A stretch of 64,000 nucleotides of DNA from Prasinococcaceae sp. CCMP 1430. Its lineage: Eukaryota; Plantae; Prasinodermophyta. Where the stretch lies: contig RQSC01000018.1 of the NCBI GenBank assembly GCA_013416795.1, positions 21,002-85,001 on the forward strand, given 5' to 3'. The notes beneath the pieces were generated by a model. That model was not told where the DNA came from, did not search any database, and worked only from the letters and a program-made list of their open reading frames with translations. Below, one piece after another: positions 1 through 64,000 of this stretch (the stretch's first letter is position 1; each line of letters starts with the position of its first letter). Made by a program: the position numbers and the translations under genes.

Positions 1-922
1 CGCCTCTGAGGAAGAGTCCCAGCAGCGTCCCCTACACCAGCGGTGCACTCCGAGTCGCCGACCGCCGCTGCCGCAGGCGCATACAGTAAAATAGCGCGCG
101 GCCGCGTTACTTCGCGCCCCGGGCGTTCCAGCGCTCGCCACGCCAGGCCACGGCGCGTCCACAGCCTGGGACTGCGTCGCCCTCCGCGCCAGGCCCGCGC
201 CTCGCCGGGCGGTTAGCGCGCGTCGCCTCCCTCTTCCCGCCACGTCCACTGATGGGTCGCCACCGGTGCGACGGCACGCGATGCTTCTTTTTTTAGGGCC
301 TCTCGGATCGATCGTTTCCGAGGCCGCGATTCGGCCCGCGCGCCCGTCTCGGCGGGCGTCGGCGGCGGGGGGGCGCCCCGCCGCACGGCGCGGCGCGCGC
401 GCGCGGCGGGCGCGGGAGGGTCGCGGATTTGATTTTTTCGGCGCGGCGTCCGATATCGACGCCGATGTCGCGTCGGTCAGCGTCGGTCGCCGCGCGATGT
501 TATGAGTGCCGAGTGGCGGGCTGGCATGCAGCGGCAGGCTGGGAGCCTGGGGGAACGCGGACTCCGAGACGCGTCACCGCGTGGCGTGCCTCCTCGGCGG
601 ACGTACAGGCGCCCGCGTTGCTGAGAGGAGGATGGGGAGAGAGGCCGTGGCGCGCACGGCGCCGGTGACCGCCGACCACCGCCCACACCGACCGCGCCCC
701 CACCGCCCCGCGCACGCGCTGTGCGCGCGCAAGCCGCCCTGTGGCACCACGGCGTTGGCACGGAGCGACGGGGAGTCCGAGGGAGACCCGGCGCGGAGGC
801 ACGCACGCGTCTGGCCGGCCGCGTGCGACGTGCTCCTGCTTTCAGAAGAGCCTTCTCTGGTTGGGTTTTTGCTGGGTTCCGGTCGGGGTATTAGGGTGTA
901 AGATCTAGGGTTTGTATCAGGG

Positions 923-2629
923 GTGGTTCCGGTCGGGCCTGCGGCCTGCGCGCGCACGCGAGTGGGCGGCGCGTGCGGGCGCAGGGCAGACGGCGTGCGC
1001 CGCACGCAGCTCTCGCGGGATGGCGTGCGGCGGAGCGCGCCTCGGCGCGAGAGAGTCCGGCGCGAGGGTCGCAGGCGCGACGCGCTCCTCGCGGCCGGCG
1101 CGGCTGCGGGCGCGTGGCAGCACGCGCCGCTCGCGGCGCTCGCAGACGCCCCACTGGGCACAGCAGCTGCCGAGGCCGCGGCGGAGAAGCTCTGGGACTT
1201 CCCCGTGCCCCTCACTGTCGAGACGGTGCGCGGCTGCGCGCCCGAGCGATGGGCGAGCGAATTCCGGGGCGCGATGGCGAAGACAGCGCGCCTGAAGGTC
1301 TCGCAGAACGCCTCGCTCGCGGCAGCGTACGCTCGGCTAGGCGGTGCGGGTGCTGGCGCCAAGGGGAAGAAGAACAAAAAGCCGCTGCCGGACCTGCTCG
1401 CGCTCGGTGACGGCTATGTCGGCGCAGCCGTCGCACAGGAGTTGGTGCGGCCGCTGCCGCCGCTCCGCGCCGGCGGTGTGGTGGGCAGGAGTGACGGCGA
1501 CGCAGCTGCGGCGATCCTCGGCAGCAGCAAATGGGCGGCGGTCACGCGCAGGCAGCGGGGCACGGGTCTCGCCGGTGCCGGGAGCGCGGAGCTTTACGCA
1601 TGGCCTTATCGCTTCGGGTGCGCGCTGATCGCCTACCGCAAGGACAAGCTGCGGCGCATGGGCCTGCCGGGAGGCAGGCCCCCGTCGACGTGGGCGGATC
1701 TGCTCTCGCCCTCGCTCAGAGGGCGTGTGGCATTTCCAGGAGCGCCGCGTGAACTGTGTGCGTACGCCCTGGCGGCGGCGGCGGACGCAGAGGGCAGGTC
1801 GCCAGGTGTGTCCACCGCTTCGCCGCTGCACACGCGCGCAACCCCACGCGTCCGCGCGCTGACTTCGTGGCGCGACCCTCGCGAACTGGCCCCCTCTCCG
1901 TGCGCCCTCACGCATCGTGCCGCCTCTCTCTCGCGCGCGCACTCCCTGCAGGCGATCCGGAACGGGTCAGCGAGGCGGAGCTCTCTGCCGCACTGGGCGC
2001 CCTGCGTGGGGCTGCGCTGTGCTTCGACAGCGGGCGCTATCTGAGCGCCTTGAGAGCAGGCGACGCGTGGGTGGCGGTCGGATGGTCGAGCGACGTCGTG
2101 CCGACGGCGTCGCGCTCTCCAACCACCATCGGGCACGTCGCGCCAGAGACGGGCTCGCCACTGTGGGCGGACGTGTTCGTGGCCCCCGCTGCAACCGAGT
2201 CGCACGGAGGTGCGCGCCGGTGCATCGCGCGCGCGCGCGCGCTCCATCTCGCCCACGCGACGCTCTGAGGTTCGCGAGCGCCCAGGGAAAGTCGCGCGCG
2301 TTCTCACCAACCAATGCTGACGCGCACCCCGGCGCACCCACCCTATGCGCACGTGTGGCGCCTCGCCAGGCGGCCTCTCGCACTCACCGCTCGCCGGGCA
2401 ATACCTCGAGTTCGTGTCGCAGCCAGCGCGCGCTGCCGACCTGCGCGGCGCCACGGGCGGCGCGAGCCCGCTGCTGCTCGACTGCGGTGCGGGGCTTCCG
2501 CAGATGTTCGGCCTACGTCCGCCCGAGTGGTTGCCGTCCGAGGCAGCGCTGGGGCGCAGCGCATTCCTCACCCCGCTGCCGCGCGCGGCGGAGGACACAT
2601 ACGCGCGTGCGATACGCTCAATGCGCTGA
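923..2629 (+). CDS. PotD/PotF-like (spermidine/putrescine-binding) solute-binding protein, plastid ENF2-like; 3 exons, true start uncertain
   Basis: Motifs PDLLALGDGY, YAWPYRFGCALIAYRKDKL, PSTWADLLSPSLRGRVAF, DAWVAVGWSSDV, GSPLWADVFV. Introns 1806-1951 and 2210-2369 (GT..AG, both phase 1) join the frames. Stop 2627-2629; TGTAA at about 2730. Confidence 0.8.
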
Positions 2630-2887
2630 GCAGTCGCGCGTGACGGCCTGCCCGAGGTGCTACCGCGCGCGGCCTCGGGGCGCACAGGGGCGTACGACAC
2701 GTCGCGTAGCCCGCACTCCAACCAGCGCATGTAATATCAACCACACACAGTCACACACACACGCACTCTCTCTCGGCGGGCCCACCGGCGGTCTGGCGTG
2801 TCGCGCTCACCTGATGGCTTACGAGAGAGCGAGCGACCGCGCTGCGCTCGCGTGAAACCGCCCAAGCGCACGCGGCGGGCGTGGAGC

Positions 2888-3186
2888 TCACTTCCTTCGC
2901 GGGCAGTTCTTGCACTGTCACGGGAGGGGGCGTCACAGAGGCGCGCGTCAGACCATCTCGCATCACGCGACGAAGATGACGACAAGCGTGCGAGCAGCGT
3001 GCACCGCGCGGCGATCGCGGCGCCGCTTGGCCGCTGAGCGGTGGCGTCACACACCAGATCCTTCGTTCGCTTCGGGTGCTTGCACTTGTCCAACTTCTTC
3101 TCGGCGCACACGGTCGCGAAGCCCTCAGACGGCGCCTCGGCATCGCCGCAGTCGACATCGCCGCCGTCCTCGGGCGACTCAAGCAT
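2888..3186 (-). CDS. Predicted 52-aa two-exon Cys/Lys-rich microprotein (MLESPEDGGDVDCGDAEAPSEGFATVCAEKKLDKCKHPKRTKDL|CKNCPRRK)
   Basis: ATG at 3186. Donor CTG|GTGTGT at 3054 and acceptor GACAG| at 2915 with a TGAC branch-like site give a 140-nt phase-0 intron. TGA at 2888-2890; GC3-rich codons. Confidence 0.55.
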
Positions 3187-4578
3187 GCCCGTGCGGCCAG
3201 CGCGCGGTACGCCGGCGGCGGCCGCGCGCGCGCACAGCCGCCGCGGCTGCGNCTCGCGCGCCGAGCACGCGCGCGCGCGCCCGCGCCCGCCGCGCCCCCA
3301 GCGACCCTCGCCTGGCTCCGACCCACCACGTGGGGGTCCCACAGACAGACAGCCGCCGTTCGCTCGCGCGCGTCACTCCTCTCTCTTCCTGACCTTCAGT
3401 CTGAAAGAGAACTGAGGATGACGCGATCACGTCACAACTCAGAGACGGCCTTTGAGTTTGCTATGAGGGGACTTGCCGGTCATCGTCAGCAAAAGAGTGG
3501 GAGCCGGGCGCGGAGCCAACCCGAACCCTTTGCAAACATCGCAGATTTGGGGTGAGATCACGACGAGCGTGAAAGGGTTTAATTCCGGAGGTGCGAGCTG
3601 TCTGTGGGCTGCGCGCGCAGCCTCGGCGGCGTCGGCGGCGCGCGCCCGAACCGGAACGCGGGCGGGCGGGGACCGGCGACCGCGCAGCACGGGGGAAATG
3701 CGGACGCGCGGGGCGCCGGGGTGGCCGGCGGCGCGGCAGGTGGCGCCGGCGAGCGAGTGCAGCACGATGATGGCAAGGTGCGGGCGGTTGACGTTCGATG
3801 CGCTGCGCAGACTTTTTTTTTTTTTTAGCGCACGGAAGGGGGAACGCGCGCGCGCGCGCGCGCGCGCGTGCGGGCCAGCGGGTTGCCCCCCGCGAGGAGG
3901 GGCTCTCTGGCCGCGTGCGCAGGGAGGGGTTCGGGATGGCACGTTTGTGCCCGCCACGGCTTCCGCGCCGGCGGGGATGCCCCCCGGGCGGCGCTGGCGC
4001 CCGTCCGCGCCTGCCCGGTGCGCGCTCGCGCGTCGTTGCGCTCGGGCGTTTTTGGTTGTGGCCGGTGAGCACCCGCATCCGTTCGGTGCGCGACGACGCT
4101 CTCGGCGACCGCGGCGCGGACGGCAGGGCGCGCGTGCGGGTGCCGCGCGTCGTCTCCACCCAACGCTGCGCTGGCCAGCCCTCAACGCCTTGCAGCGGGA
4201 GCGGATGAGCGCCGAGGCTGTGGGTGGGTGGGCACATGTGCTGCTTGCTGCGCGCGGACGACTGCTGCTGGCGGTCGTGCCAGCAGCCGCGACGCACCAG
4301 CTCGGGAGCGCGCACTGTCCACGCAGCAGCCCCCTTTTCGCGCCGCTCCACGCCCCAAGCGTGGCTCACGGTCGTTCCATGCGATGCACGCGCGCACGCT
4401 GCCATCGCTCGCTTGCCGCGCTGCTCCCTGACAGCCGAGGCTCCTATGCATACGCGCTGCCGCCGACCCCACGCTCCATTCGCGCTGCCGCTGGCCGCTG
4501 CCGTACGCCGCCCTCGCAATCTGCTCCGCCACGCGTGCTCCGTGCGCCTGCGCTCGCGCGCCCTCTCGCTGCGCGCAG

Positions 4579-7500
4579 GTGCACGTGTCGGACTTCGACT
4601 ACTTTGAGAAGCTCGAGGAAGGTGTGCGGCGGGCGTCGGCAGTGCCAGTGGTCGGCGCCCGCCTTCCGCCGCTGCTGAGTCGCGACGTCCTCTTCACGCT
4701 GGCTGTGCCGTGCGGCGTCTCTGGCGACACGTTTTACCGCAGCCCGAGCAACCGCATCGGCTTGTACTATTCGCCGCGGACCGCGGACCTGAACGCAGCC
4801 GAACTGGGAATGCCCAGGAGCGCGCCGCTGCCACCTCTGCTCGCAAGCGTCCGGGCGAAGGCCCGGCGTGCGGGCGAGGCGAGCGCGGCAAGGGACGGTG
4901 GGAAGAAGGCGCGCCGCGTGAAGCGCGCGTGGGCGGGCGGGCCGCTGACGGGCAGCTTCAGCGCCGCGGGTGGCGCACTCGCGGGCGCTAGAAAGGGCTA
5001 CACAGCACGCCACAACGAGGCGGCGGCCGCCGAGATAGAGCGGACCACCCTGCGAGCTTCGGGCAGGCTGCTGCGCACTGGCGACGCCGGCGCCGACGCT
5101 ACGTATGGTCGCGAGACTCCCATCTCTGGCTCGCGCCCGCGGCTGCCCGAGCGCTCAGCCACCGATGACGCGGCCGAGGCTGCCGCGCTCGCCGACGAGG
5201 TTGTCAGGTACCAGTGGTACCTTGAGCACGGCATGGATTCGTCGCTGGTGGCGCCCTTCCGCAACGAGTGGTTGGACAACGCGCTTCTGTTCGTGCCCGA
5301 CGGCCCCGGGCCAGGCGTATCGCGAGCTCGTTTCGACGAAATAGTCGACGAGTGCCAGGACGAAGTGCAGCGCGAGTACATTGGGGCCGCGAAGAAGGCG
5401 GTAGTTGACTACGCCCTCCTGGACGCCGCTGAGCGCGAGCGCCTCAACCTCACCGCTGTGCGCTCCATCATGCGGGGCAGACCGGACCTCGAGGCGGAAG
5501 GCCCCGACGCGCGCGCGGGCGCGCGCGATCTACCGCGGGCGTGGCGTGAGAGCGTGACGTTTGCACATGCGGCGATGGAGGGCAGCTTGCACGTGCTGAG
5601 CCCACACACGCTGCAGCTGGCAAGCATTTGGGAGGCCTTTGAGACCAAGCTGCTCGTGGACACGTCCTCGGCGGACTTCGTGCGCGCGATGCCCTTCCAG
5701 CTTGACGCAGTTCTAGGCTGGCAGCGAGAGTCGCGCGAGCGCGCGCGCGAGGCTCTGTGGAAGGAGTGGATCCCCGCGGCGGTGGCCGTGTTCCGCCGCG
5801 ACCCGCCTCGACCTGCCACAAACACTCCCGAGGCCCTCGCGGCATTCTACGATTGTGCGTCGACGCTGATGTCCAACCAGCTGCGTCGCATGACGGAAGA
5901 GAGCGTGCGGGCGTTCGAGTCGCTCTTCGTGCCGTTCGAGGATTGCCCGCTCGACAGCCTCAGTCCCACAGGCCAAACACCAATTTTCTGCGTGTCGGTT
6001 GAAGTAGGCGTGGACGGCAGCTACCTGCTGTCGCCCTCGTGGCCTGAGCTGGACGGCGCGCTGCGCGAGTGCCTGCAGAGCTCGGTCCTCGCGCCGGTGG
6101 GGTTGCCGCGCCCCGACGCGGAGATCAACCGCCGCGACGGCGCAACGGCGCTCGCCACCATGTCGGCGGACGACGAGCTTGTGCAGGGCGTCACTGCGCG
6201 CGTGGCCGCGTGCGTGGCGCGCAACAAGGCCGGCGCCGACTATGTCGTGGCCATGTTCGACCAGTTCTCCGAGCTCGCCTGCACCGACGTCGAGAAGCTA
6301 TGCGCTGAGTTTGACGAGGCCAACAAGCCTGCACCAGGTCAGGCGAGCAAGCAAGTGACCGTCAAGGCGTATGCTGATGCCGTGAACAGCTACCGTCGCA
6401 TCGCCGACCAGGTGATGGTTGCCGCGCCCGCCACAGTACGGATTGGCCTCGTGGAGGTGTCCACGGTCAGCATCAAGGCCACCCTGCGCGACAAGGCGCT
6501 CGGGCTCGCGCAGCGGCTGCTCACGCAGGTGCTCGGGCGCATGCGCGCCTCGAACACCGACGTCATTGCGCGCTACGAGAAGATTCAGGCCGAAGTGACT
6601 TCCACGTCGACCACCTCGGATGAGATTGTGTCCATGCGTAAGTATGTTGCGGCGCTGCCGGCCGTGTTGCGCGAGCTCGACGCCGAGATCAAGGTCAACT
6701 CGCAGCGCGAGGAGTTCTTGGCGGAGTGCTACTTCGACGTGCCCATGGACGACTTCCGAACGGCAATGGTGGCTTGCGAGTGGCCCAAGAAGGCCGCGGC
6801 CATCATCGAGTCCAACAGGACCAACATCGAGGACGAGCACGACAGGTTTGAGTCGGCCCTCAAGGAGCGCCGCGCGGAGTTCTCCGAGCTCCTTGGGGCG
6901 TACGACGAGCGGCTGCTCGCCTTTGACACAGCCGGCGAGCTCGACTGCACTGAGGAGTATGCCGAGGCCGTGCGCGAGCTGGACGCCAAGCTGGAGGACG
7001 CGGCCACCACCGCTGAGGACATCAACCGCGAGGAGGGCCTGTTCTCAATGCCGGTCACCAAGTTCAACTCGATCGCGACCATGCGATCGGGCCTCGAGCC
7101 CTACATCAAGCTCTGGACGACGGCGGCCGAATTCAAGGCGCGCGAGAATGAGTGGATGAACGCGGCGTTCGGTACGCTCGAGCCCGAGACCATCGAGGCC
7201 GCGGTGGGCGAGATGTTTCGCACGATCTACAAGCTCACCAAGGCGTTCGGCGGCGAGGAGCCGAAGGAGGAGCCACTCAAGGTGGCCGAGCACACGAAGG
7301 CGCAGATCGAGAAGATGAAGGGCGTGCTGCCGCTCATCAGCTGCCTGTGCAACCCGGGGCTGCGCGACCGCCACTGGACGGCCATCTCTGAGGTTCTCGG
7401 CTTCGAGCTGACCGCCTCAGACTCGAGCTCGTTCCGCCAGCTCGTCCGCCTGCAGGTGGCCGACAAGCTCGACGCGCTGACGGAGCTCAGCGACGGCGCC

Positions 7501-9326
7501 TCCAAGGAGTACTCGCTCGAGCGCACCCTCGACAAGATGCAGTCCGAGTGGGCGCCGCTCGAATTCGAGCTGAGCGCGTACCGCGAGACGGGCACCTTCA
7601 TCCTGAAGGGCGGCCCAATCGACGAGGCGCAGCTGCTGCTCGACGACCACGTGCTTAAGACGCAGTCGATGGGCGCCAGCCCCGCCGCCAAGCCCTTCGA
7701 GGATCGCATCGCCGATTGGGGCAGGCGCGTGACGGCCATGCAGGACATTCTGGACGCGTGGCTCAAGGTGCAGCAGGTGTGGCTGTACCTCGAGCCGATC
7801 TTCGGGTCGGAAGACATCATGCAGCAGATGCCCACCGAGGGCGCAGCCTTCCGCGAGGTCGATGACGCGTGGCGCGTCATCATGGCCGAGACTGAGAGCG
7901 CGCCCGCCATGCTGGCGAGCGCCGACCGGGAGGGGCTGTTGGACACGCTCAACGAGTGCAATGCCAAGCTTGACATCATCCAGAAGGGCCTCGACAGCTA
8001 CCTCAACAAGAAGCGCATGGCGTTCCCGCGCTTCTTTTTCCTCGCCAACGAAGAGCTGCTCGAGATCCTGTCGGAGACCAAGGACCCGCTGCGTGTGCAG
8101 CCCTTCCTGAAAAAGTGCTTCGAGGGCATCAAGACGCTCGACTTCCAGGACGCCGAGGACGCCTCGAGCCCGAACCACCTGGACATCGTCGCCATGAACT
8201 CGGCCGAGAACGAGCGCGTAGAGTTCACGCGCACGACAAACCCCAAGAGCGCCGCGGGCAACGTCGAGCGCTGGCTGATCGAGGTCGAGGCCATGATGCG
8301 CGAGACGCTGGTCGCGCGCGCTGCGGAGGGCGTCGCACACTACGCTCAGGTCGAGCGCGTCAAGTGGATCGTCTCGCACCCGGGCATGCTCGTGCTGTGC
8401 GGCTCACAGATCTACTGGACCAGGGAGGTGTCGGAGGCGCTCTCCACGGGCGGCACGGCCGGCCTCAAGAAGTACGAGGCTCAGTGCACCGCGCAGCTTG
8501 CCGATGTGGTCAACATGGTGCGCGGTAAGCTCACCAAGATGGAGCGCAAGACCGTGTCCGCGCTGGTGACGATCGACGTGCACTCCCGCGACGTCGTGTC
8601 CGACATGGCTGCGAAGGGTGTCTCGCTGACCTCCGATTTTGAGTGGCTCGCGCAGCTACGCTACGACCTCGACGCAGAGGGCATCGTGCAGGTCTCGATG
8701 ATCAACGCCACCAAGCGCTACGGCTACGAGTACCTGGGCAACAGTAGCCGCCTTGTCATCACGCCGCTCACCGACCGCTGCTACCGCACGCTCATGGGCG
8801 CGCTGCATCTTAACCTCGGCGGCGCGCCGGAGGGCCCTGCCGGAACTGGCAAGACAGAGACAACAAAGGTGGCCCAGCGCCGCGTGCGAGCACGGCGGCG
8901 GGGCGCGCGGCGGCGGCGGCGGCGGTGAGGAGGCGGGCGCCATGAAACGCGAGTGCTGACCCCCGTGCATCCCTGCGGCTCCCCCCTGCCCTTCCATCCC
9001 CCTCCGCCCTTTCCCCACCCACCCTTGCGCAGGACCTCGCCAAGGCGCTCGCCATGCAATGCATCGTCTTTAACTGCTCGGACGGTCTCGACTACCTGGC
9101 GATGGCAAAGTTCTTCAAGGGGGTGGCCGCCAGCGGCGCGTGGGCGTGCTTCGATGAGTTCAACCGGATCGACCTCGAGGTGCTCTCGGTCATCGCGCAG
9201 CAGATCCTCACCATCCAGCGCGCCGTCGCTGCCAGGCAGGATCGCTTCTTCTTCGAGGGCACCGACTTGCAGCTCGTGCGGACGTGTGCTGTGGTACGCA
9301 GCAGCGAGCCCACCTGTGCACGCTCA

Positions 9327-9381
<55 letters not shown>

Positions 9382-12300
9382 TCCCCGCGCCGCCGCGAGC
9401 CGTCTTGCTGACTGCCGTTTACCCTCTGCCCTGCCGCTCGCCGCTCGCAGTTCATCACCATGAACCCTGGCTACGCAGGCCGCTCGGAGCTGCCTGACAA
9501 CCTCAAGGCGCTTTTCCGCCCGGTGGCAATGATGGTGCCCAACTACGCGATGATTGCAGAGATCCTGCTGTACAGCTGCGGCTACCTGCAGGCGCGCGAC
9601 ATGGGCACCAAGCTGGTGGCAACATACCGCCTGTGCTCGGAGCAGCTGTCGAGCCAGGACCACTACGACTACGGCATGCGCGCGGTGATCGCCGTGTTGC
9701 GCGCCGCGGGCAACCTCAAGCAGAAGTACCCCGAGGAGGACGAGGCCGTGCTCATGCTGCGCGCCATCAAGGACGTCAACCTGCCCAAGTTCCTGCTGCA
9801 CGACATTGAGCTTTTCGAGGGCATCATGAGCGACCTCTTCCTGGGGGTCACGCTGCCTGAGCCTGACTACGAGGCGCTTAACGGCGCCATAGAGGCCAAC
9901 GCCGAGAAGCTCAACCTGCGCCCGGTGCCCACCTTCTTCCAGAAGATCCGCGAGCTCTATGAGATGATCGTGGTGCGCCACGGTCTCATGGTGGTCGGGC
10001 AGTCGTACGGCTGCAAGACGTCGATGTACCGGGTCCTCGGCGGCGCGCTGACAGACCTGTGCAACGAGGGTAAGATGGGCGAGAATGTCACTCACTTCCA
10101 TGTGATGAACCCCAAGTCGATCACCATGGGGCAGCTCTACGGCCAGTTCGACCCGGTGTCGCACGAGTGGACCGACGGCATCCTCGCGACGACCTTCCGC
10201 AACTGCTCGGTCGACACTCGGCCCGACAGAAATTGGGTCATCTTCGACGGGCCCGTGGACGCCATCTGGATCGAGAACATGAACACGGTCCTCGACGACA
10301 ACAAGAAGCTCTGCCTGATGTCTGGTGAGATTATCCAGATGAGCGATCAGATGAACATGATTTTCGAGGTGCAGGACCTGGCTGTGGCGTCGCCCGCGAC
10401 AGTGAGCCGCTGTGGTATGGTGTACGTCGAGCCGAGCGGGCTCGGCTGGAAGCCGCTCGTCGAGGCGTGGCTGCCTTCGCTGCCCTCGGCGCTCAGCGAC
10501 AAGTGCCGCGCGCAGGTGGAGCAGCTGTTCGACTGGCTAGTGCCACCCATGCTGCGCTGCGTCACGCGCGCGTGCCGCATGCTCATGCCCATGCAGGAGG
10601 CCAACATGGTGCAGTCGCTCATGCGTGCGTACCGCGGCCTCATGGCCGAGCTAGATGAGGAGGGCAAGGTGGAGGCGATGGGCGAGAAGGCGGTGGCCGC
10701 GTGGCTCGACTCGCTCTTCCTGTTTTCCCTGGTCTGGTCGGTCGGCGGCTGCGTTGACGAGGTCGGCCGCGAGCGCTTCGACGCGCTGCTGCGCAAGCTG
10801 CTCATTAATCAGCCGCCGGAGGAGTACAGGCAGTACGTGACGGGCGCCGCGCGCAAGGTGGCGCAGAACTTCCCGGAGAAGGGCCTTGTGTACGACTTCA
10901 CGTTCGACAAGGCGCGGGGCAAGTGGGCCGGCTGGATGGACGGCGCGCCCGACTTCAAGCCCGCCCCCGACGCCGAGTTCAACGCGCTGGTGGTCCCCAC
11001 GGCCGACACGGTGCGCTACACCTTCCTGGTGGACCTTTCGGTGACCAACGGCCACCCCGTGCTGCTCACCGGCCCCACCGGCACGGGCAAGTCCGCGTAC
11101 GTTAAGTCGTACCTCATGGGGCTCGACTCGGCCAAGTGGACGTCGATGTTCTTCGTCTTCTCCGCGCAAACCTCGGCCAACCAGACGCAGGATATCATCG
11201 ATGGCAAGCTCGACAAGCGGCGCAAGGGAGTGTTCGGCCCGCCGCTCGGGAAGAAGGCGGTCGTCTTCATCGACGACCTCAACATGCCCGCGCTCGAGAA
11301 GTACGGCGCGCAGCCGCCCATCGAACTGCTCCGCCAGGGCATGGATTTCGGCGGTTGGTACGACCGCAAGGAGCTCGTCATGCGCCGGCTGGTGGACGTG
11401 CAGTTCGTGGCGGCTTGCGGCCCGCCCGGTGGCGGGCGCAACGACGTCACCAACCGCTATCTGCGCCACTACCACGTGGTGGCCACCGCCGAATTTAGCG
11501 ACGCAGTGCTCACGCGCATCTTCACATGCATCCTCGACTGGTGGATGGGCGCGCGCGGCTACGGCGCGCCGATCACGCAGCGCAAGGCGCCGCTGGTTGC
11601 GGCGTCGATCGAGATCTACCGCACCGTGCAGAAGGAGCTGCTGCCGACCCCGTCCAAGTCGCACTACACCTTCAACCTGCGCGACATCTCGAAGGTGTTC
11701 CTGGGCACGCACCTCGCGCCGCCCAACATGGAGGACGGCCACAAGCTCATCCGCATTTGGGCAAACGAGTCGCTGCGCACATACCACGACCGCCTGATCG
11801 ACGAGGACGACCGCGGCTGGTTCTGCAAGCTGCTGTGCGAGCAGACCGAGAAGCACACCAAGGAGAAGATCACGAAGGTGTTTGGCCACCTGCCCGGCGC
11901 CAAGGCCGGCGAGAAGGGCTCATCCACCTTCAAGGACCTGCTGGTGGGCGACTGGATGGTCCCCGGCGCCGACAAGAAGCTGTACGACGAGATCACGGAT
12001 GAAGTTAAGATGCAGACCGTGCTGGGTGACTACCTGGAGGACCACAACGCCACCTCGTCGAAGCCCATGCCGCTCATCCTCTTCAACTACGCCGTGCATC
12101 ACGTGACGCGCGTGGCACGCGTGCTCTCGCAGCCTGGTGGCAACGCGCTGCTGGTGGGCGTGGGCGGCAGCGGCCGCCAGAGCGTGGCGCGCCTCGCGGC
12201 GTTCATGCAGGATTTCGAGGTGTTCGGCATCGAGATCAGCAAGCAGTACGGCATGGCCGAGTGGCGCGACGACCTGCGCCTGCTGCTGCGCAAGGCCGGC

Positions 12301-15300
12301 GAGCAGGACAAGCCCACCATGTTCATGTTCACCGACTCGCAGATTAAGATGGAGGGCTTCGTCGAGGACATCAACTCGATCCTCAACACGGGCGAGGTGC
12401 CCAACCTGTTCGACGCCAACGACACGCACATGATCCTCGAGGCTGTGCGCAAGCGCGCGCAGGCCAAGGGGCGCGCAGGCAGCCGCGCGGAGCTCATGCA
12501 GTTCTTCGTTGACGAGTGCCGGCGCAACCTGCACATCACGCTGTGCTTCTCGCCGGTGGGCAGTGCCTTCCGCGAGCGCCTGCGCAAGTTCCCTAGCCTG
12601 GTCAACTGCACGACCATCGACTGGTTCACAGCGTGGCCGCAGGAAGCGCTGCTGAACGTCGCCAAGCGCTTCCTGGACGAGGTGGACGTCGATCCAAAGG
12701 TGAAGGCGGGTTTGGTGGACACGGCCATGTACTTCCACACGAGCGTGGAGGAGCTCTCCAAGCGCTACCTGTCGGAGCTCCAGCGCCACTACTACGTGAC
12801 GCCCACCTCGTACCTCGAGCTCATCAACTCGTACAAGTCGCTGCTGGCCGAGCGTCAGAAGAAGATCGCCGGCCTCAAGAACCGCTACGAGGTCGGCCTC
12901 GAGCAGCTGCTGAGCGCCGAGTCGCAGGTTGGGGTCATGCGCAAGGAGCTCGAGGACCTCAAGCCGGGCCTCATTACCGCCTCCAAGGAGGTCAGCGAGC
13001 TCATGGAGGTGATCGACAAGGAGACCACGGACGCCAACAAGGTACGCGTCGTCGTGCAGGCCGAGGAGGAGGTGGCCTCGAAGAAGGCCGCCGAGGCCAA
13101 GGCCATCAAGGACGAGACAGAGGCCGAGCTCGCTGTGGCCATGCCGCTGCTGGAGTCCGCGCTCAAGGCGCTCGATACGCTCACGAAGTCGGACATCACC
13201 GAGCTCAAGGGCATGAAGAGCCCGCCCGCGGGTGTGCGCCTCGTGCTGGAGGCCGTGTGCATCCTCAAGGGCATCAAGGCCGCGCGCGTCAAAGACTCGA
13301 ACGGCAAGATGGTACCGGACTACTGGGGACCCGCCAAGACCATGATGACCGATACGGGCTTCCTGGCGAGCCTGCAGACGTTCGACAAAGACAACATCCC
13401 ACCGTCCGTCATAAACAAGGTGCGCCCGTATGTGTCCAACCCTGACATGGCACAGGAGGTCATCAAGAAGGCCTCCAAGGCGGCCTTCGGCCTGTGCTGC
13501 TGGGTGGGCGCCATGGAGGCGTACGACCGCGTGGCCAAGGTGGTCGAGCCCAAGCGCGCAGCGCTAGCCGTTGCCGAGCAGGAGTACGAGGTTGTGATGG
13601 CCGGCCTGCGCGAGAAGCAGGCCGAGCTCAAGGTGGTCGAGGACAAGCTTGCGGATCTCGACGCGCAGCTCAAGGGCGCCGAGGCCAAGAAGAAGCAGCT
13701 CGAGGACGACGTGGATCTGTGCAACAAGAAACTCGAGCGCGCCACCCAGCTCATTGGTGGCCTCGGCGGCGAGAAGACTCGCTGGACGGCCGCCGCGAAG
13801 AACTACTCGGATCAGTACGAGGACCTCGTGGGCGACGTGATGATTTCGGCGGGGGTGCTGAGCTACCTCGGGGCATTCACGCCCGCCTTCCGCTCAAAGC
13901 AGGTCGACGAGTGGGTGGCCACCGTTCGCGAGAAGCAGATCCCATGCTCCGCCAAGTACTCGCTCGAGCTCGTGCTGGGCGACCCCGTTCAGACGCGTCA
14001 GTGGAATATCGACGGCCTGCCCAAGGACTCCTTCAGCTGCGAGAACGGCATCATCGTGGAGAAGGCGCGCCGGTGGCCGCTCTTCATCGACCCGCAGGGC
14101 CAGGCCAACGTGTGGGTGCGCAACATGCACGCCAATAACAACCTTGTGGTCATCAAGCTCTCCGACGGTGACTTCCTGCGCCAGCTGGAGACGGCCATCC
14201 AGTTCGGCAAGCCAGCGCTGCTCGAAAATGTTGGCGAGGAGCTGGATCCGTCGCTGGAGCCGCTGCTGCTGCAGCAGACGTTCAAGTCGGGCGGCGAGCT
14301 GTGCATCAAGCTTGGTGACGCCACGGTGGCCTTCTCCGACGAGTTCAGGTTCTACATCACCACCAAGCTCCCCAACCCGCACTACTCCCCGGAGACCAGC
14401 GTGAAGATCTCGCTCGTGAACTTCATGATTACTCGCGAGGGCCTCTTCGATCAGGTACGACACTGTCGACCTTTTTTAGTTCTTGCATTTCGCTCCTGAA
14501 CGATCAACTGACGCAACGCCTCCAACACTACCCCACCCCGCCCCCCGCCCCTTCCCCCCCAACCACAAACAGATGCTAGGCATCGTCGTGGCCAAGGAGC
14601 GGCCCGACCTGGAGGAGGAGAAGAACCAGCTCGTCCTCCAGGGCGCCGAAAACAAGCGCGCGCTGGCCGAGATCGAGGACAAGATTCTCAACGTGCTGTC
14701 GGCGGCCGACAACATCCTCGAGGACGAGTCCGGCGTGGCCGTGCTCAGCGCGTCCAAGACGCTCTCAGACGAGATCACGGCCAAGCAGAAGGTTGCTGAG
14801 GAAACCGAGGTGAAAATCGATGCGGCGCGCCAGGGCTACGTGCCCGTGGCCGACCGCGCGCAGGTACTCTTCTTCTGCGTGTCGGACTTGGGCAACATCG
14901 AGCCCATGTACCAGTACTCTCTGCCGTGGTTCGTCGACTTGTTCGTCCGCTCGATTGCCGCCAGCGAGAAGTCCGACGACCTCGCCGAGTGTCTGGAGCA
15001 CCTCAAATCGCACTTCCAGTACTCTCTCTACTGCAACGTGTGCCGCTCGCTCTTCGAGAAAGACAAGCTGCTCTTCTCCTACCACGTGGCCACGCGCGTC
15101 ATGCTCAACGCCAACGAACTCGAGGAGGCACAGGCTCGCCACCTGCTCACCGGTGGGGTCGCCCTTGAGGATCCGCCCCCCAAGCCCGACGCCGCGTGGC
15201 TGTCGGATAAGACGTGGGCGGAGCTCTTCCGCCTCTCGAGCCTCGCACCGGAGCTCGAGGGCGTGCACGAGCTCGTGGCGGCCGATCTTGACGCCTTCAA

Positions 15301-17475
15301 GGAGGTATACGACTCCAACACGCCCGAGCGAAGCGAGATGCCCTGTGGCCTACACGAGAGGATCACGTCCTTCCAGCGGCTGCTGCTCCTGCGCGCGATC
15401 CGTCTGGACAAGGTCGAAGCAGGCATCAGCCTGTTCGTGGCCGACAGGCTAGGCGAGCGCTTCATCGAGCCACCGCCGCTCAACCTGGCAGCGTGCTACG
15501 CGGACTCGACGGTCTCCGCCCCGCTCATCTTCGTGCTGTCACCGGGCTCGGACCCGATGACAATGCTGCTCAAGTTTGCGTCGGACCAGGGCGTGCAGAT
15601 CGACAGCGTGAGCCTCGGCCAGGGGCAGGGCCCGATCGCAGCCAAGGCCATGCGCGCGGCGTTCCAGGCGGGCTCGTGGGTGGTCCTACAGAACTGCCAT
15701 CTGGCAGTGTCGTGGATGCCTACGCTCGAGAAGATCTGCGAGCAGGAGATGCTGGCGGGCAAGGTGCACGAGCGTTTCCGCCTGTGGCTCACGTCGTACC
15801 CCAGCCCGTACTTCCCCGTGGCACTGCTGCAGGGCGGCGTCAAGATCGTGCAGGAGGCGCCCAAGGGCCTGCGAGCCAACCTCACTCGCAGCTACCTGGC
15901 AGATCCCATCTCGGACCCAGCCTTTTTCGATGCGTGCACGAAGGAGACCGAATGGCGCCGCCTGCTCTTCGGGCTGTGCTTCTTCCATGCCTTCGTGCAG
16001 GAGCGGTGCTCGTTCGGGCCGCTCGGCTGGAACATTCCGTACGCCTTCTCGGACTCGGACCTCCGCATCTCCGTGCGACAGCTGGCCATGTTCCTCGACG
16101 AGTACCCCGAGGAGACGCCCTTCAAGGCGCTGCGCTACCTCACGGCGGAGTGCAACTACGGCGGCCGCGTAACCGACGACCAGGACAGGCGAACGCTCAA
16201 CACCATCCTCGACGCGATCTATTGCCCGGCCTTCCTCGAGGACGTCCACGCTTTCTCGGAGAGCGGAAACTTCACCGTGCCCGCGCACGGCCCGTACGAT
16301 CACTATCTCGAGTACATCAAGAAGCTGCCCATCGAGGCGCCGCCGGAGGTGTACGGCTTCCACAACAACGCGAGCATCGTGCGCGAAATCAATGGTGCCG
16401 AGCAGCTCTTCGACAGTCTGCTCACCGCCGGCGGACGCGGCGGCGGCGGCGGCGGCAGCGGGCGAGATGAGATCATCTTCGGCGTGAGCGATGACCTACT
16501 GAAACGTGTGCCAGAGCCCTTCGATGTCGAGGCCGTGCAGCAGAAGTACCCCGTGCTCTACATGGAGAGCATGAACGTGGTGCTCGCGCAGGAGTGCGTG
16601 CGCTACAACCGCTTGATTAGCGTCATTCGCAACTCGGCGGCAAATCTGAAGAAGGCCGTCAAGGGCCTGGTCGTCATGTCGAGCGAGCTCGACGAGGTGG
16701 CGCAGGCGATGGTCGACAGCAAGATTCCCGCCATGTGGGCGGCAAAGTCCTACCCGAGCAGGAAGCCACTGGCCTCGTACGTCAACGACCTAATCGAGCG
16801 CCTCGCGATGCTTCAGGCGTGGATAGACACAGGGGCGCCCACCGTTTTCTGGATGCCCGGCTTCTTCTTCACGCAGGCCTTCCTGACGGCCTCGCGCCAG
16901 AATTATGCGCGCCGTGAAAAGATATCCATCGACTGGCCTCGTACGTCAACGACCTAATCGAGCGCCTCGCGATGCTTCAGGCGTGGATAGACACAGGGGC
17001 GCCCACCGTTTTCTGGATGCCCGGCTTCTTCTTCACGCAGGCCTTCCTGACGGCCTCGCGCCAGAATTATGCGCGCCGTGAAAAGATATCCATCGACTTG
17101 CTCGACTTTGACTTCGAGGTGATGGACAAGGAAGGGCAGTGCGATACGCCGCCCGAGGAGGGCGTCTACGTGCATGGCCTCTTCATCGAGGGCGCCAAGT
17201 GGAATACCGACCGACACGTGCTCGACGAGGCCGACATCAAGGTGCTGTACAGCGCAGCGCCCAACCTGTGGCTCAAGCCCGTCGAAATCAAGGACATCGA
17301 CCTCACGGAGCCGCACTACGTTGCGCCCGTATACAAGACCAGCGAGCGGCGCGGCGTGCTGTCCACCACGGGCCACTCCACAAACTTCGTTATGAGCGTC
17401 AGGCTGCCGAGCGACAGACCCCAGAGTTTCTGGATCAAGCGTGGCGTCGCCCTCCTCTCACAGCTGGACACATAG
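4579..17475 (+). CDS. Axonemal dynein heavy chain, single-headed inner-arm type (DNAH3/7/12-like); 5' exon(s) upstream of 4579 unresolved
   Basis: Linker WLYLEPIF and [20 protein letters not shown]1 [12 protein letters not shown]|DLAKAL, AAA3 [11 protein letters not shown]4 GVGGSGRQS, stalk coiled coil, C-terminus [13 protein letters not shown]...[12 protein letters not shown]. Introns 8869-9032, 9294-9450 and 14455-14572. The frame is broken only by the 164-bp duplication at 16768-17095. Confidence 0.95.
9328..9379. repeat. Poly(C) tract of about 50 nt inside dynein intron
   Basis: Homopolymer visible within intron 9294-9450. Confidence 0.9.
16768..17095 (+). repeat. Perfect 164-bp tandem duplication within dynein CDS
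   Basis: 16768-16931 is identical to 16932-17095, with ACT microhomology at the junction. It shifts the frame to TAA at 16955-16957. Confidence 0.95.
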
Positions 17476-18169
17476 GAGCGAAATCCTTCCGAACCCCCTA
17501 CTGTACTAATATTGACCAAACGCAACCTACGTGTAGGTGCTAATGTGTACATTAACATGTGTGTTTGTACTCTGCAGCCCACGTCGCACAGCCCCGCGCG
17601 GGCAACCGCGCTGGGCCCGCCGTCCGCCCTGGCGGCGGCAGATTGCGTCCTCGCCCGCCCGCTCGGCTTGGCGCACCCTGCCAGCCGGCCGCCCCGCCGG
17701 GCCTGCGGCCCCCGGCGCTGGCTGCAGCGCAGCGCGGGCCCCTTTGGTGCCCATTCGGGGAACGCCCGCCCGTCACGTGCCCGCCTGCTGCACGCGCAGT
17801 GCCTCGGATCCGGGGGTGGGGCAAATCCGACCCCCCCAAAGCGAAATTAAGGGTTTGGATGAGGGTCTGGCCAATGGTGTGAATTGTGTGGCGGGGTTTC
17901 GGCGCGCGGCGACTATGGATCGCGCGGCGGCGTGGCAGCACGTGCGGTCAGGGGGGCGGGGGCGCGGCACAGCGGCGCGCGGCGGCGGCGCGCGCGGCGG
18001 CGGAGGCGGGCGAACGCGCCCGCGCGACGCTGCCGCCACGCGCGCCATGCTGGCAAAAAAAAAAAAAATGGCGCGCGCGAGGGGTGGGGCACGGGCGTGA
18101 GTCCCCCTCCCCCTGCCCCTTCCCACGCCCGGCCCTGCCCACGACGGGGCACGCGCGGGAAGCGGCGCA

Positions 18170-20069
18170 TTGCATCGCGATCAGCCCGATGCGATCGCGC
18201 GGGCAGCGCCGCGCCGCGCGGCGGCCACCGCGGTGGACGCCGGGGCGCTCACTGGCGTGGCACTCTTCTTCACGCCGGGCGCGCTGCTCGCGGCGTACTC
18301 GGTGTACCGCGGCAACGGGAACTTTGCCGATGGCTTCTCCAGGGTCATCACAGAGCTGAGCCAAGGCTATTTCAACCCCAACGCAGGCGGCGCCACCGTG
18401 CCCGTATGCGAGGGCGAGCTGAGCGACCTCGCCGGCGGCGACCCGCTCTTCGTGCCGCTGCAGCGCTGGGCCAACGAACTTGGCGGCGTGTTCAAGCTCG
18501 CCTTCGGCCCAAAGTGCTTCCTGGTGGTCTCCGATCCCATTGTTGCGCGTCACCTGCTCCGGGAGAATGCTATGGGCTTCGACAAGGGCATGCTGGGCGA
18601 GATTCTGAGCGAGATCATGGGCAAGGGCCTCATTCCCGCGGACAACGAGACATGGAAGGTAAGCACGTCCCGGCCCGCTGCTCCTCGTTCCCCCGCCTTG
18701 CCCCGCCCCGCCCAGGCCCGCTCAGCCCCATTGTTTTATTGCTCGCGTGCTGACAGCGCCAACCACGCACTTGCATCCCCGCCCTCTCCTCGCTCCCGGC
18801 CCCTTTTAGCCGCGGCGGCGTGCGGTCGTGCCCGCCTTCCACAAGGCGTACCTCGAGAACTGCGTTGACATGTTTGGCGAGTGCACCGAGCTCTCCGTGG
18901 CCAACCTGGACAAGGCCGCTGCCTCGGGTAAGCCCGTGGACATTGAGAACGAGTACCTGAATCTCGCACTCGACATCATCGGGCGCGGAGTGTTCAACTA
19001 CGACTTCGGATCGACGACGACAAACACGCCGGTGGTGAAGGCAGTGTACGGAGCGCTCAAGGAGGCCGAGCACCGCAGCACTTTCTACCTGCCGTACTGG
19101 AATGTGCCGGCACTGCGTGCCATCGTGCCACGCCAGCGCGCCTTCGCCTCGGACATGAAGATCATCAACGACACGCTCGATACTCTCATCGCGCAGGCGC
19201 GCTCCACCTCCACCGCCACAGACCTTGAGGCGCTGCAGAATAGGGACTACTCCAAGGTGCAAGACGCGAGCCTTCTGCGCTTCCTGGTGGACATGCGCGG
19301 CGAGGACATCGAGGACGCGACGGACGGCCAGCTGCGCGACGACTTGATGACCATGCTCATTGCTGGCCACGAAACCACCGCACAGGTCCTCACATGGGCG
19401 AGCTTCTGCCTGTCACAGGACCCCGAGCTTGAGGCGCGTGTGGCGGACGAGGTGCGCGGAGTCCTGGGCGATGACGACCGACGGCCGGATTTGGATGACA
19501 TCAAGCGCATGCCCCTCACACGACTGTGCATCGCTGAGTCCCTGCGGCTGTACCCGCAGCCGCCACTGCTGATTCGTCGCTCCACAGACGAGGAAGATAC
19601 GCTGCCTGGCGGGCTCGACGCCGCGGACCCCAATGGCTATCCCATCGGCAAGGGTACCGACCTCTTCATCAGCGTGTGGAACATCCATCGCGACAAGCGC
19701 CTGTGGGGCGAGGACGCCGATGTATTCCGCCCGGAGCGTTTCTACGAGGCCATGGAGGGATCTGCGGACGGCCAGTGGGCTGGTCGCACGCCCTTCGAGA
19801 ACGAGTCTGGTCCGCTGTATCCGAATGAGGTGCTTACCGACTTCGCCTACATCCCTTTCGGTGGCGGGGCGCGCAAGTGCATCGGCGACCAGTTCGCGAT
19901 GATGGAGGCGACGGTGGTGCTTTCCATGTTTGTGCGAAGGTACAAATTCACCATCGCCAAGCCTATTGAGGAAGTAGGAATGGCCACGGGCGCCACCATT
20001 CACACCGCCAGCGGCCTGCCAGTGACCGTGCAAATGAGGGAGCCATCCGTGGCCGCTGTCTCTGCCTGA
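18170..20069 (+). CDS. CYP97B: Cytochrome P450 CYP97B (carotenoid hydroxylase family); N-terminal transit-peptide exon uncertain (about 17915-18170)
   Basis: GGVFKLAFGPKCFLVVSDP, LLRENAMGFDKGMLGEIL, EAEHRSTFYLPYW, I-helix AGHETT, K-helix ESLR, heme FGGGARKCIG, GMATGATIHT. Intron 18659-18809. Confidence 0.92.
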
Positions 20070-20322
20070 TCAAGTGGCGGAGACTGGTGAAGGCACGGCT
20101 TGGCAGCATCGGCGAGGCGAGCGGACAGGAAGTGGGGTCAGATGCGGACATACTTACAGAGTGCTGTAGAGTGTAACTTGTAGATGCATTTGTCACTCAG
20201 GATCGGGGGCTTCTGTGGTCGCGTGTGCGTATGGCAGGCGTGGTAAGTCATTTGTGGTCCCTGAAGGGCGACTTCAGCCAAGCGGCCATCGCCAGGATGA
20301 CTTCGCCGTCGGTCGCAGGCCT

Positions 20323-21720
20323 TCAGCCGACGAGGTGCTCGATGTGCTTTTCGAACTTCGCGGAGGCAGCATTGTAGACTGCGTACAGAGGCGCCAGCAT
20401 GGTCGGGCCTAGGGCACTCAGCAGCTCGAATCCAATGGCCGAAGACGCGATGCTTTTCTTGCGGTAGCCCCCGTCGCGTCCCTCGCCAGTACTGAGCTGG
20501 TTGCGGCGCATGCTCGAGTCCCAACACTCCACTGGGAGGCAGATCTCGTCACCGAGCACGTGGCCGAGCAGCCGCAGGCTGTCATCCCACCGCTCGTTGA
20601 TTAAGACGATCATGTTGCAGTCTTTGTCGAGCGCGTCCTGAGCCAGGGAGATGGCTTGGGCGCCTCCAACAGCGGCCTCTCGGCCGCCGCTCTTCGCGGC
20701 CTGGGCGAACTCGGCGGCGCTCAGCTTCGCAGCCGCAGCGTCTTCGGGCGTCAGAGGAATTAGCAGCCCGGTTGTGGAATTGTACTCGGCTCGGGCGGAC
20801 TTCCTCGGCACCTGCGCGCAGAGCGACTGGACGATGTCGTCGTCGAGGACGCGGTTGGCATAGGCGAGGCACATCTCGTGCGCTAGCGTGGCGAGATTCG
20901 CCTCGGACGCGTTACGGCTCAAAGCCAGGCTCAAGCGCAGGTCGCGGTCGACACAGGTCTTGCACATTGAATCCGCGAGCGCACGCTGGTGCGCGGTTGG
21001 GGAAGGGATGGCTTTGAGATGCGCGGCGCGCTCGTGGAGGAGAAGCTCCTCGTAGTAGCTCACCATCCAGCTGCCCGGGTCGCGAAGCGTCACGACGTAC
21101 AGGTGCCGCTTCCGGTCCTGCATCTGGCTCTCGCGCGCCTCTCCCCCCATGTCTGGGGCATGCACGAGGATGCTCGAGCGGTCCATCGCTGCACGGAAGT
21201 CGCGGGTAACCAGGTGGCCGTAGATGAGTCGCGGTCCACTGCCTCGGCTATCAGCCGCGTCCCCAGAGCTGCTCTTCGCCGTGGCCGCCAACCATTGCTC
21301 CAGCCCCTCTTGCTTGTCGGAGGAAGCGGCTGTCCCGTAGTGCATGGCCAGGATGCTCTCAGCCGTGCTTTTGCCCCCCCCCGCAAGGGTGCTGGCGATG
21401 CCCGGCTCTTTCCTCTCCGTAGCAGCCGCCGCACGGCACTCGGCGCGCTCATGCTCGAGAGCGGGAGGAGCTGCACATGCGCGCTTGAGAATGGCAGCGA
21501 GCGTGGTGCCACCAGTCTTGGGATTGTGTGAGAAGAGGGTAGCACCGAACTCAGCGGGCCGTGCGACCACGCCCTTGGGCAATGATGCCGGGCAGGAAGC
21601 CCCCCCGAGCGGGCGCACCTCTTCGCCGGCGCGGGCAGCAGCGCACAAATTGGTGTCTAGGCCAAACAGCCAGGCGTTGCACGCGACGATCGCGCAAAGC
21701 GCCAAGGCTGGGGCGCGCAT
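20323..21720 (-). CDS. Golgi-type sulfotransferase family protein (type II membrane or secreted)
   Basis: Hydrophobic N-terminus MRAPALALCAIVACNAWLFG; 5'-PSB motif FSHNPKTGGTTL; 3'-PB motif YVVTLRDPGSWMVSYY; LINERWDDSLRLL. Confidence 0.75.
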   Translation of the reverse strand: MRAPALALCAIVACNAWLFGLDTNLCAAARAGEEVRPLGGASCPASLPKGVVARPAEFGATLFSHNPKTGGTTLAAILKRACAAPPALEHERAECRAAAATERKEPGIASTLAGGGKSTAESILAMHYGTAASSDKQEGLEQWLAATAKSSSGDAADSRGSGPRLIYGHLVTRDFRAAMDRSSILVHAPDMGGEARESQMQDRKRHLYVVTLRDPGSWMVSYYEELLLHERAAHLKAIPSPTAHQRALADSMCKTCVDRDLRLSLALSRNASEANLATLAHEMCLAYANRVLDDDIVQSLCAQVPRKSARAEYNSTTGLLIPLTPEDAAAAKLSAAEFAQAAKSGGREAAVGGAQAISLAQDALDKDCNMIVLINERWDDSLRLLGHVLGDEICLPVECWDSSMRRNQLSTGEGRDGGYRKKSIASSAIGFELLSALGPTMLAPLYAVYNAASAKFEKHIEHLVG

Positions 21721-22097
21721 TTTCCCGATGCGGTTGGCCTGGCACGCCCGACGCGCGAGCCTCTCTCTCCTCACCACCACGCGTGCGATGAAAGCGGGCA
21801 GCGCGAGCGTGGGTGCAGGCGAGACCTTGGGCGGTGCGCCCAGCCGCGGGCGTGCACGTGCGCACCGCGGGCTGTGGCATCGCTGCGGACTTGGACTTGG
21901 CATTGTTGCGTTGAGAATTCGATTCGTAGCACACTCGTCACACTCGGCGTTTGTGCGCGCGTTTGCCCAGGCGTTCCTTGCGCGCACCCCTCCGGCCGCG
22001 CCACATGCCATGCCCCGCGCGCGGCGGGCCCCGCCGGCCCCCGTCACGGCGTGTGGGCACCATGGGGGGCACACTGCACCCGCTTAACGTGCTTCAC

Positions 22098-23382
22098 ATG
22101 GCGCACTGGGCGCTATGGCTGCTATGGAGCGAGCTGCTCGCGCTGCTCGCGCCGCAGCGGAGCGCGCTGCCTGAGAGGGTGGCTGCGCGAACTGGCAAGG
22201 TGCGCACGCGTTGCGTGGGCGATGCGCGCGCGTGCCGAAGGGCACGCACTAGGAGCGATGTTCGCGAGCGCGGGAGCTCACACCGAGGGATCAATGTGCT
22301 TACGCGGCAGCGCTGCCTCGTGCTGGCGATGGAAGCGTGTGCACACCGCGGCCGCTGACGCACGCCGGCGCGCTGGCTGTGACTGGGAAGCACTATAGCC
22401 ACTGAACACGGTCGTTGTCACGGGAGCCTCCTCTGGCCTGGGATATGCCACCGCGCGCACGCTAGCTCTCGAACACAATATGCACGTCGTGCTAGTGTGC
22501 CGCAGGGAGAGCACTGGGCAGAGCGCGCTCGACGCGCTGCAGGCGCTTGGCGGCGCATGCAGCCTCATGGCTCCCGCAGACCTCGCATGCACTGACGTCG
22601 CGGAGAGGATCGCCGCGCAGGTGGAGGCGCAGGGTGCGTCTCAGTGCGCGTACTTGCGGGCGCCCCGGTCTTCAAGACGCGCGGTGCGCGTCCTGACGGT
22701 CGCGCCCCACGCCTTCTCTCTCCCCGTCGCGCCTCTTTCCCCGCTTTCCCACGCTCTCGCAGTCGAGGCTGGCACGCTGCCGCCGCTGCTCGCGCTGGTC
22801 AACAACGCCGGCGTGCTGCCCGGCCGCATGGACGAACGCGCTGCTGCCGAGGCGAATGTGCCAGGAGTGTGCGATGCACTGCACGTGCGCGCCGTCACGC
22901 GGCTGTCGCGTGCGCTACTGCCGACGCTCGGCCGCACGCACGCACGCTCGCCGCGAGTGGTCACCGTGGGATCGTTCACACACAGGGCGGCGAGCGCGCG
23001 CGCGGCGCTACCAGCACGAGCTTACAGCCGCTCGAAGCTCGGCGGCGTGGCGGTGACACTCGCGCTGGATGAGGAGCTACGAGTACGCAGCTCGACGGGA
23101 GCGCGCGTGCGCTGCGTCGTTGCCGACCCCGGGGCCGTGCGCACTGCGCTCACGCGCGCGTGGCCTCGCTGGCTCGTGGCGGCCTTCAACGGCGTGTTTG
23201 CGCGCGCGCCCGAGCGTGCGGTCGGCGCTGTGATTGGCGCGGTCCTCAGCGAATGTCTCGAGGGCGGCGAGTACTTGTATGGCCCACACGCAGTGCCGTT
23301 GTCGCCCTCCAGGCGCGCGCAGGCGATGGCACATGCCCTTGCGGAGGACGCGCTCGCAGCACTCGCGCGCGGCGGGCAGTGA
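22098..23382 (+). CDS. Short-chain dehydrogenase/reductase (retinol dehydrogenase-like)
   Basis: VVVTGASSGLG (Rossmann TGxxxGxG), LVNNAG, VVTVGS, catalytic YSRSK, DPGAVRT. Intron 22200-22398 and probably 22634-22762. Confidence 0.85.
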
Positions 23383-23438
23383 GACCCTCCGCTGCCCCGC
23401 CGCGTCGATGCATAACCTGTTGTATCCTATTGTACACA

Positions 23439-24915
23439 TTACATGACGTCGATGCCTGCTGCCTCTAGTTCAGCAGCGCTGACGATAACCGGCACGTCAT
23501 CGCCATCGCGATCGCCATCGCCGCGCGCGCCCATCAGCATTTCTGCCAGCGCGGCCGCATCGTCCGCCTACCATCGCCATTGCGCGTGCGTGAGCGCAAG
23601 AGCATGCATGAAGGGTCAGCTCCCTCGTCGTTAGAAGCGCGCGTTGACGCGGGCGCGCTAGCGCGATCAAGCACGGGCTGTAATGCGCCAAATGCCTCAC
23701 CTTCGCAGCGGCACGCTCGCTCGCCCTGAGTTGGTCGACTCGCGCACGGAGCACGCCGCTTCCAGACCCCACACGTGGACCAAAGCGCTCAAATGCCAGC
23801 TCGCAGAGCTGCGCGCCCGCTCGCGAGAGCGCACGGTGGGGGGCACCGTTGCGTCCGCCAGGTGCGTGTCCGGAGTCGGCACCGCGGCTGCACTCCCTCC
23901 AGGCGTCGTCCTCGAGTGTCGCGAGCAGCTCGGCCAGCGCTCCTTCGACCGCAGAGCCCGCCGCCAGTGGGTCCTCAAAGAAGTCTTCAGGCACGTGTTG
24001 AAGCTGCGCTCCGAGGACCTGCGCGAATTCTGCGTACAGCTCCGGCCTCGACGCCGCCGCATCGCGCGCGCAGCTACACAGCAGGGCCACGGACGCCTGC
24101 CATTGCGCGAGTGCTGCGGCGCCACTGCCGAACAGGAAAAGCACGAAGGCGAGTTGCACCTCAGCTAGCATCGCCGTGCCGTTGTTCGCGTAGCATTCTG
24201 CGAGCGCCGCGTCGAGCCGAGCGCGGCCATCTGTGGCGAGGCGTGTGAGTGCTGCGCCGCTCACCGGCTCGCCGCTCGAGGCACCCACCGGTCGCCTCGC
24301 GCGCAGCGCCGTGCCTGCAAAGACCGGTGTGCGAAAGCCATCTTCGATCCTCGCCACTATTGCGCCCTCAGTTGCGCCGCCGGGCGCCACATCAGGATCA
24401 CCCGGGTGCAGGCGAGCGCCGAGCGGCACGCCTGCGCGCTCGAGCGTTGTAGGCGTGACAAGGTGCGTGAGAGCGCGCCACTCGGCCCAGCGCGCACGCT
24501 CATACGCTGCGGTTGACGCGTCGAAGTCGCCGCGTTTCACACCCGCACCTAGCCGCTCATCCTCATCTGCGTCTGCGCTGTGCAACCGCGCTCGCGGTCC
24601 GAGGCACTCCTCGGCTTCGCGCCAGCGCCGCACGTCCACGCTGCCGGGAGGCAGCGCGATAAACTCGGCGACGCGCGTCGCACCGGCGCCCCCCGCGCGC
24701 TCCTCGGCGCAGCTGGTGAGCAGGTGCACGCCGCGTGGCGGCACGCCGCGGAAACCGCGGAATGCGTCGCCCACCGCCCACTCGGCGCCATCAAGCCCGA
24801 TGCTCGCGCCTGCGGGCACGCCGAGCAGCAGCAGCGCGCCGCCCCCACCATGGAAGAGCTCGGCCTCGCCGCCCGCGCCGCCGCTGCCGCTGCCGCCGAC
24901 GCCCAGCGCGGCCAT
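23439..24915 (-). CDS. AAR2: AAR2 U5 snRNP assembly factor
   Basis: ALLLLGVPAGASIGLDG..W.VGDAFRGFRGVPP.GVHL, MLAEVQLAFVLFL, AQLQHVPEDFFED. Intron 23568-23700 yields C-terminal GDDVPVIV; stop 23439-23441. Confidence 0.88.
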
Positions 24916-25084
24916 CGCCCGCACCGCTGCGCGGCCCAAGCGTCGACGACCAGCCCTTCGATTCGACTCCCGCGTCTCGGCCGAGGGCGGTGGGGGAGAA
25001 GGGCCACCTCCTCCCTCCCCGTCGCCCGCGCGCGCTGTGTGCCAAGGCCCGCCGCCGGCGCAGACTGCGACGGCGCGGCGGTGG

Positions 25085-25125
25085 TTAGGGTTATGACCAG
25101 TACTTAAGGTTGTATATAGGGTTAG
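25085..25125. promoter_or_regulatory. Telo-box-like TAGGGTT motifs in AT-rich island of a divergent promoter (AAR2 / C2-like gene)
   Basis: TTAGGGTTA at 25085 and TAGGGTTAG at 25117. Similar motifs recur upstream of other genes (906, 3572, 17847, 27431). Confidence 0.45.
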
Positions 25126-25411
25126 CAACGCGCGGTGCCGACGTGCCGTCGAATAGAACGACGGATTCAAATCATGGTGAAAATGAGTCGGGAGAGACTG
25201 GGCTCCGTTCCCCCGGGCGCGTTGCTGGCGGTGGACACGCGCGTGCATGCAGCGGAGGGCGCGTGGGGTGGGTGGGTGGATAGGTGGGTGGGTGGGTCGA
25301 ACGTCCGTGCGGAGAGCGCGCGCGTGCCACACGTCGCGCCCTGCGGACGCACGCGGCGGGTTGGGGCGCGGCGTGGCCGGCGGGCGGCGGGCACCGCGCC
25401 GCGGGGGCGCC

Positions 25412-27396
25412 ATGGCGGCAGGCGCGGCGCTCGCGCGGCTGTGCGGGTGCGCGCTCGGCCTCGGCGGAGGCGAGCCCAGTGAGCAAGCGTATTCGGCTGA
25501 CGACAGCGGTGCAAACGGCGGTCTCGACGCCGTCGGCCATGGCGATACCGGGGATGTCTGTGTCTATATCACCATGCTCGAGCTCATGTCGTCGGGAGGC
25601 AACGGCGGACAGCGCGACAGCTTGCGCTCGCAGGTGGTGCTCCGCGCACGCCATCGTCGTGGAGTTCCTGCAACCGTGTGCGACGGCGTCAGGCGATGCG
25701 ATCCTGAGAGCGAGACAGGTGCACTCGCTGCAGGCCCTGGCGAGCTGGATGCGCGTGGAACGTTCGACGCGAGCACAAAGCGCATGCACAAATCGCACCC
25801 GGCGCCCACCTTCAGGCTACCGGCTGCGACCAGGCCAGCCTCCATGCTCTTGCTTGAGGTGAGTCACGCTCGGGCGCACAGCGTGGGCGCTCGAGCCGCA
25901 AGCGCGAGCGTGAGCGACGCGCAGTAGGGAGCGCACACCCGCGTGCACGACCATGCCCGCGCGAGCCTTGCGCGCGTTGACATTGCCACGCGCTACAGGT
26001 GTACGACGCCGACGCCGACCTCAGCTCCAACGCCGCTGAGCGTCTGCGCCCGGTAGCGACGGGCTCGACGCATTTGCGTGAGCTCCTAGAGAAGGGAGCC
26101 AGGCGCACAGTCGAGATCGTGCTGCACGCCTGCCCAGAGGAGAAAGGCCGTGGCAGTGGTGCGGCCACGCGCAACAGCAACACGGGGCGCGTGATTGGCA
26201 CGGCGACACTGCGGCTTCCGTCGCCAGCAGTGAGCCGAGGGAAGGGAGGCGCGAAGGCGCCCAAGTCGCTGGGCACGCCGCGGAGCAAGCCACTCACATT
26301 CGAAGACGTTGTGGCCGCGCTCGCGCGCGAACGTGCGGAAGAGGCTCAGAGGAGGGAACGCCAAGGATTGCCGCCACACAACGAGGACAGCGACTCCGGG
26401 TCGCACTCGATGCCGAACTCGTACGTTGCTAAGCGCAGCGAGCCTCGTGAGGACGCGACGCATGAAAATGCAGAGCTCGCAGAAGACGAGGACTGGGCTG
26501 TGGCCGAGGCGCGTCGCCGTGCTCTTGCCGTGGAGCGTCGCCATTCGGCATCGGAGCTAAGCGCAGCGGCACCTGCAAACATGCGCTTGGCCGTGCAGCG
26601 GCGTGGGCGCGGGTTGGACGCGTCCACCGGCAAACCCTTGCGCATCAGTGTTGAGCGCAAGATTAGTCCTCGCGAGAGCTGGGACCATGAGAAGGACGGT
26701 CGCGGACGCTTGAGTCGGCCGTCTATTGACTCGCAGACAGGACGGCGGCGCAGCGCGGACCAGGAGGCGCAGGTCCGCCAACGGGTGAGCCGCGACGCCA
26801 AACTGAAGGAAGACTGGAGCGTCAAGATGCCCAAGCGGCTGGCAGCAATGCAGGGGGTGAGTCCCAACTCGCGGAAAGGCACAGTTTGCTCTCCTGGCTC
26901 CCTTGTGCGCCTGGATCCCTTTGCCGAGCGCGACCAGTTCTCCGAGGGTGGCACGGGCAACGATGTCTCTACCATCGGCACCGAGCGAGTCACCATGCGT
27001 CGCTCGAGCTTTGAAGCGCGTTCGAGCGTCGAGGAGGGGCTCCGCGGCGGCGGTGGCGAGCGCCGTCTGAGCCGCGCCTCGCACGAGTCCGCTGCGAGTG
27101 ACAGCCGCCGACTGAGCCGCACTGACGCCCATGAGGTCGCCCTGGCGACCGCCATGTTCGACTCGCGCCGTGGCAGCCTGCCCGGTGTGCCGCTGCCGCA
27201 GCAAGCGGCCATTCGCCGCGCGTCCGTGTCGGGCGTGCCAATCAGCGCAGGGCTGTGGGGAGAGCGCCCGTCTGTGGACAGCTGGCAGCGCCCGACGTGG
27301 CTGAAGCCGCGTCGAGCGAGTGCGCCCGACGCCAGCGCGGCGGCGCGGGCGGCCGCTCTCGTGGAAACACATCACAGGCGGAACGGCCTCGCGTAG
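25412..27396 (+). CDS. Hypothetical protein: C2-like N-terminal domain plus disordered RRxS-rich tail
   Basis: Intron 25859-25998 (GAG|GTGAGT..ACAG) gives LLLE|VYDAD...ATGSTHLRELL...GRVIGTATLRL, resembling C2 strands. Eight RRxS motifs downstream. Confidence 0.6.
27033..27120 (+). repeat. 88-bp dispersed repeat, copy 1 (copy 2 at 30587-30674)
   Basis: 87/88 identical by direct comparison. Confidence 0.95.
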
Positions 27397-28014
27397 CCGG
27401 CACTCACGCTCGTCAGGACCACCGCGCATGTTAGGGTTAAGTATATAGGGTAAACCCTCTTCATCCCGCCTGGTACTGTACACGGCTACTTTTTTTGACA
27501 CGTCGGCTGCTTGCGTTTCTTCCCCCGACCAAGGGCCCAGCCAGTGCTACACCGCGTCGCCTCTGAGGTAGAGTGGTAGTGCGAGTACCCACCCCCCGCC
27601 AGCCGTGCCTGTCGCCCGACGCTCGAACGTTGCTTGGGTGTGGCCCCCGCGCACGCGCACGCACGCGTGCGCGCGCGCGCCGTGGCTTTTCCCCGCAGAA
27701 GGGCCGCCGTGGGGACGCCCCTTTCGCGGCGTGCGCGGCGCGGTGTCCCTCGGGGAACCGCGGCATCCGCGTACGCACACCCTTCGCATTCGTATGTACG
27801 ATCGCAGTTTCGGATGCCCGCATGCGACTCCGCGAGAGCGGAATCCCTCCGGAATCCGCGGCGGGCAGCGCGGGGCAGGGGGCGACACGGCACCCAGCCA
27901 GTGCGCGCGCGGGCGGAGTCCGCGCCAGGTGCTGCCGACGGCGCTCGGGCGAGGGCCGGGGCCACAGGGTGCGCCCGGCGCGGCCCAGGTGGCGCGCGCG
28001 CGCTGCCGGGGTCG

Positions 28015-30624
28015 ATGGCGCGCCGGCGCGTGCGCCTGTCGGCGTGTGCGCTACTCGCCGCCTGTACAGCCGTGGCCGCGGACGCCCGAGCGCGGGCGAG
28101 CGCCGGTGGCGACGCGCGCCGCACGCACAAGGAAACCTACGTCCTGAATGACAACGTGCCCGCTGGCGGCAATGTGCGCGCCAGCGGCGGCGCGGTCGAC
28201 ACAGACTCCGCCGCTCTACGGTCAGCCACGCTGGCAGCCAACGGCCTCAGCGAGGTCTCGGTGCGCGACGCCCGCCGACGGCTGCGGGAGGCCGACGATG
28301 AAGCCGCGCGCGCTCCCGCCCCGATACGCATGCAGCCCATCTTCCAACTTGAGGACGACGACGGCGCGAGCGTGCTCTCCGCCGGGGCAGAGAACTGGCT
28401 GAAAAACAACGTGCTCCCCGCGGCATTTGCGACGATACAGCGCATGGCTGACATGCGCGCCCCGACCCCTGAGGGTGCGCAGCGCGCGCGCCTGCGCTTG
28501 CGTCTCGCGCGCGCTGTCGCCCGCGACGCTGACACTCGTGCACTCGCGTGCTCGCTCGCAGGGACCAACCTCACGCTCCCCGTGGAATGCGATCTGCCGT
28601 GGAACTTTCCTTCCGATGAAACTCTGGGCGCGGAAGAAGAGCCGCCCGCGATGTGCGCGACCGTGCGCGACATCAACGCCGCGCCGTACAACACGTGCGG
28701 ACCGGCGACGGTGCCGCCGCACATGTTTGGCCCGGCGACGACGTGCGACTGCTCCACCGCGCTCACGCGCGAGGAGTGCGCGTGTACGACCGCCGACGGC
28801 GGGCCTGGTGTGGGGGGCGCGGATACGTTGATTTTTGTGACTGTTGGCGAAAGCTGCGCCGAGGACACCCTGGCGGTGGCAGGGCACTGCTTTCTTGACC
28901 CTGCAACCCACAGGCCACTCGCGGGGTACATGACGCTGTGCAAGTCGACTCTCGAGGCCCACGTGGCTGAAAATGGCGGCATGGCCGCCGCCAACATGGG
29001 CGCCGCCGCCTGGGGCACGTGGCTGGACACGATCGTGCACGAAGTGCTGCATGTGCTCGTGTACTCAGGCCCGCTTTTCAACGAGTGGCAAGATCTTGCG
29101 ACGGGTGAGCCCTACGGTAGCGCCGCAACCGTGAGCATGCGCTATGACAGCGGCTGGCTCTCGGACGGCGTGGCGCTCGCCACGCCTGCCGTGCGCCGCG
29201 AGGCCGCTGCAATTCTGGGATGTGCAGAAGGCGTGGTGGGCGTGCCGCTTGAGAACCAGGGCGCAAAGGGGACCGCCGAATCGCACTGGGAGATGCGCGC
29301 AGTGGGGCCAGACGAGCTGATGGCGGGCTTCACGCTGCCAACCCGCCAGACGCTCTCGAGGCTCACGCTGGCGACTTTCGAAGACTCAGGGTGGTACATT
29401 CCCCGCTACGAGGCCGCGATGCCGATGGCCGACGAGTGGGGCGCAGGAGAGGGCTGCGGCTTTTTCTGGAGCGACTGCAGAGTGAGCGGCGATGGGACAC
29501 CCTGGCGAGACTACAGCGGCTCCCACTTCTGTGACCCTGAGGCGGCAGACATGCACGCCTGCACCACGGGCTCGACAGCAATCGGCGCCTGCACCGCAAC
29601 GCCGCTGATGGACGGCTGCGCGGTGCGCATGGCATATTCAAACGGGCCCTGTACCGACACCAGCAGTGCTTGGCCGACTGGCGCCTTCTGGGGGCAGATG
29701 TACGGCGATGGCGCCGCGTGTATGGCTGTGGACAAGAGCGAGCAGTGGAAGCGCGTGGGCGGTCCTGTCGGGGACTCGGGCGTGCCAGCCGAAGACGCAA
29801 ACGGTGCCTTCCTATACACGCGCGACCTCGTCGTGGGTGCGGGCTGCTTCGAGGTGCGCTGCTCGGAGGACATGAACTCGGTGAATGTCGTGGTAGGCGG
29901 GCTGTCGCAGGCGTGTCCGGAGGGGCAATACGTGAATCTCACCGATTTGGGTGGGGCCTGGCGCGGCGGGCGCATTGGGCCGTGCCCTCCGCCGAACGCT
30001 ATCTGCGAGCGCATGGCTTGCGGCGGCGGCGAGGGCGACAATGCATGCGGCGCCGCCTCCAACGCCGGCCATTGCGGCCATGAGGGAAAGTGCGCATGCT
30101 TCCTTGGGCACGCTGGCGACACATGTGCGCGCGCGGTATGCCTCCGCACGCCCTACGACGGTGCGCCTGACGGGTTTGGCAACGGCGGCTGTGGGACGGC
30201 ATCGGACGTGTGTTCGCCCCTGAGCGGGGAGTGCATGTCTGCCGCCGAATTTGCCGCGGAGCAGGCCACGCGGGCGGAAGGCGGTGACGTCTCCGACGGC
30301 TTGTCACCTGGCGCGAGCGGGGCCAACGTCGATGTCGACCTTGGACCAGCGACGGACGCGGACGTACCAGCCAGTGATGACGGCGCCAACGCTGGCGACG
30401 GGGGGGATTCCGATGTGCAGGACCCTGTGTACATCGACGATGGGGCAGCTGCCACAGACGGCGACGGAGGTGTCATTGGACAGCTGGGCCTGTTTGGACT
30501 GCCACCATTGGCGATTTTGGCCGCGATTCTGGCCATCGCCATCAGGAGCGAGCACGCTCCCTGGAGCAAACACGCTTCCACACCGCGGAGGGGCTCCGCG
30601 GTGGCGGTGGCGAGCGCCGTCTGA
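28015..30624 (+). CDS. Peptidase M8 (leishmanolysin/invadolysin-like) metalloprotease with EGF-like Cys domain and C-terminal TM helix
   Basis: Signal peptide MARRRVRLSACALLAACTAVAA; zinc motif HEVLH; ESHWE; Met-turn ELMAG; LSRLTLATFEDSGWY; WGAGEGC; EGF-like GKCACFLGHAGDTC; TM LPPLAILAAILAIAI. Probable in-frame intron 28475-28561. Confidence 0.9.
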   Translation: MARRRVRLSACALLAACTAVAADARARASAGGDARRTHKETYVLNDNVPAGGNVRASGGAVDTDSAALRSATLAANGLSEVSVRDARRRLREADDEAARAPAPIRMQPIFQLEDDDGASVLSAGAENWLKNNVLPAAFATIQRMADMRAPTPEGAQRARLRLRLARAVARDADTRALACSLAGTNLTLPVECDLPWNFPSDETLGAEEEPPAMCATVRDINAAPYNTCGPATVPPHMFGPATTCDCSTALTREECACTTADGGPGVGGADTLIFVTVGESCAEDTLAVAGHCFLDPATHRPLAGYMTLCKSTLEAHVAENGGMAAANMGAAAWGTWLDTIVHEVLHVLVYSGPLFNEWQDLATGEPYGSAATVSMRYDSGWLSDGVALATPAVRREAAAILGCAEGVVGVPLENQGAKGTAESHWEMRAVGPDELMAGFTLPTRQTLSRLTLATFEDSGWYIPRYEAAMPMADEWGAGEGCGFFWSDCRVSGDGTPWRDYSGSHFCDPEAADMHACTTGSTAIGACTATPLMDGCAVRMAYSNGPCTDTSSAWPTGAFWGQMYGDGAACMAVDKSEQWKRVGGPVGDSGVPAEDANGAFLYTRDLVVGAGCFEVRCSEDMNSVNVVVGGLSQACPEGQYVNLTDLGGAWRGGRIGPCPPPNAICERMACGGGEGDNACGAASNAGHCGHEGKCACFLGHAGDTCARAVCLRTPYDGAPDGFGNGGCGTASDVCSPLSGECMSAAEFAAEQATRAEGGDVSDGLSPGASGANVDVDLGPATDADVPASDDGANAGDGGDSDVQDPVYIDDGAAATDGDGGVIGQLGLFGLPPLAILAAILAIAIRSEHAPWSKHASTPRRGSAVAVASAV

Positions 30625-30674
30625 GCCGCGCCTCGCACGAGTCCGCTGCGAGTGACAGCCGCCGACTGAGCCGC
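30587..30674 (+). repeat. 88-bp dispersed repeat, copy 2, overlapping the protease stop codon
   Basis: Matches 27033-27120 with one mismatch and is followed by a short CCGACTGAG re-duplication. Confidence 0.95.
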
Positions 30675-30942
30675 CGACTGAGACACCACCCGCGGCGACC
30701 GGCACGGGCGCGCTCGAGGATGGCCCGCCGGGGAGCGCCCGTGCCTCGCCAAGGCTGCGCGGCCTCGGCTTCGATTTTGATGAAGGCCTTCCAGGCTCAG
30801 TCGCCACTCCCAAGAGCGCGGTCCCGACGGCGGCCTGACACTTTGACAGCCACACCTTGCCGTCGGTGGCCAACGAAGGCGAATGAGCGGCAAGCTGTGC
30901 TCGCAGAGCGTGCCGCCGTGTTGTAAAGATACATGTTGTACA

Positions 30943-32380
30943 TCAAGACTTCGTGAGCCCCGCGGCGTTGGCCCTCCTATCGGAAGTGAGCCTGCGCCAG
31001 CTGGAGCGCAGCCAGTCCGCACCATCATCGAGCTTATTGGCAGCATGCTTGTGCGGGTCTACTCCTCCGGCGGTGAGCCACGCCTCGACGGTGCCGCGTG
31101 CGGCCTCGGCACCACCAGCCTGAAATGCACGCGCGAAGGCCGGGCCAAACACACCGAGGTGTGCGTGCGGGGAGGGGCATGGCGTCAGTGCCAGCACGTG
31201 CACGCAAGCGGGGTGGGCCTGCTCGCGCGAGGAAGGCGCAGGAACGAGAGATGCAAACAGTCGCGTACCTCCTCCTCGAGCTCCTTGTCCGCGGCCGCCT
31301 CGAGCTGCGCGACATCTTGCATTTGCTCGCGCAGCTCGCGGCGCGGCACTGGCCACGGAGCGGTGCACTCGCGCTCGAGTGCGCGTAGCGCCTCGAAGAC
31401 CCCCGTGAGGGGGCGCGCGCGGGCACCCTCTACGTCGCGGGCGCCGTGTCCATGGAAGCTCAAGCTGCCGTCGCCGGCCCCGTCGCGATCATTCTTCCAG
31501 ACGGGCTCGCTGGCGACGGTGCGCGCGCTGTTGCTCGCCACAGCGCCCTCTGCCCATACCAGCTGCTCGCAGCGCGGCGAGTAGCGCACACGCCCGTATC
31601 GGCGCTCCTCGTCCGAACCGCGCTCGTACAGCTCGCCCGGGCGGTGCAGCAAGTCGAGCAGCATCCCTCCCGCACGTGGCCCCGCGCCCGGCAAGCACAC
31701 GTTCCAGGCGTGCGGGCCGTCGAGACCGTCCTCGCCCTCGTAGCGCCCTCGCGCGAGGCCCGCGCGCACGCTCATGCCTAGCGGTAGCGCGTCGGCCACC
31801 GCCTTGAAGAGCAGCGCTCGGTGGCGGCACACGCCCTTGCGCACCATGCCGATTGGCACGACGTTGTTGCCGCCGCCTGGCCGCGCGCGCAGGTCGGCGA
31901 GCTCGACCTGCACGCGCGGGAGGGAAGCGCGCGCACGTTAGCGCCCTCGCCAGCGCCCTCGCGGGACAGCGCTCGCGCACGCACCGTCATTGCTGCGTAG
32001 AGGTCGCCGGTGGCAGGTCCGCCCATGCGCGCTGCGACGAGCGCTGCAAGCGCCATGCAGCGTTCGCGCTCCGTCTCGAGCGGAAGAAGCGCGTCGAAGA
32101 CCTCCGCCTCGAAGGCCACGAGATGCGGATCGCACGAGCGGTCGACGAGGAGCACCTCCCGCGCGCGGCCATCCCAACGCTGCGAGAGCAGCACGCGAAG
32201 CGCGGGAAGGGCGAGCGCGTCGGCTTGGTCGCCCTGACTTCCCCCGAGGCCGCCCTGCCTCCCAGCGTCGAAGAATCCGTCCTCGACGCGCTGCGAGAAG
32301 GCGAGCCGGTGGAAGGCGTTGTAGGACGCGCTCGCGTCGAGCGCGCGCTGCGCGTCGAGCACCGCGAGCGCAGTCGGCAT
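30943..32380 (-). CDS. Stand-alone EDR1/CTR1/ARMC3-like (transglutaminase-like) domain protein without kinase
   Basis: VEDGFFDAG, REVLLVDRSCDPHL, ALAALVAARMGG, VVPIGMVRKGVCRHRALLFKAVAD, HAWNV, LLDLLHRPGELY. Introns 31908-31984 and 31120-31268. Confidence 0.8.
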
Positions 32381-32450
32381 CGCCGAGAGAGGGATTGGAG
32401 GGGCGGCGCCCGCCCCACAGCCGGGCGTGCACCACCGATCGCGACTGGCT

Positions 32451-32500
32451 CTCTCTCCCTCCCTCTCTCTCTCTCTCCCTCTCTCTCTCCCTCTCTCTCT
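32451..32500. repeat. (CT)n microsatellite
   Basis: Imperfect CT run upstream of the EDR1-domain gene. Confidence 0.85.
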
Positions 32501-33202
32501 CGCGCGCGCTCTGTGTGAGCGCGCGCTTCGAATCCTTCCGTCGGGCGGGCCGGGCGATACCAACATTTTAACATTTTCATCGGCCCATGGCGCCCACCTC
32601 TCGCGCCGTTCCCCCACGAAAACGAAGTGAACGCTCGGCGAAGCGCCCGCGCGCCGCATCGGGCGGCGCGGCGCGGCCGCCATCACAGCGAAGGCGCGCG
32701 GCGGGGCGAGACCCGAACCCTTTCTGAGGATGCAGCGAAACAATTCAAACATATATAGGATGGGATTCGTTGGGGTTTGGGTTCAAGGGAGGTGAGATGA
32801 CATCTCGTAGCCCCCGCTCCACGCGGGCGTCTTTACGGTCGGCGGAGCGTTTTCGTTTTCACCAGCGATGTTGTTGACCGCCGCCGCCGGGCGCTGCGCT
32901 CTCGCGGGCGCGCGCGCGCGGCGCACTGTGCCACACGGCGTGGGGGGAGCGGGCGGCGGGGAGCGCGGAGCGTGGGAGGGTTCGGGGGGTCTTCGCTGAG
33001 ACGGGGCGAGCGTAGCGACCTCGAGAGGAGCCGCGCCACCGCCGCGCCGACGCAGGAGCCGCTGCACCGCGACCCGGGCCGCGGGCGCCTTCCCTAGCCG
33101 CACGCGTTTTTTTCGGGCCGCGGCCGAGTGGGTGGGTGGGGTGGGCGCAGGGGTGGGGTCTCGCTGCGCGGCGTGGCGGACGCGGCGGGCGTGGGCGGCG
33201 AG

Positions 33203-34213
33203 ATGGCGTCGGGCAGCGGCGCGGGTGGAGGCCTGGAGCTTTCGCTCGTCAGCCGCGGCACGGCCGTGCTCGCGGAGTGGAGCGCGGTCGGTGGAAACGC
33301 GCTCGTGGTCGCGAAGAAGATCCTCGAGCGCCTGCCAGAGGGGGATACGCGCGTCAGCTACACGCAGGTGAGGCTCGCGCGAACGCCGGTGCTGGCAGGC
33401 GCTTCGCGTGCCCTTGGTTGCGGTCGCACCGGAATCCGACTCGGTGTTGCCGCGTGCGGTTCTAGCGCCCCCGCGCTTTTTTTCTGCTGACGACGACGGC
33501 GCTTGGTGCGCACGCGGCGCAATGCGGCGCCTCTGCAGGACCGCCATGTGTTCCACGTGCTGCAGAGCGGCGGCCTGACGTACCTGTGCATGTCCACCGA
33601 CGCAGCTGGCCGGCGCTTGCCTTTCGCGTACCTGGACGATGTCCAGGGCCGCTTTGCGGCGCAGTATGGCGGCGCGGCAGCGACCGCGCTCGCGTACGCG
33701 TTCAACGACGAGTTCGCCCGCGTGCTGGCGCAGCAGATGGACCACTTCAACTCGAGCACGAGCGTGGACAACCTCGGGAGAGTGCGCGGCGAGATTGCTG
33801 AGGTGAAGAGCATCATGATTGAGAACATCGAGAAGGTGAGGGCCCGCGCATGCACACGGCGTCGGCGTTGGCGCGGGCGCGCTCGAACGTGTGCGCGTGC
33901 TTTCTCGGGATAGCTAGGGATCGCTCACGCCAAAGAGCTGGCGCCGCGCTGTCTTGCTCGTGCGCTGCCGCTTGATACCCCACGCTCCACGCAGGTGCTC
34001 GATCGCGGTGACAAGATCGAGCTGCTGGTGGACAAGACCGACTCGCTGCAGGGTGAGGCATTCAGATTCAAGGTGAAGAGCAGGAGGCTCAAGCGCGCCA
34101 TGTGGATCCGCAACGTCAAATTGGCGTGCATCGCCGCGCTCATTGTCGGCCTGGTCCTCTACTTCATTCTGGCGGTGGCGTGCGGTGGTCTGAAATTGAA
34201 GGGGTGCAGGTGA
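33203..34213 (+). CDS. VAMP7: VAMP7/VAMP71 longin R-SNARE
   Basis: Longin VSRGTAVLAE, GRRLPFAYL, AYAFNDEFARVL. SNARE VKSIMIENIEK|VLDRGDKIELLVDKT; C-terminal TM. Introns 33368-33538 and 33836-33994. Confidence 0.95.
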
Positions 34214-34615
34214 GTGCTGGCACGGCGGCCAGCGACGGCGGCACGGCGCAGCAGGCGTCCAGCGAGGAGGCGGCCGAGACGCGCCGCAGGGGCGACTGCG
34301 CACGCAAGCGCGCTGCGCGCACGCGGTGGAGAGAGAGGGCGCTGCGGCAACGGTCGCTCTCCTGGGCGCATTCGAGCCGCCCGAGGATGGCGGCCGGACG
34401 CTGCCCGCGCCAGCGAGCGACTGCCGTAAGTTCACACCATGTCTGCCTTGCGCGCCCGTCCGTGCCGCTCCCAGCCCCATGACGTCCCAGAGGGTAGCAC
34501 GAGCGCGTTCAGGAGGCAGGAATTATCCTTTCCGCACTGCGTGCGTACCGTACTGCGGGCAGCACACCACGCGCAAACCGCGCGGCGACACACGGCTTCG
34601 CCTTGCGGGGCAGTG

Positions 34616-36433
34616 ATGTCCGCGCCACCGGCGTCGGCGCCCGCAGCGGCGAGTGCCGACCGCGCGGCGGCAGACGCCGCGTACGACCTCGCGCCGCTCA
34701 AGGCGCCTTCATTGGCGGGCGCGCCGCTCGCGCTCTTCGCGGCGGTTTTCGCCAACCGAGGGCCGCTCGGCCGTGCGCTCGCCGGGCACCTCACCGCCAA
34801 GAATGGCTTCAAGACTCTCGTGTCATCGCCAGCGCCCTCCGAGGCGCCCGCAGGCAAAGGCGAGAACCTGTTGGGCGCGCTCGCCGACGCGCCCGAGCTT
34901 CCCGCGGCCGCGAACGCCGACGAGGTAGGTGGGCGCCTTGGGCTGGGACTCGCGCCGAGCGCCGAGTACCGCGCGGCGTTCGCTGCGGGTACGACCACGC
35001 CGACTGCCGTGGCAGAGCACTGCCTGGCGGCAATCGAGGGCGAGCTCAACGACCGCCTCAACTGCGTGGTGCAGTGCCACCGCGATGATGTGCTCAGGCA
35101 GGCGGCCGCGTCGGACGCGCGGTGGGCAGCGGGTGCGCCCTTGTCCCCTTTGGACGGGGTCCCGATATGCGTGAAAGACGAGGTGGACGTGGCAGGCTAT
35201 GTGACCACAGGTGGCCTCAGGCGGCTAGTCAAGGGCGGCGAGGTCGCTGTGGCCGACACTCCATGCGTGCGCGGCCTTCGGGCAGCTGGGTGTGTTGTCC
35301 TAGGGAAGAGCCATATGACGGAAATGGGCTTGGCTCCGAGCTCGGGTTTCTGCGCCGCGTGGGGGCAGTGCTACAACCCATACGGGTACCCGCGGCGCGA
35401 ACCGGGCGGGAGCTCGAGTGGGTCGGCGGTGGCTGTGGCGGCGGGTTTGTGTCCCATCGCGGTCGGGTGCGATGGCGGTGGCTCCATCCGCATCCCCGCC
35501 GCACGCGTTGGCGTGGTTGGCATCAAGGCCACCTTCGAGTTGGACAGCCTGGCGTGCGCGGACGAACACTGGAATACGTGTGAGAGCATATGCCACGTGG
35601 GCCCCATCGCGTGCTGCGCTGAGGACGCCGCGTTGGCGCTCCACTACATGGCCAATGCGCCGCCGGCGGAAGGCGCGCTGCCCGCACCGCCCCCGGACCT
35701 GCAGCTGCCCGATGTTAGTTCCCTGCGCGTAGGTGTATTTTGGCCCTGGTTCGAGGACGCCGACAAAGACGTCGCGGCCGTGTGCCGGGCATCGCTCGCA
35801 TCGCTCGAGGAACGCGGCGCAGACCTGGTGCCCATCATCATTCACGGTCTGGGCGATGCAGCCAAGGCGCACGCTGCCATTATCTTGGGCGAGGGCTACG
35901 ATGGCAAGGTGGCGACGTACGGCGAGGCTGAGTGGCGGCGGATGATCGCCTTCGAGTTGGGCACAGACACAAAGCTGAAGCAGTTGGTCAACGAACGCAT
36001 GCGGGATCTCAAGGCACCACAGTCGCTCGGCGGTGCGACGCTTTACGAGACGGCCCAGCGATACCGCCGGCGCATCACTAACGAACTGGCGCGCGTGCTC
36101 GAGGACGTGGACATCATTGCAACACCAGCCCTGCCGCAGCCGCCGACGGCTGTGCCAGGCGGCAGCGGACGCACCAACAAGCTGGACGCCGTGGCCGATG
36201 GGCAGACCATGAAGTATATGACGCCTGCAAATCTGTCGGGCCACCCAGCTGTGTCAGTGCCTGCGGGCTACGTGGACCGCGGAAAGGGCAAGGCGTCCGC
36301 GCGGCTCCCAGTGAACCTGCAGCTCATCGGCAGGCCGCGGTCGGAGCGCATGCTGCTACAGCTCACCAAGTTGTGCGAGGCCACGGCACCCGAGTGGGAA
36401 GCGCCCGCCGTGCTCGCCGACAGGGCCTTCTGA
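34616..36433 (+). CDS. FAAH: Amidase-signature enzyme, plant fatty-acid amide hydrolase (FAAH)-like
   Basis: YDLAPLKAPSLAG N-terminus, LDGVPICVKD (catalytic Lys), PGGSSSGS, GCDGGGSIRIPA, ANLSGHPAVSVP. Confidence 0.85.
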   Translation: MSAPPASAPAAASADRAAADAAYDLAPLKAPSLAGAPLALFAAVFANRGPLGRALAGHLTAKNGFKTLVSSPAPSEAPAGKGENLLGALADAPELPAAANADEVGGRLGLGLAPSAEYRAAFAAGTTTPTAVAEHCLAAIEGELNDRLNCVVQCHRDDVLRQAAASDARWAAGAPLSPLDGVPICVKDEVDVAGYVTTGGLRRLVKGGEVAVADTPCVRGLRAAGCVVLGKSHMTEMGLAPSSGFCAAWGQCYNPYGYPRREPGGSSSGSAVAVAAGLCPIAVGCDGGGSIRIPAARVGVVGIKATFELDSLACADEHWNTCESICHVGPIACCAEDAALALHYMANAPPAEGALPAPPPDLQLPDVSSLRVGVFWPWFEDADKDVAAVCRASLASLEERGADLVPIIIHGLGDAAKAHAAIILGEGYDGKVATYGEAEWRRMIAFELGTDTKLKQLVNERMRDLKAPQSLGGATLYETAQRYRRRITNELARVLEDVDIIATPALPQPPTAVPGGSGRTNKLDAVADGQTMKYMTPANLSGHPAVSVPAGYVDRGKGKASARLPVNLQLIGRPRSERMLLQLTKLCEATAPEWEAPAVLADRAF

Positions 36434-36574
36434 CTGAAGAGTGAGCCCACTTTCTTGGTGCCCGTAGAGTTACGCAGTCGGTGCTGAAAGAATAGTGCTG
36501 TTTTAAGAAAAGAGGTGCACCATCCGGATGGTATGTGCTTAAGCGCTGGCAGTTGGCTCGCAACTTCCTGCTCC

Positions 36575-37321
36575 TCAGCGATGCACGGCGCGGCAGGTTG
36601 GGCAGCGTGCGCTGTAAGCAGCCCATCGTGTCGCGCACCTCGCGCACACGGCGTGACCACATGGGTACACTGCCACGATGCTCCGCGGAGAGAACTCGTC
36701 GTAGCAAATTGGGCACTCCGCAATGAATTCCAACGGGTCGTCTTCTACGTCCTTCAAGGCTTCTCCTCCCGATGCGTCCGTGGTCTTCGCGCTGGGCTGC
36801 TCGGTTTCGAGTGGCCGCAGTGCGGTGGCGGCATATGGGTCCAGCGCGTCGCTGTCGTCAAGTGCAGCGGCGGAGTTCACCCAATCGAGGGTGCGCGAGT
36901 AGGGGCACTCGCGGTCATTGCAGAGGCGTGACTCGGCGGCGCCCGCACTAGCGGTGTGGCCTGGCAACTGCTGTTGCGTCGTCGTGTCCCGCTGCCCATC
37001 GCCAGGAAGAGTGGCGGCGGTGTCGTCGTGCTTTGTGGGGGTCGCCTTTGGCTTGAAAAGCAGCGGCTTGGCCGCAGCAAGCGTGCGCAGAGGTGGCCTG
37101 CGGCGCAGCATGCGCTTCCTCCTTCGCCGTGCGAGAGCGCCTGTCTGTCCGAAGCGCGATAGTTGCGATAGCGAAGTCACCAGGCAGAGATAGTAGACAG
37201 AAGCGCGCACCGGCCACCACTCCTCGCTGCGTGCCGCGTCGGTGAGCAGGCGCCCAGCGTGGCCCCGCACCACCCGAACGAGTTGTGCGCCCAGCGCTCT
37301 GAGCGCCGAGCCCACGCCCAT
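36575..37321 (-). CDS. C3HC4 RING-finger protein (putative E3 ligase) with N-terminal hydrophobic segment
   Basis: C-terminal CPICYDE...PCGHAVCARC...CPTCR. Confidence 0.8.
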   Translation of the reverse strand: MGVGSALRALGAQLVRVVRGHAGRLLTDAARSEEWWPVRASVYYLCLVTSLSQLSRFGQTGALARRRRKRMLRRRPPLRTLAAAKPLLFKPKATPTKHDDTAATLPGDGQRDTTTQQQLPGHTASAGAAESRLCNDRECPYSRTLDWVNSAAALDDSDALDPYAATALRPLETEQPSAKTTDASGGEALKDVEDDPLEFIAECPICYDEFSPRSIVAVYPCGHAVCARCATRWAAYSARCPTCRAVHR

Positions 37322-37943
37322 GACTGCGCGCACCGGCAGGGCCGCTCGCCGCCGCAAACGAAGCGCGCCGCGATGAGCGACACCGACCCGTGCCTAACGT
37401 GCGACCACGCGACAGACGCGATAGAGACGCCAGGTCCCAGACAGCAGTCGTCGCAATTGTGCTGCTGCTAGCCCTCCCGCACAGCGCCACTGCTCGACCG
37501 GTCTTGCTCACGCGCGCGGTCCGCCGCGCCCGCCCTCGCGTCGCCGCGGCTCGTGGGCACTTGCGGGGTGGTCACGCCCTGTCGCTTGTCGTCGAGCGAG
37601 CGGCGGCGCGCGCTGAAGGGGATGGGTGGTGGTGGGGCAGTGTGGCACGTTCGTTATTACTGGCTAAAAATGTGCCCCGAAAAGATTGATCCGCGCAAAA
37701 ATTCACGGCGCTGCAGGAGCGCGGGCGCTCGCCACACCGCGGCGGGTGCGCAGCGCGCCGGCCGCGGCTGCGGCGGTGCGCGGTTGTGTGGGTGCGCGAG
37801 TGCGCGGGAGGGTGGGTGGGCAGGTGGTGTGTGGAGGACGAGCGGGGAAGTGGTGGTGACGTCAGGGGAAGGGGTCGCAGACGTCCTTCCCTCCCCCTCC
37901 TTTTTCATCCTGCTCTCAGCACTCCGCCGCAGGAAAGTTCAAA

Positions 37944-39569
37944 ATGTCCAGCGAAGCCGACGTTCGCGCGGGATGCGCCCTCTCGCGTGAGTTGCGGGTG
38001 GTGGTGCGGGTGGACGTGCGTCTGCGCTGGCACGCGCCGAAATGCGGCGGCGCCGAGTCGGCTCTCACGCGGGCGCAGGCGTCCAGGAGGGCTCGCGAGG
38101 CGACGGCAGTCGCGCTGGCGCATCGGAGCCTGCGGTACGTCGACGGCCCGCTCGACACACCCGCGCTCGAAGCCGTGCGTGCGGCAGCTGGCCCTGCGCT
38201 GGGCGGCATGGTGGATGATGTCAGCGTCGTGGACAGTGATGCATCCTCGCCGCACCACGGCAGCGTGCTGCTCTTCTTCCAGCGCACTCTGCGCGTGGCT
38301 GCGTACGCGCCCGTCGATGAAAATGAGCCACTCTTCGCGGCTGAGGGCGGATCCGAGCCAAGCTGCGCCCGTCCTCCTGTAGAGCAGGAGCCTTTCGGAT
38401 CGCTGCTTGGCGGGGTGGGCGCAGACGACAGGGACAGCTTGTCCGCCGAGGACAGCCCAGCGACTGACATCGGAGGCGACGCGCTTCTCAAGGTCCGACC
38501 CCTTCCTAGCACACAATTGTGCGGTCTTTGGGACTCGCTCCACTACTCGGGCGGTCTGAAGCAGCGCCTGCTGAGGTATGCGTCTAGCAGCGCTGAGCTC
38601 GCACGCACGGGTGCGAGCTCTATGCTGGTCAGCCGTTCCGGCCTCATCCTCCTGCACGGTCCGCCGGGGAGTGGCAAGAGCTCGTTGGCGCGTGCTTTGG
38701 CGCAAAAGCTTGCAATCTGGCACGTCGGTGGCAGCCGCCAGGAGGAGCTGAACGACAGTGGGGTTGCCCTCTTTGCTGGCGCTGAGGTGGCTACAGCGAC
38801 GCTCTATGAGATCAATGCTGCGCAGTGCATGAGCAAATTCTTGGGAGAGAGCTCGAAGACACTCCAGCGGGCCTTCGCCCGCGTTCGCGATGACTTGCAC
38901 GTTCGCCCGAACACCCTCGCGGTCGTCCTGGTTGATGAGGCGGACGCGCTTGCCATCTCGCGTGCGCACAGCCTCAGCGCTGCCGATCCAGGCGACGCCG
39001 CGCGCGTCACAGGCACGCTGCTGCGAGAGCTAGACGCGCTGGCTGAGCTTCAAGGCACGCTCGTACTTGCGACGTCAAACTTGGCGAACGATTTAGATGG
39101 CGCCTTTCTTGACAGGGCGGACCTCAGCGAGCGAATTGGCAACCCTGAGCTGCGCGCACGGTATGGTATCCTGCGCTCCGAAGTGGTCGAGCTCACCCGC
39201 GTGGGACTCGTCGGCGCCACGACGGGAAGGCAGCAACTGCTGCCTCTCGTGTGGGGCACATTTCAGGACTCGAGTCCCCAAGAGGTCGAGTGCGGTGGCA
39301 TTGATCAATCACACGACAGGCGGCTGCGAGCAGACGAGCTGAAGGAGCAACGCGACAACTCGGTGGCCTTGCTCGAGGTAGCAACGATCCTCGGGGGGGT
39401 GTCCGGGCGCGCCCTGAGGCGTCTCCCTCTCCTCGCACATGCAGAAACGCGTACGTGCGAGTACATGGGCCGCGGCTGGGTTTCGATGAAGGACCTCATT
39501 GCATCGCTGCACACGGCGGCGGAAATCGCTTCCTCACGCGCTCGATGCAAGCGCGACAACGGGATTTGA
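37944..39569 (+). CDS. PCH2: Pachytene checkpoint 2 / TRIP13 AAA+ ATPase
   Basis: LWDSLHYSGGLKQRLLRYA, Walker A LILLHGPPGSGKSSLARALAQKLAI, EINA..SKFLGESSK, Walker B LVDEAD, AFLDRAD, GVSGRALRRLPLLAHA. Confidence 0.88.
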   Translation: MSSEADVRAGCALSRELRVVVRVDVRLRWHAPKCGGAESALTRAQASRRAREATAVALAHRSLRYVDGPLDTPALEAVRAAAGPALGGMVDDVSVVDSDASSPHHGSVLLFFQRTLRVAAYAPVDENEPLFAAEGGSEPSCARPPVEQEPFGSLLGGVGADDRDSLSAEDSPATDIGGDALLKVRPLPSTQLCGLWDSLHYSGGLKQRLLRYASSSAELARTGASSMLVSRSGLILLHGPPGSGKSSLARALAQKLAIWHVGGSRQEELNDSGVALFAGAEVATATLYEINAAQCMSKFLGESSKTLQRAFARVRDDLHVRPNTLAVVLVDEADALAISRAHSLSAADPGDAARVTGTLLRELDALAELQGTLVLATSNLANDLDGAFLDRADLSERIGNPELRARYGILRSEVVELTRVGLVGATTGRQQLLPLVWGTFQDSSPQEVECGGIDQSHDRRLRADELKEQRDNSVALLEVATILGGVSGRALRRLPLLAHAETRTCEYMGRGWVSMKDLIASLHTAAEIASSRARCKRDNGI

Positions 39570-39830
39570 GCGCCTCGCCTCAAGCTTCATCATCATCACG
39601 CGCAATACGACACGAAACGTATCGCAGCCTCTGCTATCAACTGCTAGTACTACTTAGACCCCACTCATCCTCCCATCACCAACACACAAACCCCACCGTC
39701 CACTATCTCACAACCAATATTAATTATGGGAAGAACCACTTACTGTGTCAGCGAGAGAGTCTACGCTGCCGCGCTCCACACCGCGTGCAGGTGGTTTCAA
39801 TGAGGCGGGTGACAGCCCCGTTTCGCTGCG

Positions 39831-41174
39831 TCAATGAAAGAGCTTCTCCCCGCGGCCAAAGATGGCAAAGACCACTGCGACCGCCGCACAGATAGCACCG
39901 GCCACGTGGAAGACGGGCGCCCACGTCCCGTGAGTCACGTGCAGGATGGTGCCGGTGAGTTTTACGCCGACCACTCCCGCGAGCGTGCCAGCGGAGTTGG
40001 AGAGACCCATCAGCACGCCGGCGTACCTCGGAGCAATGTCCATGTGATTGACGGCAAAGCCGCCACGAGCGATTGCGGCCGCACCGACCGCCACCGCAAT
40101 CACAAGTGCAGCCGCCGACGGGTTAGTGACGTATGGCACGGCGGCCAGAGCGAGCGTCGAAAGCGCAAAGCCCGCACTGTTGATGTACTTGCGTGCAGTA
40201 GCCACCGAGTTCCCTCGCGAGATGAGCGCATCGGACAGCAGCCCACCCACCGTCGTGCAAACGGTCATGACGAAGTACGGGCCGGAGCTCGCGAGCTTGT
40301 TGCCTGCGAGCCTTACACCCAGGGCCTCCTCAAAGTACGTCGGCTGCCAAGACACGAGCACGTATACGAGGTAGTGATAGCCGAAGTTGTTCACAATGAT
40401 GGCCCATACAGCCGGCGACCGAAACATGGCTCCCCAGGGGATGGCCCCGCCTCGCACCACGACGCTCGCCCCCTTCGCGCCCGACCCGCCGTTGGCCGAT
40501 GGCGCCGTGGTTGGGAGCGTGTCGCGCTTAATACCCCCGGGTAGCGCTCGGTGGGGGAAAGCGGCGACGAAGAAGGCCAGCCAGAACACGGACGCAGCTG
40601 CGTGCACCTGGAGCTGCCCCCTTGCACCGATCGCCTCGACCGTCGCGGGCGCGACGAGCATCGCAACCGCGCTGCCGAGGTACATGCCCGACATCGCGAC
40701 CGACACGCATCGCGAGCGCGCGTGCGGCGCGATCCATTCCGCGAGCAGCGTATGAACGCTCGGGAAGACCACGCCCTGCACCACGCCTACGCAGACGCGT
40801 GCGGCTGCCACACTCGTCAGCCACCACGGCGAATCCCCAACATCGCTGCCCTCGACCTTATCTGTCATGGGCGTGAGGATTGACACCACCGCGAGAGTGA
40901 TCATGCTCGAGCACAGCACGCGCTGCCCGCCGAGCTTGCTCGCTAGGTAGCCGCCAGGCACCTGCGTGAGCGCATAGCCCCAGTAAAACGCTGACAGCAC
41001 CGTTCCCTTGTCCGCCTGTGAGAGCCCCCGCTGCGCCGCTGCCGCCGTGAACGCCACGTTGAATCCGGTGCGCTCGACGTATGCGACGAGCGTCGCCATG
41101 AAACACAGCGCGACCACTCGCGCGCCCGGTGGCGCCACCGGCGCGCAAGGCCCACCTTGCCGCGCGTCCTTCAT
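39831..41174 (-). CDS. MFS anion/phosphate transporter (PHT4/SLC17 family, PHT4;6-like)
   Basis: AYVERTGFNVA, KGTVLSAFYWGYALTQVPGG, SGMYLGSA, SWQPTYF, ARGGFAVNHMDIAPRYAG, FGRGEKLF. Confidence 0.9.
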   Translation of the reverse strand: MKDARQGGPCAPVAPPGARVVALCFMATLVAYVERTGFNVAFTAAAAQRGLSQADKGTVLSAFYWGYALTQVPGGYLASKLGGQRVLCSSMITLAVVSILTPMTDKVEGSDVGDSPWWLTSVAAARVCVGVVQGVVFPSVHTLLAEWIAPHARSRCVSVAMSGMYLGSAVAMLVAPATVEAIGARGQLQVHAAASVFWLAFFVAAFPHRALPGGIKRDTLPTTAPSANGGSGAKGASVVVRGGAIPWGAMFRSPAVWAIIVNNFGYHYLVYVLVSWQPTYFEEALGVRLAGNKLASSGPYFVMTVCTTVGGLLSDALISRGNSVATARKYINSAGFALSTLALAAVPYVTNPSAAALVIAVAVGAAAIARGGFAVNHMDIAPRYAGVLMGLSNSAGTLAGVVGVKLTGTILHVTHGTWAPVFHVAGAICAAVAVVFAIFGRGEKLFH

Positions 41175-41829
41175 CGCGGCCCCGGCAGGCGTGCCCCCCG
41201 TCGCTGGCGCCTGCGCCCCCCATGTGGTTCGAATTGGGGGTATGCCGGGGCGCGCGCGCGCGCGGGCGCGCGCGCGCGGGGCGCCGCGCGCGGGATCAGC
41301 GGCGCGCGGCGCGCGCGACCGGGGGCGCCCGCTCGCCGGCGAGCGATCTGTCCCCCAACCCCCAACCTTCGCACGGCCGAGCTCTCGGGCGCGCCCTGTC
41401 TTCCCCCCCTTCTGTCCACCTTCCCCCCACACCTCGCGTCGCGCCTGGGCCACGCGCTGTGGCAGGGACTCGCGGACTCGGCCGTCGAGAGGGGGGGGGG
41501 GGAATGTGTCGGGAACACTCGTCAACAGCCCTCCGTTGGGCCACGATACCATGCAGAAGCCAAATTTGGGAGCGCACATCAAAACGCATTGTCGGGCGCA
41601 CGCGCACGTGGTTTGATCTGCGCGGGCGAGGCGCGGCGCGCGGCGCGGGCTGGGGCGGCCTGGGTCGGCGGCGGAGGGTGCGGCACGCTGGGGGGAAAGG
41701 GTGGGGTGGGGGGGCGATGTGTCCGTACGCGAGGGACAGGAGCGGGCGAGAGCAGGGGCGGCCGGCGTCTAGAACATTAGGCTTACGTCCGCCGCGCCGT
41801 GCGCGCGCGCGCTGGCTGGCGCGCGACGC

Positions 41830-42015
41830 TCACTGCACGAAGGGGTTCGCGATCGGCTCGAGGCCGTCCGCGGGCGCCACCAGCGTGACGCACGTGCCGC
41901 GGCACACGGTCAGGCCCAGCGGCCGCCGCTCGTCTGTGACCACACCCGCGTCCGCGGGGTCGCGCAGCGACTCCACGGTCTCGTCTAGCACGAGGTTGAG
42001 AATCTCGTCGTACCC
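41830..42015 (-). CDS. LSM7: LSM7 Sm-like protein, 3' exon only
   Basis: After a CCAG acceptor: GYDEILNLVLDETVESLRDPADAGVVTDERRPLGLTVCRGTCVTLVAPADGLEPIANPFVQ*. Not in the ORF track; canonical 5' exon not found. Confidence 0.85.
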   Translation of the reverse strand, partial: GYDEILNLVLDETVESLRDPADAGVVTDERRPLGLTVCRGTCVTLVAPADGLEPIANPFVQ

Positions 42016-42407
42016 CTGGCGTGCGCGCGCGGCCGCGTGGCGTTGGGGCGCGAGGGTGGGCGCGCGTCAGCCGCGCTCCTGCATGGTGCACGCGCGGGGC
42101 GCGGACGACGTCCAGATCGGACGCAGCGCGGCCGCCCAGCGGTGCGCCAGGCGCAAACGCTGCCCCCCCCCCCAACCGGCGCCGCCGTCGCCGGCTCATG
42201 GTGCTCACTCGGCGGGCGCCCTCGCGTGTGGCGCGTTCGCTGGCAGGGAAGGTGGCCTCGGTGCTTGAGGGCTCCATCGCACGTGCCGAGTGGGTAGGGA
42301 TTCTTGTNCCTAGCGCGCCGGGGGCCCGGCGGCCGCCGATCGGGCTTGCGCGGCACTCGTGTGTGCGTGGCTTGGGGGGGACGTCCGCGCTCCGGGTGGT
42401 CGGCGTG

Positions 42408-45400
42408 ATGTACGCGCCGCAGCCAGGCGGCGACCTCTACAGGCGACGCACGTCGGCGTCGGGACCCGAGAGCGCAGCGGCGACTGGCGCGGCGGGCGTC
42501 GCGGGGGGGGGGACGCGCGGCGGCATCGGCAGCGGCGGCGTGGGGTATGCAGGGGGCGGGGCGGCCGCCGCTTCTCGCGCGCCGGAGCGGCCCGGATCGC
42601 GGGCCAGGAACGCGCCCCTGACCATTGAGGACATCTCCGACATGCTCAAGGCCACCCACCCGCCCGCGAACCCCGCGCATGTGTGCGAAGACATCGAGAG
42701 ATTCCTCGCGAACGCGGCGGACACGTACACCTACGGCGCGTTCTTCGAGCGGTGCTTCCCAGCGCTGCTCACGAGGGTGTACTCGTTCGAGCAGCCCTCC
42801 CGAGGGTGGGTGGCCACCGCGAAGGGGGAGGATGGGAAGGCCGTGGCAAAGCTGCTGCGACCAGACGGCCCGCTGATGCGTGCCGCGCGATTCGTGGACG
42901 CGGACGAGGGGCGCTCGCTCGCCTTTTACTTTCCCACCAACCTGCTGCCAGCGAGCACGCGGGCGGCGCTGCTGTCTGACGCTGCGGCAGACCAGCTGGG
43001 CAGGACGTCGTGGCACCTGTCCGGGCGCCTCGAGCGGCGCGGCCTGAACGACTGGCAGGTGCGCCTGAACACGGTGGACTACTTCCTCTTCTTCACGGCT
43101 TACTACGCCGTGCGCAGCGTGGGGCCGCCCAGCGGCGCGGCCAGAGCAGCGTCGGAGGCGTCTGCCCCCGTGAGGCAGGGGGTCACCACAAAGCAAGCCG
43201 TAGATGGGTTGAAGTCCGCAGCCAAAGCGATGCAGAGGGGGTTCAAGCCTTTGGTCGGAGCAGGCGGAGCCGCCGCGGAGCCGCCGCCAAAGGTCGACAA
43301 CACGGCGACGTACCACCCGTACAAAGCCATCACGCGCGCGCTGATGCAGCACATGATCCCACCTCTGAGGAAGGCGACGATGAGCGGTCCGTCGGACGGC
43401 GCCTCAGGGGGGGCGGGGGCGGTGCCATCGTCGTCTACGCAACCAACAGCGAGCGCGGCAGACACGAGCCTGCTGCTCTCCGTTTTTATGGAATTCTGGC
43501 TCGAGGACCTGGGCGACGCGGAGCGCGTCAAGTACCAGCAGCAGCAGCAGCGGCGGCAGCAGCTGCCCTACCAGCAGCAGCTGCCGTATCAGCAGCAGCT
43601 GCCTTATCAGCAGCCGGCTGGCATGCCCATGAGCCCCTTGCTGTCGGCGGGCTTCATCGGGCGCGATCAGAGTGCGTACCAGACCCTGCCCTCCGTGGCG
43701 TTTCCGTCGGCCGAAGTGATCGATAGCCTCCAGGAGCTCGTCATCCACATGCACTCTGCTGGGCACAGCATGGGTGGCAGCGCGATCGGCGGTGGCGGCG
43801 GCCAGTACAGGCCGCCGACGTCGATGGCGGGCCCAATGGCGGCGGGTGCCCTGCCTGCTGAAGTGCTCTCGCCGCACCTGCAGCAGCTTCAGCGACCTCT
43901 CTACCGTACGCTGCGACACATGTTTCACTCGTGGCACAAGAAGGGCACCAAGGCGGGCGTTTCGAGCTTTACTGTCGTGTTGTGGATGTGGCGCTCGTAC
44001 CTTCAACCGTGGACGTACTACCGCGACCAGCAAGCCTCACATGCCCTCGGCCTTCCGTTTAAGCTGGGGGCCAACTCGGGGCGGTTCAACCCCGCCTGGA
44101 ATCCCTGGTTGCTTGCGAACCTCCCGTTCTATGTGGCGCTCTTGTCGCACATCGTGGTGTGCTGCTCGCACAGAATGGTGAGCGACGATGACACAGAGCG
44201 CGAGAGTGGCATCAACAATTTGGGGCGCGCGCTGCGCGTGTTCAAAGAGGAGCCCAAGATGCTCGAATTCATTGAGCAGGCGTGGAACGCGTACGTTGCG
44301 TACGCGGGTGCGGGCGCGTCGGGTGCGGGCGCGCAGGCTGCCGCCATGCGCGCATCCGGCGCTGGCCAGACTGAAGCAAAGGAGATAGCCGAAGCCATGC
44401 CCCTTGTGCACTCTCAAATGCTCGACTGGGACCCCGAGATGCTTCGAGAGGCGCTCGGTGAGGGCGCAGTGCCACTCCCGCCGGCGGACGCGAAGGCGAG
44501 TGCCTTCTCGCCGGGGCAGGGCACGGCCAGTGGTGGGTTCTCCACCCCCGTGCAGCCGTCGAGGGAGCGCGTCGAGCCAAAGCTGGCCCGCCTGGATGTT
44601 TTCGGAAAGCAAGGCTTGAGGCACGTGCTCCATCTGCTCGCTGGCCGGCTCAAGGACGACACTCGCCGGGGGCGCGTGCCCAAGAGCGAGGGGCTCAAAC
44701 AGCTGGCGGCGGCTGCGGCGGTCGTGTGCCACGACGAGTCGCTGAAGGCACTGCTCGAGTCATCGGGTTCGCGCGATATTAAGGGGAAGGCCGATGGCAA
44801 GGCCACCAAGACCACGCGAGAGACTCCGTCGCCGACTGGCCCCGACTACTCGCGCGTGCCTGGCGCGCTGCCGATGACGTGGAGCGTCGGCACTCCCAAG
44901 GAGGACGACGGCCACCCCGTGCGCGTGTTCGGCGCGACACTATTCACTTGGCACAACCCCTTCACGATCAACGAACTCACGCACGAGGCGCCTCCAGGCT
45001 ACAAGGGCGACTGGATGCGTCGCCCCATCGCGGCGAATGAGCTCGCGCCGGTGAGTGCGCGCGGCCTGATGCGCGCTTAGCTTATTGGCGCTCCCATGCC
45101 ACACGCACTGCTTGCTGACGCCGCCCCACCCCGGCTCCATTCTCTCCCTTCTCTCGTTCTGGTTCGGGCCCGCATGCGTTCCCGTGTCCAGGCGGTGCGG
45201 CTCTTGGTGGCTCTCTCAGACCGCGCCAACGCATCGGGCATGCTCCCCGCGGGATACTGCGCTGATCTGCGGTTCCTCGCGGAGCACAACAGCCTCGCGG
45301 CGCTGGCACTCTTGCTGCTGCTCTCCTCGCTCTTCCCACTGCTTTGGTCGCTCGTCGCGAGGCTTCTGCTCGTGGCTGCGATCGCATGCGTGGCTGTGAC

Positions 45401-45428
45401 GCGCAGGCCACAGCAGCGTTCAGAGTAA
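42408..45428 (+). CDS. SMPD4 (neutral sphingomyelinase 3)-like protein
   Basis: FPALLTRVYSF..GW, LLRPDGPL, VRLNTVDYFLFFTAYY, FMEFWL, LQRPLY, WRSYLQPW, YKGDWMRRPIAANE|..VRLLV, DLRFLAE plus C-terminal TM. Intron 45051-45191. Confidence 0.8.
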
Positions 45429-45808
45429 TCCATCATCCCGCCACTGTCCCGACTGGCTCGCCCGTTGCGCCGAGCGCGCCGCGCCATGCCAGCGCGTGCA
45501 CGCACGATCGTGTTCTAAGGTGATACGGTTTTAAAGCCCCCCTCGTGGGCATGCGTTTGTGCTTGCGTGGTGCACTGGAGCACCTCGACCCGGCCTGGCC
45601 ACGCCGGTTGGAGACGGTGGGGTGTGTCTCGCACTTTGTTGTTTGTGGCGTGGCCCCGGTCGCGTGGTGCTTTTGAGTTTCCTAAAAAAAATCTTGAGGT
45701 GCGCGTGGCCCACGTCGCCGCGTGCCTCATGCAGTACAGGTGTCACTACGGTGTCCCTACTCGTATGGTTTGCGAAATGTATAGCTACTGTACCTGTTGA
45801 ACATGTGC

Positions 45809-47298
45809 TCACTGCGCCGGCACTAGGCCGGCGGCGATCATCGCGGCAAGAGCCTCTCGCTTGACGAAGCGGCCTGGGCAGTCGGGCGCGGGCGCGGGAG
45901 TGCGTTGGGCCGGCGAGCGTCAGCGCCAGGTGTCTGGCAACAGCGGCGCCGCAGCCCCATTCCACGCGCGCGCGCGCAAGCAGCAGGGCGCGCTCTCCGC
46001 GGCGCGCCGACGCTCACCCTTGATACGAGGCCTCCTCTCGGCGTTGACCTTGCGGATCTCGTAGCGGATTTTGGTGTTGAAGGTGCGCGTCTTCTTCTTC
46101 TGCAGGTACCGCATGACTCTCTCTGCGCGTGTCATCTTGTCATCGTCGTCACTCCCAGACGAGGAGCCGCTGACCTTGCCTGAGCCCAGCGCGAACTTGT
46201 TTGTGGCCGCCGCCGCAGCAGCAGCGGCGCTCGCCGCCGCCGCCGCCGCCGCCGCCGCTGCCTGCACGGCGGTCGAGTTGTGCGGGAAGCCATTCATGAG
46301 CCCCGCCCGTGGCACTTTGCCCCTCGGGTTCGAGCCGTTCTTGGCGGCCGCCGGGGACGTGGCGGCGAGCTGCGCTCCGGCCCCCTTGCCGTTGGCGGCC
46401 AATCTGGCAGCGGGCCGGGCGGCGGGCTTCGCCACGCCACCGGACCTCGATGCGGCCTTCGCGGCGGGCTTCGCGGCGGGCTTCGCGGCGGGCCTGAGCG
46501 CCGCGGGCGTGCGCGAGCCACTGGACGTCCTCTTGCCGCCCTTGCTGCCGCTCCTCGAGCCGCTCTTGGCGCCCGTGGCGGCCGGCGCCGCCGCTGCGCG
46601 CGAGGCAGCGGCGCGCGACTGTTTCTTCGACGGCGCGCGCGACCGCCCGCCCCTGGCCTTGGGCGGCAGGCCAGCCTTTCCTCGCTCCTGCGCCTGCCCC
46701 CCCTGCTTCTGCGCCTGCCGCTGCGCCTGCCCGGTGAGCTGTTGCTGGTGGAGGTGCTGCTGCTGGTGCGAGAAGAAGTCCGGCACGACGCCGTCGCCCC
46801 CCCCGAGAATCTGCGCCTGCGAGGCGGGCGGCTGCGCGTACCCGCCGTCGAGGCACCCGCCGACGAACCGGCCGTTCGGCTGGCCCATGCCCACGCTCGC
46901 GGCCGGCGCGCCAAGGACGGCCGGCGCGCCCATCGGCCCGGACATGGCGCCCTGCATGGTCGCGAGTATGTCCGCCTCGTGGTCGCCGCCGTGGCCGCCC
47001 CACGACTTCATCACGTCCTGCGCGCCAAGGGAGGGAGCGACATTGAGGGGAAGGGTGCGTGTGTGTGTGTGTGTGCGTGTTGGGGGGTTGGAAGAGATGT
47101 CGCGCGCGGGCAGCGCGGGGACGAGCGCGCCTCGGCGTCAGCCCGCCGCCTCTGCCTCTCCTCTCCGTCTCTACGTCTCTCCCCCCCCTCGCGCGCCCCT
47201 TCGCCGCCGGCGCGGACTCCGTCCGAAACTCCGCCGAATCCATACGGAATCCGATGGAATCCACGCCCGCCCGTCGATGCGTTCCGACTGCGCGCGGG

Positions 47299-47350
<52 letters not shown>

Positions 47351-48222
47351 CGCCGGCGACAGACAGGGATCGACGCAGGGAAAAACAGAAAAAAAAGGCC
47401 GCGCTCGGCAGGATCGCGCGCGCGCGCGGAGCCCAACTGAATTCGCCGCGGGTCCGACTTTCCGCCGCGCGGTTTCGCGCGGGCGCGGGCGGACGACCCG
47501 CCGCCTCGCAGCGCGGCCCCCGAAGGGGGGGCGCGGGGGAGGGAGGGAGGGAAGGGGGAAAGGGGGTGGGGTGGGTGCGGGCGCGCGCGCAGGGCGTGCG
47601 CGCGGGGGAGGTCTTTGGTTGTGTGGGGGCGGGTGGGAGTTGGGAGGCGGCGGCGGCCTGCGCACAGCAGCACGCGAGCTCGGCCGGGTGCGCCGAAAAG
47701 TATGCCGCGCACGGAAATGGTGGGGGGCCGTGTGTGTGCGGTGGAGTCGGGGTGGTGCGCGCGCCGGTGGTTGGGCGGTGAAAGACGCCCTGCCGCGTGA
47801 CGCTGGCCTCGCCCTCCGCCCCTCCCCGCGCGCGCTCGTCGCGAGCCGCGCGCCGGCGAGAGCCCGCGCACGCGCGCAAACGCACCATGTAGTCGAGGCG
47901 CAGCCCGACGTCATTGCCAGAGGCGTCGTAGGCGCCCATGGCGCCCGCGCCCGCTCCGAGGGTGTCGATGAGCGTGTTGGCATCGAAGCTGAGCGACGGC
48001 ATCGGCAGCTCGCCGGCGATTGCGTTTGCCGGCGCCGGGGCCTGGGCGCCCGCTTGCGCGTGCGCCGCGAGGAAGGACTTCGCGGCGGCGACATGCTGCG
48101 GGTTGAAGAGGTGGCCGGCGATCTGCGCACCGGCGGCGCGCGAGGTGTCGATGCCGCCCTGGTCCGAGCCGCTGGACGAGTCCGTGGGACGGTCGACGTC
48201 CGGCACACGAGCGCCGCCCATC
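45809..48222 (-). CDS. CCT-domain transcriptional regulator (CO/COL/TOC1 family); 5' end may lie in gap 48318-48877
   Basis: RAERVMRYLQKKKTRTFNTKIRYEIRKVNAERRPRIKG|RFVK across intron 45874-46017. Second intron 47018-47885; upstream exon ends LRLDYM|GTGCGT. Confidence 0.88.
47301..47348. repeat. Poly(A)/poly(T) tract of about 48 nt in CCT-gene intron
   Basis: Homopolymer visible. Confidence 0.9.
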
Positions 48223-48317
48223 GTTCTCGCCGTCTCGCCCGCCCCGCGCAACGGCCTCCGCTCCGCGCTCGTGGGGCGCCGCCGCCAGCCCCGCCGCCCT
48301 GCGCGGCGGTGCGCACT

Positions 48318-48877
48318 NNNNNNNNNNNNNNNNNNNNNNNNNNNNNNNNNNNNNNNNNNNNNNNNNNNNNNNNNNNNNNNNNNNNNNNNNNNNNNNNNNN
48401 NNNNNNNNNNNNNNNNNNNNNNNNNNNNNNNNNNNNNNNNNNNNNNNNNNNNNNNNNNNNNNNNNNNNNNNNNNNNNNNNNNNNNNNNNNNNNNNNNNNN
48501 NNNNNNNNNNNNNNNNNNNNNNNNNNNNNNNNNNNNNNNNNNNNNNNNNNNNNNNNNNNNNNNNNNNNNNNNNNNNNNNNNNNNNNNNNNNNNNNNNNNN
48601 NNNNNNNNNNNNNNNNNNNNNNNNNNNNNNNNNNNNNNNNNNNNNNNNNNNNNNNNNNNNNNNNNNNNNNNNNNNNNNNNNNNNNNNNNNNNNNNNNNNN
48701 NNNNNNNNNNNNNNNNNNNNNNNNNNNNNNNNNNNNNNNNNNNNNNNNNNNNNNNNNNNNNNNNNNNNNNNNNNNNNNNNNNNNNNNNNNNNNNNNNNNN
48801 NNNNNNNNNNNNNNNNNNNNNNNNNNNNNNNNNNNNNNNNNNNNNNNNNNNNNNNNNNNNNNNNNNNNNNNNNNNNN
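48318..48877. other. Assembly gap (N run)
   Basis: Ns. Confidence 1.
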
Positions 48878-51221
48878 CGCGCGGGCGCGGGTGCGTTCGA
48901 GTGCGGAACGCGCGCGGAATTCGCGGGGGAGCGCGCGCGAAAAGGCGCGCGCGGCGGCGCGCGCGCGACGGGGAGGTGGGGGGAACACGGGCGCGCGGGC
49001 CCACGTGGCACGGAAACCACGGAGGGGCGCGCGCGCGATCGCCGCGGTTCGCCTCAGCACCAACGCCGCCCGAGCGGCTTTCGCCCGCCGGAAAGCTCGG
49101 CCGGACGCGGCCCGCGCAACGTCGGTCCGCGTGGCGCACCGGTGGCGCGCCGCACCCGCCGGCCGGCCTCGCCGTGCCGCCAGGCGGGGGCCGGCCCTTC
49201 CAAGCGAGCTAGCCAGAAGAGACAGAGCTTGCGCGCACACGCGCGCCTCGATGCATCAACACGTCGCAGACTCCACGCGAGTGCCAGACCAGCCAGCCAG
49301 AGCTGTGCACTCGACGGAAGGAAGGAGGACGAGGCGCACTGCTGCCTGAGGCGCCGGGTCGATGGTCCACCTACGCGACTTGGGTCGGTCGGTCGGTCAG
49401 TCAGTCAAGGGCCTGCCTGCCGGTAGCTGCGGGTCCGTCGCGTGCGTCGCGTGGCGCAAAACAACGGACGACGACGAGAGAGGACTGCGTTCGGAGACGG
49501 GCGAGCAGCCTGGCCGGGGGCTGACTCAGTCAGGTGCGCGCGTCGCCCTCCCAGCCAGACAGAGGGGGCTGTCGCCCGCCGCTGGCCGTGGGAGCGTGTG
49601 CCGCGACCGACTGACTGAGCGTGCACACTGCACACACACCGCGTTTTTGTTGGAATTGATTTTGATTTTGATTTCATTTTCTGAAAGAACAAAGGTTGGC
49701 CCGGATTTGATCCGGCTTTGCGCGCGCCCCGGCGGCAGACGGGGGGCGGAGCGCCCGCATTCGCGTGGCGGAGCATCCGCGTTCGCGATGGCGCCGGGCC
49801 GCGCGCGCGCGCGTTCGCACCCTGCGGCCGATCGCGCGGTCCGACGGGGCCCATTTGATCGAATGCGCTGCAGATTGCGCGGCCGACATTGCTCGCGCGC
49901 AATCTCCGACGTGGACACTGACAGCCAGAGAGAGAGAGAGAGAGAGAGAGAGCAGCGCGCCCACGAGCCGACGCCGACGCGTCCGCGCCTCCTCGTGGCT
50001 CGCGCCGACGCGCCGACCTTCGGGGGCGACGGGTGGACCTCGAACGGAGACCCCGCCGCCGGAGCGAGCGACGTGCACGACCGGAGCAGCCGTCCTGTCG
50101 GCGGACGTGTCGAGGACCGCAGGTAGCAGCCTAGAGTAGGCACGGTTCACACTGATGAGCAGCCCTCAATGCCGGTACGTGGTACCGGTGCGCGCCTCGC
50201 GCACGACGTACGAACAGTGCCTGCCAGCGGTACGTGTAGCGCATCGCGCGCGCAGCAGATGCGTGGTTGCTGACCGAGACCGACTGGCGGTTAGAAAGAG
50301 TCTTCGAGCAACTTCGAGGACGGCCGACGCCGGCATGGAGGGATTCGCACGACGTGATGTGACCGCGCGTGCCTTCCGTGTGCCATATGGCCCGTCCCCG
50401 TCCGCTTCGAACACAACGCCCACAGCGTGCAGATCTCTCGCGCGACGTGGCGGTGCCGATGCGTCTCGCGGTCAATTCGATGTTACGGTGCAGCGCTCCG
50501 AGGCGCTGCGTGCTGACGCGTCCAACGTTTTGGCCCCTCCCACGTGGATATAGCCGTCGGCGGCGGGCGGGCTCGCAGCGGCAGGTGCGATTTGACGGTC
50601 GTTAGTAACCTGATGGCAGGGAAAAAAAAATGGCGCCACAGCGCGCGCGCGCTGCGCGGGCGGGCCGGGCCGGGCGGCGGGCGAGTGCGTGCGTGTGTGT
50701 GTGTGTGTGTGTGCGCGCGTGGGTGTGTGTGCGCGTGTGTTTGGGGGGCGGGGACGAGCGGGCACGAGGACGCGCGGGCGGCGCGGGCGGCGAAGCGGTG
50801 CGCCATGCCCGGGCCGGCGCGTTTTCCGGTTCGCCGCTGGGGCGGGTATCGCGGCGCGCCTTTTTTTGTGCGCGGTGGCGCGCCCGTGCGGTGTAGCGCG
50901 GGCGGCACTGCAGCCCCTCACAGTGTGTTCGCAGCGTAACGACTGCGCGGTGTGCCAAGTATGGGGGAAGCTGAGGGCGAGCGGGCGCGAGTGTGTGTGT
51001 GTGTGTCACCGACGCAAATTTGCTTGTGCGTGTACTTTTGCGGCAGCTAGAGCGATGGCTGATACCACTGCCCTCCCCCCATCCCCCCCTGTCTGCGCTC
51101 CCTGCAAACGCGCACCCACGACGCACTGGCGTGTTCTACCCGACAGTCCAGGCCCCGAATCACCTGAGTCCTGACGTTGGCGCGTCAACCACTCAACCTG
51201 GAGCGGCCGCACGGGCTGGTC

Positions 51222-53293
51222 ATGAGCACCGCGGAGTCGGCGGTCGAAAGTATATGGCTCGAACAAGAAGCTGCCACGTGCGCCGTGTCTGCGCATGACA
51301 TGCGGCAGGAAGTGCTACACAGTATGCAGAAGCAACATCGGCAGCACCCAAGCGTCCTGCGACTACCGCAGCAGCAGCACCACCACCAGCAGCGGCAGCA
51401 GGAGCGGCAGCAGCAGCGGCAGCGATCGCCAGAGCAGCACCATCTCGCGCAAACACCGTCTCAGGAGCCGTCGCGATCACCTCCGCGCCCGCCACTTCCT
51501 CCGCCACAGCCGCAAACGCAGCCGCCGCCGCAGCCTGCGCCGGTATCGCAGGAGCGGATGCGGCAGGCGCGGATGCGGACCCCACACCCGCAACAACACG
51601 GCAGCGACCAGCAGCAGCGGCAGCACCAGCAGCAGCAGCCATCGATCATGAAACGTGCTCGTCCGGCGACGTGCATGTATTGCCACTCGCAAGCAGCGGT
51701 GCTTTTCTGCTGCAGCGATGAAGCAGCACTGTGCCGGCTGTGCGATGGTATCGTCCACAGCGCCAACGACATCGTCGCCCGCCATGCGAGATGGCCTCTA
51801 TGCGACAAGTGCGGCGCCAAGCCTGCAACGATGTGCGTCGCGAGCGAGTGAGCGCCGGCGCATCCTGCGAATGACCAGCGCATGTGGCGACGCACGTTTG
51901 TTGCGCCGCGGTGACCGGGCCGCCCGGTGACCCGTGCTCGCCGTGGGCGCAGGAGCGCGCGGCGGGATTCCGCAACACAGCAACGTCCGCGCACCGCTAG
52001 TAGCACGCTCCGTTTCCATGCACGCGCACTCGCAGTGCGGCACCTCGCGCTGACGGCCATCGCCGGCGATGGATTGCGCGCTGCGAATCGCGCACGATCA
52101 CGCAGGTACTGCGAAGGCGAGAGGGCAGCGCTGTGCAAGCAATGCGACCAAGAGTACCACAAGAGCAATCCGACGCTGGCAAGCCACGCGAGGCTCCCCA
52201 TCGATCCTATCACTGGCGGTGACTCCTCCGGTGGTGGGCGCGATTCGCCACTATTCGCTGGCGATGCATACTACGCGGCGGTGCCGCCCCCTTCCTTGCC
52301 ACAGGGGCATGGGCGCAGCGAGCATATGCAGCTGGCGCGGCAGGCATCTCTAACCGGCCTGGATGGTCTTTATCAGGTAGCAGCTCAGCCAGACGCAGTG
52401 ACAGGGGACACAACACTCGATACGGCCTTTGACTACGCAGCCAACGCTGACATTGACATCCTCGGTGCCTCTGGCACGCTCGATGACGCCCTCCTTCTCT
52501 TTGGCGAGGCGCCACTTGTCGACCAAAGCAAGCGCCAAGCCAGCGAGTTCCACGACTGGCTCGAAGCTCTGATCGAGGAGGTGCGAATCCCTAAGATGCG
52601 CCACACTCGTTCATTTTGGCCGCGCCTCATCGACAATCACACGCCTGCGATAGTCAACAGCTTTGCACCGTCATCACATCGCTACGTAGCTACGACAATG
52701 ACGTTTCTCGTCTGACTGACTGAATACTTGGTACACGCTCGCCCTCTCGACGCTCGCTTCGACGACGGTGCCACTGCCGCCTTCAACAGAGCCAAGCTCC
52801 AGCGGGTCAGTTCTCGCAAAGCGCACACATTGCAGGGCTCGCGGGTTCAATGTCAGGGAACTTCGACTATGCCTCGCAGAGGACCAAGTGGGCAGCCGGT
52901 TCCGCCGGGAGTGGTGGCCATCTCGCAGGCGATGATGCTTCAAGGATGTGGCACCTGGCGCGCAGCGGGCAAACCGTAGGTGGCAATGCACAGATCACCG
53001 AGCCCAGCACCGGCGGAGCCGCGCGCCAATCGACCACCACACGTGGCGCAGGCGCGCCGTACGGGACCGCAAAAGAGGCCCACGACCCAGGTTCTCAGCT
53101 GCCATCCCTTCATGCCACGCAGCAGTTCGACGCGTATAGGCGCCCCCGGGCCGAGAGCGTGGCACGCTTCAGAGAGAAGCGTCGACAGCAGCAGAGCTAC
53201 GGCACAACCATTCGCTATGCGAGCAGAAAGGTGTATGCTGACTCGAGGCCGAGGGGGAGGGGCAAGCTCGCAAAGACCGAAGAAAACGCGTAA
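51222..53293 (+). CDS. CONSTANS-like protein: Gln-rich N-terminus, two B-boxes, divergent CCT domain
   Basis: B-box1 CMYC..AAVLFCCSDEAALCRLCDGIVHSANDIVARHAR. B-box2 CDKCGAKPATM|YCEGERAALCKQCDQEYH (intron 51833-52105). Probable intron 52581-52789. CCT RAESVARFREKR...IRYASRKVYADSRPR. Confidence 0.9.
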
Positions 53294-53602
53294 GTGGGCA
53301 CGACGATGACCCGCGCTGTGGCGCGGGTGCTACACATGTGCGGGTGCTGAGTGGAGCTAACCACGACGCGCTCACCGACGCGCGCATCACAAATCGGCGC
53401 GTTGCATACACACCTCCCATTCTTTCTGCGTCGCTGTGGGGCTGGGCGCAGGCAAGGCTGTCCGCCCTCGTCTGATGATACGCAGGGCGGCAGCGCAGGT
53501 GCGCAGCCACGGATCAGCGAGTGACATGTGCACGCTTAGCAGGCGTGTCCATAAAATTGCCTGTACATTACTGAGATTGCGTACATTTGTCTTCGCGAGA
53601 CG

Positions 53603-56600
53603 TCATTGCTCGCACACGGGCGCCGCGGACATTGCCGCCCAAGCTCCCCCACCATCCTCACCCGACCGAGCAAATTCGCACATGCTGTATACCATCGCCT
53701 TGATTTGTTGCGCGCTCGCATCTGTGGCTGCCCGGCTGGCTGCAACTTGTCCCTCGAGCTGATTGACAGCCGACTCGAGCGTGCGCCTCGCTGTGACTTC
53801 CTCGCGTAGCGCCTCCAGAAGGATCGCCACAAATCTGTCGTAAGCCACCGCCTTGTAGCCGTTAGCCTCACGCACAAGATTCGGAAACTCAACCTCGACC
53901 TCCTGAGCCAGCAGACCAATTTGCTTGCCGTGCGTGTTCTCTTGTGAAAATTGCGCTGAATGGCGAACGGCCTCATCGGACCACTCGAACTCAATGCCTT
54001 GAAGACGCAGGACGCGCTCCAGCACGGAATCTTCGGCACGCAAATGCTGCTCAGCACTCCCAATGCCGGCCATGGGTAAGACGTGGGCGGCTGCGCCACT
54101 CTCCCCGGACATGTCATCCGCACCATAGCTCCCATCGACGTCACGGGCCCCACCAATTTGGGTGATAATCGTCTTGAGGCGCTGGTCCGAAGAAGCCCAG
54201 CTGCTGGTGGTGTACGCGCTACCATCAACGTAAAGCGTGTGATCGCCAGCGCTCTGAGTCGCGGACGATGAAAGCACAAGCGCACCAGCACTATCCAATC
54301 GAGCACGCAGCGATGTACCCGAATTCCCTTGCTGTAAGGTATAAAATCGAAGCTCACCTGGAACTGACGAAGTCGTTGAGGCACCGCTCGGTACGCGGGC
54401 TTCAATCTTCGCCCCTACTTGGTATTGATTAGAAGCACAGTTACCATAACAGCCCTGGAATTGGATGACACCTAATCTGTCGCCAGCTTCCACCTTTTGC
54501 TTGGTGCCTGAACTTGAACCTCGCGTCTTTATCAACCGCAACGCAGACGAATACATATTACTCTGATGCGAAGATAAATAAATACGTGCATCATTAGAAT
54601 CCCCCAGAAGAGATATCCCACCGCCAGCACTGTAGCTCACGGGATCATTCGATGAAATAGAAATTCCACCGGCACTCGTAGAGAGCTTGATGGCGTCGGC
54701 GCCCGTGCCGCTCGACGACATATCCAAGGACGTCGACGCAGCCACCGACACGCCGCCGCTCGAAGAGGACACACTCAAAAGCCCATTGGAGCCAACATCC
54801 ATGCCGCCGGAAGAATACATATATACGCCGCCGGAAGAGGACACGCTAAAAAGCCCAGAGGAGTCGACATCCACGCCGCCGGCGCTCGCACTCAGCTTGA
54901 TGGCGTCGGCGCCCGTGCCGCAGCTGCTGTGGTCGTGCGGTCTCAGCCAGCGCGGCGAGTGTCTGTCCTGGTCCAGGAGCGGGTCTTGGTCGCTCGCAAC
55001 CTCAAAAGCGCTCGCGCCCGACGCCGACAGCGAAACGCCCGCGCCAGAGTTCACGTCAACCAAACCGCTGGTCGTGCCCATCACCAAAGACGTCGACGCA
55101 GCCACCGACACGCCGCCGCTCGAAGAGGACACGCTCAAAAGCCCAGAGGAGCCGACATCCACGCCGCCGGCGTGGGCACGCAGCTTGATGGCGTCATCGC
55201 CCGTGCCGGTGCTGCTGTGGTCGTGCGGTCTCAGCCAGCGCGGCGAGTGTCTGTCCTGGTCCAGGAGCGGCGCTTGGTCGCTCGCCACCACGAAAGCGCT
55301 CGCGCCCACCGAAGACAGCGAAACGCCGGCGCCCGCAGAGCTCACCGACACACCGCCGGAGGACGCCGCCACGCCCACGCCAGCGCCCGCGGCCACGTCC
55401 ACGTCAGACGAAGCCGAAACGCTCACCGCGCCGCTCGACGAAGACACGTCCACCGCGCCGTCGGAGTCAACCACCACGCCGCCGGCGCTCGCGTGCAGCT
55501 TGATGGCGTCGGCGCCCGTCCCGCTCGATGTCAGATCCAAGAAGGTGGACGCAGCCACCGACACGCCGCCGCTCGAAGAGGACACGCTCAAAAGCCCAGA
55601 GGAGCCGACATCCACGCCGCCGGCGCTCGCACTCAGCTTGATGGCGTCGGCGCCGGTGCCCTGCTTGTTCCGAAGAGTGATCGTCTCGGATATGCCGCCG
55701 TCACTTTCTACTAATATTGCACCCGCCGCTCCTGACGTGCTCGCAATCGTCACAGGCGCACCGCTGGCGCCGCCGACAGCTTTCGCCGAGGCAGAGCTGG
55801 TACCTACACTGATGGACCCGCCGGTCCCCGAGGTGCTCGCGCCAGCGTCGAGGACCAGACCTCCACCCGCTCCCGAAGACGAAGCACCGCCCGCCACGCT
55901 CACGGCGCCGCCGCCGACTGCGCCGCTGCCCGCGCCACCGCTGATGTGCACGGTGCCGCTCGACGCGGCCGCGCCCGCCCCGCCCGAGATCGTCACATCC
56001 TGCCCCGCTGACGACGACGTTGCGCCCGCGACCACCGAGACAGCGGCATTGCCCGAGCTGCCGCCGATCTGAACGCTCTCCGCAACCGACGCGCCAATGG
56101 TCACTTTGGGGGTGGAGCCGCCCGAGCCCGCGTCAATTGCCAGGTCAACGTTCGATGTCTCCGAGTCGGCCTCGGCAATATCAAGCCCAGTCACGCTCTC
56201 CGCCCGCAGCTCGTTCTGCACGATCACATCCTGATTGGTCGTCACGTGGACGAACGTGCTGTACGTTTCGCTGTACGTCATCTCGTCGGTGACGTACAAG
56301 TTGCCATGCACGGTAGTGTCACCATACATGTCCAAATTGGTGTTGCCTCGCAGGCTCAAACCACCAGTGCTCGCCTCAAGCGACACAGCGCCGGAACCAC
56401 TCCCAGCACCGACGATCGAGACGCTGCTTCCGGCGGATACAGCAACTGAGGTTGACGCATCCATCGTCACCCCACCGCTCACCGCCACGAGATCAAGCGC
56501 TGCAGTGCCGGTGCCTTGAGCATTCCTCAAAGTGATTTGCTCAGACGCTCCTCCATTAGTCACGAGCGAAACAGCCCCAGCGGAACCTGACCTGCTTTCA

Positions 56601-58080
56601 ACGGCCACGGTAGCTCCGCTCGTGCCGCCAAGACGAATGTCCGATGCGACATCGTGGCCAATAGATATAGACCCGCTCGTCGCAGCGCTGCTATCACCTG
56701 CATTGATCACAACCGAACCTCCGATCGCGTCAGCCGCATCCCCAGCAGACACGACAACGGATCCACCAGCGCCGCTGTCGCCAGCGCCCACCGTCAGCGA
56801 GATCGAGCCGCCGGCGCCCTCGGTGCCCGCGCCGGACGCCAGCGAGATGTCGCCCGAAGCGCCCTCAGACGAGTCGCCCGTCGTCACGGCCACGGAGCCC
56901 GAGGCGCCCACGGTGGCGGAGCCACTGCGCACGGTGATCGCGCCGCTCACGCCGGCGGTGCCCGCGTCGGCCGTGGCCAAAGAGGCCGCGCCGCTCGAGG
57001 TGGACGTGCCCACGCCGCTCAACAGCACCAGCGAGCCGCCAGTGGACGTCGCGCCGGTGCCGCCCAACACGGACACCGCGCCGCCGCCGCTGCCGCTGCT
57101 GCCGCTGCCCGCGCCCGCGGACACCACCACGGACCCGCCGGACTCGCCGACGGAGCTGCTCTCGCCGGCGGTCACCAGCACGCCGCCGCCAGCGCCGCTG
57201 TCGCCAGCGCCCACCGTCAGCGAGATCGAGCCGCCGGCGCCCTCGTATGACCGTCCTGTTGTCATGAAGATGTGACCTGAGGGTCCCGAATCTGCATTGC
57301 CAGTGTCGAGGAGTATACGCCCTGTTGATCCATTCTGTGAGGAATCCGTTGCGACCGCGACATCACCACTTGAATTTTCATGACCTTGACCGCTTAGGAT
57401 GCTCACTGTGCCGCCACTGCCACTCTCGCTGGAACCTGCCTGGAGATGCAACGAACCACCGACAGCTGATGACTGTGAGTTCGCAGCTCTCAAACGGACA
57501 TCACCTCCTGCCGACAAGGTCGTGTCTTCACGATTTATTAAGAATTCGTTGGCATCGACAGTGCCCAGACGCACTTGCCCGCGCATAAAAACGTAGTCGC
57601 TCATTGTGTTGCCCAGGGTCGCGTCGCCTTCAACTGCGATGTTTGACTGGAGCTCAGTGTTTCCTGTCACGGTCATGGCGTTCTCGAGGAGGAAGGCACC
57701 GTCCTCGTTGATTGATTCAATGGTGTCGTCGATAAGCCGAAAGCCCTGGCACATGTGCTTCCCCGTGTACATCTTCATGAGTGCCTGCAGCTTGAAGGAC
57801 GCAGATGTCGCACCGTGCACACCTATGTAGTACACGCCAGCAGTCGGGCTCAAGATGTCAAGCTGGTCGTTGCCGTCCATTTCAGCCTTGTATTGATACT
57901 GAGCATCTGTGGGCTGCTGGAGGGTCGTGCTGACGTAGATATTCGCATCTCCGTTGGTGGACGTGAGCCTGAGTATAAGCGTTTGCGCGGCCTCAACGCA
58001 CGCCACGGAGAGCTTGTAGTACTTGTATTCGTCCTCGGAGACGAGGCCAGAGCGCGACACGCCTTTCTCCATAAGAGAGC
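53603..58080 (-). CDS. Phage tail-fibre-like Gly/Ser/Ala repeat protein (at least 1489 aa) with N-terminal PPC-like domain and C-terminal peptidase S74 intramolecular chaperone domain
   Basis: PPC-like YKYYKLSV..LTSTNGDANIYVS..PT..Y..GVYYIGVHG. GxGGxVxLxAG repeats. S74 SSDQRLK, LQGIEFEW, IGLLAQEVEVEFPNLV, AVAYDRFVAILLEALRE plus coiled coil. Acceptor TTCCGCAG at 58081 implies further 5' exons. Confidence 0.85.
54680..55665 (-). repeat. Intragenic tandem repeats GTGADAIKLxAxAGG(VDVGSSGLLSVSSSSGGVSVAAST), five copies of the core
   Basis: Near-identical DNA copies ending at about 55660, 55525, 55210, 54920 and 54715. Confidence 0.9.
56766..57245 (-). repeat. About 57-bp direct repeats (56766-56822 and 57189-57245; EGAGGSISLTVGAGDSGAGG) bracketing a very high-GC block
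   Basis: Identical CCAGCGCCGCTGTCGCCAGCGCCCACCGTCAGCGAGATCGAGCCGCCGGCGCCCTCG at both sites. Confidence 0.9.
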
Positions 58081-58919
58081 CTGCGGAAGCAAGCGCAGCG
58101 CAATGGCACCGTGTGCAGTCGCCACGCGAACGAATTGGGTCAGAGACGAAGCCGCAATACGAGCGTCACCTTGTGGCGCGTGGCGACGGCGCAGCGCCTT
58201 TGCCGGTGTCCGAGCGCATGCGCTGCTCCACAGAGGGGACACGCCGTCTCGACGCCGGCAGCTGCGGCGCATGCACGTCGCCTGCCGCGACGGCGCAAAC
58301 AGCGACGCTTGAAGGCTGCGGAGCAGTGCAGCGGCGCGCGAGCAACGCAGCGCAGTGCTGGAGAGGCGGTGCGGCGATGTGCGGCGACGCGCGTCCTGGC
58401 GAAGCGCAACGGCGTGCCGGTAGCGCTGCGCGGCGAGGGGCAACGTAAACTGCTGGCCACAACGCAACGGCGATGCGGCAGCGTTGGGCGGCAGCGCAGC
58501 AGCGCAGCAGAACTGCAGCAGCGCCAATCGGGCAGCATCTATGATGTCGTAGGCGGGCAGCACTGCGGAGGCGCGGCGTCGCATTACGCACCTGCGCTTG
58601 CCCCGCTGACGAGGGCAAGTAGCGCCACGCCCGCGGCCACGGCCACGGCGCGCGCGGACGCTCGCCGTGTCCTCCCTCGGCATCGAGCGCATGCGGGAGC
58701 TGCTCGGCTCATTGTGCGCCGTGCGCCTCCAGCGCTCTTCTCTGCTCGGGCGGTATCGGTTGGCGTCACCACGCGCATATCTCGTGCGCTGTGCAGCCCC
58801 GGCAGTCCCGTCGCTGCAGCAGCTCCCCGCGGCGGCCCGCCGCGCACCACGCGCCGCGCTCGGGCGGTGGGCGGGACGGGCGAGGCCCCGCTGGCGCAGG
58901 GCAGCCCTGACGTCGGCCC

Positions 58920-59560
58920 NNNNNNNNNNNNNNNNNNNNNNNNNNNNNNNNNNNNNNNNNNNNNNNNNNNNNNNNNNNNNNNNNNNNNNNNNNNNNNNNN
59001 NNNNNNNNNNNNNNNNNNNNNNNNNNNNNNNNNNNNNNNNNNNNNNNNNNNNNNNNNNNNNNNNNNNNNNNNNNNNNNNNNNNNNNNNNNNNNNNNNNNN
59101 NNNNNNNNNNNNNNNNNNNNNNNNNNNNNNNNNNNNNNNNNNNNNNNNNNNNNNNNNNNNNNNNNNNNNNNNNNNNNNNNNNNNNNNNNNNNNNNNNNNN
59201 NNNNNNNNNNNNNNNNNNNNNNNNNNNNNNNNNNNNNNNNNNNNNNNNNNNNNNNNNNNNNNNNNNNNNNNNNNNNNNNNNNNNNNNNNNNNNNNNNNNN
59301 NNNNNNNNNNNNNNNNNNNNNNNNNNNNNNNNNNNNNNNNNNNNNNNNNNNNNNNNNNNNNNNNNNNNNNNNNNNNNNNNNNNNNNNNNNNNNNNNNNNN
59401 NNNNNNNNNNNNNNNNNNNNNNNNNNNNNNNNNNNNNNNNNNNNNNNNNNNNNNNNNNNNNNNNNNNNNNNNNNNNNNNNNNNNNNNNNNNNNNNNNNNN
59501 NNNNNNNNNNNNNNNNNNNNNNNNNNNNNNNNNNNNNNNNNNNNNNNNNNNNNNNNNNNN
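58920..59560. other. Assembly gap (N run)
   Basis: Ns. Confidence 1.
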
Positions 59561-59960
59561 CCCGCGCCACGGGGGGACGCGACCCCGCCGCGCGCGCGCG
59601 CGCGCGCGCGCGCGAAACGCCGGTCGGACGCGCCACATTGGGTTCAATATCAGGGTCTGTATAATCGCGCACGTTCAGTCCTTTCTGATGTATCTTTTCG
59701 AGTTTGAAAGGTTTGGGTTTTTGCGCGCGTTCCCCCGCGGCGAAAAAAAAAGGGCGGGAAACTCTCTCTCGCGCGCGCTCGCGTTCACATTCGGTTGGCG
59801 GCGCGGTGTGTGGGTGTGGGCAGTGGGGGGGGGGAGGCGCGCGAGGACCAGCAGGGTGCGNAAGCATCTGTCCCCCTCGCCCTCATCGCATCCGCCCTCC
59901 TCGCAGACCACGCAGACTCCGACGCTAGCATCACACGGGACACCCACACACGTATTCTCA

Positions 59961-61409
59961 ATGCACTCTGAGGCCGTCGGCGAGGCCGTCGGTGACGACG
60001 TTGGGGGTGGAGTAGGTGCGCTCGTGGGTGTGGTGGTGGGCGCGGCGGTAGGAAGATCGGAAGGCCGGGCGCGGCGCGACCTGCTGCTCGTGGCGTTCTG
60101 CTTCGTCGACGTGTTCGCCGCGGGGCTCGCCATCGGCGCGATCGGGCCGCAGATGAAGGAGATGGGGCTCGGCCCGGCGACGGCCGGCGCGGTCGGGTCG
60201 GTGTACGGCACGCTGCAGCTCGCGTCCGGCCCGCTGGCGGGGTGGGCGTCGGACGTCTTCGGGCGGCGGGCGGTGCTGTGCGGCTCGTGCGCCGGGATCT
60301 CGCTGGGGTACGCGCTCATGTCCGTCGCGGCGGTCGTGGCGCAAGGGACCGCCGGAGGCGGCACCTCCGCCGATGCCGGCGCTGCGGGAGGGCGCACCGC
60401 GAGCACGCTCGCGGTGGGGCTGCTCATAGCGGCGCGGGTGGTCACGGGCACGAGCAAGCACACGGCGGCCACCACCAAGGCACTCGCCGCCGATGCCACC
60501 CGCGGCGCGACCGGCGGGGCGCGCGCCGCGCTGCTGGGACGGATGAACATGGGGGCGTCGCTCGGCTACATGGTGTCGCCGCTCCTCGGAGCGCACATGC
60601 ACAGCGCGACAGGCACGTACGCGACGGCGGCGGCTGCCGCGGCGTTGTGCTTCGCGGCGCTCGTGCCCTTGGCGATCGCCCTCACCCGACCCGCGCCGCG
60701 CGCTGCCAGGAGTGGCCCCGTCGCGGAGGTGAGCGAGGCGGCGGATCGCTCGCTCGTGGGGCCCCTGCGCGGCATTGCGCGGCTGCTGAAGCAGCCACGC
60801 GTGCGCACCCTGTTCGCCGTGCGACTCCTACTGGGCGTAGGCGTGGCGGCGTTCCGCCAGGTGATGGGGCTGCTCTTCACGTATCACTTCGACCTCAACG
60901 CCACACAGCAAGGGTACGTCATCGCGGCTTTCTCGCTCTTCGGGGCGCTCGCCCAGGGCATCGGTGTGGGGCCCGTCCAGCGCGCGCTGGGCACGGAGCG
61001 CGCGTATGCCGCGGGCCTCGCGCTGCTCGCAGGCTGCTACGGCGCCATCGCGACGGTGCCCAGCCTGGTGACGTTCGTCGCAGTCGTCCCTGCCTCGGCG
61101 ATGGCAGCAGGCCTCGCGCGGCCGCTCGGTTCGGCGCTCCTCACGTCGGCCGCGCCGGGCACAGCGACCGGCCAGGCGCTGAGCGCAGCGGACGTCATAA
61201 TGAGCGCGGCCAGGGCTGTTGCGCCCGCCGCAGCGGGGCTCGCAGTCGCTGCGGCCCCCGAGGCGGCCGCGAGGGGCGTGCCTGCGCTCGCGGCCGTGTC
61301 AGTCGGAGCCGCTGCAGCCGTTGCGTATGTCGCGTTCGGCAACGGCGCCACCCGGGACGGCGACGGCAGCAAGCAGCGAGATGGAACCGACGCGAAGAAG
61401 ACTCGTTGA
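59961..61409 (+). CDS. MFS transporter (TetA/DHA1/MFSD9-like); true start uncertain
   Basis: GSVYGTLQL, motif A GWASDVFGRRAVL, ARVVTG.SKHT, LGYMVSPLLG, ARAVAPAAAG; about 12 hydrophobic segments. Confidence 0.85.
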   Translation: MHSEAVGEAVGDDVGGGVGALVGVVVGAAVGRSEGRARRDLLLVAFCFVDVFAAGLAIGAIGPQMKEMGLGPATAGAVGSVYGTLQLASGPLAGWASDVFGRRAVLCGSCAGISLGYALMSVAAVVAQGTAGGGTSADAGAAGGRTASTLAVGLLIAARVVTGTSKHTAATTKALAADATRGATGGARAALLGRMNMGASLGYMVSPLLGAHMHSATGTYATAAAAAALCFAALVPLAIALTRPAPRAARSGPVAEVSEAADRSLVGPLRGIARLLKQPRVRTLFAVRLLLGVGVAAFRQVMGLLFTYHFDLNATQQGYVIAAFSLFGALAQGIGVGPVQRALGTERAYAAGLALLAGCYGAIATVPSLVTFVAVVPASAMAAGLARPLGSALLTSAAPGTATGQALSAADVIMSAARAVAPAAAGLAVAAAPEAAARGVPALAAVSVGAAAAVAYVAFGNGATRDGDGSKQRDGTDAKKTR

Positions 61410-61551
61410 CGACAATGTAGTATCTATCCCTAGACTAGTCTGGGTTTAGCTCTAGCTCTCTAGCTCTCTAGCTCTATAGTAGCAACCGATTGTTGTCGAA
61501 ATGTGACTCCGTCGAGAGCGCGGCGCCGCCCCGCACGCGCCGCCCACACAT

Positions 61552-62364
61552 TCAGCCGAGGGGATCGTGTAGGTTCACGTCGGCCATCGCCCGCTGCACC
61601 TGCAGCTGTTGCTGCGCTCTGGCCGCCGCGACCGCCTCCTCCACCACCGCCACGACCTCGTCCGCCGCCACCGCATCTAACCCAATGACCGCACCATCCG
61701 CGACTGTCGCTGCCTGGTGTGCCATCCGCTCGGCGACCTCGTCCACAACCTCCTCCGCCGACGGGGTGGCGGCCGCCGTGGCGGGTTTCTCGCCGCTGGG
61801 CTCTCGCTTTTGCACGAGCGCCCCCACGGCCGCCACCGAGGTTAGTCCGAGTGCGGCAAGCGCAGTGGCACCCAGCTCGGGGGGCGGCGCCGCCCTGGTG
61901 CGCGTTGCGTCAACGCCCCGCGCGAGGGCCTCCTCGCGCGTCGCCTCGCCCTCACGCAGCGCGTCGGCCGCCGTCGCGTCCGCAGCATTCGCCGCCTCAG
62001 CCGCCTCGGACAGCGACGTGTCAAGCGACGCGAGGAGCGCGTCTACTACCGGCCGTAGCGCCTCGCGCGCGGTCTCCTCGCCGTCGGCCTCGCTGCTCGC
62101 TGCCTCGGCGGCGCCCTCCACCACAGTGGCCGCAGCGGCACGCAGCTCGTCGCCGAGCGAGTTGGCATCAGCGGCGGCGCGGCGCGCCGCATCTGCGCTA
62201 GCGCGCAATTCGGCGATCGCGGCGTCCAGCTCCACGAGCTCCGGCGCGGCTGCCACGGCGGCCGTGGCGTCGGCCTCACCACCGCGGCCGGGCCCGGCGG
62301 CGTCCAACCACGCCTCGGCAGCGAGCTGCGCGGCGGGAGGTGCCGCGAGCGACGCCGCGCGCAC
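61552..62364 (-). CDS. Ala/Glu-rich coiled-coil protein with one TM segment, 5'-truncated by gap
   Basis: Long open frame with heptad-like ELDAAIAELRASADAARR and TM ALAALGLTSVAAVGALV; no family recognised. Confidence 0.55.
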   Translation of the reverse strand: MRAASLAAPPAAQLAAEAWLDAAGPGRGGEADATAAVAAAPELVELDAAIAELRASADAARRAAADANSLGDELRAAAATVVEGAAEAASSEADGEETAREALRPVVDALLASLDTSLSEAAEAANAADATAADALREGEATREEALARGVDATRTRAAPPPELGATALAALGLTSVAAVGALVQKREPSGEKPATAAATPSAEEVVDEVAERMAHQAATVADGAVIGLDAVAADEVVAVVEEAVAAARAQQQLQVQRAMADVNLHDPLG

Positions 62365-62402
62365 GCGCGCCTCAGCGGCGCCGAGCCTAGTTCAGGCAGA
62401 GG

Positions 62403-63187
62403 NNNNNNNNNNNNNNNNNNNNNNNNNNNNNNNNNNNNNNNNNNNNNNNNNNNNNNNNNNNNNNNNNNNNNNNNNNNNNNNNNNNNNNNNNNNNNNNNNN
62501 NNNNNNNNNNNNNNNNNNNNNNNNNNNNNNNNNNNNNNNNNNNNNNNNNNNNNNNNNNNNNNNNNNNNNNNNNNNNNNNNNNNNNNNNNNNNNNNNNNNN
62601 NNNNNNNNNNNNNNNNNNNNNNNNNNNNNNNNNNNNNNNNNNNNNNNNNNNNNNNNNNNNNNNNNNNNNNNNNNNNNNNNNNNNNNNNNNNNNNNNNNNN
62701 NNNNNNNNNNNNNNNNNNNNNNNNNNNNNNNNNNNNNNNNNNNNNNNNNNNNNNNNNNNNNNNNNNNNNNNNNNNNNNNNNNNNNNNNNNNNNNNNNNNN
62801 NNNNNNNNNNNNNNNNNNNNNNNNNNNNNNNNNNNNNNNNNNNNNNNNNNNNNNNNNNNNNNNNNNNNNNNNNNNNNNNNNNNNNNNNNNNNNNNNNNNN
62901 NNNNNNNNNNNNNNNNNNNNNNNNNNNNNNNNNNNNNNNNNNNNNNNNNNNNNNNNNNNNNNNNNNNNNNNNNNNNNNNNNNNNNNNNNNNNNNNNNNNN
63001 NNNNNNNNNNNNNNNNNNNNNNNNNNNNNNNNNNNNNNNNNNNNNNNNNNNNNNNNNNNNNNNNNNNNNNNNNNNNNNNNNNNNNNNNNNNNNNNNNNNN
63101 NNNNNNNNNNNNNNNNNNNNNNNNNNNNNNNNNNNNNNNNNNNNNNNNNNNNNNNNNNNNNNNNNNNNNNNNNNNNNNNNNNNNNNN
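62403..63187. other. Assembly gap (N run), followed by poly(C) at 63189-63237
   Basis: Ns then about 49 C. Confidence 1.
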
Positions 63188-63188
63188 N

Positions 63189-63237
<49 letters not shown>

Positions 63238-63586
63238 TGGCCGCAAGCCCTCGGGCGCGGAGTCGGCCGCGCGACCGCAGCCAAGACCTCATCATCGCGC
63301 GTGTACAGCATTTGCCCAGCACACGGGCGACGTGGCGCCGAATCTGCATCCCAACCGGCGAATCTGCCGTGCGTCGCCGAGCGGGCCGCGCTCTCATTCT
63401 CATATGGGCGACGCGTCACATTTTACGAGAGGCCGGGGCGAACCTGTCGGGGTGGGCTTTGCTGTGGAAATGAAGTGGAATACGGAAAACGATATTTTCG
63501 TGCATCCGAGTATTTTTATTGCATTCGATGGGACGTCAGAGAATGCGGAATGGGATACGAAATGTACAGTACCACTTTTTCTATTT

Positions 63587-64000
63587 CTGCGCGCGCTGGC
63601 GGCCAAGCTCAACGTGCGCATGGCGGTCGCGCACTTGCGCGGCATTCCCTATTCGGGGCAGGTCGCGGTCAATCGTGAGAGCCTGCACCCGTTCCGTATG
63701 CCGGGCTCCCCGCTGGTCATGGCGCATAATGGTGACCTCGCCGATTTTGCGGCTATGCGCTATGATCTGGTCGAGCACATCCGGCCCGACATCCGCCGCG
63801 CCATCCCGGCGATGACCGACAGTGCCTGGCTGCACGCCCTGATCCTGTCCGGCCTGTCAGACCCTGCCGGCCCGTTTACTGCGGAGGAGATATTGGCGGC
63901 GGTGGAACGTGCGCTCACCATCATCCGCCAGGTGCGCGACCGGCTCGGCATCCGTCGCTCGTCATCGGTCAACCTCGCCATCGCCGATGGTCGCAATCTG
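63587..64000 (+). CDS. Class II glutamine amidotransferase (YafJ/EgtC-like) internal fragment, bacterial type; runs off the window end
   Basis: Manual translation: LRALAAKLNVRMAVAHLRG..VNRESLHPF..LVMAHNGDL..MRYDL..TDSAWLHAL..SSSVNLAIADGRNL. The N-terminal catalytic Cys region is absent. Confidence 0.85.
   Translation, partial: MRALAAKLNVRMAVAHLRGIPYSGQVAVNRESLHPFRMPGSPLVMAHNGDLADFAAMRYDLVEHIRPDIRRAIPAMTDSAWLHALILSGLSDPAGPFTAEEILAAVERALTIIRQVRDRLGIRRSSSVNLAIADGRNL

What the first reader, a model, noticed from the sequence alone, without database searches (positions are those of the whole stretch)
53603..58080. Algal nuclear gene encoding a phage-tail-fibre-like protein with an intact self-cleaving S74 chaperone
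Seen: at least 1489 aa, comprising a PPC-like beta-sandwich, about 1000 aa of Gly/Ser/Ala/Val beta-strand repeats, fibre-like motifs (GDATLGNTMSDYV, GNLYVT), and a C-terminal domain. That domain starts SSDQRLK (Ser at 54188-54190) and continues LQGIEFEW, IGLLAQEV..FPNLV, AVAYDRF and a coiled coil. Established: peptidase S74/ICA domains of phage endosialidases, tail fibres and metazoan MYRF drive trimer folding and cleave themselves off using a Ser-Lys dyad in the S-D-x-R-x-K motif, which is intact here. Inference: a trimeric, autoprocessed fibre of phage or giant-virus origin, embedded among ordinary host genes with no neighbouring viral genes. It could be a domesticated surface or wall fibre, an adhesin, or a virus decoy.
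Basis: partly seen in the sequence, partly recalled or inferred. Interest (0 to 1): 0.88.

Follow-up and report, generated by a model that had tools for sequence, protein, structure and literature searches.

The report
Algal self-cutting fibre with variable end
A marine green alga has turned phage tail-fibre parts into an ordinary, intron-containing gene for a secreted fibre that is predicted to trim off its own folding helper, and the fibre's far end varies strongly between wild strains, as if it were tracking a microbial partner or enemy.

Summary
Real. The 1,489-codon frame (53603-58072, minus) is exon 2 of a Prasinoderma coloniale nuclear gene. A signal-peptide exon (58592-58712) joins it through a phase-1 intron, whose acceptor sits at the same place in 11 loci of distant marine picoeukaryotes. 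PPC and S74 pass their Pfam cut-offs; Ser1295, Asp1296, Lys1300 and Gly1386 are intact. The module before S74 folds (pLDDT 89) like the triple beta-helix of Bdellovibrio MAT fibres and T5 pb1. The gene sits beside the same CONSTANS-like gene in many independent ocean contigs, so it is not a contaminant. New here: (1) the last module is hypervariable among wild alleles (51 of 144 residues, piN/piS 1.2-1.35 against 0.14-0.51 in controls, mosaic, core residues kept); (2) relatives share the N-terminus and shaft but end in other, non-S74 tips, as in the Bdellovibrio MAT family. Corrections: two 60-61 nt tracts are complemented-in-place assembly artefacts, and a 423-nt unit is probably a collapsed tandem array. 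Trimerisation, cleavage, splicing and ligand are inferred, not shown; the donor is unresolved. The scan noted the same artefact and other fibres elsewhere in this genome.

The parts
58592..58712 (-). Exon 1: predicted signal peptide (basic n-region, hydrophobic core, A-S-A|G type cleavage site); 40 codons plus 1 nt
   Evidence: In-frame join; hydropathy 2.5 over 15 aa; an equivalent exon found in 10 of 11 related loci. Splicing not seen in RNA.
58081..58591 (-). Phase-1 GT-AG spliceosomal intron
   Evidence: Donor and acceptor kept in wild allele L009; acceptor 8 nt before the (L/M)EKGV codon in all 11 related loci
53603..58080 (-). Exon 2, the whole fibre coding region (residue numbers count from Met 58072)
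   Evidence: 97% identical wild protein P0001
57773..58072 (-). PPC-like beta-sandwich (aa 1-100)
   Evidence: PF04151 above cut-off
57503..57772 (-). Family-specific linker (aa ~100-190), found only in eukaryotic metagenome contigs
   Evidence: no hit in IMG/VR or GTDB
56823..57245 (-). 423-nt (141-aa) Gly/Ser-rich unit, GC3 0.96-0.98, probably a collapsed tandem array
   Evidence: 5-6x contig depth in runs X1 and X11; two tandem copies in L028; similar repeats in an oomycete protein P0002
56033..56350 (-). Non-repetitive mid-shaft module (aa 575-680), shared with family members that have other tips
   Evidence: 38-42% identity to P0258 and L040, E ~1e-20
54653..55705 (-). Second repeat region (GTGADAIKL / GEDL-type repeats); copy number varies among alleles
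   Evidence: related repeats in P0187, L002 and P0003-P0007
55211..55270 (-). Assembly artefact 1: bases complemented in place; the peptide encoded here is false
54922..54982 (-). Assembly artefact 2: bases complemented in place
54233..54658 (-). Hypervariable distal module (aa 1139-1280): MAT/T5-pb1-type triple beta-helix segment, GC3 0.42; the predicted end of the mature fibre
   Evidence: PDB profile hits 8OML 1e-18, 8OL4, 8ON4, 4UW7; AF2 pLDDT 89 and Foldseek TM 0.64-0.76; PHROG tail-fibre families; allele analysis
53738..54190 (-). Peptidase S74 / intramolecular chaperone: Ser1295 (54190-54188), Asp1296, Lys1300 (54175-54173), Gly1386 (53917-53915), ~45-aa insert, then a coiled coil
   Evidence: PF13884 above cut-off; motif invariant in all alleles and in the divergent homologue L002
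51177..53293 (+). Neighbour: CONSTANS-like B-box/CCT gene (convergent), used for host identity and as control
   Evidence: 90% cluster with a Prasinoderma coloniale UniRef entry
59688..61409 (+). Neighbour: MFS transporter (divergent)
   Evidence: same linkage in wild contig L028

Best explanation
A domesticated host gene for a secreted homotrimeric adhesive fibre. Steps: (1) the spliced mRNA gives a signal-peptide precursor that enters the ER (inferred from gene structure conserved across species). (2) The C-terminal S74 domain and coiled coil bring three chains into register and start folding of the triple beta-helix (inferred from family knowledge plus the fold match). (3) Once folded, Ser1295/Lys1300 cut the bond before Ser1295 and release a ~195-aa chaperone (inferred; dyad intact and conserved). 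(4) The mature fibre has no membrane anchor and is probably held in the thick wall or mucilage through its N-terminal PPC sandwich (weak inference), exposing the MAT/pb1-type module at its far end. (5) That end contacts a variable biological partner and is kept diverse by frequency-dependent selection with recombination among alleles (the diversity is shown, the cause inferred). The most likely ligand is a bacterial surface glycan, since the nearest structural relatives are phage and Bdellovibrio fibres and this alga needs external thiamine (about 40%); a virus is next (about 30%).
For: Signal exon and intron position conserved. S74 motif equals the SDxxxK consensus of PMC10769870 and the S578/D579/K583/G626 set of PMC3742443. 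Distal module matches Bd1334, Bd2439, Bd3182 and T5 pb1 by profile and by fold, and phage fibres in BFVD and the Atlas. 57 of 122 proteins carrying the module also carry S74. The tip is the highest divergence peak in 10 kb, above non-coding DNA; N:S 73:18 against 41:36 in controls, p=2.5e-4; at least 7 recombination events; 21 of 23 family-conserved residues monomorphic, p=0.006. Relatives swap tips on a shared N-terminus and shaft. Thiamine auxotrophy and thick wall: PMC7455551.
Against: No cleavage, trimer, secretion, spliced read or ligand was observed. piN/piS in the tip is not significantly above 1 (p=0.14). The Atlas labels this fold a 'phage tail like trimerisation region' (PF26696), and in Bd1334 and Bd2439 it is a shaft segment below the binding tip. 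The S74 has an unusual ~45-aa insert, and the monomer model of the C-terminal 365 aa was unusable (pLDDT 40). No culture-transcriptome member appears in the fibre clusters although the COL neighbour has one. RNA evidence is only patchy metatranscriptome contigs.
Confidence: 0.62

Rival explanations
1. A structural wall or mucilage fibre whose exposed end is used as a receptor by an algal virus, or acts as a shed decoy; the tip varies to escape or to trap the virus rather than to bind bacteria.
For: The same selection signature fits. Prasinoviruses and PLVs carry hypervariable S74 fibres for host attachment (PMC12906663, PMC12220804), so virus-host arms races act at algal surfaces.
Against: No Prasinoderma virus data. 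Tip relatives are bacteria-binding fibres, not host receptors. Escape alone does not explain whole-tip swapping in the family.
Confidence: 0.2
2. A self/non-self recognition fibre for colony formation or mating: tips bind like or unlike algal cells, and the polymorphism is an allorecognition code.
For: Deep, balanced, mosaic alleles at a single-copy surface locus are typical of recognition loci (general knowledge).
Against: No data on algal ligands. The tip fold is known from microbe-binding fibres. Family members occur in other picoeukaryotes not known here to be colonial.
Confidence: 0.09
3. A secreted fibre whose phage-derived end is a recent, loosely constrained passenger: the tip drifts, and S74 may help folding but no longer cleaves.
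For: piN/piS is near 1 in the tip and 0.79 in the S74 region, on few changes; low GC3; insert in S74.
Against: Synonymous diversity is also 4-5 times higher in the tip, core residues are spared (p=0.006), no allele has a stop or frameshift in the last 365 codons, and module plus dyad are kept in L002 at 42% and 56% identity.
Confidence: 0.06
4. A relic or contaminant of an endogenous virus (PLV or giant virus) fibre gene.
For: S74-terminal fibres are widespread in PLVs integrated in protist genomes (PMC12220804); an earlier scan note reports a virus-type fibre elsewhere in this genome.
Against: No viral genes nearby; signal exon and intron conserved across species; N-terminus absent from IMG/VR and GTDB; shaft under purifying selection, piN/piS 0.14; single-copy depth and the same synteny in many ocean contigs.
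Confidence: 0.03

Closest known systems
Bdellovibrio bacteriovorus MAT (mosaic adhesive trimer) fibres: Bd3182 (S74), Bd1334, Bd2439, Bd2133 (PMC10769870)
   Same: Cellular host gene; signal peptide followed by a conserved beta-rich N-terminal domain, a long mosaic shaft, a homologous triple beta-helix module, S74 and non-S74 members, exchanged C-termini.
   Different: Eukaryotic, intron-containing, would fold in the ER lumen; the N-terminal domain is PPC-like; shaft repeats gave no hit to MAT structures; single locus with allelic tip variation rather than 21 paralogues; the host is a phototroph.
Phage tail fibres and spikes with Peptidase S74 (T5 pb1, K1F endosialidase, cyanophage fibres; PHROG 9942, 18345)
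   Same: Beta-helix module directly upstream of an S-D-x-R-x-K chaperone; 25% identity over ~280 aa to Synechococcus phage proteins; variable distal end.
   Different: No virion-anchoring N-terminus, no viral context; signal peptide and intron; one copy of the module instead of the usual 2-9; 45-aa insert in S74.
MYRF / MrfA membrane-bound transcription factors (PMC3742443, PMC3828593)
   Same: Eukaryotic use of the S74/ICA dyad for trimer-dependent self-cleavage.
   Different: No Ndt80 DNA-binding domain, no transmembrane helix after the ICA; this protein keeps the fibre context and is predicted to be secreted.
S74-terminal fibres of polinton-like viruses and prasinoviruses (PMC12220804, PMC12906663)
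   Same: Large modular S74 fibres in or around algal genomes; hypervariable.
   Different: Those lie inside viral elements; this one lies between host genes, is spliced, and has an algal N-terminus.

Membership tests
Peptidase S74 / ICA | HMM match above curated cut-off | tested here: met
   PF13884 27.8 bits (34.3 isolated) against 22; homologue L002 40.8 bits
Peptidase S74 / ICA | Ser-Lys dyad five residues apart with Asp/Asn next to Ser | tested here: met
   S1295, D1296, K1300; kept in all alleles and L002
Peptidase S74 / ICA | Conserved Gly (endoNF G956, MYRF G626) and C-terminal coiled coil | tested here: met
   G1386 in the IGLLAQE motif (equivalence by motif); long C-terminal helix in the model, only at pLDDT 54-65
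Peptidase S74 / ICA | Oxyanion-stabilising arginine | tested here: inconclusive
   Its position is not given in the paper read; Ala in V-x-Y is the commonest residue among homologues
Peptidase S74 / ICA | Trimer-dependent self-cleavage | not testable with these tools
   Needs expression and an S1295A control
Bdellovibrio MAT fibres | Signal peptide followed by a conserved beta-rich N-terminal domain | tested here: inconclusive
   Same layout, but the domain is PPC-like and was not compared with the MAT N-domain; no PDB hit for the whole protein
Bdellovibrio MAT fibres | Homologous triple beta-helix module | tested here: met
Bdellovibrio MAT fibres | Interchangeable S74 and non-S74 C-termini on a shared N-terminus | tested here: met
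   Window has S74; L040 and P0258 do not
Bdellovibrio MAT fibres | Encoded by a predatory bacterium and used in prey recognition | tested here: not met
   Host is a green alga; works like a MAT, is not filed as one
MYRF family | Ndt80 DNA-binding domain and a TM helix after the ICA | tested here: not met
   No such Pfam hit; maximum 19-aa hydropathy 1.43
Endogenous virus (PLV/NCLDV) fibre gene | Flanking viral core genes | tested here: not met
   Pfam of 26 other ORFs shows host families or nothing

The most novel reading that the evidence does not exclude
Marine green picoalgae have independently built a MAT-like system: an old family of secreted fibres with a fixed PPC base and swappable phage-type ends. 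The Prasinoderma member would be a case, undescribed in the papers searched, of a host-encoded S74 fibre maturing in the eukaryotic secretory pathway, and uses a recombining, selectively diversified tip to capture specific bacteria (for example vitamin suppliers) or viruses.
Probability: 0.4. Interest if true: 0.88.

Novelty: new variant of a known kind. Interest (0 to 1): 0.72.

Why it matters
Known eukaryotic uses of the S74 chaperone are MYRF-type transcription factors and fibres inside viral elements. A spliced, secreted host fibre that keeps the phage architecture would be a second route of domestication and would parallel Bdellovibrio's adhesins. Surface molecules by which picoalgae recognise bacteria or viruses are almost unknown, and the wall of Prasinoderma has no identified components (PMC7455551). 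This locus gives a single-copy candidate with natural alleles and a small foldable domain, so the question can be tested directly. Practical point: complement-in-place tracts in this assembly are shown to be artefacts.

Tried and rejected
Whole-protein PDB sequence search: nothing. NCBIfam: nothing. Atlas by features: nothing for aa 1-290; unnamed, mostly chlorophyte clusters at 0.92 for aa 440-900, a lead only. AF2 on the last 365 aa with a 12-sequence alignment failed; no multimer tool. Single-sequence scans of viral and metagenome contigs with the C-terminus found nothing; the alignment found only ~30% identical S74 domains. The S74 tree (quick method, 116 columns) joins the window with L002 at 99 but resolves no donor. 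Rejected: contaminant or mis-assembly of the locus; Met 58072 as start; the odd peptide at aa 935-954 and 1031-1051 as real; the S74 insert as an intron (an RNA-library contig reads across most of it, and L002 has a shorter insert at the same place; three in-frame GT-AG pairs exist but none is supported); gene conversion from a close paralogue as the source of tip diversity (single-copy depth at 80% likeness). The hosts of L002, L027, L029-L040 and P0258 could not be named. L040 has two related ~180-nt introns resembling Micromonas clade E2 introners (PMC4540971), but the sequence match could not be verified. The L040 and P0258 tips have no PDB or phage hit.
Full report
Observation. Pfam places a PPC domain at aa 26-87 and Peptidase_S74 at the C-terminus, both above their curated cut-offs. 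Residue numbers below count from Met 58072.

Host and reality of the locus. The convergent neighbour is a CONSTANS-like gene whose wild copy clusters at 90% with a Prasinoderma coloniale UniRef entry. Other genes scanned in the window are ordinary eukaryotic ones or have no Pfam match. The fibre gene lies next to the same CCT gene in over a dozen independent ocean contigs and next to the MFS gene in another. Fourteen DNA data sets hold 93-95% of its words, and two of them cover its unique parts at single-copy depth. The window has N gaps, so it is not the published long-read assembly.

Gene structure. A hydrophobic exon at 58712-58592 joins the frame through a 511-nt phase-1 GT-AG intron and adds 43 residues. 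Homologues of the N-terminal module (38-50% identity) occur in eukaryotic metagenome contigs, mostly head-to-head with the spliceosomal helicase BRR2. All 11 examined have an AG exactly 8 nt before the (L/M)EKGV codon, and 10 have a matching signal-peptide exon. The module was not found in IMG/VR or GTDB. The N-terminal half is therefore an old eukaryotic secreted protein. Splicing itself was not observed: the metatranscriptome contigs cover parts of exon 2, none of the listed pieces lies in the intron, and no splice joint was reported. The spliced model was not used in any database search.

Assembly faults. Two stretches of 60-61 nt encode an out-of-character peptide, while their complement without reversal encodes a normal repeat. 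Independent contigs carry that complemented form at 97-100%, and the contigs of both DNA runs leave the window exactly at those edges. These are artefacts; earlier scan notes list the same fault elsewhere in this genome. The 423-nt unit at 56823-57245 has 5-6 times the local contig depth in both runs (a rough measure), coincides with scaffold gaps, and is doubled in L028. The true protein may be about 2,100-2,200 aa (inference). Repeat number also differs among wild alleles (P0001 is 1,218 aa).

The phage-type end. The module at aa 1156-1290 recurs in 2-9 copies in many metagenomic proteins, about half of them with S74. A 112-sequence profile hits Bdellovibrio MAT fibres (8OML, E 1e-18; 8OL4; 8ON4) and T5 pb1. 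The model (pLDDT 89) matches the same structures (TM 0.64-0.76) and phage fibres. The S74 motif has the Ser, Asp, Lys and Gly shown to be needed in MYRF and endosialidase and is kept in L002, a homologue at 42% (module) and 56% (S74) identity. A tree groups the window with L002 but identifies no donor. PLVs and prasinoviruses also carry S74 fibres and remain possible vectors.

Variation. Nine distinct alleles of the last 365 codons fall into five tip classes, two of them mosaic. In aa 1139-1280, 51 of 144 residues vary; piN is 0.07-0.10 and piS 0.06-0.08, against piN 0.002-0.008 and piS 0.010-0.017 in the shaft and the COL gene. It is the highest peak in 10 kb, above intergenic DNA. The N:S ratio exceeds controls (p=2.5e-4) but not neutrality (p=0.14); the four-gamete test needs at least 7 recombination events over the 365 codons. 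Residues conserved in the wider family are spared (21 of 23, p=0.006). This pattern fits balancing or diversifying selection on a folded, exposed domain better than decay.

Family. P0258 (1,420 aa) and the L040 gene share the PPC-linker, the Gly-rich repeat and the mid-shaft module with this gene but end in unrelated, non-S74 domains. P0187 shares the second repeat type, has a third kind of end, and lies on a contig compositionally like the window. This mirrors the S74 and non-S74 MAT subfamilies.

Mechanism and verdict. Shown: a real, single-copy host gene with intact S74 motif, a trimeric-fibre fold next to it, conserved exon structure and a hypervariable end. Inferred: secretion, trimer assembly, cleavage before Ser1295, wall retention through PPC, and binding of a variable partner, most likely a bacterial surface and next a virus. 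One caution: the Atlas names this fold a trimerisation region, and in two MAT structures it lies below the binding tip; here it is the last module of the mature chain, as in pb1. It works like a MAT or phage fibre, is a member of the S74 family by sequence, and is not a MAT, a MYRF or part of an endogenous virus. No paper describing it was found. New variant of a known kind; interest 0.72.

Noticed in passing
window 55211-55270 and 54922-54982: Complement-without-reversal tracts, shown against independent contigs and two DNA runs to be assembly artefacts; similar tracts noted elsewhere in this genome are probably the same fault.
   Followed up: yes
window 4579-16957 (+): Dynein heavy chain gene in several exons; Prasinoderma is described as non-flagellate. 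A radial spoke protein 3 gene lies on the compositionally similar contig L005.
   Followed up: no
window 45920-47014 (-) and 51177-53293 (+): Two CCT-domain genes within 7 kb of each other.
   Followed up: no
window 27634-30624, 37944-39569, 42021-45080: Leishmanolysin (M8) peptidase, TRIP13/Pch2-like AAA ATPase and a mitochondrial sphingomyelinase-like gene.
   Followed up: no
L040 10383-10562 and ~10776-10956: Two related ~180-nt introns inside the fibre homologue, introner-like, absent from the other loci; the second appears to have a GC donor.
   Followed up: partly
L005 5791-11004 (P0187): 1,737+-aa protein with the same GEDL-type repeats but no S74; possibly the 1,843-residue fibre of note s1-409030 (not verified).
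   Followed up: partly
L027, L029-L040: Fibre homologue head-to-head with BRR2 in at least six picoeukaryote lineages (BRR2 86-88% identical); most contigs break about 1 kb into the gene, which would hide the family from annotations.
   Followed up: partly
P0002 (Lagenidium giganteum): An oomycete protein shares the Gly/Ser repeat type of the 423-nt unit (49% over 90 aa), so this repeat is not limited to green algae.
   Followed up: no
window aa 1465 and 1487: Two cysteines near the C-terminus are kept in the divergent homologue L002; a possible disulphide in the released chaperone, fitting a luminal location.
   Followed up: no
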